NCBI GenBank assembly: GCA_020137815.1
Contig: CM035355.1
Span: 558,001 to 622,000, forward strand
Source: Hormiphora californensis
Taxonomy: Eukaryota; Animalia; Ctenophora
DNA: 64,000 nucleotides
Direction of reading: 5' to 3'
Shown here: positions 1 through 64,000 of the stretch, piece by piece
Numbering within the stretch: the stretch's first letter is position 1
How the letters are laid out: each line of letters starts with the position of its first letter
The notes under the pieces: model-generated
Seen by the model: the letters and a program-made list of their open reading frames with translations, nothing else
Told to the model about the DNA's origin: nothing
Database searches by the model: none
Position numbers and translations under genes: made by a program

Positions 1-299
1 CCCCATAGAGTGAAAACTAGATGTACCACCGGACCGCCATTTTGCATGTAGCCGCATGAGAAATCTCGAAAATATCTTTTTTCGTATTATTTATGAAAGA
101 TCTGGCAAGCTAGTTTATGAGAAATAAGCTTAATTTTGTTATGCCTATCAAATGAGTTTGAATTGTAAATATAATAAATCACCCACCATTAGTTAGCTGT
201 ATTTTAGGAACACCACCACCACTGCTAGCACCTCTGGTGGGTTCCAGCAGCCCGCCCTCCCCTATATCCTCATCTTCACTAAACACAGGACCACTAGTG

Positions 300-3168
300 G
301 GGGAGGGTGTTCTTTGCTCGACATATAACCTGCTACCCAGGATCCAATCCTCTGTTTCTCCTTCTGAACCTGTTGTCTAGAGAGGGTGGGAGGGGTTCCG
401 GGTTAGAGAGGGGGAGAGGGGTTAGAAGTAGATCTAGTATTGGAGGTCATCGGATAAAGGAATCAATTGATCAACGATCATACATGCACTACTTACATCT
501 CTCGCCTCACCATCACTCTCGGGGAGGTAGGAGGAGAAGGAAGAGGGTCTAACTCCCCCCTCACCAGTCACTGTCAGACTAGTGCTAGGCACCTTCATCT
601 CCATTACAAGCTTATCTGGATAGTTAGATAGTATAGAGTTAGGACATGTAATGTGGCGGAAAGGAATTATAAAAAGGGATATTTTGTCATGCGGCCGAGA
701 GATAAGCAATAAGAAGAACTAGAAAGTGCAGAAGATGTTCACGAACCTTTGCTATTGATTCGTTCCCGTACCAGGTTTGCCATGCCACTATCCCGGAAAT
801 TTAGAGTGGATACAGGCACTGAGATTTTGAATGTCCTGCAATCTGCACACTGGACTGTGTAAACACGCTTCCGATTCTGTTGGGATACGTATCAATATGA
901 AGCCAGGGATTACATAGGGACAAAGATATAGTCGGTATTATAATCTTACCCTTTTGGTAACATATGTGAACAGTGGAAATTGGCCAACTTCTACTAACTC
1001 CATCTGCCAACTGTTCAACAGCAGTAGGTACTTACGGGTGCGATTTCTCCTTTAGAGATACTGGTTATGTTGTTAAATGTAGTCCACATAGTTAGTTCTG
1101 CATGCTCCCCTCGTATCGGTATCACTAGTAACCTATTAAGGGTCAAGGGAGTCACATCTTCTTGTTCTTGGTTTTGGAGTTCTGGGGATCCAGTGCTCGG
1201 TAAATTTTCCCACGGTCTGCCACGATTCGCGCGCACCAATTCACAAGTGAGAACCCGCGCCCTCCGCTATCGACCAAATTTAGTAGGAACTGCACTGGGA
1301 GCTGCACAAGCGAAAAACTCAAATTTCATTCTGATTCCTGGAGACTCAAATAAAACGGTACCTCCAATAAATTACCTGAAGTTGGTGAGATAAACAGATG
1401 CAGGGTAAGAAATATCACACATTTCAACCGATACATCAGACATTAGACATTCTACTTTCTCAAGATCACCTAGAGAACACATTGTTAGATTTGTAACATC
1501 TTAAATTAAATTAATTAATTAACTATAAATTGTTACACACTAATTAGTAATTACCTGGATAATTGATATCTTGTCCACTGTTAGCATCGTGTCTGGTATA
1601 TTGGAGGAAGGGAGGCGGAAATGGTAGCGTGGAGATATCTGACTGTCCTGACCAGCTTGCAAAATCCTGAACGGGTAAACAGTACACACACAAACTCATA
1701 GTATCAAGTATCCCAATATTTTGTAATAAACTGCTAGAATTAAATGATCTGGAATGCCCCATTACTTCAAAAACTGTATTTCAAGGTGAATTCATGAACA
1801 CCAGGCATGTGGGAGGGGAAGCAAGGTGTTAAATTTCAAGATGGTGGATAGAGCATATAATACCCCGAGTGTAAAATCAACTTTCAGATTCACCAGGTGA
1901 TCGAGGAAACACATTTTATGCAGCTGTGTGAGTGAGAAGTGAACATAGGTATAAAGGAAGTGAAGCTAGAGGGCTTCTCTTTACTATTCCAATATTGTCT
2001 AACATGACACATGTTGCTGATTAATTCCAATACGAACCTCAGGATGAGTGACGATCTGAAGGGAGTATGTAATTTTAGCCCCCGTGTATGGTATCTCCTT
2101 GGTCCCTCCCGTTACTGTCATGTGGGGTTTGGTCCTGTTAATAGTTGAACTCATTACTGGAACCATCGCCCTCCCGTGGATATCATCATCACGCGACCTG
2201 CAGCAGGGGGGAGGTGTGTGGGTATGTCAGGGGGAGAGGGGAGGTTATGAGACCTACAGCAGGGGAGAGGGAGGTGTATGTCAGGGGGAGAGGGAGAGGG
2301 GAGGTGTGTGGGTATGAAAGGGGAGAGAGAAAGGTGTGTGTCAGGGGAAGGGGTTAGAGGTAAGTGACGTAACATGATGCAAATATACCAATGAAATAGG
2401 TAGGTAGGAAATGTCAAATGATACAATTAAATCGATATGGTCAAACAAAGAGCGGACCACAGTTAGACCCTGTCACACCTTACTTGTCATTGTGCCTCTG
2501 AAATATATCCAGGGTGAGATAAACATCTCGAGGGCTGTAAACTCCATTACCCTTGTTCCGACACTTTATTGCAATGGGTATCACTTGATTTAACTGAAAA
2601 CAGCAACAGTGAGTGAACAAAGTAATAAATCTCAGTTGTGATAGTGTGTGAATGTTGTTGTTTTAGAGGTTGTAATAGAATACTGTAGTCTATTAGAAAT
2701 TGAGCAATGAGCAAGAATCGCACAAACTACGAAGATTTTGAGGTTGCGATAGAATAATAGATCTTCAACAAAAATATCAGCAGCACTCACAGTAACAGAG
2801 AGACTGGTTTTCCCAGAAGCATCATTCATGCGTGTGTTGGTCCGATGTTGATCACACGAACTACCAGCAATAGAGCAGCACAGACTCCACGCCACTCGGC
2901 ACCCTATCAACCTCCCTTTAGTTTTCTCCGGCAAATCACTTATCTCGTCGACTAGAATTGTTAGATATAACTCGATGCAGAATTCAGTTATTATTGTTCC
3001 CACATGGTGATCTGACAACGATCTAATAACAGTGAACAAGGTTAACTTACTGTGCAGTTCAAGTTTAAAGTCAGCTAGGTTCCCCAAAACTTCCCCACTC
3101 GACGAATGTTCCTCCATTCGTTTCTCCTCGTCAATAACAGCTTCCTCTATCGCTCTCTCCAAACTCAT
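300..3168 (-). CDS. Multi-exon gene with C2-domain-like segments (uncharacterised; 3' exons uncertain)
   Basis: The ORF from ATG at 3168 reads MSLERAIEEAV...YLTILVDEISDLP. Manually spliced exons 2593-2484 and 2197-2038 join in frame through GT-AG to give LTLDIFQRHNDKSRDDDIHGRAMVPV, resembling a C2 loop (LEVWD..DDFLGRV.IPL). Further exon-like blocks lie near 1550-1760, 1035-1375 and 430-1010. Confidence 0.55.
2195..2355. repeat. Intronic G-rich degenerate tandem repeat abutting a splice acceptor
   Basis: Units of gaggtgtgtgggtatgtcagggggagagg; the acceptor-bearing motif gacct(g/a)cagcagggg occurs at ~2195 and again at ~2251. Confidence 0.7.
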
Positions 3169-3659
3169 CTAATTTACGATATTCGTTAAATCAAAAGTGG
3201 TATATAACAATGAGTCTGAACAAAACGTTACTAGAGCAGAGCAGCCTGGAATCTGGCCTGTGACGCATTCCAACCTGGTTAATGCAACTTATACAAAGGA
3301 AAAACTACCGTTTAGTATTGCACGGGGTTACTGCTATACTAAACGGTAGTTATTCCTTTGTGTAACTAGCTCTCCGACGCCTGTCGCGATCGAGCACTCT
3401 TCCGCCGTAACGGAATTCTACTAATGCAACTTATAAGTACCTATGTAGGGTAAACCGGGGCAATTCGAACAACCGGGGCAATTCGAACAATGTACTGCCC
3501 GTCTCTCACCTAGTTAAGCTATCATAATGACGTCATCCTATCTCCAGAAGAAAACTGCTCGTTCGAGCCTGCCCGTTACCACTAAATAGGCTCTAGATCC
3601 GGTTTAAGTTGGTCAATTCCCGGTCAATTTCCGATTTGAAAAAACCAGCTGAAAGCTAA

Positions 3660-3814
3660 TAATTAAGTCCAAAAACCAATTAAATAAATTAGTTTGGGTG
3701 CCCGGGCCCATGTGGTGTCACGGGGGTAACACCTTTAGGCTACTGCCATAATTAACGGCATATCTCGTTAATTGCTAATTGTTATCCTTCAATCTTTCTA
3801 TCTCTATCTATCTA

Positions 3815-3846
<32 letters not shown>

Positions 3847-4062
3847 ACTGTTTCTTTCACTGTATCTCTCTTTTTTCTCTCTCTTCTTATTTATCTCTCC
3901 GTCTTTCTTGATTATATCTCACTCTTTCTATCCTAATTTCTTTTGCCTTTATCTCTCTCGATATCCATCATTTATGACAGTAGCCTAAAGGTGTTACCCC
4001 CGTGACACCACATGGGCCCGGGCATCCAAACTAATTTATTTAATTGGTTTTTGGACTTAATT
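3660..4062. repeat. ~90-bp inverted repeat flanking a CT-rich tract (nested foldback element)
   Basis: aattaagtccaaaaaccaat...taggctactg at 3661-3746 and its reverse complement at 3978-4062. Confidence 0.8.
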
Positions 4063-4129
4063 TCTGTTCTTTTTGGTGTTAAATAGAAAAAGCTATTTTT
4101 TCCGATTTCTGCATATATTTTCGAACTTG

Positions 4130-4740
4130 AATAGTTCATAAATATGCGAATAACGACTAAACGGTGAGAGATACGACTTTTTGTCAGGGGGACGACCCCC
4201 CATAAATCGGCTATTCTGCGCCGGAATATGTCCATGAAAACGTTCTAGGACCAGCCGAAGTGGAAATATTAAGAATATGCATTATTTCGAGAATCGGTGC
4301 ATAAATATGCAAATAGCGGCTTAACGGTGCCAGATAGAGATTTTTGTCCCGAGTAAGACCCCCCATAAATCGACTATTTTGCGTCGAAATATGTCTATGA
4401 AAACGTTATAGGATCAGCCGAACTGGAAATATTCAGAATATGCATTAAATCATGAATCGGTGCATAAATATGCAAATAACGGCTTAACGGTGCGAGATAC
4501 GACTTTTTGTCAGGGGGACGACCCCCCATAAATCGACTATTTTACGTCGAAATATGTCCATGAAAACGTTCTAGGACTAGCCGAAGTGAAAATATTAAAA
4601 ATATGCATAAAATCGTGAATAGGTGCATAAATATGCAAATAACGGCTTAACGGTGCCAGATAGAGATTTTTGTCCCGAGTAAGACCCCCCATAAATCGAT
4701 GATTCCGCGTCGAATAAGACCGGTTTCAAGATTCTATGAC
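4130..4740. repeat. ~160-bp tandem repeat, about 3.5 copies
   Basis: Recurring cataaatatgcaaataacggcttaacggtg...gaccccccataaatcg...gaaaacgtt units. Confidence 0.8.
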
Positions 4741-6849
4741 CTTCGAGTCGTGTCATATCGCGACCATGGTTTAAATGAATATTTAATGACTAATTAATGA
4801 ATAATTAATGAACTATGGCGATTTCGAAGTTCTCACACAGCTATTACCGAGCGCAATGATGTAAGGAACCACTGTTCCAAACGGCAAGTCTCTACTATTT
4901 GTGGTTTAGGAGAACACTCAAAGATAAAAAAGCGTCCTCCCCCTCCCCTCCCCTCCCCTCCCCTCCCCTCCCCTCCCCCTCCTTACATTTTTGCATTTTG
5001 GGACCCCTCTGGCAAATTTTTACCTTACATCCGATCGTTCTGAAAATTTGCATGCCTCTTCTCCTATATGAGGGCCCTCAGAGTACAAAATTTCAGATCT
5101 CTATTTCATCTGGAACATGCTTTTTCAGAGCATCAAAAACCCCGAAATCTGCAATGGTATATAGTAGCACTGGCAGGTTTTCACGCGCTTGTGTGTAAAA
5201 GTGTTGCGTGTGCTCTCTCTTTTGTTTTTTGAGTTAGAGGGTATTTCTAAGGTGGGGGCTCTGCCCCCACACCCCCGTTTATGGTGGGGGCTGTGCCCCC
5301 ACACCCCCCTTTTGGGCCCGGGGCACTTGCCAGTGCTATGAATATTAGCTTTCAGATGGTATAAAAATTATTTAAATATTCGCATGTTTTCATTACAAAT
5401 TCTGGTAAATTAAGATTACCGGGGCAATTCGAACCACCGGGGCAATTCGAACCGGGGCAATTTGGTTAGTGAACCGGGCCAATGATGTGCAGTTCTTTGT
5501 ACCACGTGATACCGGGGCAATTAGAACTAGAACGACCAGCGTGTAAAGTGCGTTTCAAACGACTTGACCTGAGATTCCTGGAAATTCAGGATTTCCTCTT
5601 TGTAAATACACGCGCAATGCGCCAAATTCCAAGAATTACGGGTCAAGTCGCTTGAAACGGACTTTAGATTGCGTGGAGATTACATTGTTCGAATTGCCCC
5701 CACCTCTAACAACACAAGGCGGGAATCTTCTTCTGGTGTTGTGAGGACGTTCACGTGACTCCCACGTGACGAAATAAAGAACTCCTATTGGTGTTGTCCG
5801 AATTGCCCCGGTACCATTTTTTCCGACCAAAATTTTTAAATTAGTTATTTAGTTAAGTAAATGATGGTCCCTAGAGTTGAAATTTATCTTATTTGAAAGA
5901 TAAAATAATGAACTTTAATCCTGTATAATTTTTTTCATTGTATCTTTTTTAAATGGGAGTGAGAACCGATTAAGTAAAAAGTTAACCATTTTGCCCCGGT
6001 TTACCCTATACGATTTGGCCTACACTATAACAGTCTGGTCCCCTGTGTTTCATCTGACTCCATAAAAAATTGTTAATAGGAAACCCCATGACCTATGATT
6101 CAACCCATTGCAGTAGATATTCTGGTGGCACACAAAATAGCATGCTTGGGTGCTGTGTCTGACTGATGTTATAATTGTGATAATCGATGGAAAAGGTTGA
6201 TAGAAGTTGCAGGTTGCAGTACTTTTGCTAAACTACAGTGAACAGTCACCAAACACCTCCTACCAAGTTACTTGTTAGTTGTTAGTTATTGGAAACTCGG
6301 AAAGTTTAGATACCACAGAGTGAATCTCTGTACTATGCACTTGCAGCGGGCCTGGCATTGTTAGTCTTTGTTCTCTTAGTTAATTGAGGTAACAAACTCG
6401 CACAACTCTAAGTTTAATATTTCATAACTGATAATCTCGCCATTTCCTGACCATTTTTTATGATCTTGGGCTCCTTGGAAAGGGTTTATCGATCTTGTTA
6501 ACAGAGGTAGCAAAGGTATGGCAAAAAGTAAGTGTTTTGACAGAAGCTAGAACTCGGCAACTTTTCAAAAATCAAATCAGCTCATCTCATATCGGGGCGC
6601 TGTTACGATCTGGGCGCCAACCCCAGCCTTAACCTGCTAACTGCTTTAGCCCTAGCCTTAAAAACCGTGGGTGCTGACACTCAAAACTCAAAACAAGAAA
6701 AACAAAACAAAAAACACTCAGATTTTAAACTTTTAGATGGATCGATTTAATTGTGCGCGGCAACTATTAATCGAATTGTGCGCTGCCAAAATATTTAGAT
6801 AAGAACCGCCGCGCGCGTCAAAAATTATTTTTTAAATCTGCGTTTTTTA

Positions 6850-7457
6850 AAAGTCCATTTTTTTTCAACTGTTCACCCAAAAACCGAAATTTAATAAAAA
6901 TTCGAATTTGGGTGGCGCGCGCTACACGTTAACATGTGATAAACGCGCAAAACAATTCCGCGCACGACTTTGGGGGGTGAACAGTTGAAAAAAAATGGAG
7001 TATAATAGGGATCCCTAAAAAAGTTCAGTATTTACACAGAGTTTAAAGTCCATTTTTTTTCAACTGTTCACCCAAAATTGAAATTTCAGTGAAATTTAGA
7101 ATTTTCGTGGCGCGCGCTACACGTTAACATGTGATAGACGCGCAAAACAATTCCGCGCACGACTTTGGGGGGTGAACAGTTGAAAAAAAATGGAGTATAC
7201 ACAGTCTTTACTCAGTCGTTACACCCAGAGCGGCGCGTGCTGCGCACAGTGGCTTTTTCCAAGAAAATATTGGATTGTGTGCTGCACAATTGACAAAATT
7301 GAGCGCTGCGGCGAAAAAAGTTTCCGAAAACGCTGCAAATCGAGTGCGAAAGACGCAGTCGTTACACCCAGAGCGGCGCGGGCGCTCTGGGTGTAACGAC
7401 TGAGTAAAGACTGTGTAAACTCTGTGTAAATACTGAACTTTTTTAGGGATCCCTATA
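6850..7457. mobile_element. Nested MITEs: two copies of a ~155-bp MITE, one inserted inside the left TIR of a larger foldback MITE
   Basis: Small MITE aaagtccattttttttcaactgttcacc...ggtgaacagttgaaaaaaaatggagt at ~6850-7000 and ~7045-7197. Outer TIR tagggatccctaaaaaagttcagtatttacacagagttt (7006) is inverted at ~7418-7456. A related copy lies at ~35972-36124. Confidence 0.75.
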
Positions 7458-7519
7458 TTTTCAAAATCCGCAGTTTCGCTTAAAATTGAAAATTTGGCAA
7501 TTGGCATGTGCTGCGGGTA

Positions 7520-9110
7520 CCGGACAGAAACTCGAACGGACGATAACTCGAACTCGAACTCGAAAATTTCGGACTATAACTCACTTTTGAAAATGTCGAA
7601 TTTAGGTGAGTTATAGTCCGGATCAGGTGACTTTCGGTCCGCCCCACTGTTTAGCACTATTTACGGTGAGTTAGAGTCCGGGCGGACACTAACTCACCTA
7701 TTCGAGTTGTGGGGGCCAAGGTGAGTTTCTGTCCGCTAAAAATGTCGAAATTCGACTTTTTGTCCGCCCTCTTAACTCACAAATTCGGACTACAACTCAC
7801 TTTCGGTAGACAGGGGGAACAAGAGTGACAGGGAAAGGGCGGGAAAATATGTGAGTTTTTGTCCGCTTAAATAGCGAATTTCGATTTTCTGTCCGGACTA
7901 GAACTCACTTCATGCATAGAAAGAAAAAGGCGGGAAGACATGGCGGCGTCGTTGGCAGAGAGAGGGATGCAAAGTTGTAGAGAGAGAGCCTGACAGAGAG
8001 AGAGAGAGAGAGGGGAGAAAGGGCGGGCTAGTTCAGTTCTCGTTGTTCACTCATACGTTGGTTGAGCTCTGCTTCTCTTTGTCTCTCTAGCTCCCGGGCT
8101 TAATTCCCATCTCGGATCTCTCATCCAATGAGTCATCCAATGAGTCATCGACGATGACTCATTGGATGACTCACTGCAGGTGATGAACGATGACTCATAT
8201 ATATATATCTCCTCTCCAATCTGTTCCCAACCAGCCTAGCTGCATGCTGCAGCTGCTCTCCTACTCAGTGACTCACCTATCCTTCACTCGACAATCTATC
8301 ACACCGTTCAAAGAGGAAGAGAGATGGAGAGACAAAGAGAGAGGAAGAGAGATGGAGAGACAAAGAGAGCTGTTCATCACTCGCAGTGGTTTTTTCTCCT
8401 CTCCAATCTGTTCCCGACCTGCCTATAGCTACCCACCTATCCTCGACAATCTATCACAGCGAGACCTACTGATTGTGGATCCTTCCTCCTTATCGACACC
8501 ATACCCACTATGCAATTACGACTCAAGACTTCTCTCTACTGAGTCCAGTCCGATCCTATAATATGACTCCATCATCTGTTTCTGAAGAGCAGCACGGAGA
8601 GAGGGAAAGAGAGAGCGAGAGAGAAAAAGAGAGAGGAAGGGAGGTAGAGATAGAGAGAGGGAAAGAGAGATATGAAGGGAGATAGAGAAAGGGATGGGAG
8701 ATGGGTTTTACAGTGTATTTATGTCAACCACTCAACTTGTTTCTCTTGTAATTATGATAGCTAGCACACAAAAAAACTCAAAACTCCTGTTTGGAAACCT
8801 ATTTCATTGGCCGGACAGAAACTCACCTGCCATGGAAAATGAAAATGTCACCAGAATTTTCGACATTTTCGTAGTTTTAGCAAGTGAGTTTCTGTCCGCC
8901 AACTCAAAACAAAATTCGAGTTATTGTCCGCATAACTCACCTAGGTGAGTTTAAATTTCGAGATTTTGTCCTAGCTATCGACTTTTTGTCCTAGCAAAAA
9001 GTCGAAAATAATGCGGACAGAAAGTCACCAGAAAAAAAAAGTCGACGCCAATTTTCGGACAATAACTCACTTTCGAGTTACTGTCCAGGTGAGTTACAGT
9101 CCTAACGCCG
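7520..9110. mobile_element. Non-autonomous element with arrays of subterminal repeats (ggacagaaactcac / gtgagtt...gtccg) at both ends
   Basis: Motif clusters at 7520-7910 and 8810-9105 flank a central AG-rich core; no coding capacity seen. Confidence 0.55.
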
Positions 9111-9298
9111 GATCGTAGGCCAAACCCATAGTTTTAAGTTGTATCGAACTTTTTTGACCGCTGTTTAGAGATGACACCTGTTGGCAGGCGCTGCAGTACC
9201 CCAGCTGATACAGCGTATGCCAATAAGAGATGGCAAATTGTTTTTACTTTAAAAGCTCTTTCTAATTAATTATCCCTGCAGTGCAGAGTTCCTCCAGG

Positions 9299-10797
9299 AT
9301 GGCTTATACTGAGGATAGCGTGAAATCCCTCAAGTCATTTCTGGTTTCGCACGGTCAGGAACATCTTCTGAACTTTTGGGAGGAGCTAAACCCAACTGAA
9401 CGGAGTGACTTGTACCGAGACATCTTAGCGGTTGATTTTGAGAATCATCTTGCCAGTTTTGACAGGTGCACGCGAAAGGAACAGGGGGCCGGGACTGATA
9501 AAGATCTCCAGCCACTTCCCGCTGAAGCATTTGAGAGTGTGTTCTCCAGTGAGTCTGACAACGAGAGATGGACAAGATTGGGGCTTAAGGAGATCAGTGA
9601 TGGAAAGGTGGCGGTGTTACTAATGGCTGGAGGACAGGGAACGCGGCTTGGTGTTCCATACCCCAAGGGCATGTACAACACTGGTCTACAAAGTGGGAAG
9701 TGTCTGTACCAGCTACAAGCAGAGAGAATCAGGAGACACGAGATATTGGCGAGTGAGATGTATGGGTCATCTAAATCCATTCAAGTGGTACATAATGACA
9801 AGTGAGCACACTAAGCGAGCCACTGTTAGATTACTTCAAATCTAACGATTGGTTCGGACTGAATGAGGAAAATATCATCTTTTTCGAGCAGGAAATGATC
9901 CCCTGTGTCTCATTTGACCGGAAACTCATTATGAGCTCCAAATCATCGCTATCTCGTGCTCCTGGGGGTAATGGGGACCTGTACAAGGCGATCGGGAACG
10001 AGGGTGTTCTACAAGACATGCTGAAGAAAGGAATCCGAAGTGTACATTGTTATTGTGTGGATAACATTCTCGTTAAAGTCCCTGACCCCCTGTTTATTGG
10101 ATGTTGTCTGGAGCGAGAGTCTGACTGTGGTGCCAAGGTGGTCTGCAAGTCTCACCCCACCGAAGCAGTGGGTGTCATCTGCCAATGTAATGGAATGTGG
10201 AAGGTAGTTGAGTACAGCGAGATATCCTTGGAGACAGCCCATCTAAAGAACGAGGAGGGAAAACTGTTGTTTTCCCAGGGTAACATTTGTAACCACTACT
10301 TCACGACATCCTTCCTGGAGGACATGGTCCAGGAGAAGGAGAAGCAGTTGATCCACCACGTGGCCAAGAAGAATATCCCTACAATTGATGGTACCACTGG
10401 AAACCCAGACACCGTCCAGGGAATCAAGATGGAGAAGTTTGTGTTTGATGTTTTCCAGTTTGCAAAACGGTTTACAGTCCTTGAGGTTAACAGGTCGGAT
10501 GAGTTTTCACCGCTGAAAAATGGGCCCGGTGCCAAGTCCTGCACTCCGGAGATCTGTCGGGAGGATCTGTCGAGGCTGCACAAAAAGTGGGTGTTGAAGG
10601 CAGGAGGTGAGTTTGAGGGAGAGGGACTTTGTGAGATATCTCCACTCGTCAGTGTCGACGGGGAGGGATCTTGATGGACTCGTGGCCGGGAAAACAATAT
10701 CACTTCCGGTTCACATGGATTCTAGGCCAACACAACCTACCAACGGACACTCCAACGGACACTCTAACGGTGTAAATGGGTTACATAGCAAGCTGTA
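9299..10797 (+). CDS. UAP1: UDP-N-acetylglucosamine pyrophosphorylase, intronless; about three small indels (~9783, ~9815, ~10665), probably sequencing errors
   Basis: Hallmark motifs VAVLLMAGGQGTRLG.PYPKG, LYQLQAERI, WYIMTSEHT (shifted frame), APGGNG.LY, YCVDNILVKVPDP.FIG, VVEYSEIS, GNICNHYF, IKMEKFVFDVF, EFSPLKN, EISPLVS..GEG. Confidence 0.95.
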
Positions 10798-11341
10798 AAA
10801 TGTGAATTCTGTGTAGTAGAGCATGATGCATCATCATAATGGTTTTGACTCGAACAGCATGTGCAAAACTAGGAGATCTGCATAGTGTAGTTTGTATTGT
10901 CCGTACTTTTAATTTGCAGTGCACGAGAGTCCGAGGAAGGTGTAGTACACAGTACTAGTTAGTACAGCATTTCTCTCGAGTACAAAGACGGTACAATTAT
11001 ACGGTGCAGTGTTAGTGTCAGAACTGTGAAATTTATCAGAAGATGCGTGTGTACGTGAGTGTTTTTGTGGGAAAAAGTTAGAGAGAAGAACTTTCAGTAA
11101 GCATACAGCTATGCATTTATGCTTGGAAGAGTTTAGTTAGTGTAGACTGCCTGGAAGAGTTTAGTTCTGCTTGAGATGATGTATGTAGTGTGTAATTGTT
11201 TTGCTGTGTACAATTTAGTTAATTTTACTAAACTGGGGTTTAGTGTCCAGTCAATACATGTGTAACCCACACAAATCTCTGCGAATATTTTCAGCTTTTT
11301 GGTTCATGTTCAATGCGTTACAGTTTTTAATAAGTGTAAAG

Positions 11342-12653
11342 CAGGAAGCGACCGAATATTCGGTTCGGTTCGGTTCGGTTCGGAAATTCGGTGTTTTTTG
11401 GGCGGTTCGGTTCGGTTCGGTTCGGTAGGAAATTTTGGCCGAACCACCGAATTTTTCATGCAAAATTTTTAAATTATTTCACGAAAATTGTATGGATTTC
11501 AATGTAAATTTCGCCGTATTAACCTTATTTCGAATCGGTGGTGCTATGTGGAAATGATTTCGCTAGTTAGCGGGTTCGATATGGATTGATTTGATACCTG
11601 ACTTCCCGTCGAATCGTGTCCTCATGAGAGGGTCAACAAATTCAGAAACTTTTTTTTTCAAAAAATTCATGGAGAGCACCGATCAAGGTGTTCAGAATCA
11701 TTCTCTGAAATTTTGTAAAAAAGTTTGGAAAATATTTCAAAGTCAATTTTATGGAAAATTTTCTATGTCAATTTTTGCGTACGAATCGTGTTTCGAATCG
11801 GTATTGCTAAGCGGGAGTGATGTTGCTAATTAGTGGGTCCGAGATGGATTATGCTGATACGTGATCCCCCATCAAATCTAATTAGGAAGTTTAGGGGAAA
11901 CGATTCATGTTTCAATAAATCATGCTAATTAGCGAGAGCACTGCCGCATAGCATCACCGATTCGCAACACGATTGACATAGAATTTTTTCCCCCGAAATT
12001 GACTTTGAAATATTTTACAAAGTTTTTTCACAAAATTAAATGTTTCTCTAAAAATTCATGGAGAGCATCGATCAAGGTATTGAGAATCATTACCTGAAAT
12101 TTTGTGAAATTTTTTTTTGTGAAAAATATTTTAAGTAAATTATGGTATACGAATCGTGTTTCTAATCGACAATGCTAAACGGGAGTGATGTTGGAAATTA
12201 GTGCAGTGGGTCCGAGATGGATTGTGCTGATACGTGATCCCCCATCAAATCTAATTAGGAAATTTAGAGAGACACGATTCATGGTTCGTTTAATCCTGCT
12301 AATTAGCAATACCATTCCCGTATAGCATTGCCGATTCGAAACACGATTCGTACGCAAAAATTGACATAGAAAATTTACGATAAAATTGACTTTGAAAATT
12401 TTTTCACAAAATTGACTCTGAAATTTTTTCAAACATTTTTTAACAAAATTTCAGAGAATGATTCTCAATACCTTGATCGGTGCTCTCCATGACTTTTTAG
12501 AGAAACATTTATACAGAAAAAGTTTTGTATGGTTCGGTTCGGTTCGGTTACCGAAATTCGGTTCGGTTCGGTTCGGTTCGGTTCGGTAAAAAAGTTTTTC
12601 AAATTCGGTTCGGTTCGGTTCGGTGGAAAAAAACCCGGTTCGGTCGGTTCCTG
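11342..12653. mobile_element. Non-autonomous hAT-type DNA transposon
   Basis: Imperfect TIRs CAGGAAGCGACCGA / TCGGTCGGTTCCTG; exact 8-bp TSD GTGTAAAG (11334-11341 and 12654-12661); (GGTTC)n subterminal arrays; internal direct and inverted duplications. Confidence 0.88.
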
Positions 12654-13564
12654 GTGTAAAGTTTGTAGTATTCACTGCATGACTCAGCTAGTTTAACCCC
12701 CTGCCGTAATTTCAGTCTCTTTACTGTGTCCAAAATCCACACTTTCTTCTTCTTCTTCGCTGTCTCTGTTTCTGTCTCTCTGAGTCCTCAACCTCCCTCT
12801 CTTTGTCTTTATTTTTCTCCCTTCTCCTTTTGTCTTTTCTGTTTCTCCAACTCTTTCATTCGCTCCATGTGACCCTCACTGGATATCTGGATATGGATGA
12901 TGTGGGATAGATTGACACGCAGAGAGAAGTAGAAACATGATGAGTTATCTACAGCTTAGGCCTACAAGATGGCAATATTTCTTGATGCATAACAAACATA
13001 TCCGAGCAAGAGAGATGGACAGAGAGATAGATATATAGGTATAGAGAAATAGAGATAGACAGAGAGAGGAAGAGGGAGACAGAGCTAGAGAACAGAGGGA
13101 ATGAGAGAGATAGAAAGGAAAGTCTAAGCAATACTTTCCCATCTTGCTAGACATCCACCTTACCTATCTCACAGCTTACCCTTTCTCTCATTTCATATCT
13201 CCCACCGAGTTGTCCTGTGTTGCTCAGTTCCACTATCCTCCATGTATCATCTTTTTCCTCAGTCTTGGGAGTGTTAAAAGTTTTTTCCTCTGCTTACGAT
13301 CACGTCATCAATTGTACACTTGTACAATTGTCTATCATCTTTTTAGAGATATAATAGAGAGATAGAGAGATAGAGAGATCTGAATTAGAGAGATAGGGAA
13401 TAGGACCGGGGGATAGAGAGGTTAGAGATAGGGACTTGGGAGATGGAGAGAGAGTAATAGGGGCTTGGGGGATAGAGTGGAGTAATAGGGATGTCTAATG
13501 GGCAAGCAACTCGGTATGGAGCTATGATAATATTTACATTTGAAACACACACTTGACCCTGAGA

Positions 13565-13706
13565 AATAGAGGAGGGAAAAAGGGGAAAGGGGAGGAGAGA
13601 GAGGAGAAGAGAGAGAGGAAAAAGAGAGAGAGGGGGAAAAGAGATGAGAGAGGGGAGAGAGAGAGAGAGAGGAGAGAGGGGAGAGAGAGGAGAGAGAGAG
13701 AGAAGG

Positions 13707-13744
<38 letters not shown>

Positions 13745-13925
13745 AAGCGGAGAAGAGAAGCGAGATGCAAAAGAAAGAGAGTCGAGGAAGAAACGGAGAG
13801 ATGAGGAGAGAGGAACTATGCTCTTACTTCCTTTATTTCTATCTCTCTCTTCTCTCTCCTATCTCTTTCTCTCTCCTCTCTCTCTCTCTTCTCTCTCTCT
13901 CCTCTCGCCCTCTCTATCTCTCCAT
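13565..13925. repeat. AG-rich then CT-rich degenerate microsatellite (quasi-palindromic)
   Basis: (GA)n-like at 13565-13815 followed by (CT)n-like at 13820-13925. Confidence 0.85.
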
Positions 13926-13932
13926 CTCAGTA

Positions 13933-16749
13933 ATGACGCAAACGATTCTGGAGGCAGTTAGGGTTTACGTCCAGTTTTAAAACCTTGCCCCCCCAAACCT
14001 TTCTTTACCCCTAGGGGGACAGCTGGGGGGGTTTGATGTAAGGGGGTTTCCCCTGGCACCGCCGTTACAGAAGGGGCCCCTTCTCGCTGTTAAGGTTTTT
14101 ATTTCCTGTCTTTCAGTTCCCAATAAATCAAAAGAAAGGGAAAGATTTTTTTTCCCCCTTTTTTTTAAAAACCCCTTGGAATTAGTTTTTGTAAAATTAG
14201 AAAATCTGGTAATATCATCTCCCCTCTCTCAGATCAAAAGTGTGTGGTGGAGGTAGTATTGGGGTGATGCCTTTTATAGGTTTCACGTGACACACCTTAT
14301 ATGGGCATCACGTGACACACCACTCTCCCTTTCTCTCTCAGATCAAAAGTGTGTGGTGGAGGTAGTATTGGGGTGATGATAACTGCATCACACAACCCCG
14401 CTCCTGATAACGGGTTAAAGATTGTGGAGATGGGAGGAGAGATGCTAGCGGTTCAGTGGGAGAACTATGCAACACAACTAGCTAACACCCCCGAGACAGG
14501 TCTACCTGAGGTGAGAGGGAGGTGTCAGGTGTGACAGGGACATTCTGAGAGGGACCGGGGTTGCTGTATGATGGGGTGGGAGTATTTATATTTTGTATTT
14601 TATGGGAGCATCCATCTTGATTCTAACAAAATATATAATCCCGCCAGGCGTTAGTGGATCTATGTGAAAAGTTAAACGTGCCACTCTGCAAATCCAAATC
14701 TTCGGTAATTATTGGCCGAGATACCCGGGAGACAGGTCCTGAGATCCTGGCAGCTATCCAATCCGGGGTGGAGTCCCTGGAGGCTAGGGTCACTGATGTT
14801 GGGATCTGTACTACTCCCCAACTTCACTGGATCGTTAAACAGACGAACCTCAACCAACCCGCTACCCTGACTGACTATTACTCCACCTTTGCAACGGCAT
14901 TCAAGAAGTTTTCAATGAGGAACACCGGCAGGAAACTTTCTATAAAGGTGAGAGTTAGTTAAGTTCTGAGTTTTGATATAGTTACCATGTTCTGTGTGGG
15001 TTGTGAAGCTGTTATCATTACATTGCACTGTGTGTTGCGTGCCATATATTATACTCATTATGTTTGGGAATTATGTAAAACAACCTCTGCATCTGAAACC
15101 CATTATTTCATCTGTATTTCATCTCTAGTAGTACCATGTCTGACCCGTACACCGAGGAATACAACTTAGCTCTGAGGGTGGTAAAACAGGCTGGCCCTCT
15201 TCTCTCTGCCGCGTTTACTACACAAAGCAAGACTATCCACACCAAATCCTCGCCAACCGATCTGGTCACTGAGACAGACAAACTAATTGAGGATTTCATT
15301 TTCAATGAAATAGAGAAGGCCTACCCCGATGATGGGTTAGTGGGAGAGGAAACAGGGGGAAGATTTAACGAGGGACGAGTTTGGATCCTTGACCCTATTG
15401 ATGGCACAACCAACTTTGTTCATAGTAACCCCTCTATCTGTATAAGTCTTGCACTTGCAGTAGCTAGGCAACCTGTTCTTGGTGTAATCTACAACCCACT
15501 GACAGAGTCGCTTTACACTGCACGTGCTGGCAAGGGCGCCTTCCTTAACGGATTCCCACTCTCTACCTCCCGGTGTAAGACCCTCTCTAGAGCTCTACTA
15601 TCCACTCACATCCTCTCAGACGCCTCACTAGAGATCAATATTGTGAATATTAGGAGGCTACACACTGATAACGCGTGCCGGGGAGTCAGGATGGGAGGTA
15701 GCTCAGTGCTCATGTTGTGTGATGTGGCGGCAGGGTCTAGTGATGGGTTCTGGGTGGAGGGTCTTCATATTTGGGATCTGGCAGCTGGGATTCTCCTGGT
15801 TCGAGAGGCTGGGGGAGTGGTAATATCAACAGTGAGGGGAGAGGAGTTCAGTTTGGTTAAGAGAAGGGTGATTGCAGCGGGGTCTGATGAGTTGGCAAAA
15901 GAGATGTTGGATACACTGAAGAGGATCCCTGGAGAACTTTATAAACCTGATCTTGATGTTGATAATTAGTCATCGGATCATTATCTAACCCCCTAATGGA
16001 ATCGGGATCAACCCATCGTTTGATAGTCAATGATTTAGAATGTTACATGACTTTTACATGACACTTTTTTTACGACACAGTGTTGTTTTCCTGTATCTCC
16101 CTCCCTCTTCAACACCCCCTAATCTCTACTTTCCTTATTTACCCCATCTCTATCTCTAATACCATTCTCTACTTTCCTAACTGACCCCCTCTCTCCTTCT
16201 CCAATCTCTAATGTCCTGATTGACCCCCTCCCTCCCCCAGGTGGACTGTGCGAATGGTGTTGGAGCGGTCTCTCTCCGGGCCATATCCCCTCTCCTCAGT
16301 GAGCTGCTTGATATTGACATACATAACGATGGAAGTGAGGGAGAACTCAACAAGGACTGTGGAGCTGACTTTGTCAAGGTAATTGGGTACTAATTAGTTG
16401 CTTTCCCGGCACTTCTGTTATAAATTCTGTCCTTCACCCTCTTGTTTCCATATAACCACACCCTGTTTCCCTAGAATTAATTCCATTTCTTCCTCTAATA
16501 ATCCTCTCTTATTGACCCCCTCCCACACAAGAAATCTTTTGTTAGTCCCCACACACAGTTAATTCAGACCTCTCTCACCGAGTATTACCTCCCTCCCCTC
16601 CTACACAGTTAATGCAGAACGCACCGAAAGGTGTCTCTTACACGGAGAACGACCATTGCTACACTATAGACGGGGATGCTGATAGAATACTCTTCTTTTA
16701 CAGTGAGAACCACAGGTGATTTATTTTCCAAAACACTCCGACACCCCCC

Positions 16750-16785
<36 letters not shown>

Positions 16786-18050
16786 GATCGAACAGCAAAA
16801 CTTGTGGTTTATCAGGAGGAAAATCAAACATATTATTTTTATCACGTTATCCAAATACAACTTTTCGGTGTCTCCAACAACACTCCAAATCACAATTACC
16901 CCGAACCTCCAGGTTTCACTTGCTAGACGGGGATAAGATATCATGTTTATTGGCATCCTATATTAGGAGACTATTAGACGAGGCCGAGATGAATGTTGAA
17001 GTTGGGGTGAGTCAGTGCAGTAGGGGTATCATGGGCGATGAAGGGATGGACCATTTCACTGGGCAGATTCTCTGCAGTTGAATTTCAATTCAGTTCTCAT
17101 ACCAATCTCTTTTTCAGGTGGTCCAAACAGCATATGCTAACGGCAGTTCAACTTCCTACTTGCAAGACCAAGGAGTTGAGGTTGTGTGTGTTCCTACCGG
17201 GGTAAAACACCTTCACGCCGCGGCAGAGAAGATGGATATTGGCATCTATTTTGAGGCTAATGGCCACGGGACTGTTTTGTTTAGTAACAAGGCCATAGCT
17301 GCCATAAACAAAGAAGCAGACCAATGTGACTCACTCAAGGGTCACCGGACTCCCATGCAGAAATTACAGAACCTGACGGCGCTAATAAACCAGGCGTGTG
17401 GGGATGCAGTGACTAACATCTTGGTTATCGAGGCGTTACTAAGGGACAATAGATGGATGGTGTGTGACTGGGATGGGCTTTATACCGACCTACCCTACAG
17501 ACAGTTAAAAGTAGCAGTAGCTGATCGCTCTCTTATTAAAACATTTGACGTGGGAAAACAACAGTGAAAAGGAGGGGCTACAATCCCCAAAAAGCGATCT
17601 GTTCTCATACATCCCGGTGCCAGGTTTTTTTTGGCCAAAGTGGTACTGGAATTTTGTTGTGGCACGCTGGTTAAAACACAAGGGACCGAGCTTGTCCGGC
17701 CGTGGGGGAGTTTTGGGGTTCGATTTTCCGAAACCCCCGTGTAAATTTGAGTCCCACATGGGTTTAGTGGCAGCATGGATTATTTTAATGAGGGGGTTGT
17801 GTTAAAATTTTTGTTTATTAATGTTTATCAAAAAGGATTTTTTTTAAACCCCCAAAAAACTTGTTTTAACGGAACACATCACGGCGGCAGAGGCTCGAGT
17901 GTGGGAGAGACATCGAAGAAGACTTGTAGAGTTGTATTAGCAACAACCCAACAAACTTCCCAGTTCTATTGGAAGATGGAGCGCGCGGTACAAGAGGGCT
18001 GTGAAAAGTGCGCTCATCAAGTTCAGCCGAACGCAGTTACTCAAAAATTT
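13933..18050 (+). CDS. PGM3: Phosphoacetylglucosamine mutase (AGM1), about 8 exons: ~13933-14094 (error-ridden), 14342-14510, 14648-14947, 16241-16378, 16609-16715, 16913-17006, 17118-~17600, ~17890-18050 (error-ridden)
   Basis: Phase-consistent GT-AG junctions join GVMITASHNP..DNGLK, IIGRDTR..TTPQLH, VDCANGVGA..CGADFVK, DGDADRILFFY, FHLLDGDK, VVQTAYANGSST..TGVKHLH..GIYFEANGHGT. Exon 1 retains MTQTILEAV and gggacagctggg (GTAG). The 3' end retains an SGTED.VRVY-like remnant. Confidence 0.93.
15136..15969 (+). CDS. Inositol monophosphatase family phosphatase (IMPA-like), intronless, nested in PGM3 intron 3 on the same strand
   Basis: Intact 277-aa ORF with KSSPTDLVTETD, GEE, WILDPIDGTTNFVH, GVIYNP, GKGAFLNG, HIWDLAAG..LVREAGG. 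It lies between the PGM3 donor at 14948 and the acceptor at 16240. Confidence 0.95.
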   Translation: MSDPYTEEYNLALRVVKQAGPLLSAAFTTQSKTIHTKSSPTDLVTETDKLIEDFIFNEIEKAYPDDGLVGEETGGRFNEGRVWILDPIDGTTNFVHSNPSICISLALAVARQPVLGVIYNPLTESLYTARAGKGAFLNGFPLSTSRCKTLSRALLSTHILSDASLEINIVNIRRLHTDNACRGVRMGGSSVLMLCDVAAGSSDGFWVEGLHIWDLAAGILLVREAGGVVISTVRGEEFSLVKRRVIAAGSDELAKEMLDTLKRIPGELYKPDLDVDN

Positions 18051-21000
18051 TAGCAACAAATTTGTAAATTTTTTGCCTTTAGTTATAATATTGAAGTTAA
18101 TTTTGAAGATTAGCTAAAGCGTTAACTTATTTCATTACCTGTTAATTTTAAAAAATTTAGCAAATTAATTTTTAAAATGTTTGGGGAAAAGGCGATAATT
18201 TTAATCTTATAAACTCAAATAAGCCCGCAAATTTATCAAAAATTATCGCGCGCAAAAAATTTTTTTTTTCCCATTTTTTATGGAGAGCGACTCCAGACCG
18301 GAAATTCGAACCGCGCTTTTTGTTTTGCTTGCGCGCCTGTTCCCCTTCCCAGGAGTTTTAAAATCTGTCTCCCAAATTGGAAACGTTTTTTTGCCCCACC
18401 ACGTGAAACCCCAACCATAATGCACCTAGCTCTCAGCCGAACCTCACGGACAACTTTAATAGCCCTTCCTCATCTTCGACAGAGCAAAACCCTTTTTGCT
18501 AAAGGGGAACTGAAGTAAAAATACGCCCCCCCTGACACCCCCGAGAATCAAAACTGCCCATCCTTAACAAATGGGGTGAAAAAGGTGAGGAACCCCCCCA
18601 GAAAAGGAGACAGCTTAGCCCTGGAAAGCGGGCTTTTGGGCCTTTTACCCTGACAGGGGGAACCCTAAAGCTAGAGGGGGGGGCCGAACCGGGCACTTCG
18701 GGCATGGCTCTCATCTTTGGCGGTAAAAACCGGCCTCGGCCCCCCTCCCCCTCTAAAAGGGGTCCCCCAAAACCACCCCAAAACCTTTTCCAACAGACTC
18801 CATACCCAAAACGCCCCCTTGATAAAAAACCCTCGCAGGTCCCCCCACCCGCCCCAAAAGGGAAAAAACCGCTGAGCTTGGTCCCCCCAGTGCCCCCCTT
18901 GTTAAACCAAACGGAAAAGCCCCCATCTCATCAAATAAAAAACCCCGTTAAATTTTGAACCCTTAACCCCAAAAAACACCCAGGGAAAACAAAACCAAAA
19001 AGCCCACCCCCCTAGTGTCTCAAAAACATCACTCCCCCCCGGCCCTTACAATCCCTGGTTTTTACTTGAATCTGAAAGGGAAATCGGAATCGGAGTAAAC
19101 GAACACTAAAGTACTGAAAAAGGATTTTAAAAAAATTAGGAAATCTTGAGGTTTAATTTTCCCTGAGGATTTCCGCCCCAAAACCATTATTACCCCTGAT
19201 GGACCCCTCTAACACCCCAATCCGGGGCCCCGGGAAAAAATGTTATTAGGTTAAAAGGGGGGTTCAGGACTAAAAGAGCAGCCCGGGTAGGCCCTCACCT
19301 CGGCCCCTGCCCGGAAAAACGCCCCAAAGTCCTCGGGAGCTGTTTAAAAAAGTTCTTGACAAACAAAGTGACAAAAATGACTCCAAAAGGGCGGGAAATA
19401 AAGGAAACTAAAAAGACCTGAAAGCCTGGGAAAACCACCCCCCCAGGCAAGTTAGTTTCCCCCGGCTAAAAAACCTAGTGAGATTGACACTATCTCCCCG
19501 GGAAAACCTTTAAAAGGTTAAACCCAGTTTGTACAAAAACAGATGACCCCACTCCCCCCGGTTGACAACTCCCAGTCCGCAGCTGCGTCAAATGCAGCAG
19601 ATCGGGCTGCTGGCGTCGGCGTGACTAACTCTCGCAAACCCAGCCCAAAGACAAAACAAAAAACCCACTCAAGGTTTAAGGTCCAAGTGGAATCCACGCT
19701 AACCTAAAACAGACCAAGTACAGAAGACAAGTTAGGAAAGGCTTTCCATCGGAGAACCCCCCACGCCCAAACCCGGAAACCCCCCCAAAGGGGTCGGGAA
19801 AATGGAACCGAGAACCCCGCCTTTTTTCCCCCTCAACAACCCTTTACGGGGGGGGGGTTTAAAACCCCCAAAAAATTTCCCTTTATACCCCCTTTTTTTC
19901 AAAAGGAAAATTTTTTTTGGGTTTTTTAAAATTTAGTTTTGGAAATTTTTTTGGAAATTTTTTGAATTTTTTTGGAAATTTTTTGAAAATTTTTTTAAAA
20001 ATTTTTAGAAATTTTTGGACAATGGAAATTTTTTGGGAAATTTTTTTGTAAATGGAAAAATTTTAGAAAATTTTTAAGTTTTAAAATTTTTTGAAATTTT
20101 GAAGTTTTTTGAAACCCTTTTTAAGTTTTTACCCCCTTTGTCGGTAACCCAATTCCAAGGTAATTTACAGGTAAACTATTGGTGACATTGACACCTAAAT
20201 GCTGCGGTCGGGGGGGCGCCGGGGAACCCAGACGAGTCGCACATAGGTTTCCCCCTTCCCCCCCCTAAAAAAGGGGCGGGTCTTTCCCAACCAAATTGCA
20301 AAGTGATCCACGGCCGTTTACATCCGGGGTTTTTGGGAAAAGACTCCAAAATTTGGGCCCCAGTTTTTTGGAAAATTTCCCCAGAAAATTTTTTTGGGCA
20401 AAAGGAAGGGGTCAAAAAATTTACACTAGTCAAAAACTATTTTTGGGGTTTCCCCAGCTTTTTTCCCCCACTCCCAGAAGGTTTTTGAATTAATCTGGGG
20501 GTATCAGAAAAAGGTTGAAATCGTTAGTACCGTCGGACCCGATTTTGGGCCCCCCGTTTGTGGCAACCCCCCATTTAGGGACCGGATTTTTTTTCCCCCC
20601 CCATATAAGGGAAAATTTAAACCTTTTTTTACCCCGAAATTTAATGGAAAAAAACCCCCATTTTTGTGGACAAAAGGCCCTTTTCCCCCAGGGTTTTTCC
20701 CCCCAAAACCCGGGGTTTCCCAATGTTTCTGGAAAAAACCCGGCATTAATAGCTGGGTGCTAATTGCATCAACATATCACCCAAAATTCTAAATCGCATG
20801 GGCGAGTGCAAAAATTCGGAAGCCAGATTATAGGTTTTACTTCAGTGTCAATTTTACCCCTTTCCCGTTTCAAAAAACTTCTCGGGTTTTTTTCCAGGTT
20901 TAGGACATTTGTTCTTTGCGACCCAAATGGGTCAAATCGGGCCCCGTGGATCGCCCTGCAACATCCCTTTAAAGAAAAGACCCTTTTTGAGGCGGGGCAG

Positions 21001-22450
21001 ACACCGTGTGTGACTCAATCTTGGTCGTGCACGGTGTCTAGTCACCAAGGGAATCTATGAAAGTTTTCGACCCGTAAGTTAGTATTATTCTGCCTTTTAA
21101 CCCTTATGAGTTTAAAAAAGTTTAAGTTTCTATAGGGATGCTAAAAAACCCCGAAACTACACGGTATTCATTTGCCCTGGTAAAAGGACCGCCCGAAAAA
21201 TTTTAAAAGTAATTTCCCAAATACCCCCTTATATAATAATGGTATTTTGTGTATTTGGTAATTATTTTAAACATTTTCGAGAGTCCCGCCTTAGGCCAAA
21301 TGAAGCTATGATTTCTGAAAATTGTAGGGGATTGCCCAAAATATTGTTCGATGTCTTATCTATTTTCAATAATTTATTGATGCTCAGTTTCACAAGGAAA
21401 GGAAAGGGAAACCAGTTCTTCGAAAAGTGTTTATTTTTTCAATTTTTTTTAAATTTTTTTTTTCTTGGCAAGGGAAAAATTTTTGGAAAAATTTTTGAAA
21501 TTTTTGAAATTTTTGGAAAATTAATGGAAATTTTTGGCCCTTTTTAAAAATTTTTAAAAATTTTTTCTAAAACTTAAAAAAATTTCTTTCAACCAAAATT
21601 TCTAAAAATTTTAAAAAATTTCCATCGATCCCCGGGATTTTGGCAAAAGGAAAAAGGAAAATTTTTTGGTTTAACCCCCCCCCCCCACCAGGGGCTCAGA
21701 ACAAAGCCAACAAAAAATGTGCTTTTACGGATAGCGTTAGCGTCCCTCGACCAAACCAAACAAATTTTGGATTGGGAAAGTTGCAAGATAATCAACATTA
21801 GCTCGATCGACAATCTGGCTAAGAAATCCGGCGAAACGGTCAAACAGTTGCGCTCCTATGAGCCCGACTTTCTGTATGTCCACCTAGGGATTAACGACGT
21901 GCAGAACAAGACAGACCCCGCCACCACCAAGAACCAACTTTTCTTTTCCCCCAGAATTCCCGCTTAAACCCCCCCCCCCCCAAATTCCTCCCCTTCCAAA
22001 CTGCCCCCACTTGGGCCAGTCCCCCCAGAAGTGGATCCCCAGATGGTTTTCGCCAAATGGGTAAAGCAAAACCCCCCAGGGTCAGGGTCCTCAATTGGGA
22101 AAAAACAACAAAACAACGACCATCTAGCAAGTGACGGAATCCACCCAACTGATACAGGGAAATCAATTCTCCTAAAAAACTTCCAACGTTCGATCCACGC
22201 AATCGTTAAACCTTCAGCCTAATTCATGACACGAGTTTTGAACCCCTAGTTTACTAAAATCCTCCCGGAAATTTAAAGCCTTGGTCCACCCCTAACCCAA
22301 AAGGAAACCAAGAGGCCTGTCCTCTCAATAGTTTGATGTTATTCTCCTCCAAGGCCGGAAGGGAACCGGGGTTTGCGGGGTTTGACTGTACTGCACATCG
22401 AAACAATGCCGTGGGGGGTTTTGCCTTCCCGACAAAAAAAGGGTACGGGG
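17550..22450. other. Low-quality (unpolished) sequence with pervasive homopolymer expansion
   Basis: Abrupt excess of A/T/C/G runs; the recognisable PGM3 and LINE coding sequence is broken within it. Confidence 0.8.
21719..22222 (+). mobile_element. Degraded LINE ORF1 SGNH-esterase fragment (CR1/L2-like)
   Basis: YVHLGINDV (SGNH block III) and HLASDGIHPT.TG (DxxH block V) in adjacent frames. Confidence 0.6.
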
Positions 22451-22959
22451 GCGGGGGCAACTACCCCGGACCCGCGACTTACCCGATGATCTAGTCTCCA
22501 TTACGCTCTCAGCAGAATTTTTTGGCCTCGACAGAGACGCGGTCATCTTGTGTATATATGCCAGGCCCAAGTACAGTGATAACGATGGTGAAGGTCCCCA
22601 AAGGTGGAATGTTTTTGTTCCACTCATCAACACATTAAAATCTATCATTTTAATAGAGTGCTGATTGGCACAAACACATTTTACACAAGTCAGTTGTTAT
22701 ATGTCGTGTCAGAGAATTAATGAACGGGAGTCGAAGAAACCACTGTTCTACATTTTTGTATTCTTCTACACTCACCATAACAAAGCAGGGTATGTATGGG
22801 TCCAAGTATCTCGACCTTGAACTGGTCTTGATCCGTGGCAAAGAATGGCACCCGTGAAGGGTGTGGGTCTTCCCTCACACTGCACACACCATACGGTTAA
22901 GTTGTAGTTGCCTAACCCCTTGGTGACTTACAACACACATTACCACCGTCGGTGTATAA

Positions 22960-25900
22960 TTTTACACACATACTCGTATCAACCTACTCATATATGTATG
23001 AAATTAGGTTATAGAAACTTCTTTGCCGAACCCTGTTGTTTTAAAATCTCCCATCTATTTTATTTCAGATTTCTAAAATCAACCTAATAGAATGGCTAAT
23101 TATTCATTGTGGTCATTAGAATTCTACTCATACTCGTATCAAAAGTACTAATACCTGTATGAACTATGGAAAGTTCTCATGCTCTTACTTCAATGACTAA
23201 ATAATTAGAGACTTACTATCAAAGACTTATATCTTAATCTCCAACTTTTTCCATCAAAATCACTTAATTAAACTGATTGAAATGTATAACTTCTGCATCA
23301 AGTGACAAAGTACTCATACTCGTATGAAGTACTCATACCTGTATGGGCGGTAAAACGCCTCTAAAAACGCCTCTACGAAGTTTTAATTAACACGTTTTTC
23401 TGGGCCAATTCATGACAACAATAAAACAATTGATTCGAGACCAACTTACTTAAAAACTAAAAGTCACAATTTTTCCGTCGAAATTTTGCCATGGTACCCC
23501 TTGCCAAAAAAACACACCCAAAAATAAAATGTCTCCCCGTTCTTTAGTACTAGGCTTGTCCAGTAAATAATTTCGTTTGGCTTTTCTGGGACAATGGTTT
23601 AAGATAGAGCAAAATGGACTTCCCACTGTTTTTTAAACCACTCGATTTTTGATAGGATAAATGTCTGATATCGGAATGTGGTGTTCTCAGTCCCACGAGG
23701 TCCTCTTTCTATACCCCACTCTCGTTGCTGCTGCACGGGGTTACCAACCATTTCCTAAAACGCTGCCCTAATGAAAACTGGTTCAGTCTTTTTTAGCTCC
23801 TATGGTGCTTATCGATAGCAAATTGTCTAAGGATGAGCTATGTTTACGATTTTAGGGCTCTAGGTGTTGACTTATAACTCTAGGACAGTTAATGTAACAT
23901 GAAAAGGCGAAAAGTGCAAAAAAATTTGGGCCTGTTATACGGATTTTTTTTGAAAACAATCAACAACTCACTTTTTTAAGTCAACCAATCACATAATTGG
24001 GTTTCACTGCGTCTTAGAAGACTGGACTTAGAAACTAACTTTTTACCTGCAGAGTTTTTTAACTATAATCCATCCTGATGAGACCCGAAGTGAAAGTTTC
24101 TAATTTTTGGACCAAACATTTTTGGAAGCCCATCTCTCAGGAAAAAATAAAGAATAGGATCTTTTATTACATCTCAAACGAAAGATAATTGTCTAATGAA
24201 CAAGCTTGATGCAAACAAACATCACTCCGATACCATTTTCATTTCAGAAGTACGCAGGTTTAGTACTAAAACTTGAAAATCGTGATTTTCCATATGCAGC
24301 AGCAACGAGAGTGGGGGTATAGAAAGAGACCTCGTGGGAACTGAGAACAACCACATTCCGATATCAGACATTGTATTCCTATTCAAAATCGAGTGTAAAC
24401 AGTGGTGAAGTCCATTTTGCCTATGGCTAACCTTGCCCAAAAAACACCCAAAAATAAAATGTTCTCCTTCTAATATCTTGGCATGGTTGCACCCGGTAAA
24501 TAGTGAACTTTTAAAATTCTGGCTACCAGCTTTGAATGCCTAAAAACATAGACGGTATTTGGGTCGGAAGTGCAAATACGAGTATGAGTACTTTTCATAC
24601 GAGTATGAGTACAATTTAAAATTACCATACCAATCAGATATTCTAGTAAGCCAGATTAATCTATTTCACAGGAATAATGGGAGATTTGATAAATAAAACC
24701 TTAGTAGAAAGTTTCCATTACCAAAACCGTGTCAAAAGTAAATAAAATCATACAACATTTGATACGGGTATGAGTAATTTTCATACGAGTATGAGTACAG
24801 TTTCAAGTAACTACACTTCCATCAGTTTAAATTAAGTGATTTTGATGGAAAAGTGGGAGATTTAAGACATAAGTCTTCGATAGTAAATCTCTAATTATTT
24901 AGTCATGTATTCAGGGCATGAGAACTTCCCATAGTTCATACAGGTATGAGTACTTTTGATACGAGTATGAGTAGAATTTCAAGTGACCACATTCAATGAC
25001 ACTGCTTTTGGTTTATTTTAGAAATCTGAATAAATAGATGGGAGATTTAACATAACAGGGTTCGGCAATAAGTTTCTAATAACATGTACATGAAAAATCC
25101 TGTTTTTCATACAGATTACAGTTATGAGCAGGACTTGCAATTCTTGTCACCCGGCCCAAATACATGGCTGCACAATTTCCGGACGGAGATAGTCTCGAGA
25201 CCATCGTTAGGCCTGATCTTATTGCGTTACCACGAGTGGTGAGGGAATTAACCTGGTGGGAGTAGAAGAGACGACAGGCCATATTGTATAGCGGATGATC
25301 AAGGGCCAAGGCCCATGAGATCGAGCACCGACCTGGAAAGAGACAGTGGAGATAACGACTGGATGCTTACATTGTTTTGGAATGGTTTGAGGAGAACAGT
25401 GATGGGGTTCGTGACCAGATAGCGAGCAGCTTTCAAGATCACCAGCTTATAGGCTGATTCGATGTTCAGTCACGGGAGTCCCCGTGGCCCGTCCGGGGCT
25501 TGCAGGCTAATAGTGTTAGTTAAGCAGATCGGCAGAACGTAGCTATGACGAAATTCGGCACTAGAATTCTTGGGGTTGAGTTCAGTTCCTTGAGGTTGGT
25601 CTGACCAAAGTTGTAAAGTGGAATTTTTGAACCACTCAGGTTGCCCTATGGGTTGGTTGGTTGGTTGATGAGAGCAGTTGGTGCTTTTTGGAGCCTTTGA
25701 GTCCTATGGGTATCCATAGTAGGAATAGGATAAAAACATGAATTGTTCAATCTGTGGTACCAACTAATGTTCCTGGAAATTGAATAACAACAAACGTTTG
25801 CAAACATGCTATCAATGTGTATTGTGTAGTTGTAGCTTTGTTAAGGCAAAACGAAGTAAAAGCTTGACTCATATTCGTATAAAAGTACTCATACCTGTAT

Positions 25901-28200
25901 GAGAACAGATTTTTTACATACATGTAGTTAAGTTATGCCATTGGAAACGTATCACCAACTCCTTATAACCTTAAATCTCCCATGTATTCATTCAAATTCC
26001 TGAATTCAACCTAACAAAAGTGCAAATTATTGTGGTCACTGAAAAATCTACTCATACTCGTATCAAAAGTACTCATACCTGTATGAACTATGGGAGGTTC
26101 GTATGATTTGATTGTTAAGTTATGCCATTGGAAACTTATCACCGACTCCTTATACCTTAAATCTCCCAGTTATTCATTAACTTTCCTGTATTCAACCTAA
26201 TAGAATTGCTAATTATTGCGGTCATTAGAAATTCTACTCATACTCGTATCAAAAGTACTCATACCTGTATGAACTATGAGAAGTTCTCATTCCCTAAATA
26301 CATGGCTAAATAATTAGAGATTTACTATCGAAGACTTGTGTCTTAAATCTCCCACTTTTCCATCAAAATCACTTAATTTAAACTGATTGAAATGTATAAC
26401 GTCTGCACCAAGTGACAAAGTACTCATACTCGTATGATAAGTACTCATACCTGTATGGGCGGTAAAACGCCTTAAAAACGCCTCTACGAGTTTTAATTAA
26501 CACAGTTTTCTGGGCCATTCATGACAACAAAAAAACAAATTGATTCGAGACCAACTTAACTTAAAAACTAAAAGTCAAATTTTTCCTTCGAAAATTTTGC
26601 CAGTGGTACCCCTTGCCAAAAAAACACCCAAAAATAAAAATGTCTCCCGTTCTTTAATATCTTGGCATGGTTGCACCCGGTAAATAGTGAACTTTTAAAA
26701 TTCCGGCTACCAGCTTTGAATGCCTAAAACATAGAACGGTATTTGGGTCGGAAGTGAAATACGAGTATGAGTACTTTTCATACGAGTATGAGTACAATTC
26801 AAATTACCATACCAATGGATATTCTAGTAAGCCAATTAATCTTTTCACGAATAATGGGAGATTTAAGACATAAGTCTTCGATAGTAAATCTCTAATTATT
26901 TAGTCATGTATTCAGGGAATGAGAACTTCCCATAGTTCATACAGGTATGAGTACTTTTGATACGAGTATGAGTAGAATTTCTAATGACCGCAATAATTAG
27001 CAATTCTATTAGGTTGAATTCAGGAAAGTTAATGAATAACTGGGAGATTGAAGGTATAAGGAGTCGGTGATAAGTTTCCAATGGCATAACTTAACAATCA
27101 AATCATACGAACCTCCCATAGTTCATACAGGTATGAGTACTTTTGATACGAGTATGAGTAGATTTTCTAGTGACCACAATAATTTGCACTTTTGTTAGGT
27201 TGAATTCAGGAATTTGAATGAATACATGGGAGATTTAAGGTATAAGGAGTTGGTGATACGTTTCCAATGGCATAACTTAACTACATGTATGTAAAAAATC
27301 CTGTTTCTCATACAGGTATGAGTACTTTTATACGAATATGAGTCAAGCTTTTACTTCGTTTTGCCTTAACAAAGCTACAACTACACAATACACATTGATA
27401 GCATGTTTGCAAACGTTTGTTGTTATTCAATTTCCAGGAACATTAGTTGGTACCACAGATTGAACAATTCATGTTTTTATCCTATTCCTACTATGGATAC
27501 CCATAGGACTCAAAGGCTCCAAAAAGCACCAACTGCTCTCATCAACCAACCAACCAACCCATAGGGCAACCTGAGTGGTTCAAAAAATTCCACTTTACAA
27601 CTTTGGTCAGACCAACCTCAAGGAACTGAACTCAACCCCAAGAATTCTAGTGCCGAATTTCGTCATAGCTACGTTCCGCCGATCTGCTTAACTAACACTA
27701 TTAGCCTGCAAGCCCCTGACGGGCCACGGGGACTCCCGTGACTGAACATCGAATCAGCCTATAAGCTGGTGATCTTGAAAGCTGCTCGCTATCTGGTCAC
27801 GAACCCCATCACTGTTCTCCTCAAACCATTCCAAAACAATGTAAGCATCCAGTCGTTATCTCCACTGTCTCTTTCCAGGTCGGTGCTCGATCTCATGGGC
27901 CTTGATCATCCGCTATACAATATGGCCTGTCGTCTCTTCTACTCCCACCAGGTTAATTCCCTCACCACTCGTGGTAACGCAATAAGATCAGGCCTAACGA
28001 TGGTCTCGAGACTATCTCCGTCCGGAAATTGTGCATGCCATGTATTTGGGCCGGGTGACAAGAATTGCAAGTCCTGCTCATAACTGTAATCTGTATGAAA
28101 AACAGGATTTTTCATGTACATGTTATTAGAAACTTATTGCCGAACCCTGTTATGTTAAATCTCCCATATATTTATTCAGATTTCTAAAATAAACCAAAAG
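22960..28200. repeat. Complex foldback repeat region; ~1.35-kb inverted arms at ~25005-26355 and ~26857-28200; arrays of tactcatactcgtatcaaaagtactcatacctgtatga
   Basis: Near-identical translations on opposite strands (25076-25309 minus vs 27769-28083 plus); the repeated motif occurs in both orientations from 22970 onward. Confidence 0.85.
23605..24422. mobile_element. MITE with ~120-bp TIRs inserted in the foldback region
   Basis: gcaaaatggacttc...ctctcgttgctgctgca (23609-23733) is inverted at 24295-24420. Confidence 0.65.
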
Positions 28201-28201
28201 G

Positions 28202-28301
28202 NNNNNNNNNNNNNNNNNNNNNNNNNNNNNNNNNNNNNNNNNNNNNNNNNNNNNNNNNNNNNNNNNNNNNNNNNNNNNNNNNNNNNNNNNNNNNNNNNNN
28301 N
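28202..28301. other. Scaffold gap (100 N)
   Basis: Run of N. Confidence 1.
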
Positions 28302-28569
28302 GAGAGAGAGAGAGGAGAGAGAGTTTACCCTGTATAAGAAACTCCTCCAGTGGAAACAGTGAAACACTTCCGGGAGTTGTTATGGTCAACAGTAAAGGTA
28401 GTTCAGCATCAACTATTATCATTGTTAGTGGGATCAATAATTATCTAAATCGGTGGGTAGTATGAGTGCCCTATTGAATCCCCATTTTAAATCACCTGAA
28501 CCGGCAGCAGGGAGAGAGGAGGAGGGGGAGGTTATAGGCAGAGTTTGAATGAAATGAAAAAAGGCAAGC

Positions 28570-29725
28570 AAGGTAAGGTAAGGGAAGGGAGAAGGGAAGG
28601 GAAGGAAGGGGAAGGAAGGGAAGGGAAGGGAAAGGGAAGGGAAGGGAAGGGAAGGGAAGGGAAGGGAAGGGAAGGGAAGGGAAGGGAATGGAAGGGAAGG
28701 GAAGGGAAGGGAAGGGAAGGGAAGGATGGGAAGGGAAGGGAAGGGAAGGGAAGGGAAGGGAAGGGAAGGAAGGGAAGGAAGGGGAAAGGGAAAGGGAAGG
28801 GAAGGGGACGGGAAGGGAGGGAAGGAAGGGGAAGGGAAGGGAAGGGAAGCCGGCAGGGAGCGGAAGGGAGGGAAGCCGGGAAGGGAGGAAGCCGGAGGGA
28901 AGGGAAGCCGGAAGGGAAGGGAAGCCGGAAGGGAAGGGGAAGCCGGAAGGGAAGGGAAGGCAGGAAGAGGAGGGACGCCGGATGGAAGGGAAGGGAAGCC
29001 GGAAGGGAAGGGAAGCCGGAGGGAAAGGGAAGCCGGAAGGGAAGGAAGCCGGAAGGGAAGGGAAGCCGGAAGGGAAGGGAAGCCGGAAGGGAAAGGGAAG
29101 CCGAAAGGGAAGGGAAGCCGGAAGGGAAGGGAAGCCGGAGGGAAGGGAAGCGGAGGGAAGGAAGCCGGAAGGGACGGAAGCCGGAAGGGAAGGGGAAGCC
29201 GGAAGGGAAGGGAAGGGAAGGGAAAGGGAAGGGAAGGGAAGGGAAGGGAAGGGAAGGGAAGGGAAGGGAAGGGACGGGAAGAGGGAAGGGAAGGGAAGGG
29301 AAGGGAAGGGAAGGAAGCGGAAGGGAAGGGACCGGAAGGGAAGGGAAGCCGGAGGAGGGAAGGGAAGCCGGCGGAAGGGAAGGGAAGCCGGGCAGGGAGG
29401 GAAGCCGAGGAAGGTGAAGGGGAATGGAAGCCGGAAGGGAAGGGAAGCCGGAAGGGAAGGGAAGCCGGAAGGGAAGGGGAAGCCGGGACGGGAAGGGAGA
29501 GGAAGGGAAGGGAAGCCGGATAAGGAAGGGAAGCCGGAAGGGAAGGGAAGCCGGAAGGAAGGGAAGCCGGAAGGGGAAGGGAAGCCGGGAAGGGAGGGAA
29601 CGGAAGGGAAGGGAAACCGGGTAAGGGAGAAGGGAGAAGGGAAGGGAAAGCCGGAAGGCAGGGAAGAGGGGGACGGAAGGGAAGCGGAAGGGAAGGGAAA
29701 CTGGAAGGAAGGGAAGGGAAGAGGA
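28570..29725. repeat. (GGAAG)n satellite with GGAAGCC variants
   Basis: Direct reading; the overlapping G/K/E/R ORFs are artefacts of the repeat. Confidence 0.95.
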
Positions 29726-32059
29726 AAATATTTACTATGTATTACTATTATGCGATAATTTCACCTCTTAGTATGGTTGTGTGAGGTTCCGTGTAGTCCA
29801 CGTCTTAGTAATCCTGCCTAGCCCTGGACATTGTCGAAGCTTGTCTTCTTGGGTCCAAACATCCCAGTCTCCAAATTTGGGTTATCGTTCGATGGTGAAA
29901 GCACTGGTACAGCAGTGAAAACTTCAATACGTAGTTCTTTATTCTGTGTTGATCATATATCAGTTGGTCATGGGTAAGCGCAAAGTAGGTATAGAGGGTG
30001 ATGTTGCGAATTCATGGAGTAGAAAGATCTATAAAAACAGTTGTACTAGCATATCCTGCGATCGAGAATCGCCAAGGACAACTCACTTGGTTATGACATA
30101 TGGTTTGAGGATCATTGTCATGTCTGGGTTATGATTCTATCTGACATCTGTATAAGGAGGTGGGGGTTTCAGGCTAGCAGTAGGCATTGTATTTTTCAAA
30201 AAACAATGGTGCAGGGGGGTTGTTTAATTTAAGAAGCTTCAACTAATTATATTGAAAAGAGAATGACTAAAATTCCACTCGAAAAAGATTTCGACTTCCA
30301 TTAGAGATTATCGAACTTTATAGTCGCCAAGCCAATTTTTAAATTGGACGGCAGTTAAGTGATAAATGCGGAGGAGGTTGCAAGTGTTCTAACGTTGCAA
30401 GGATTAAGACTGTAAAACTATATAGATTTGAAACGATCTACTGATCGACACTGCGGACAACCACAACTAGCAAAAACCGTTAGTTTAGTTAACAGTGACA
30501 ATTATTCATTCCAGGCATTTGGTGAAGGCACTCTCCTGTGCTCAAGCTTTTTCAAAACATTTTTTTCAACGAAAAAACCAGGGGCAACGATGAATTGTAA
30601 GTTTAGATCAATAACGACACACATAAAACATGATATAAAGAAAAAAAACCATCAGAATCGCCAATAAATTGTCATCCAAAACCTCCAGAAATCCACAAAG
30701 TGGAAATGAAAAAGTTCGGTTCGGCTCGAGTATATGGACGAAACAAAGTCAAGTTTTAGTTTTTCGACAAGTTTAAAAAAATGATTAGGTCGGTGTTACC
30801 GACCAAGAAAAAGATAAATACAATAAAATTAATAAAAATTTAAAAACACACTCAAAAATTAAAATAGTTAACAAAAAAAGAGGAAGGGAAATCTGAGAAG
30901 TGGGGGAGGGAGATGGGGGAGGAGAAAAGAGAGGGATCAAGGCATCGTGTTGGGGGGGGGCGGGGGGGGGTGAATAGTGATAGAGTGGTGGTAAGGGGAG
31001 AAGCGAGAACAGGTGGGTTGAGGGAGTGGGAATGACCGGTGGAAGGGTGAGAGAGAGAAACACGATGCTAAGAGAGAGGTGAACAGTTAGTGGGTGGAGC
31101 GGGAAGGAGCACTTCTTTTAAACAGGTGGAAACGAAAAGAAGGGGAGGGAACTAGGTAGTAGACAAACGTGCGGGAGGAGGGGGGGAGCGGAGGTAAAGG
31201 AGGAATCTGAGGCTGACGAAGAGCACTGAGAGCAGCTAGGGAGGGTGGTTTCCTGGGAAAAGGGCAGCGAGGTCTGGAGTGAAAGGGTGAGATGAAGGAG
31301 GGCCAGAAGGTGAGGAATGGAAAAGGTGAGCGTACAGAAGAGCAAGAGCGAGACGAGGATCCGGGATCAAATAGAGGGGGCTGGAACGAGGGGGAGATGG
31401 AGGAGTCAAGACCAGCGGTGGAGACGGACGAGAAGGAGCGGAGTGTCGGTGGAGGCCGGGCTTGTCGGGGGACAAGGGGAATGACGGAGCGATGCAACTC
31501 AGAGAGAGGAAAGTAGATGGAAAACCACAGACAGGAAAAAGGGCGGTGAGGGCTGGAAAGGTGAAGAGGGCCAAGAGATGGAGTTGATGAAGGAGAGGGG
31601 GATCACCCAGTGAGCGGAGAGGCGTGACCTGGAACGAGGGTTATCAGAGGAGAGCTGGAACGCGAATATACGATGAGGTTGACAGAGCGGTAGAGAGGGA
31701 AGGGTGGAAAGGGTTGGAGTCACAGTCGAGAAGAAGTGGAGGCGGTGACATGAATCCCAGGACAGTGCCTGGAAAAAGAGGGTATCAGAGGAGAGCTGGA
31801 ACGAGGAGTATGAGGAGGAGGTCTGACAGGGAGGTAGAGCGAAGAGCAGAGGAAGGAAGGGACTGTCGGAGGGCTCCAGGGAGGGGGGGGTTGGGAAAGG
31901 GTTGGAGTCAGCAGGCGAGAAAGCAGTAGGGCAGGAAATAAGGGTTGAGGAAGGGAGAGGAGTGGAGCCGGTGTACATAAAGACGCGGGAAAACCAGACA
32001 AAGAAGAGAGAGAGATGAAGTAGCACAGGGGGTACCCCGCTAGTAAGGGTTAGCCCGCG

Positions 32060-35000
32060 CCCCCACTCTAGGGGTGAGACGGCGCGCCCTCCTGCAACGA
32101 GTCCCCCGACCTCTCAGCGTGGAGGATGGTTAACATAGTGAGCCAGAATGTTAGATGCAATAGGGGGTTTTCAGGGTATGAGTCAGGTCCATCAGTAGAG
32201 TTTGGAATCACTAGGCAATGTTCTAAGGTAGTCAGACATCTGATCTGGGTGGTTAGTACTGGAGACAGGTGGAAGAGGAGGTGGTCCTCGTCTTCCACAT
32301 GGAGACAAGCCCGATCCATTACACAGGAACAAATTCTTTTGTCCCTTAGGGAGGATACTAGAGAAGTACGGACCTCTTTCGATTGCAAGATGGTGGAGCT
32401 AGTAAGAAAACGGTTAAGGTGGTTCTGTTTCCGTAGTGGATACGGTATGTAGCACTTGGCTGGAGAGAAAATCCATATCACCCGCTTTAAAGAAGGAAGA
32501 GCTGGGATTTCGGTTTGATGTGCCTCGCTCTAAACAGGATCGAAAAGCACAGCGAGGATGGTGTTCACCTTTCAGGGGTCCTAAAACCAGCCTGATGCAA
32601 GCGGAGGAGAGGGTCGGGAGAGGGGCGACAGGGTTAGGGGGTTAGGGTGTGGGGTGGGACTGCTTTGGGATCTCTAATGATTCGAGCGGCCGTCAATGTG
32701 AAGGTAGCCTTCCTTTTAAAGCCTATAGATTCATCCAGCTGAGGAGGGGCAGGATCGACGGAACCAAGGTAGGTGGTACTTCTATTGTTCAGTAAGAGCT
32801 CGCTTGGCTAGACATGAGCTCTATCATAGTTTGGAGGCCTATTGACGAAGGATTTAGAGTGGGCCTATATCCTGTCCTAGATGCGAGAGGCTGGGCGGCC
32901 GGCAAGCTTTCCATCAGCACGTTAGAGGTCCTCCTCTGTGAGGCCCCCAAGCGCCCACTTCAGGAACTGATGTGTACCTTCAGTGGGATCTGATGCATTC
33001 TCTTCAGCTGGTGCGGTGATCATGCTAGTAGCCTAGAATTTTGAGAGTGTAAGCCCTGGGTGACCAGATTTGCGGCCTGGCCATAGAACAGGATAGGTTT
33101 GCACGCGAGGGTGGCAAAGAGGATAAAAAGGCTCTTGGGGATTTATAACGTCTCTACTAATTGCCTTCTGGAGCGCGTAACCGGCTTCTAGTTGCCTTAG
33201 TGCAGCAGGTCCAGCTTGGGGCTTTTTGTACTTTTGCCGTCGCTTGAAGGTTGATACCAAGGTAACAGTACCGGATGTATTCTCCACTAGGTTTGAGCCG
33301 AGTTTGAGCTGGGGACCGGGGGCGTCCAATGCTCAGATGAAAACCAGGTCTTGTTTTACCCACAGGGATTCTAACCCCCGTCTTTGCAGAACTTGCCGAG
33401 CAAATCGAGGAGTTTTGGGCGGTGACGGGTTGGTAGCTAGTAAAACAAGATCGTCTGCCCACAGCAGGTGGCTGAGGGGGAATCCGGAGAGAGTAGGACA
33501 CCCCCCTGTAATTTTATTACGCCTGGGGAGATAAATCATGGAGATACTTCATGTGCTTGAAAGGTAGGGGTCAGAGCGGATGACCCTGCTCTGTGCCCTT
33601 TCTGTGGGAACTTTCGACTCAGGAACCCCGATATTTTGATCTGGCTGGGGTGTGAGTCTATACCTTGGTTCTGAGCGTTGTAGAAGTTCCCCGTAATGCC
33701 CAGCGCCTCGCCAGTTTGTAGACAGAGCCTGTCGTGGGGACGCTGTCGACATAAAGCCTTCCGCAGGTCGACAATATCCCATACAGGTCTACGGGCCTTC
33801 TAAACACTTCCACGAGAGTCTGACAATGTAAAGAGATGGTCGCATGTCTGTTGAACCTGGGCAACAAGCCCAATTGATTTGGGGTGGTTCAGGGCAATGT
33901 GCTGACGAAGGACTGGAAGTCCCTGTTAAGGAAGGAGCAGGAGCTGGTAGAGTTTGACCCTAACTACCACCGCCACGCTCGATAGTCTGTCTGGGTCTCA
34001 TGCGGGGCCCCTTTTGTGAAGAGGGGGTTGAGGGAGTTGCTCCAGGGATAGGCAAAACCGGGGGGGGGCTCTTTCCAAGCATAGATTAAGACATAGTGAG
34101 AGTTTCACACTGGGCCTATTAGGCAACTTCAATATTTTCGTTGCTGGATGGCATTCATCGCTGACAGCGTTCCCTCTTTTAAGTTTCTTAATTGTTTCCT
34201 CGACCTCAGAGGCGGAGAACCGATCGTTCCACTCAGGAGCACCACAAGGACTTCAGCTAGGAGATCCGCTTCTTCGAGGAGCTGCTCTTTCCTAACAGTA
34301 TCAAGGGTTGGATGGGAGTCCCTATAGAGATTTTGGAAGAAGGAATGGAAGGAGTTAAGATCGTGAGTATCAAGGCCTGATGCGCTGCTGTTGAATTGTT
34401 TCAACTTTTTCAGCTGGTTCCAGTCGACAGATGCCCCTTCCTCAATTTTCTTGTTCTCGTTTCCCAGGAAGGCCATCATGTGCTTTCTGCTAACTTTCCT
34501 CATGTGGGCCTTTGTTTTATAGAACTTGTGTCTTAAGTGGTCATTCTGGGGGTCTGTGTCAGCCAGAGTTCGAGCGTCATTGACGGCACCCTTAGCCTCC
34601 TTTATTTCTCTGTTGGCCCAAGGAGGTTAAGCGGGCGCTTTTGTTTCATTCCTGGCAGTTTGACCTAGAGAGATGGAGAGTACGCGAGAGTGGAGATATG
34701 ATCCAGAAAAGCCTGGCATGCATTGGTAGCATCTCCGGCACTAGGATTCGGGAGGGCGGAACGGATGGTGGCGGATACCGGGAGGTCGGAGAGGTCAGAA
34801 GGTAGGCTTTCCCGAAAGGACTTCAGCTGGCTCGGGACTATGGAAAACGGGGGTGTGGTGCCCGGGTGGTAGGTGTGTGGTGAGGAGAAGCAGAGGAGTT
34901 CGTTGGCGAGGTGTTCAGGACAAGCAAGAGAGGCCGATGGTCTGAGTGGTTGGTAAGCGGGAGGATCCTCATATAATCCAGCCGGTTGGCAAGGGGGGTG

Positions 35001-35379
35001 GACACCGCGAAGTAATCGATTATACGGAGCATCCATTGTACTGGATGCTAGTAAAGTCCCCAGTTACATCGCCAAGCGTCCTACCGTTCAACAACCGCAG
35101 CTGGCAGTTTTGAATGAGTGAGACAAATTCCTTGTGGTGTCCACCAATGATAGGATCTCGGGTTGAGCGAGGTGGGAGTTGATCGGGGATGTAGTCCTCA
35201 GGCATCGGACAGAACCCGACCCCTTCTCCGTCAGGTTCCCACTCAGCGACTGTGCAAGGGTCGGGTCCCACACGTGCGTTCAGGTCACCTCCTAGGATTA
35301 CATCGACACCAGTGAGGGAACTAAGAAGCTCTTCAGCAGATATTATGGTTTCCTTCCCCAATTCCAAACTATGCCACAA
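32060..35379 (-). mobile_element. Degraded non-LTR retrotransposon ORF2 (APE endonuclease plus reverse transcriptase)
   Basis: APE motifs VILGGDLNARVG, LLNGRTLGD.TG.FT, IIDY...SDHRPL; RT motif LLWADDLVLLA (33333-33539); many frameshifts. Confidence 0.85.
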
Positions 35380-36264
35380 TATTTAATTTTATAACTGCTT
35401 TGGGTCTGTAGAATTGTTTACTCTCACCTATTAGGTTGGTTACGAAGTCACCCCTTTTATTGCATTACTCTGTGAGTCATATCAATGCTGAGGGGTAATT
35501 TTATTACCAACCTATTAGGTGAGTCACCTAGATATTTGGTCAAATATAATTTTCCAGCAATTGCCCAAAGTCGTTTGAAACTGGCACTGAATACCAAAAG
35601 CATTACGGCATACGAGTTCATCAATTCTGAACGACTATAACTCACAAGGACTAAGTGTAAAAAATGTGTATTAAAATTTGAGCCAAATCAGCCCTCAATT
35701 AGAAGATAAGATTTTAGATTTTGAAGGTTGATTAGTGTCAAACATTCAAAACTTTGTCACGATGTTTAATTTTTTAACTGCTGGGTCTGTAAAATTGTAT
35801 ACTCTCACCTAAATGTTTGGTCAAATATAAATAGCCTACTTGAATCTGCAAACTCATTTATGACTTTGGCCAAGTACTGAATGCCAAAAACATTATGGCA
35901 TACGAGTATGAGTATTTTGAACAGTAGAGGATTTGCTCTCCAAGTGCTCTCTGGTAGATACTGATATGAGTAAAGTCGGATTTTTTGAAGTTGTCACCCC
36001 AAAATGACCGCGCATGTGAAATTTATCAATTTTGACGCGCACACCACACGTTAACATGTGATGTGACGCGCAAAAACATTCCGCGCACGAGAAGGGGGGT
36101 GACAACTTCAAAAAATCCGACTTTACTTTAATACGATTATGAGAACAATGGTTAATTCTTAGAAAAATTTGAAACCACTCATACGCGTATTCCTCTCCAG
36201 TATTCAAAAGGGGGAGAACCCAAAAAGAGAGTCCGCGACGCGACCCCTGGGGGGGAAAGGGGGA

Positions 36265-36550
36265 ACCGGGGAGAGAGAGAAGAGGTTTAAAAAAAGAAGG
36301 AAAAGAGAGAGGGAGAGAAAGGAGAAGAGAGAAAAGAGAGAGAAGAGAGCAGAGAAGAGAGAGAGAGAGAAGAGGAGAAGAGAGAGAGATAGAGAAGAGA
36401 AGAGAAAGGAAAAGGGAAGAGAGAAGAGAGAGAAAGAGAGAGAGGAGCGAGATAAGAGAGTCGAAGAGAGTCAGATGTGAAAGGAGAGAGAGAGATAGAG
36501 AGAGAGAAGAGAGGAGAGAGAGAGAGAGAGAAGAGAGAGTAGAGAGGAGC

Positions 36551-36586
<36 letters not shown>

Positions 36587-36602
36587 AGAGAGAGAGATTA
36601 GT

Positions 36603-36633
<31 letters not shown>

Positions 36634-36740
36634 CGAGAGAATTTCTAGCAGAGAGGACTCAATTTATGCTCTATTTTAGCTCGACATTTTTATCCTTTAA
36701 TCTACTCTATTTTCGATCTCTATCGCTGCGTAGCTCTATC

Positions 36741-36809
<69 letters not shown>

Positions 36810-36810
36810 A
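36265..36810. repeat. (AG)n and (CT)n microsatellites
   Basis: Direct reading. Confidence 0.9.
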
Positions 36811-36829
36811 CCACTATCCCTTCCTCCAG

Positions 36830-39800
36830 AATGGTTATGTATCGAGGAAGGGTATCAAAGAGAGGATCAGAAATCAAAATACCGGAGATATTCTGCAACA
36901 TCAGTGGATACATCTTCTTCGTTGTTATGAGAATGACGGTTCAGATTAGCACTCTCCTAGCACTGGATCGACTCATAGCTGGTACGTGTTGTACACAGGT
37001 CTGTTAGTTGTTACTATGTGTTGAGTATTTCAAAAGATACTGGCCCCACTTTTATTCTATCACATTGAAGCTGCATGATCATTCCCATAACGAAGTTCTT
37101 TTTTTCCAGTTCAATACCCTCTGATCCACAAGTTTAAAATTCAAAAACAAGGATACGTTTGGGTTCTTTCCTTTTTCTGGGCATTCAATCTACTGTCAAT
37201 GGCAACACCATTCTTTGCTGGAAAGTAAGTTCCCACCCCCACCTCCCTAGTTTCATTCAGTTTCTGACTGGATTTTGAGATTTGAGACTCGGCCGATCTC
37301 CCACGGTACACCCCGATTTGTTTGGGATTTGTTTTCCATGAATCGAGACATATATGGTCTTTTTTTTTTAACTTGTGCAACTACCAAATTTTTTCAAATT
37401 ATCATAGCAAAATAGCTGTGGCCACTGGAAATTTACTCAGCACCTCAAAAAATCGAGAAATATTAAAAGTTCAATTTAGTGAAAGAACGAAGTCTCTAGC
37501 TTACTCCAGTGAGGTGCTATAGCATTTCTACGCCGTGAGGTGCTATCGTGAGGTGCCCACGGCGTGCCTGGTGAAATTTTAACACGACCTAGCATGCGAC
37601 GGGAAACCACCACTTGTACGTGGTAGCTGAGGGTCTACAGAATGGCGCTACGGTGCGGGAAAAAACATTCCATTCCCTAAAATCCTTTTTTTTACTTTTA
37701 TTTGATTTGGGTCAAAATTGGCTATATTAAACGTGGTCCCGAAAAATCCATAATGACTTAGCACACGAAATATGTCACCCCCACCTATTTTTGCACGTAG
37801 AATCGATTGCCGTTGAAGTCGAATCTCTAAAATGACTGTAAAATGGTCAAAAGTTGATTTTTTACCATTTTTTGGAGGTTTTTGGCCCCTAAACCATTGA
37901 AAACGTTGAGATAGGAATTTGAAACTAGTGCCAATCGTTAAAATGGTCATTTTTCTACCAAGAACCAAGTTTTCGTGTATATCCGATTTATGGTTAGATT
38001 TGGGCAAATTGTTGAAATCTGCCAACTAGGAGAACCGTAACTTGATTTTCTTGTTTTTTGGATTTTGGCATTTTTGACAAACTTCTGATTGAAATGGTCA
38101 ATCGGGACCATGCTTAAGTTGTTTATGGGACAAATTTCGACTAAAATCCAAGATTTCATACCAATCCAATAACAGATCGTTGATTTATAGAAAATTTAAG
38201 TAGGCAAAACGGTCAAAATAAGCAAGAAAAGTTGTCATTTTGACCGTTTTGCCTACTTAAATTTTCTATAAATCAACGATCTGTTATTGGATTGGTATGA
38301 AATCTTGGATTTTAGTCGAAATTTGTCCCATAAACAACTTAAGCATGGTCCCGATTGACCATTTCAATCAGAAGTTTGTCAAAAATGCCAAAATCCAAAA
38401 AACAAGAAAATCAAGTTACGGTTCTCCTAGTTGGCAGATTTCAACAATTTGCCCAAATCTAACCATAAATCGGATATACACGAAAACTTGGTTCTTGGTA
38501 GAAAAATGACCATTTTAACGATTGGCACTAGTTTCAAATTCCTATCTCAACGTTTTCAATGGTTTAGGGGCCAAAAACCTCCAAAAAATGGTAAAAAATC
38601 AACTTTTGACCATTTTACAGTCATTTTAGAGATTCGACTTCAACGGCAATCGATTCTACGTGCAAAAATAGGTGGGGGTGACATATTTCGTGTGCTAAGT
38701 CATTATGGATTTTTCGGGACCACGTTTAATATAGCCAATTTTGACCCAAATCAAATAAAAGTAAAAAAAAAGATTTTAGGGAATGGAATGTTTTTTCCCG
38801 CACCGTAGCGCCATTCTGTAGACCCTCAGCTACCACGTACAAGTGGTGGTTTCCCGTCGCATGCTAGGTCGTGTTAAAATTTCACCAGGCACGCCGTGTG
38901 CCCCCGATTTGTAGAAATACCGTTTGATCAAAAATCTCCAAACTTTCAGAAATGGTGGGGATATTTCTCACTCATCAGATGAGGTGAAAACCATGGAAAA
39001 ATTTACTCATTTGGTGAGGTGCAAGCCGATTTTAGAGCTAAAAGTTTACTCACTAGGGGTCAAATGAGTAAATAAAGAATTGAAACTTGGCATAAAGCAA
39101 GATTAGACAATTTCCCTCCTGATTTACCGAAAATTTGCTCTAAAAATTATTCGAAGAGGTATATATACCTCTTCGAACAATTCTCAAATCTTTAATCCTC
39201 AGACCGTACTCGCTGGGCCTCTTTGAGTGTGTCTGCAATTGGAATATCGATGGAGTGATGGGTGACCCGGGACAAGTCCTTAACTTTCTAATCGTCTTAT
39301 TCTACATGATTCTCCCTATAACCGTCACCAACTTTCTAACAATCTTCTCATCACTTTGGATCATCGTCTTTTTACTGAAGAAAAACCTTCGGGTAAGCAA
39401 TTATTTCTACTTGTTGACTGGGATTGAGGTAGGAACTACCCGCGATATTTCATATTGATATCACCATTATAAGCTGCCAGTTATAGGGTCCTGAACAATT
39501 AGTATGCTCTATCTATATTTGGTATTGGTAACTAACTAAATCCATTTCTCTGCAGGTAAAAAGGAAGACTTATACGCGATCAGACTCAGCGACTATTGGG
39601 GACTACCAAATGCTACAACCGCCAGGTTCTGATGCTAAAGCAAAGGGTATTGCCAGCGCTATGTCAACTGTGTCCAACAGGGTGTTTGCCACACCGGTAC
39701 TGAACATTAGAAAGGCCCAGGTGACACTGACAACGGATCCTAAAGTTAAACGGTTAGTTATTAATTGATTGTGTTCAGTATGTTCTCTTTTTATTCCATT

Positions 39801-40904
39801 GTTTGTTTATATTTCGTTATCTGTTGTTGAACGTGGTTGTATCTCTCAGTGAATCATCTAAACTACCCGTCCCACTTTCATTGAATACCTCCCCCCACAG
39901 AGCATGTGTGACGATGCTATTTATTATTTTACTACAACTCTGCTGTTATTCGGTCGTTCAGTTCATGATTATCGACAATATTCTGTGGAGGGTCTTCAAG
40001 AAAAATATCCTAAATCACAAAGTAAGCGCTCAGTACCATACTACGGTATTATTTGGTTCGTACCCTACTTTTTGTTATTCTACGCATCATCTCTCAACAA
40101 TCTAACTACTTGAGAGTTGAGGCTACTGGCTAGATGACAAACAACCCAACTACATCAGCTTTACCAGACAACTATGTTATGTCCTAACCAGATAGAATTA
40201 TACATTTAAACCAGATATAACTGTCTAACCCTCCCTTCCCCATCCCCGACAAATATATCCCCTTCCCTAAACCCAACCACGCGGTGACACTTAGGACACG
40301 GAAAGGTTGCAAGAAAAAGCCTAACCACATCTCTCTCAAACCTAACCCCATCTCTCTCAAACCTAACCCCAGCGCGCGCAAACCGAACCGCAGCGCGAGC
40401 AAACCGAACCCCAGCGCGCTCAAACCTAACCCATCTCGCTCAAACCTAACCCCATCTCTGCGAAAACTTAACCCCATCGCGCTAAAACCGAACCCCATCG
40501 CTCGCAAACCGAAACCCCAGCGCGCGAAAACCGAACCCCAGCGCTCTCAAACCTAACCCCATCTCTCTAAAACCTAACCCCATCTCTCTCAAACCTAACC
40601 CCATCTCTCTCAAACCTAACCTCATCTCTCTCAAACCTAACCCCATCTCTCTAAATCTAACCGCTCTTCCAAAACTAACCACTCTTCAAAACCTAACCAC
40701 CTCCCCCTCCTCCAGATACACCACAAGTACCCATGGATGTCTCAGATCATGCTAAACTACCCTCTCTACATGCTGGTCTTCTCCATCTTCATCCCCTTTG
40801 TGATACACTTCAGGATGACACGGATGGTGAGGCCTGCACAACATGACACTCGGACACTAGTCAGCCATGTCCACCAGCTGTTACGGTTCAAAACTTCTGG
40901 GTAG
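36830..40904 (+). CDS. Multi-exon rhodopsin-like GPCR (TM3-TM7 recovered): exons 36830-36981, 37110-37224, 39203-39392, 39556-39752, 39901-40021, 40716-40904; TM1-2 exons not located
   Basis: Phase-consistent splicing gives FCNISGYIFFV..STLLALDRLIAVQYPLIH (TM3, DRY-like), FWAFNLLSMATPF (TM4), an ECL2 Cys (CVCNW), TM5 YMILP, a long ICL3, TM6 RACVTMLFIIL and TM7 SIFIPFVI. Confidence 0.8.
37558..38898. mobile_element. Near-perfect 1.34-kb palindromic DNA transposon derivative (CAC...GTG termini, 4-bp TSD TGCC; Chapaev-like), intronic
   Basis: Mirror ORFs 37648-38025(-) and 38431-38808(+) differ at one residue; ~660-bp arms with a ~17-nt spacer near 38220-38236; TGCC flanks both ends. Confidence 0.85.
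40315..40700. repeat. ~21-bp intronic minisatellite (aaacctaaccccatctctctc)
   Basis: About 17 degenerate copies ending just before the acceptor at 40715. Confidence 0.85.
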
Positions 40905-40924
40905 AGAGAGACAGAGAGAGAGAA

Positions 40925-40955
<31 letters not shown>

Positions 40956-40968
40956 AGGGAGTGAGAGA

Positions 40969-41025
<57 letters not shown>

Positions 41026-41279
41026 AGAGATACATTGAGAGATACAGTGAGAGAGTTAGATTGACGAAGCAGAGAGACCATGAAGGACAGAAACATTCCA
41101 TAGAGACTATTACACCCCAAATTAAAAGGACAATTATTTATTTTGTTGATTGTTATAAAAAGTTTCAATTGTTCGTTACCGTAATACAATAGTTCTTTTG
41201 ATTTAAATTGGCTCAGTGCCATTGTAAAATATAAAATGGTGGGTTGAGACTCACTAATCACTATATTATCTCATCTTAT

Positions 41280-44200
41280 CTTCACTTCCTTGCTCAACAA
41301 GCATCTTGCTCTTATCTGTTTAATCGCAGCTATTAAACAGCAGCACCTGTCAGAAGCGAATAAGACAAATACCTATCACATGTTCTCTCCACGTAGGCAA
41401 CTGTCTCATTTCTTGTTTCTGTCACCGTCATCTCAGCTGTGGGTATCAGCGCAGTGGGTCTTGGTGGGTCTCAGTAAGTCTCGGTGAGTTTCTGTCAAAG
41501 TCAGTCTGAACCAGAAATCATAACAGGGGAAGGTCTGACAGGTCTGACCGTCTGAGGGGTCCGTATAATATATAATCAACTGATAAGTGTAGCCGCTATG
41601 ATATTTGCCCAGACAATTAGTGTAATTGGTGAAGTTAGGAGGGAGGAGGAGGAGGAGCGGAGAGTGAACGATTCTGTCGTACACTGTACCACAGAGAGGG
41701 GAGGGTCCCACGCTGCTAAACCGTCTGAGAGGGTGGTACAGGGTGTCTTTATTAAACTTTGAAAGGTTGAAAATGATCTTCCAACAATGTGTTTGTACAG
41801 AAACTGAGAAGTAAGGTTTGTTGTGGGTACTCACCCCCAGTACCAATGGTTCTGCACTCTCTGAACCCGACCCCCACTAAATTATACTCCGAGCTGTTAC
41901 ACCGTACTGTCACAGTGTCCCCAGCCCCAAACAGGCCCGTGCCACTGTCTGGGCTGGAGGATGAAGGTGCGAGCTCTGTGTTGGACAGAGCCAGTGTGGG
42001 GTCCGTACATCCCGCTGTAAAATATAGGTGGGTTTTTGAGAAGCATCGGGGCTGTTTCAGGCCGTAAAAGCAGGGAGATACATCAAATCAAAACGCAGTG
42101 TACACTCAGTGTACAGTCGGACCCCGATTTACCGGGAAGATAAAACCCTTTCCCCCGAGCATCCCGGTAAATCGGGGTGCGACTGTAGTTTCTAATAGTT
42201 ACCTTTGCAGTTTCGATAATTACCCTCCGTCAGAGTTGGTTCATAACCGCTCAAACCACACAGGGTTTTAGAGGAACGCCCATAAGATTCCCTAGTTACG
42301 CCATAACCCACGGAACATGCCAACGAAATGTCTGGAGCGAGAGTTGGATATGTGTTTAAACAGTGGTTAAGATGCTTTCCAGCAGTCTGACACAAAGGTA
42401 AATCTCAGAAACCCATTTCCTTATATTACTCATTAAATTAAATTCTTTTTCCCCAAAATATACTGATGCCAGTATGTCATGTCAGTCTCTGGTTGAGAAT
42501 GACGTGATTCCTCACCTAGAAGATACTTTATTGCTCTGCTAAAAGGGTTAAATTGAAATTGGCTCCCATTACTCATCATCAGCACCTACTCGATTTATCA
42601 TTCCTAGACTGTCTCAGTCTTTGATCACGCACAAATACTATCTCATAATGTCATGCACTGAGTTGGTTATCTATGGCAGCCCATTTCTATATTTGCTAAA
42701 TAAAAACTCAAACTGAAAAGGGGTTCCCACTTGTATTGGTTTATACGAAATTCCCCACGGTTTAGACCAACCCCGGCCCCCTGATGAGATCTGTCTGGCG
42801 GCACCAGACCCCGATTTCATTCTCAAATGCGACAGTGCGTTCAGATGGGGTCTGCGGAGCCAGACAAGATGAGATAGAGATTTAATTTGAAGGTTCAATT
42901 TGAAGTTTTTAGTAGTTAGTGGTTAGGAAGAGCATGTCGAGACACAACTCTCCAACTCTAACCTCCAAATTTGAAGTCTCGATCTCATCAGGGGGTGGAG
43001 CTATGATCGTGGGAAATTTTACAAAACCCAATACAAGTGGGGACCATTTTGAGTTTTACCTTTTACCACTTTACCAGCGTTTTCCTAAGACAATAAAATA
43101 CATTTTGGCCCACCCTCAGAATCAGTCGCACTTTTCCCGCCCTGTACATGTGTCATGTACGGAAGGGGCGGACATTTATTTGGGTGGTTCTACGCGCGCG
43201 AGTACACAAATGTACATTGTATTCCAGACACTCGCGCGAATTTCGTGTCCCCATCCTGGACACAGAAGTTCACGACAGTGCACATCTAGAGTCTCCGGTT
43301 TTGTGTCCCGTCTATTTTATCTGACTCACCTAGACTTAGATCCCTGACAACCGGAGCCTTGAAGGTGTTAATCTCTTTAGACCCTTTCGGGTAAGACACG
43401 TCCATATTGACTCTAGATAAAAACACCGGGTCCAGATTAGGGCATCCCCTGGCACACCAATTTGTCTCCGATGTGAATATATCGGGTTTAATTGTTCCCG
43501 AATCACACCACACTTTTATCCGGCCACTGTATTTATCCAGATAGTCTCCTACCGGGGATTTCAAGGGATACAAATAGTTCAATGTGTGTAAAAATTAACT
43601 AAATTTCAACATGAACACAACAGGTTCTACCTAGTTGTTATATGTGAACCTATTATAATTCTCACCTGCTGTGGGAAGAGACTCCTTGGTTTCAGGATCA
43701 TAGTTTCCCATGACTCTGAACTTGTTCATAAACGTCCATGTGTCAATCTGAGAGAGGGAAAGAATGGTGGAAATATATCATACTGTTTCGTAAATTACAG
43801 CCTAGCCGACCACCAGGATTACGTAAAACGAGCGCCCCTGACACCCGTTATTGGTTTCTCACAGTTTGGGGTTGGTCAGACTTGTAGGAGCTACATAACA
43901 GCTACATAAGCAGTCGATTGTATAATACCTGGCACTGAGCGGTGATCCAACCCCCATCCAAGATGGCAGTCCCGTCTGTGGCAAGGGCGGGTTTAGAGGG
44001 GTCTGGGTTGGCGTTCTCTAATGTCACCTCGTATCGCCACTGGTTGGGCAGCAGACAATTCACGCCTGGGGGGGGGGGGGGGTAACAGGCCCTGGAGACA
44101 TTTTCTAGACAGCCCAAACCTCGTATAATTTACCCAATCCCTCAGGTCCTCATCAACCTAATGTCAACTGATGGAAGCTGTCATTTAGGTCTGATTAACC

Positions 44201-44941
44201 AGATTGTCAGTTACTATAGCAACCAATCATATAATTAAACCTACCAAACCATATACTTTACCTACTCTTATGATTATGTGTCGCCGGCCGAAATGCCATG
44301 GCATTTAAGAATCTCTTATAGTTACCCATATCTTGTTTCTCTGATCCCCTCTCCCTTTCTCCCTCCCTCTCTATCTACCCCTCTCTCTCTATCTATTCGA
44401 CAACCTGGTAACTCTTCAGAAAGAGATCATTCTAGAACACACCACACATCCCTCTTAAAACAAAATTCTCGACAGCATGATTGACATGACAGACATCCCA
44501 AATTGTCAGATGACGACAATCTCACAGACAGTTAGAGTTATATTCTGTCGAACGATGGATGACATATTACTTGTTTGAGTTCGACACATATCAACTTCAC
44601 GATCTGTCTGGCGCCGCGACCCCATCTGAGCACACTGTCGCACGCTCAGATTAGAATCAAATGGGGTATAGCGCCGCCATACAGATCAAGATCAGCTTTG
44701 TACTTAATTACCCCTTGGTACATCTCCCTGCATTCTCTCAACAAAACCAACCCTGTACCAAATCCATTGCCCCATTAGCTCATTTTATCTTGAACCCAAT
44801 GGACCTCTTGTTGAGTACCCAACAAAGGGTCCCCATATCCTGGCCCCACGGCCCACACAGTAGATCCCGGACCCCACACTCACTTCCATGAACAGAGAGG
44901 GGAAGGTAACAGAGTACAAGAGCAAACAAAACACCTGGCAT
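41280..44941 (-). CDS. Secreted or type-I membrane Cys-rich protein with Sushi/CCP-like modules, multi-exon
   Basis: Signal-peptide-like MPGVLFALVLCYLPLSVHG from ATG 44941. Exons 44065-43929 (VNCLLP..WITAQCQ), ~43748-43666, ~43590-43330 (IKVWC..WCARGCP) and ~42015-41840 (GCTDP..GDTVTVRCNSSEYNLVGS). A possible hydrophobic C-terminus lies near 41300-41370. Some indels. Confidence 0.6.
42113..42187. mobile_element. ~72-bp pogo/Tigger-like mini-MITE, TA-flanked
   Basis: TA|CAGTCGGACCCCGATTTACCGGGA...TCCCGGTAAATCGGGGTGCGACTG|TA; a related remnant lies at ~61737-61782. Confidence 0.7.
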
Positions 44942-45336
44942 GGCTAAAAAAGGGATAGACTGCAGAGAGTGTGTCTGTCCGATGCTGTGTCAGCAAATCA
45001 ATCAAGAACTTCTTCTGGCTTAGTTTTGTTGTTCAAGTTTAGGTTGACATCGCCAGAAAGGTGATTTGTGGGGTGTTCGAAAAGTCAGTCAAATTCTGTC
45101 AGAGCATTGGCAATGTCGAGAACTGTCTGGCGGCGCCGACTCGATCTGAGCTACTGGGAATCAAACGGTATCTGGTGCCGCCTGACAAGCCAGTAAAAGT
45201 ATATTGGATGTGTTTGCCAAGCAGGTTTATTGTTTGCTCTTGGTTGGGTACAAAAAAAAGTGTGCAAGTTTCACAAATCACAGTTTATTAAAGCTGAATC
45301 AAATAAAAACAGAAATTAAAAATCAATGAAAACTCA

Positions 45337-48300
45337 CTAAACCTCACCATCACCACCACCACTAGACACACTCGGTGTCTGTGCCAGTCTAATTTGAAAC
45401 CTGGCACTAACCCAGGGCTCCCCCAGCTGCAGGACAGGAACATTGTCTGGTATTTGGTGGAGGACATTGCTAACCGTCACAACCAATCTAAAATCCCCGA
45501 CCTCATCACTAACAGGAAGTGCTTGTCGTCTGAGTTTCCTGGCCACACTGTTTATGACGTCACGTGATTTAGTGGAGCTTGTTATGTGGAGTTTGATACA
45601 TGGAGCAGGGACCACTAGATCTCCCGAGCTGTAGATCCTGACTACCCCACTGGATCTATCTAGCGTGTCCGTTACACTGGTAGCCGGTGAGGATGGGGAG
45701 AGGAGATCTGAGATGGATCGGAGGGAATCTGAATTCTCAGTCATCAGATCAGCGAGGACGTTACTGAAAGTACAGTATTGCGCCCAAACATCATTGACCG
45801 TGTCGTACACACTCTTTATCTGGGTCTGGTTCTTCTTTAACTCCGCACACCGGTCACTATTTATAGTCTGGCGGATCTGCTGCGTGAGTAACGCGTGACA
45901 TGTACTCACGTGACCAATGGTGTGTAAGATGGACCGCGTGAGTTCCTCCCCTGCTACTATGTTCAGCAAGATCTCATAATTCTGTAGTGGCACAGATATA
46001 GTTCCCTCCGTATCGGCATCTACACCGAGCGGGGAAACAACAGCGGGGGGAACTATCAATATCACACTAGCTCGACCGACCTCGACTATAGTCTTAGTGT
46101 AGATCGAGTAACTATCAATGTCTGATAGAGTATCCTGGAGCCTTGATAGTAGAGTACACGCCGCGGCAGAGACTTGACGGCACAGCACTGAATTGTCATT
46201 ACCCATAGTTAGGGATCTCCACTCGTCCGACGTTACATGCCCATTCTCCCTCACATACTCAATAGGGGGTAAAAGTGGGGATGATTTATCGACCACAATC
46301 TCCAAATCCTCTCCCTTCATCTTGAATTGCAATAACCCCACAAATAACCCTGGGGTTTGGGACACACTGAATCGAGTATAGAGCGTCTGGAGATCAGCCG
46401 CGTTGAGATGTGCTATATCAAAAGCATCCCTCGGCTGAACTGCACTGGTGGTGAGGGATGAAAGGGGTTTCAGGGAGACTGAGGTGAATGGTGGTGATGT
46501 CATATCCACAGTTTTAATCAGCAGTATCAGTAGTTGTCCCTCTCGTTTAACTAGTCTGTAGTAGGGCACACCAAGGTCAGTACAACTGAGACATTCCTGG
46601 AGGTAGATCGCCCCACTGAGGATCTTATACCTCAACCCAATCCCGCCTACATCTTGGCACTGAGCCAATTCGTCCCTGAGTTGGGAGGTACCCTGCCATC
46701 CGGACACGGCATGCTTGAAGAGCCATGTTAGTTCTGTTTCTGCAGAGGGCGCTGTGACTAGTCCTTCAACCTCTACTGTTGGTAGTTTATCCGCCTCTGT
46801 TAGGAGGACTTTACCGGCGGGGGTGCAGTGTAAAACTGAGAGGTATAGACACCTGAAAGAGATGTAGAGATTAGAGATATAATGAGAGTGAGGAAAGAAG
46901 TAGAGGCACTTAGTTAAGTGGTGAATAATTTTAATTTCGATCGTATGCTTGGGGTAAATTTTTTGTCAGCATGATAACTTCTGTTCATGCGATACACATT
47001 ATTTGGATAACTTCTGTCATCTGATTATTTCACCATCCCGCCGCTCTTAATCGGTTGAATATTTCTCGCTGATAATATTGAGAAACTACCAGTACCCACA
47101 CTGTCATAGCAAAAGCTTTTAGTATATTTCTTGGGATCAAAGTATTATGTAGAAAATCGAGACAAATTCAAATGATACCATGGTGCCATTTTAACGTGAT
47201 GGTATATTTCATTCCCTCTTCCTCACTCTAGAAAATATTTCTTCATATATAATACCAGGGAACTCAAACATGCATCCTTTCAATGTTCATTATTTCACGA
47301 GGGAAATTTTCAAAATCTCAATCAATTTCTAATATTATTTATTTAGGTTGGGCACATCGGAATTTTAATTTCGGGGGAATATAAATTTCTGCAATTCCTT
47401 CAGCAATACCTCTCCGCAGTGGTATCACAGAATTAGGATGTCTCTAGGTAGCTCTGTGTCTCGACATGATCCTTAACAGCTTCACAGTTACCCTGTTATG
47501 TGGTTTAAGCCTCCTACCCAAAGTTCTCAGAAATTCTCGTAACCACTTTAGTAATATCTCCCTACTCGTAACCACTTTAGTAATATCTCCCTATTTAATT
47601 TCACCAAGTGAAGCAGAGGTTCCCATACTCTCTCTGTGTAGTGTGGACTCAACGAAATGGGTAATGATCATATAACTCGTCAACGTAACTACAAACCTAT
47701 TGAGAGTTTTGACGAATTTCGGTGAGCTGAAAATCCTGCTCAGACTCTTGTTCCGCGTTTTGGTTTTGGAGGGAGTGGCAGTCATGAGATGGGGGAAGAG
47801 AGAGCTGTAGTTGGTCCGCATATCGGAGAGACATTTGGAGATGGTTGAGAGGTGTGTTATTGTGTCGGGTAGTCTCTGGTTACAGTCTGACCAATGAGAT
47901 GGACGGCACCTGGGAGAGAGGGCGGTTAGTGGGTGGGTTAGGGGTTAGTGGGTGGGGAGGGCGGTTAGTGGGTGGGGGATGACACCTGGGAGAGAGGGCG
48001 GTTTGTGGGTGGGTTAGGGGTTAGTGGGTGGGGGAGGGCGGTTAGTGGGTGGGGGGATGACACCTGGGAGAGAGGGCGGTTAGTGGGTGGGTTAGGGGTT
48101 AGTGGGTGGGGGAGGGCGGTTAGTGAGTGGGTTAGGGGTTAGTGGGTGGGGGAGGGCGGTTAGTGGGTGGGGACGACACCTAGGAGAGAGGGCAGTTAGT
48201 GGGTGGGTTAGGGGTTAGTGGGTGGGGGAGGGCGGTTAGTGAGTGGGTTAGGGGTTAGTGGGTGGGGACGACACCTATATAGGAGAGAGGGCGGTTAGTG

Positions 48301-48708
48301 GGTGGGGGAGGGCGGTTAGTGGGTGGGGGAGGGCGGTTAGTGGGTGGGGGAGGGGTTAGTGGGTGGGGACGACACCTAGGAGAGAGGGCGGTTAGTGGGA
48401 ACCGGGAGGGTTAGTGGATACTGGATGGGTTAGTGGTTAGGGGTCCGCAATGGGTTATAATAGTAGTTACTAGTTAGTGGCTAGTATTTTAGTAAATGGG
48501 TCAGGAAGATAGGTAGGGGAATAATGAGGGGTGTTATAGCGGTGAGTATTTTGGGAAAGGGGAAATGCTTTTGTTGTTTATGTCAATGGTATAATTTACA
48601 GATTTGGTCCCCATAAATATTCAGAACCCATTATTGATGATTGCAATACATTAGCCATCGTGAATGTCCAGGTTGACCTCTTAGCGGGATAAAGAGGGAT
48701 AAAGGGCG

Positions 48709-48755
<47 letters not shown>

Positions 48756-50591
48756 AGAGAGAGAGAGAGAAAGAAAGGGTGGATAGAGGTAGGATTTATG
48801 CAACATCTGCTGCAAAGAGGACCCACTTAACCAAAATCTGGTTCAGTTTTAATTCGGCAACAAGCTGCCATTTCTCGAAAACAGAATTTTTGTTTATTTA
48901 TAGATCAGAGATAAGTCTAGACATGACCTTGAGTGGGTTAACTAGTTCTACGTCGTGGGTTCCATTTCGACAGTTCCCTCAGATGGCATTGGCGGGGCCC
49001 AATATCTTTTAACTATTTGACTACCTTTGGCATTGCAAGGTTTGGTGATGTGAGTCAGTGATTGTTAACAAGATAGACAACGATATAATGGTACTAAATC
49101 AAATAAATTGACAGAAGCTTTCGAGATCACTGTGTATCACGTCTTCAGCTATAATGAGAGTGAGGGTGGTAGTCCTTATAAGGGAGGAGAAGAGATAGGT
49201 GATCCAGAGGGAGGAGATGTGGTTAGGAAGGAGAGGTGATCCAGGAAGGGGAGAGAGGTAGGTGATCCAGGGAGGAGAGCAGCTAGGAAGCGGTAGGTGA
49301 TCCGAACTTGGAGATGTTGCTGGGTCTAGGATGGAAGGAAGAGGTGATCCGAGGAAGGAGGGAGTTCCACTGAGGATTGATGGCGGGTCCCTTGAGGGTA
49401 CGGTTGAGTTCAGGTTTGAGGATAGTAATGGCAGCGTGTTCTAGGAGATCCAAGTGGGAAGAGGATGGAGCAGTAGTTAGGATTTCCGTGTTGTTCCAGC
49501 CAATGGTGTGTGAAGATTTCAGGGCATGTAGGGCAGGGGCGGATTTGATGTTTCCATAGGAATCAGTAGAATTATCAAGGCGGTGATGGCGCTCGTGTTC
49601 CGTGATGCGAGTAAGAACAGGTCGTTTGGTTTGGCCAATGTAGGAAGCAGGACAGTCCAGACAGGGAATCCGGTAGATAACGATGGAGAGAGAGTAGTAG
49701 AAGATAGGTTAATAACGGTTTTAGAGGTATCCAGAGCTGGAGTAGTGGGGGTAGTAGTACGTAGGGGTCCAGAGATGGAGGGAGATGAGATGTGGAAGTC
49801 TCGAAGTAGGGAGTAGGGGTTGGCGGAGGGGGAGTTGTAGTAACGGAGGAGGTCACCGAATTTCTTCTGGTGAGACGTCATCAGAGAATGGTCAGTGATT
49901 GGTTTCCTAGGCGATGTGAGTCAGTGATTGGTTTCCTAGGTGATGTGAGTCAGTGATTGGTTTCCTAGGTGATGTGAGTCAGTGATTGGTTTCCTAGGTG
50001 ATGTGAGTCAGTGATTGGTTTCCTAGGTGATGTGAGTCAGTGATTGGTTTCCTAGGTGATGTGAGTCAGTGATTGGTTTCCTAGGTGATGTGAGTCAGTG
50101 ATTGGTTTCCTAGGCGATGTGAGTCAATGATCATGGTTTCCTAGGCGATGTGAGCCAATGATTATGGTTTCCTAGGCGATGGTTTGTCAAATACTGTGGT
50201 CTGTGGGATCAGGGAGGCTGGGTCAGAGGTAAATAACAAGATGACTCAACAAGGCGAAATAAGAAGAGATAGGAACTTTATTTTGGGGCGTGGGTAACAC
50301 AACAATAACTTACTTGACTGGGTGGGTAGCGGTTCCAAACCCCTTTATGTTTCCTGCCTGGACTGTGAAGTAATACGTTGTACCCTGTCGGAGAATGTGG
50401 AATTATGACAACAATTGATTAGTAGTTGGGTTAAACCGACAAGGCACTGGGGGTAAGGACGCAGAACCCACAATTACTGGTTCCTATCAGTACCTTGGAA
50501 AGGCCACTAATTGTGTGGGAGAGGAAGTGTCCAGCAGGTACTGTTTCTGACCAGATATCACTCTTGAAATTGGGACAACAACTCCACTGAA
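45337..50591 (-). CDS. ANKFN1: Ankyrin repeat and fibronectin type-III domain protein (wide awake / banderuola homolog), 3' exons: 50591-50494, 50384-50314, 47909-47697, 46852-45337; 5' exons not located
   Basis: Spliced FN3 second half VQWS...HTISGLSKGTTYYFTVQAGNIKGFG, then CRPSHWSD, FSSPKFVKTLNRCLYL, PGLFVGLL, VRENGHVTSDEW and a C-terminal RA-like domain (IKLHITSSTKSRDVINSVARKL). All match the ANKFN1/wake architecture as I recall it. Confidence 0.82.
47908..48410. repeat. Intronic G-rich tandem repeat (gggttaggggttagtgggtgggga) containing copies of the splice acceptor
   Basis: The motif cacct(g/a)ggagagagggc recurs at ~47907, 47983, 48061, 48177 and 48373. Confidence 0.85.
49380..49890 (-). 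mobile_element. Internally deleted Penelope-like retroelement (N-terminal region joined to GIY-YIG endonuclease, RT absent)
   Basis: Minus-strand reading gives HQKKF...KTVINLSS followed directly by VIYRIPCLDCPASYIGQTKR..TRITEH..SAPALHA..HTIGWNNTEIL..LLEHAAI..LNR. Confidence 0.8.
49891..50180. repeat. 29-bp tandem minisatellite, about 10 copies
   Basis: (gtcagtgattggtttcctaggtgatgtga)n, with no spacers. Confidence 0.95.
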
Positions 50592-50747
50592 CTGGAAAGA
50601 TATTGCTGTTATTGGTTACCAACAGGGTTACCAATACGGTTACTAGTGGTTACCAAGGACAAACGTGTTACCAAGGACAACCAGTATAGGAAATACTGAA
50701 CTACGTTTACAAACAAAACAACAGACAAAGGTTTAATTTCTAAGATA

Positions 50748-51500
50748 GGGTAAGCTGGGGTGAAATGGCCCGCGGGGTAAAGTGGCCCATGTATGGGGCA
50801 AAGTGGCCCTAGTTATTACATGTGGTCACGTGACTTTTTCTCCAGCGGAGACCTGCTCGTTCTGTTCCGAATTTTCGCTTTAAAACTGCTGTCATTTCTG
50901 TTTGGGTTGGCCGATTTTAATATTGCAAAAACTGCCAGTTAGGCTTTATAATTCTCTAAAACGTGGTATAAAAATGTTTGAAGAAATTGGCATTTTTGTT
51001 GTCTTAGTTGTCAATTTTGTGAAATCGGGGCAAATATGGCCCACTCTCCGGGGCAAAGTGGTCCGGTCTGGGGCAAAGTGGCCCACCTCTAGGACCAATG
51101 AAATGGCGCCTGCAATACCACGTGATATTGAATGCACAAAAATGTAGTACAGACGATCAAATTAGGGGCAAAGTGGCCCATGTTCCGGTGCAGAACATGG
51201 GCCACTTTGCCCCTAGTTTGATCGTTTCGTCTAACAACACCAGGCACGTGATAAAATCGAGCAATGCTATTGGCTTGGGCCACTTTGCCCCGGTGCAAAT
51301 TTTCCAAAAAACGCCTCACCAAATTATTTGAATTGATTAATTAACTCATTAAATAAAACTTGTAGATAATAAAATTTAGCTCGGCTGAATGGAAAAGGTT
51401 TCATTGAATAGCCTATATAATTTTTTTCTTCCTGCTGTATAAATTGCGTATTTTAGAACCTAAAACGTTAAAAGTGGGCCACTTTTACCCCAGCTTACCC
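50748..51500. mobile_element. MITE with TA TSD, related to the 3448-6006 element
   Basis: TA|GGGTAAGCTGGGGTGAAA ... TTTTACCCCAGCTTACCC|TA; internal ggggcaaagtggccc repeats. Confidence 0.85.
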
Positions 51501-51628
51501 TACCGTGTATGGGCCGGAAAAACAGGAAAAACTAGATGGTTCGTGGGTTAAAAACAAAAACAGCAACGATAACAAACTCGTAATTTATTGAATATCTGTT
51601 CATACTATTTCCCAACCTCTAACACACT

Positions 51629-52840
51629 CTAACATGCTGTTTCTATCCTGGTTCCTGGGTTCAGAACACCCTTCTGCAGTACACAATTCAAAGACAGTTT
51701 CTTGGGGATGGAAACGTTATTGTTATTGTTGAACAGCATCGTAGCAGCAGGACTGTGACCCTTCATCGTAAAACTGCTCCCTCCAGGATGCTCTCTCCCA
51801 TTATGATTCCAACTCCACCTACACATGATCACCCTCGTGCAATGATCACGGAGTGCTCGTATCCTGGCCATGTATACCAGAGGGTTAAATGTACTGTTTA
51901 GTGGTATACTATACACGGTGATAGCGAGGTGTAATATATGGAACTGGTCCTCTGTCAGTGAACCCTGGTGATAGCTCCAGGAGTATTCGCTAAGCACGGA
52001 GACTTGGTCCAGTGCCAACATTATGCAATAGGGTAGGTTAAAGAATATATAGAGGCCAGTGAGAATGATTATTGTTAGAGTTGCACTTCGTTTAGTTTTC
52101 AGGGACTGGTGTATCAGTTGGTTGTTGTATTTGTCGTAGTTTGCTGTGTTACCACAGCACACTGGAGTTGATTTTAGCTGGTATACCGAGATAATACAAC
52201 TCGCTATTATAGGGAATATGGGGAGAATGTATTCGAATACCACTAAGAGCAGTGTCAGTCCTTTAAATTCAGGGGTATTGATTGGGAAGATAGCCCCCAG
52301 AGACCATCCACAACCCCCCGCAGCAGGGAAAAAGAAGTAACTACTCCCGAACCAGAGGGGTATCGTCTGCTGGATCATTAGCAGCACCAGGTAACTCAGA
52401 ATGGGCGTTACGATGTGCTTCGGGCTCAGTCGGACGAAAGGGAGCGTCATGCATACTGCACGAAGGATGCTCATTAGGCCGATACAAAAGACGGAGAGTC
52501 GAGCTGTGATCTGTTGTAGATACCCCCATGCTATACACAGGAGATGAACACTAAAGAACATCTCACGTCCACCAGATATGAGAGTTACAGCAGAGGGTAG
52601 GTAGAGGAGACACATGGTGAGGTCTACCAAGTTATTGAACATGTGGAACAGGGAGACATAGCTGGTTGCCCTCCTAGATTTCCGGATGAAGTAGGACAGG
52701 GAGAGGAGGTTAGTGGGTACCCCAACTAACACACAGAACATTGAGATGGCGGCGAAGAAGGGGAGAGGGTAGTTGGTGGCAGGGGTTGAGGTTGAGCTGA
52801 AGTTGGCTGTTAGGGAGGGAGGCGGTTCTGACATCATCAT
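51629..52840 (-). CDS. Intronless rhodopsin-like (class A) GPCR, probably nested in an ANKFN1 intron
   Basis: Seven hydrophobic segments with PTNLLSL (TM1 Asn), LVDL..LP (TM2), LMSILRA..LPF (TM3), FFNLPY (TM6) and NSTFNPLVY (TM7). First ATG (MMMSEPP) at 52840; the ORF track starts at TTG 52927. Confidence 0.9.
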   Translation of the reverse strand: MMMSEPPPSLTANFSSTSTPATNYPLPFFAAISMFCVLVGVPTNLLSLSYFIRKSRRATSYVSLFHMFNNLVDLTMCLLYLPSAVTLISGGREMFFSVHLLCIAWGYLQQITARLSVFCIGLMSILRAVCMTLPFVRLSPKHIVTPILSYLVLLMIQQTIPLWFGSSYFFFPAAGGCGWSLGAIFPINTPEFKGLTLLLVVFEYILPIFPIIASCIISVYQLKSTPVCCGNTANYDKYNNQLIHQSLKTKRSATLTIIILTGLYIFFNLPYCIMLALDQVSVLSEYSWSYHQGSLTEDQFHILHLAITVYSIPLNSTFNPLVYMARIRALRDHCTRVIMCRWSWNHNGREHPGGSSFTMKGHSPAATMLFNNNNNVSIPKKLSLNCVLQKGVLNPGTRIETAC

Positions 52841-53827
52841 GTGCAGCTTTGAGCTTACTATACATAGTTGTGGGGAGGGAGACGTTAGTTGGGGGAGAGA
52901 TATTGTCTTGGGACTTGGGTCATACAATTACATAATATATCTCACAAATAAAGTGCAAACAGTTGAAATGTCATGACATAATCCAGAAAAAAAAGAAGAG
53001 AACAACGAAAGTGAAAAATAAACGGAGAACAAAGGAGCCAGACAAATTGGAGGTTCCAGAATCAAGAACTAACGCAATACCGAGGGTATAGTAAAACTGA
53101 AAATCCAGTAAGGTAGTTAGTAATTGAGTGAGTCACGCGTACTTCATCCCGCACCTGATCCAGACAGAATAAAGTGTGGCAATAATTCAAGGTGTAGAAA
53201 TGATCTTTATTGCAGATTTGATAGGATCAAAACTAATCCCGAAACTAGTTCATCAACAATATTTCTAGAAGTAACACGTTGCATCTGACAAGCCAGACAC
53301 GTTCCATGATCCGAGAAGAAATTAAAAGTCTAAAGAGGGAGAGAGAGATCACGAATGTCTGAATGATCTACCAACATATATCATAAGTGGCGGGGGTGGT
53401 AGGCAATTTAAAGGAGCTGGTATCACGCGTCACTGCACGCGATGTCATATACCCCCCAGATATAATAAACCATCTTGCATTTAAACCCGAAACTTACACT
53501 AAAACCCGAAACTGCAACTGTAATGCTAAAAAAAGTGCTGACAGTTCTAGGTACACCATGATACGGATATATTGCACAATATGTCATATCCTTCCTACCC
53601 CTAGCGGCGGATTGGTGGTGCTCCAACCATGCTTAACCAGATCAACTAGTTAGGAGGTTTAATAAAACTCTTACAAGATCAACTAGTTAGGAGGTTTAAT
53701 AAAACTCTCGGTTTTACAGACTCTCGGTGCCCAGTTTACTGTTTTAGGGAAGTTAGGATTCTTACAAGATGAAGGGGATCTCTCTCTCTCTTTTTTTCTC
53801 TCTCTCTCTCTCTCTCTCTCTCACGGG

Positions 53828-54059
53828 GGATTACGGGGGCTCGAATAGATCGCCCGTATAGATCGCCCGTACCAGTCGCCCGTACATTTGCTTTGCGCAT
53901 TACGTTTCATCGCACTTTCACCACAAATAAGGTACATGCGCATTACGCACATGTGTTTTGTTGTGGTGAAAGTGTGGTGAAACGTAATGCGCAAAGCAAA
54001 TGTACGTGCGACTAGTACGGGCGACTGGTACGGGCGTCTCATCCGGGCCCCCGTAATCC
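53828..54059. mobile_element. ~230-bp hairpin MITE inserted in a (CT)n tract
   Basis: ggattacggggg...cgcccgtaccagtcgcccgtac..tttgctttgcgcattacgtttca mirrored by tgaaacgtaatgcgcaaagcaaa..gtacgggcgactggtacgggcg...cccccgtaatcc. Confidence 0.75.
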
Positions 54060-54972
54060 GCTGCCTCTCTCTCTCTCTCTCTCTCGCTATAAATTAGAGA
54101 AATCATTCAAAATTTTACTGGCATAAATCAATTTAATAAAACGTCATAGGCCAGTAAAACCGGCCTAGTTAAATTAGGTTTTACTGGCCTATGACATTTT
54201 ATTAAAATTAAAAAAACTATTTGTTTTGACTTAGAACTCATCTAAATACAGACAATCTAACGAAGAAAAACATTAGAAGATAGCATTGCTACATTTTTCA
54301 TCCAATATCTGAGGCTCTATAGGCTCTGGTTGGAAATTATGTACATATCCTATTCGTCTCTGGCTCACTTCCCCTGACTCCTCTTTCTCTCTCATTCGCT
54401 CTCACTATCTCACACATACTCTCGCTCTCTCAATATTATCCTCTTATTTTCTACCGTTCTCTATTATTCGTCTCACAGATTGTCAGAAAATCTGTGTGAC
54501 ACAAGAACGTGCAATCTGGAGAGAACGCCCATCGAGCCGTGAGAAAGACATGCGCAAGACAAATTAAATATTGCATGCATATTATGCCTCTTATAGAATA
54601 CATAATAATACATAATAATTATTATGTTCTTGAAGAAGGCATCATGTCAAGCATTATATATATATATAGAATTGAATCAGACTCCAAACAGAGAAACACC
54701 TAGGAATGCCGTTGAGATGTAGTTTAGAACTCAGCTGTCGACACAGTCTATGAAAACTAACAGTTTAACGTTGAAAAGGAAGGAGAAAAAGAGAGGGTTG
54801 TTGTGCGAGTAGAACAGAGACAGGACGAATGGTAGGGCGACAATATCATAATATCATCATAATATCATCATAATATCATCATAATATCATCAGACGGAGA
54901 TAGCGAGGCAGAGAGATTTGAGATCGGTACGATCGCCCCAGTTTTACTAGTAAACGATTTCGAAATGGGGGC

Positions 54973-55167
54973 GTCAAAATGATCTATCCTAGGTCGAAAT
55001 GATCTATCCTAGGTCGAAATGATCTATCCTAGGTCGAAATGATCTATCCTAGGTCGAAATGATCTATCCTAGGTCAAAATGATCTATCCTAGGTCGAAAT
55101 GATCTATCCTAGGTCGAAATGATCTATCCTAGGTCGAAATGATCTATCCTAGGTCGAAATGATCTAC
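54973..55167. repeat. 20-bp tandem minisatellite, about 9.5 copies
   Basis: (gtcgaaatgatctatcctag)n. Confidence 0.95.
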
Positions 55168-56555
55168 CTCTGATTCTGTAGGTATCTAAAATTAGATCCT
55201 GCTCAGTAGTCTCTTGCACATTCAGAAGGTGACAGGGGGACCATATAATTCTTTACAGGTGGTATTCATGAAGGAAAATGAGGAGCAAAAAGAGGAAAGA
55301 GTTAGATAATAGAGAGGCATGGAAATATACAAAAGTTTTAACTTTGGTATACCGAACTATAATACCTACTAACAATAGTTAATTTAAGTTCAAGTTATAC
55401 TCTATACTACACACGAAAAGGGTGGGGTGAGATTCATTGTGTACTGGAGAGCAAAACAAAGCAGAGAATTCGAAACAGAGAGTCTAGAGAATAGTGAAGG
55501 AAATACGAATAGCTGGGGAGTACACTGTCTCGCGTACTGCATCTCCAGTCAGATGGCGTACGCTATAACAGAACTAGAAGGCAAGATCCACAAAAAGGAA
55601 AAGATAAGGGGTGGCCTGGGGATGATAAACCACTCAACCTGTTCTATGACCCCTGTCCCCTGTCCTATATCTTCTAAAACTAGGATGAAAGATATGACCC
55701 CTAGCTAGGGTAAGTCAGCTCCTAAATGACAACTAGTGAGTATTTCATCACGTTGCATATTGAGCTAGACTCTAGAGGTACTATTGCTAGTCATCTGTCG
55801 AAATAAGGCACATGTGCCGTGTTTCGCAAGACGATGAATCACACTCTGCTGGATACAATTGGTGTCTGTTTTGATAAATAGGGGCACTCCATCACTCACT
55901 AGAATTACTCTTGGCACTGGTCTTTATTGGACTTGTTATTAGTCAATATGTTCGATAAATTTACAACTTGCGTCACTAGTCAAAACATTAACTTCAGTTG
56001 TCTTGGTCCCCCCCCCACCCCCCTGTAAAGGAGGGCTGGAACTTCAGGTGGTCTTAAAGTTGTAACTCAAAGATAAAAGAGAGCAATAAGTGGAAACGTC
56101 TGGGATGTTGTAAAATATATGATGAAAGGAGGAGAGGAACTCAATTCACCAGAGTGAGATGAAAATATATCTAAAGATCAATTAGGGCCCATTTGAAAGC
56201 TATCCCTGAATAGTTTTGGAAGACCTGTAGACCAGGTGCAGATCACCACCTTATTAAACTATAGTTCCATAACAGGTACACAATGCAAACTTCATAGACC
56301 CAATGTCATCATCCAATGGAGCAAACAGGAGATTTTTGGTTGAACTTATCCAGGCAGAATTGTCAAGGAATATGTTTCCAGGGAAGATGAAGTCTCATAA
56401 AACAATTTTCTTGGAACTAGAGTCAGAGGGTACCCCGCCGTACTACTCCTTCATATAAATTCATTAAAAGTCATATGAACTGAAAATGGCGTATTTCGAT
56501 ATGTACCCAACCACACAAGCCTATCATACTACTGATTATTATATTCATATTTCGC

Positions 56556-56705
<150 letters not shown>

Positions 56706-58865
56706 ATTCCACTCGCTGGTTGTAGCCCCTTTCAAATGCAATCAAATGCATCAGAAACTATTTATGTACAGCCCTCCATCTCTTTCTCTCTCCACTCTCT
56801 CTTTCTCTCTCCACTAATGGACCCTAGGGTGGGGATGATAGACTCTCCCTCTATCTCCCCGCCGTAGCTCCGGTTGCACCATCGGGGTGTGGGGGACCAC
56901 TGAACAATGGAAGGATAATAGCAGCCCTCTTTTGAATGGTCAACATGAAGTCGGCACGCGGCCGGGTAATAAGTAGAAACGGGGCTTTTTGCGTTTGAGT
57001 TCCGATATACCGACAAAACATTAGCGATTAAACTATCTGATATTTCACGAAACTGCTTTTGTGCATAAAGGAGCTTTATGGCTATGCCAGCCATGTATCT
57101 ATCTGTATATATCTGGAGTGAATGATAAAAGGAATTTAAGGAGGTTAAATTATTGAAATTAAATCAAGCTTGACCAAAGGTTCGATCTACGTATCAATTT
57201 TGGAGCTTGCCAGCCAGATTACGTTATATTTAATTAGAGTTAGATAAATTTAGAATAAGCAGGGAAAAAAAAAAAAAAAAAAAAAATTTTTTTTTTTTTT
57301 TCCCCCCTCTTCCCTTTTTTTTTCCCCATGACAAAGCATAATTTTAAAAAAAAAAACCTTCCCCTTCAAATTTTTCCCTTCTTCCCCCCCCAAAAAAAGG
57401 AAAAGGGGGGGAAAAAAATTTTAAAAAAAAGGGGGGAAGGGGGAAAACGGGGGGGAAAAAAAAAAGGGGAAAAAAAAGGGGAAAATCCCCCCCCTTTATG
57501 GGGGTTTCCCACCCAAACCAAAAATTCATTTTCTGAATCAAGTTGGAGGCAGCAGAAAATTTATTAGAGAAGAAAAAGGGGGAAAATGAAGAAACCTCCT
57601 CCGAAAAGGGGGTCAGGGGAAAGGGAGTGGGAAAAAACAATAAGGAAACCAGCCGGGGTTTAAGGTGCCTTAAAGCAACAAAGCAAAACTATTTAACGCC
57701 TCCTTTTTTTTCCATTTTCCTACCAAAAAATTTGGGTGTAACTTCCATATCTGGTTCCTTTTCCCCAAAGGGGGGAAGCATGGGAAAAAACCCCTTTTTT
57801 TAATCACCTATCGCCGGCCTATAAAAAGGGTTTTTGGGTTTTTTTTTCCTTACCCACCAAAAATTCCCTAACTTCTTTCATTCTCAAACTCTTTGTCCCA
57901 TGGACTTTTTTTGGGTTCCCTGTACCCCATAAAATCTCCCTTTCAGGTCGCCTTTCCCCCCCTTTTTATTAATTTCCCTTTTCCCCCTTTTTTGGGCCCC
58001 CGTTTTTTGTCCGGGTTTGAAAATTCATAACATTGCCGCCAACACCTTGTTTTCCAAAATTTTCCAAATATTTAAATTTTTAACAAAGTCCCAAAAAAAC
58101 TTTTTGGGGAAATGGGCTAAAAGAGAAAGGGGGGAATTGCCTCTTTCTCTTGGTACGTCTTTACCCCTCTTTCCTTTCCTCCTTCTCGCTCCCTCTTTTT
58201 TTTTTTCCTTTCTCTTCTCCTTCTCTCTTCTTCCTTCCTCTTCTCTTCTCTCTTTCCTCTCTCTTTTCTCTCTCCTCTCTCTCTCTCTCTTCTTTCGTAG
58301 GAAGGAAGGCAACGGGGAGCTGCGGTTTTCAACCCATCCATTTTTAAATTTTATTTTTTAAGGATAATTAACCACGGCTTAAGAAGAGAGATAAGAAAAA
58401 CTGACAAAGCCAAAAAAAAGAGCCAATTACGGAGCAGCGGTTGGAAATTATTTCAAAAAATTAAAAAATTTTGATTAAAAAAAAGGGGAAAGAAAAAAAG
58501 AGATATAAAACAAAGATTAGAAAGAGAAAAGAGGAGAAAAAAAAGAGATGGGGAGAAGGGAGGGAGAAGAGAGAAGGAGAGAGAAGAGGGTAGGGATTTT
58601 CTTTACAAACAAAAAGTTTTTTTTTTAAATGAAAAAACTCAAAATTTCTGTTGCCACACCTGTTGATTAATACAGGTTGCATTGAAATAGAGGGGCACTG
58701 TGAGACAGCTGGAGGGAAACTTTAAAAACCCTCCCTAATCATTGAACGCAAATATCAAAAATAAAATCGGCAATATTCAAAAGTGCCCTTTAATTTCTAG
58801 AACCTATGAGTTGTATTTTTTCAAGAATGAGGGGTGGGGGAAGGATGAGGAGAGAGAAAGAGAGA

Positions 58866-58961
<96 letters not shown>

Positions 58962-61900
58962 AGAGAAAGAGAGAGATGAGATAAATTGAGAGATAGCAAG
59001 ACAGGGTGAGGGAGAGAGATAGCTCATCTCGCCGCAGAAAGGTGGGCTAGATGATTATTATAAGGGCCGAGTAGAGCTAGTAGTTTTCACACACTCTCAC
59101 AAAACAAGTCACATGCTCATGCAGTACTATACGGAAAATATCATGGATAAAGAATTCTTGTGACGATGTCCAAGTGAAGGAACATCATATAACTTTGATC
59201 ATGTTTTACATAGTTGCCAAGTTAAAGCTACCCCCAGTAACGTCATTTTCTTTTCCTGTGTAAGAAACAGACTTTCACAGACTTCCATTAGCCTACTACT
59301 GGACCGATCCCTCAATTCACTGACGGATTTGTAGCTGTCAGACTCATATAATATGAATTATGACTAGACCGTTTTGTCATAAATGAGGAATCGGAATTCG
59401 GATTGGAATCATACTATCATCCTAGAGTTGTAGAGGCGTACCTGCACACAGGTGTACTGTTATACAGTTTGCTGGTTGTTAGATTTTAATGAGAATCCGG
59501 AGCAGCCCTTCAATCTAGGGCAGTGGTAGCAGTGGTTTGTATTATTCACATATTATATTTTCTAAACTTGTGATGCTCCAGAATCTGAACTAATAGACAA
59601 CTGGTCACAACATCAAATCAGGGAATTGGAAACTCTCTATAAGATCTCCCCCCCCTCTCTCTCTTTCTCTCTCTTTCTCTCTCTCCCTCCGTATGCGGCC
59701 ATCAATAATATGTGGTGAGGCGCTGTTATAGACGCTGAAGGATATATCTAGATCAGCACTGTACTACACGAGATGCTAACTGTCATCTGATTTACGTCAA
59801 ACCACAATTAGACAGGCGAGATTGAGTTGCTTGAGTATCTTACAAGCCTCTACGCACAGGCGTGGAGTGATAATAATTATAGAGGTCGGCTGTCGACCTA
59901 TGAAGGGGCAGCATAGTGGGCGGAATGATGGGAGGTGCAAAAAACACACACACACACGCACAGGAGAGGGAAGGGTAGTTAACGGTACCAAGAGATTGAG
60001 ATGCCATGCATAGTATAGATAACATATAGCAGCAGGAGGGCTGAATTCCAGGTGATATTGCCAATATAATGCACTTATAGCAGCAGTAGTAGTAATGATA
60101 ATGTTAGTAATAAAGAACTGATCTCACAACAAAGCAATAACTACAAAAGGCTTCGATTTTTCACTAAAGTCAAGTTCTCTAGAAGCCAATAGTGTAAACA
60201 AAATAGCAGTGATGGAGTTCCCTGGAAATGGAAGGGAAATGGGTATTATAGAGGCTAGGTTGGTAAATTGATCGAATCTGAACAAAAGGTGCTACATCTG
60301 CAATGGGATCAGAGGTTTGTAATGTAGAAACAGCTGCAACGAATTGCAGTACTCTACTTAACTCTATCGGAGGAAGATTTAATATGATTTTCAGTAATGG
60401 CTCAATGGTTTCACCACCCCAGCAGTTATAATCTCTCTCCCTCAGCATCAGTTCTCTCTCTACCCATGCCCCACAGATGCCACCTAATACATGTCTAAAT
60501 TTAACGCCCTACTCCCCCACTACTCAGCTCCCCAACACTGTGCACAACAGAAGAGGCAAATATAATGCCTGTCAACAATCTCTATCCTCGACTAGGCTAC
60601 AATGCATATCTCTCTTATTCTGCTAATTGGTCTCTCTGGACAACTAGAAAACTATACAGCTAGTCTACCCGCATCTCATTATTAAACTACTCTCTCCCCA
60701 TCCTAGTTTTATTAATCATCCCCTCCTCCTCCTCTTGAGATACATAAAGGCTCTCTTTCGAAATGTCCAATAACTTAACAAGACGTAGACTAGGCTATAT
60801 AGGACTCCTATATAACCTTTTAGGAGACAGAAAAACGGCGTACCGACTAGTCAGTATATGCTGATCCTTGATCAGAAGCTATTTTACTGGGCTAGAACAA
60901 GTTATAATCAGTTGATGAAAAACATATCAAGGGGGGGGGGGGGGCAGTGTATCTGCATTTAGAGAATTAATAAATCAAATATGTGAGCATAACGATAAAG
61001 GCCCCTGCAGATCTTCTCTTCTGCTGCTTGAGAAGTTGCTAGAATATCAGATGAGATTGCTGATTGTTGATTTGGTTACGAAGTCACCCCTATTATTGCA
61101 TATAGGGGTGACAATACCGCCTACCTAAAAATGAAAATTTACGGGACCTTCTCATAAAAAGTTATCGAAAACTTGTCTAAAACCTATCTAAAACGTATGG
61201 TACTAGTTTGTATAGTAACCAGGACCTGAATTCTACAGAAAGTAACGACCGGTAGCGATTACACCACATGTTTAACAACAGAGGTGTGTCGCATAACTCC
61301 TTATATGGGCATAAAATTCCAATCTTGTGGAATTTTTTCTGACTCGACTATAGCTTAGTTATCAATGAATCCACCTCTAATACCTTTGGAATGGCATTTT
61401 GCACATTTCTGAAGGTTTTTGTAGCCAAATTCCAGCATCTTCATAGTTTTCCAAAAACAAAAACAGTGTTAATGGCCAAAATATCGAAAAATTCCGGTAT
61501 TTAATGGTAGCTCAGACAATTTCCTCGGTATGTTCAAAAAATTAGAACTTTCTGTTTTGTAGTTTGGACACAGGATTTTTTTTCCCGCCGTACAAGCGAT
61601 ATTATTACCCCTCCGTGAGCTAGCGCAGAGGGGGAATTTCATTACCAAATTGTTGATACAAATAATATGCATTGGCCATCAGAATGTATTAATATCATAT
61701 AATATATCATATATTATAGATGATAATAATATTATATAGTCGGACCCTGATTCACCGGGCCCCGATTTACAGTCCGACTGTATATGAATTATGGTCATTA
61801 TTTGCTATTACCGTACGGGTAAAAAGGGGACTGAGTGAGTCATAGGGATCATGTAGCCTAGAACAATAACATAGGAGTTTACCATGGGGAGCTTTTATTT

Positions 61901-62158
61901 TATGTTACCATGGCATATCGCGACTATTAGTGGGAGGCTATATGTGCTATAACACCGGTGTGTATCTGTATATCGCGCCCCGCGCGGGGCGTGATATGCA
62001 CGCATATCGGCTCCTTGCGGAGCAAGGAGACGATATGCAATATATCGCCCCGAACGTAGTGAGGGCGATATATTTGATACACATAAGGTGTTATAGCATA
62101 TAACGCCCACTGCAAGCAAGGAGAGAACAACACTAATCCCCTTTCAATAAGTCAATTT

Positions 62159-62258
62159 NNNNNNNNNNNNNNNNNNNNNNNNNNNNNNNNNNNNNNNNNN
62201 NNNNNNNNNNNNNNNNNNNNNNNNNNNNNNNNNNNNNNNNNNNNNNNNNNNNNNNNNN
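62159..62258. other. Scaffold gap (100 N)
   Basis: Run of N. Confidence 1.
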
Positions 62259-62274
62259 CTGCCGACCCCCTCAC

Positions 62275-64000
62275 TTGCAAATTCTTTCACACTATCGGAA
62301 CCGGACTGGATCACAACCCCTTACCTCAGGAGATCAATCGATAAACAGAGCCAAGGGAACCCACCAGACACACCCCTGTTCCCGCCCGCAGTACAACGAA
62401 GCTGTGAAAAAACCCCAAATCCCCCATGTCCCGGAACCCACTGAGACACCGGATTTTCTAAACTCCCTGATAAAGGAGATGAGGGACGGGTTCCTCTATC
62501 AGGGCCAACAGATACAGCAGCTGATGAGGGCTCTCATCCAGAGAGAAACAAGCTCCCCAGTGAAACCACTCAACCTAGACCACTCTGGGATAATGCCGGA
62601 CTACATGATGCCAGCAGAAAGAATGGGAGAACTACAGCCAATCCATCCCCTCAATCACCGCTCTCAAAGATCATTCTACTAAACTGCAGGTCCATCTCTC
62701 CTGCAGCTGGTGGGGAGACGAAGTGGAAGCTACCATACATCCACGAATTACTCATGTCTCCACGCCTAGATGAACCCCCTGTGATAGCAGTTGGTATAAC
62801 TGAAACATGGCTCAAAAGCTATATATCTGACGCCCAAGTAACAGTTCCAGGATACGTAACATTTCGAGCAGACAGAGAGCTTAAAGTTGGTGGAGGGTGC
62901 TTACTGTTCATCAATCAGAATATACCGGTCACGAGACAACTCTCATGGAGTGATCTACAGACGAGCCTCGTAACGGCATTCTCTGAACAAAACAACCTGC
63001 TCTTTGCCTGTCTATACCGACCTCCAGATGCAGATGTAAAATCTTACGGAGAAGCTCTCACAAAACTCCAAAAGGAAATTAATTCAATCACAGAGGAAAA
63101 CAAGGGGAAAACACCTGAAGTTGTGATTATTGGAGATTTTAATCTCCCTAATATGGATTGGGGTACTATGGCACCTACAATAGGTGGTGGAAGAGACACT
63201 GGCCCATACCATCAAACCCTCGAGCTAATTAACGAGAACTTCATATCACACTTGTTACAACTCCTACAAGGGAGAAAACATCCTGACTTAGTGTTCACAA
63301 TACCCCTGAATATTTCACTAATGTGACAACGGCAGATAGTAAAATCTCTGATCATCGTATAGTAGAGTGTGAATGGCATACAACCCCCTGAACAATACTG
63401 CGAATGATAAAGTTAAAACGACCCATTCAGGGATGTAAGATTACAACGTTGATTACCTTCCAATGAAAACCAAGCTGTGTGATGTAGACTGGGACGGGCT
63501 ACTAAAACTATGCAAGAAAGAGGATTACCACGATCTGGAGCAGTTCAGGACCTATATTACCCAAGTAGTCCTTGAAATTGCACAGGAAACCCTGCCCAAG
63601 AAAGCTGAACGTAACCGCGGAAATTCCTCCAAAAACAGGATATCTGACCTTTCAAAAGATCAGCAGGAGATCAAGAAGAAAATGAAACAGGAAGATATCG
63701 ACCCACTTGAAAGGCTGGCTCTCTTTGATAAACTTGAGACCCTCGATGAATTATGAAAGAAAATTCTAGAGAACCTAGACAAGGAGGAGGGGTAATGCAG
63801 TTGAAACGATAAAAACAAACCCTCGCTTCTTCTTCACCTATGCAAAGAGAAAGTCTAAGACATCTTCTACAATTGCCCCACTTAGAAGAAAAGATGGGAG
63901 CTTGACCACTGACAGTGCTGAAAAAGCACAGCTATTACAGAACCAGTATGTTGGAGTCTTTAGCAACCCTGATGATATAGACGTGGAGAGGAGCCTGACC
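62275..64000 (+). mobile_element. Non-LTR retrotransposon (CR1/L2-like): end of ORF1 and ORF2 APE endonuclease, running off the window
   Basis: VGITETWL, FRADR..GGG, CLYRPP, IIGDFNLP..W, DLVFT, SDH; downstream IKTNPRFFFTYAK linker; a few frameshifts. Confidence 0.88.

What the first reader, a model, noticed from the sequence alone, without database searches (positions are those of the whole stretch)
14948..16240. Intact IMPase-family gene nested on the same strand inside PGM3 intron 3
Seen: an 834-bp ORF fills most of a 1293-bp intron. Only ~180 nt separate the host donor (14948) from a pyrimidine-tract acceptor tttcatctctAGtAG (15128/15131) lying 5-8 nt before the ATG. Cis-splicing from PGM3 exon 3 would give an immediate TAG, or an out-of-frame stop, so no fusion protein is possible. 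I see no AATAAA between 15970 and 16240. Inference: the IMPase mRNA may be released from the PGM3 pre-mRNA by spliced-leader trans-splicing, so the two enzymes are competing or coupled outputs of one transcript.
Basis: partly seen in the sequence, partly recalled or inferred. Interest (0 to 1): 0.8.

Follow-up and report, generated by a model that had tools for sequence, protein, structure and literature searches.

The report
Comb-jelly phosphatase nested inside PGM3 intron
In a comb jelly, an intact phosphatase gene lies on the same strand inside an intron of the amino-sugar enzyme PGM3 and is likely cut out of the PGM3 transcript by spliced-leader trans-splicing; such nested genes are common in comb jellies, but how they are expressed is open and no RNA of this species shows it yet.

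Summary
Observation confirmed. An intronless 277-aa IMPase-family ORF (15136-15969; Pfam E 1e-71; all metal ligands kept) lies on the + strand inside PGM3 intron 3 (14948-16240). Exons 2-7 splice into one open frame, 58% identical to Bolinopsis PGM3. The animal is a Pleurobrachia-type ctenophore. A P. bachei gene model fuses the same PGM3 exons to the same ORF, so the nesting recurs there; the AG that fusion needs is TG here. The ORF looks selected (conservative changes, p=0.0014) and has a selected-looking acceptor (118 nt without AG, p=0.0015). Ctenophores trans-splice at least 56% of mRNAs, so an SL cap is likely. Whether the precursor is the PGM3 transcript (about 0.5) or comes from its own promoter (about 0.3) is untested. 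UAP1 and PGM3 also have an AG just before their ATG. Parallel nested genes are already described in Hormiphora (2,357 nested genes, many parallel), with the mechanism left open. Added here: two sugar-binding residues are replaced (E162H, E213V), and a UAP1-like gene, the next pathway step, lies 3.1 kb upstream. The scan's notes showed no earlier report of this arrangement.

The parts
9299..10798 (+). UAP1-like (UDP-GlcNAc pyrophosphorylase-type) intronless gene, the pathway step after PGM3; reading frame shifts near 9780-9800 and near 10670 in this assembly
   Evidence: PF01704 in both large pieces; frames; the name UAP1 is from recalled motifs plus Pfam
13933..14095 (+). PGM3 exon 1 (ATG 13933, acceptor AG 13929-13930 just before it); degraded in this assembly, end approximate
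   Evidence: remnants match Bolinopsis and P. bachei N-termini by eye
14342..14510 (+). PGM3 exon 2 (TASHNP active-site motif)
14648..14947 (+). PGM3 exon 3
14948..16240 (+). PGM3 intron 3, 1293 nt; the other four measured introns are 111-230 nt
15009..15131 (+). 118-nt AG-free, U-rich stretch ending in tandem AGs at 15127-15128 and 15130-15131: candidate trans-splice acceptor
15136..15969 (+). Intronless IMPase-family ORF, 277 aa; metal ligands E71, D86, I88, D89, D214 kept; H158 and V207 replace human E162 and E213
15970..16100 (+). U-rich region after the stop, no AATAAA; candidate 3' UTR
16119..16240 (+). Three ~40-nt C-rich repeats with branch-point-like words, then the host acceptor (158 nt without AG)
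   Evidence: (families D3, D6)
16241..16378 (+). PGM3 exon 4
16609..16715 (+). PGM3 exon 5
16913..17006 (+). PGM3 exon 6
17118..17545 (+). PGM3 exon 7, readable part; the remaining C-terminal coding sequence to about 17800 is degraded in this assembly

Best explanation
An intact, intronless IMPase-family gene sits on the same strand inside PGM3 intron 3 of a Pleurobrachia-type comb jelly, and its mRNA is likely made from the PGM3 primary transcript by spliced-leader trans-splicing onto the AG at 15128 or 15131. Shown: the nesting, the open frame, the kept metal ligands, the stop on cis-splicing, the AG-free zone. Inferred: (1) the gene is expressed and selected (about 0.9); (2) its 5' end is an SL (about 0.8); (3) the precursor starts at the PGM3 promoter or further upstream (about 0.6 given step 2). 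Each precursor molecule would then yield one product. Either exon 3 is cis-spliced to the reinforced acceptor at 16240 and PGM3 is made, or the SL takes the inner acceptor, PGM3 exons 1-3 are discarded as an outron, and the phosphatase mRNA ends at a weak non-AATAAA site or runs on to the PGM3 poly(A) site. The protein is predicted to be a Mg-dependent sugar- or inositol-phosphate phosphatase with an altered ring-binding pocket; its substrate is untested.
For: Only 188 nt lie between the host donor and the ATG, the size of an ordinary intron of this gene (111-230 nt), and three upstream ATGs lie in them (14987, 15060, 15073). The inner acceptor has 118 nt without AG (29 of 20,000 base shuffles, p=0.0015). 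Cis use gives an immediate stop. The host acceptor carries three C-rich branch-point-like repeats, as expected if it must outcompete an inner AG. No AATAAA follows the ORF, whereas 3 of 4 other ORFs checked in the window have one 39-61 nt after the stop; a strong site here would truncate PGM3. The SL is on at least 56% of Hormiphora Iso-Seq reads and many nested genes are parallel (PMC8527503). In Schistosoma, SL addition at intronic acceptors occurs with an upstream donor present (PMC5832876 passages). Selection: 18 differences from P. bachei are conservative (mean BLOSUM 0.72 against -0.44, p=0.0014); model pLDDT 88.5, TM 0.92 to human IMPA1. Run X1, a diverged relative guessed to be RNA, holds short orthologous IMPase pieces beside PGM3 pieces that cross two exon junctions without intron (read by eye).
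Against: No RNA of this locus was seen. An AG shortly before the ATG is also present at UAP1 and PGM3, so it is the ordinary 5' end of a gene here. The U content of the inner acceptor (14 of 30) is not clearly outside the six cis acceptors (5-13 of 30). UAP1 also lacks a nearby AATAAA (first at +1117). Polycistronic mRNAs had not been reported in ctenophores as of 2021 (PMC7986045 passage). The Schistosoma paper also found intronic promoters behind some internal SL sites. X1 contigs are 157-196 nt, under 90% alike, show no leader and say nothing on nesting. The shuffle test used single-base shuffles of a region chosen after seeing it.
Confidence: 0.5

Rival explanations
1. Independent nested gene: the IMPase has its own promoter in the 5' part of intron 3 or in upstream PGM3 exons or introns, and the short outron is replaced by the SL or kept. 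The two genes share DNA but not a precursor.
For: Trans-splicing hides start sites and tolerates any outron (established knowledge). Intronic promoters with SL addition are described for C. elegans and Schistosoma (PMC5832876 passages). Neighbouring genes have the same AG-before-ATG design.
Against: Little room (188 nt, carrying the host donor and the inner acceptor); no AATAAA of its own. No tool here can score ctenophore promoters.
Confidence: 0.3
2. Cis-spliced alternative last exon: PGM3 exon 3 is joined to the IMPase exon, giving either a PGM3(domain I)-IMPase fusion, as in the P. bachei model, or a stop-containing message that down-regulates PGM3.
For: P. bachei model sb|3464665| is exactly such a 447-aa fusion, joined SIK|YFISSSTM. 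Donor-to-acceptor distance is a normal intron length.
Against: The AG that model needs reads TG at 15113-15114 here (sequence); the two real AGs give stops. The ORF starts with its own family-typical Met. The homologous unnamed proteins are stand-alone 273-279 aa. Fused models of neighbouring trans-spliced genes are a known annotation error (PMC7986045 passage).
Confidence: 0.1
3. Silent, recently inserted retrocopy or an assembly artefact.
For: Intronless; diverges faster than PGM3 (17 of 273 against 2 of 156 residues versus P. bachei, Fisher p=0.015); the assembly has error-rich blocks nearby.
Against: Same arrangement in the P. bachei model; no stop or frameshift in 834 bp; conservative changes; GC3 0.48 equal to PGM3; no A-run of 4 or more after the stop, no target-site duplication beyond an 8-mer, no repeat match in the window; orthologous pieces in run X1.
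Confidence: 0.05
4. Coupled release from the excised intron: PGM3 is spliced normally and the IMPase mRNA is rescued from the lariat by SL addition and 3' cleavage, so one precursor gives both mRNAs.
For: Fits the missing AATAAA and the strong host acceptor.
Against: Needs polyadenylation of a lariat-derived RNA, for which I recall no animal precedent; none was found in searches.
Confidence: 0.05

Closest known systems
Parallel nested intronic genes of Hormiphora californensis (PMC8527503, sections 37-38 read)
   Same: Same family of ctenophores; a whole gene inside one intron of a host, same strand; genome with pervasive SL trans-splicing.
   Different: That paper counts 2,357 nested genes in 1,654 hosts and leaves the processing of parallel ones unexplained. 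Here the nested gene fills a 1.3-kb intron with only 188 and 271 nt of flank, and no transposon flank was seen within the window. Its supplement (list of nested genes) could not be read, so this locus may be listed there.
SL trans-splicing at intronic acceptors in Schistosoma mansoni (PMC5832876, passages)
   Same: SL addition competing with cis-splicing downstream of a donor; both promoter-dependent and promoter-free cases.
   Different: There the SL mostly lands on the host's own exons and makes truncated isoforms; here it would release an unrelated complete ORF.
SL-resolved operons of nematodes and tunicates (PMC7986045, passages)
   Same: One precursor, downstream ORF freed by SL addition.
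   Different: Operon genes lie in tandem and both mRNAs can come from one molecule; here the second gene is inside the first, so outputs would be mutually exclusive. Operons were not reported for ctenophores.
Human IMPA1 (PDB 1IMA/4AS4) and the Dictyostelium galactose-1-phosphate phosphatase (PMC12324327, preprint, passages)
   Same: Fold (TM 0.92), metal ligands E70, D90, I92, D93, D220 (PMC4954947 passages; alignment).
   Different: Ring-binding positions differ: E162 to H, A196 to S, E213 to V. In the Dictyostelium enzyme positions 162 and 213 were modelled as setting sugar-phosphate choice.

Membership tests
Inositol monophosphatase family (PF00459) | Profile match above the curated cut-off | tested here: met
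   241.9 bits against cut-off 27
Inositol monophosphatase family (PF00459) | IMPase fold | tested here: met
   Model pLDDT 88.5; TM 0.91-0.92, rmsd 1.4-1.5 A to mammalian IMPA1
Inositol monophosphatase family (PF00459) | Mg ligands E70, D90, I92, D93, D220 | tested here: met
   E71, D86, I88, D89, D214 (residues from PMC4954947)
Canonical IMPA1-type myo-inositol monophosphatase | Ring-binding residues D93, G94, T95, A196, E213, D220 (and position 162) | tested here: not met
   D89, G90, T91, D214 kept; S190, V207, H158 differ. Human IMPA2 also lacks E213 (Q), so this lowers 'IMPA1-type', not 'phosphatase'
Canonical IMPA1-type myo-inositol monophosphatase | Hydrolyses inositol monophosphate | not testable with these tools
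   needs an assay
Parallel nested intronic gene | Complete gene within one intron of a host gene | tested here: met
Parallel nested intronic gene | Same strand as the host | tested here: met
Parallel nested intronic gene | Own mature transcript within the intron's bounds | tested here: inconclusive
   only short contigs of a diverged relative
SL trans-spliced gene | Unpaired acceptor shortly before the ATG in a lineage with SL RNA | tested here: met
   'unpaired' only in the sense that cis use gives a stop
SL trans-spliced gene | Leader joined at the acceptor in cDNA | tested here: inconclusive
   no read covers 15129-15140
SL-resolved operon (polycistronic unit) | One primary transcript spanning both genes, no internal promoter | not testable with these tools
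   needs nascent RNA or start-site mapping

The most novel reading that the evidence does not exclude
UAP1, PGM3 and the nested phosphatase form a ctenophore amino-sugar gene cluster read through SL trans-splicing, in which a cis-versus-trans splicing choice in PGM3 intron 3 switches one transcript between the enzyme that makes GlcNAc-1-phosphate and a re-tuned IMPase that removes its phosphate: a splicing toggle between opposing enzymes, and the first polycistronic unit in ctenophores.
Probability: 0.1. Interest if true: 0.8.

Novelty: new member of a known kind. Interest (0 to 1): 0.42.

Why it matters
Ctenophores have thousands of nested genes, many on the host's strand, and the genome paper states that these need an unexplained transcription or splicing system (PMC8527503). 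This locus is a minimal case: 188 nt of intron before the ORF, a clean acceptor, no canonical poly(A) signal. One long-read or 5'-end experiment can decide between host-transcript release and an own promoter. Release would be the first polycistronic processing in the phylum as far as the papers read here go. It also flags the P. bachei PGM3-IMPase fusion model as a probable annotation error, and points to a phosphatase with a changed pocket beside two consecutive hexosamine enzymes.

Tried and rejected
No whole genome is held for this window, so no genome-wide acceptor, poly(A) or paralogue statistics were possible. No RNA holder was listed for 14300-17600; the one listed run, X1, covers only 15581-15617 and 15742-15785 of the ORF. 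Metagenome scans: 0 relatives among 361 pattern matches with the window protein; 1 of 87 with P0002, a 38% match to a short stretch, not used. No Bolinopsis, Mnemiopsis or Hormiphora IMPase was among the 120 rows listed; those searches score only about 8,000 candidates, so this is no proof of absence, and nesting outside Pleurobrachia stays untested. A 278-aa Bolinopsis PGM3 (XP_063681883.1) first suggested a split gene, but a full 541-aa copy is in the same cluster and the short one reads through the exon 3/4 junction: rejected. No SL-like motif in the window at up to 3 mismatches; no Rfam match; no unusual RNA structure in either intron flank (z +1.7 and +1.2); no inverted repeat or target-site duplication bracketing the ORF. 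The tree (quick method, 37 rows, careful search unfinished) puts the ORF in a 99-supported clade with six unnamed ENA/JGI/Logan proteins; their taxa are unknown, so origin (duplication, retroposition or transfer) is unresolved. The ESM Atlas gave no answer. Derelle et al. 2010 could not be read. Paper searches found no paper on SL release of same-strand nested genes; the library lacks most subscription journals.

Full report
Observation. An 834-bp ORF runs from ATG 15136 to TAG 15969 and matches PF00459 at E 1.1e-71; 1000 base shuffles of the intron gave ATG ORFs of 72 aa on average and 200 at most. The host is PGM3: six exons from 14342 to 17545 join into 411 codons without a stop, 236 of 404 columns identical to Bolinopsis microptera XP_063681559.1, whose sequence reads straight through the exon 3/4 junction. 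Intron 3 is 1293 nt; the other four measured introns are 111-230 nt. Cis-splicing from exon 3 to the AGs at 15128 or 15131 gives a stop at once or after three residues. There is no AATAAA after the ORF. PGM3 exon 1 and its last coding part are not readable in frame and lie in homopolymer-rich blocks; I read these as assembly error (inference), since the P. bachei model has an intact end of exon 1.

Organism and recurrence. The best homologue is Pleurobrachia bachei gene model sb|3464665|, 93% identical over the IMPase and differing at 2 of 156 residues in PGM3 exons 2-3. That model is a 447-aa fusion: PGM3 up to SIK, then YFISSST, then the IMPase. So the IMPase follows PGM3 exon 3 in P. bachei too. 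The seven linker residues are the translation of the window's acceptor region; the AG the fusion needs is TG at 15113-15114 here. I take the fusion as a probable prediction error, a known failure for trans-spliced neighbours (PMC7986045, passages), but I did not see P. bachei DNA or RNA. Nesting in other ctenophores was not testable: no named ctenophore IMPase other than this one was among the 120 rows listed, and the metagenome scans gave nothing useful.

Is it a live gene? The 18 aligned differences from P. bachei are conservative (mean BLOSUM62 0.72 against -0.44 for random single-base changes, p=0.0014). It does diverge faster than PGM3 (17 of 273 against 2 of 156, p=0.015). GC3 equals that of PGM3 (0.48). 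The AlphaFold model (pLDDT 88.5) superposes on human IMPA1 with TM 0.92. The Mg ligands named in PMC4954947 (passages) are all kept. Run X1, listed only by species label, guessed to be RNA and mostly under 90% alike, holds three short contigs on the ORF whose loose ends continue as homologous codons, and PGM3 contigs that cross the exon 1/2 and 5/6 junctions without intron (read by eye). This is weak evidence that an orthologue is transcribed in a relative; it shows no leader and no nesting. No poly(A) remnant or target-site duplication marks a recent retrocopy.

How it is likely expressed. [quoted passage not shown] The inner acceptor looks selected: 118 nt without AG (p=0.0015 by base shuffles), and no YTRAY word within 60 nt, whereas the host acceptor has three C-rich repeats with branch-point-like words. 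An SL cap is therefore likely (about 0.8). The source of the precursor is the open step. For the PGM3 transcript: only 188 nt precede the ATG, with three upstream ATGs, and the ORF lacks the AATAAA that 3 of 4 other ORFs checked in the window have 39-61 nt after the stop. Schistosoma shows SL addition at intronic acceptors with an upstream donor present (PMC5832876, passages). Against: UAP1 and PGM3 have the same AG-before-ATG design, UAP1 also lacks a near AATAAA, the U content of the inner acceptor (14 of 30) overlaps the range of six cis acceptors (5-13 of 30), the same Schistosoma paper documents intronic promoters, and ctenophore polycistrons had not been reported (PMC7986045). I put host release with mutually exclusive outputs at 0.5, an own promoter at 0.3, cis-splicing at 0.1, silence or artefact at 0.05, lariat rescue at 0.05.

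What the protein may do. In the alignment to human IMPA1 E162 is H158, A196 is S190 and E213 is V207. D93, G94, T95, A196, E213 and D220 are cited as ring-binding residues, and positions 162 and 213 were modelled as setting sugar-1-phosphate choice in a Dictyostelium family member (PMC12324327, preprint, passages). Human IMPA2 also lacks E213, so a changed substrate is possible, not shown. The quick tree (37 rows; careful search unfinished) places the protein among six unnamed environmental proteins (support 99); the two basal ones keep both glutamates and the nearer ones have lost them, which suggests a diverged paralogue. Their taxa are unknown.

Neighbourhood. A UAP1-like intronless gene (9299-10798, PF01704) lies 3.1 kb upstream on the same strand. 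PGM3 and UAP1 are consecutive steps to UDP-GlcNAc, sharing GlcNAc-1-phosphate (established knowledge). Its frame shifts near 9780-9800 and 10670, by assembly error or decay. Adjacency in other species was not tested. This is the basis of the bold reading (0.1).

Comparison and verdict. It is a member of PF00459 and of the parallel nested intronic genes; it fails the residue test for an IMPA1-type pocket; membership among SL-resolved polycistrons is untested. Glass sponges also have about 2,400 nested genes and a leader (PMC10282587, passages); PMC12221973 (passages) added nothing on this. Searches found no paper on SL release of same-strand nested genes, in a library that lacks most subscription journals; Derelle et al. 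2010 could not be read. The scan's notes held no look-alike; notes on the same genome agree on a comb jelly with a leader. New member of a known kind, valuable as a compact test of an open mechanism: interest 0.42.

Noticed in passing
window 9299-10798 (+): Intronless UAP1-like gene 3.1 kb upstream of PGM3 on the same strand: two consecutive hexosamine-pathway enzymes side by side. Frame shifts near 9780-9800 and 10670 (assembly error or decay).
   Followed up: partly
window 13960-14300 and about 17545-22500: Homopolymer-rich blocks that garble PGM3 exon 1 and its 3' end; they look like low-quality assembly, so apparent lesions there should not be trusted.
   Followed up: partly
window 14224-14269 / 14333-14378 and 16553-16568 / 16603-16618: Duplicated acceptor plus exon start for PGM3 exon 2 (46 nt, identical) and exon 5 (16 nt): decoy acceptors or assembly duplication.
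   Followed up: no
P0001 (P. bachei sb|3464665|): Public gene model fuses PGM3 domain I to the IMPase; probably an annotation error caused by the nesting.
   Followed up: partly
P0121 / P0240 (Bolinopsis XP_063681883.1, XP_063681559.1): Bolinopsis has a full and a truncated, nearly identical PGM3 model on contigs of equal length; the short one ends at the exon 4 boundary.
   Followed up: partly
window 51629-52840 (-): Intronless 400-aa ORF with several hydrophobic stretches, GPCR-like by eye, no Pfam match at E 0.01.
   Followed up: no
window 45337-46852 (-) and 47591-47911 (-): A 1.5-kb last exon with a weak RA-domain match, and an exon with a weak RPN13_C match preceded by a tandem array that repeats acceptor-like units (about 47910-48460).
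   Followed up: no
window 62445-63326 (+), 34129-35382 (-), 49283-49920 (-): Retroelement-like remnants; the first matches an endonuclease family (PF14529), the others are judged by eye.
   Followed up: no
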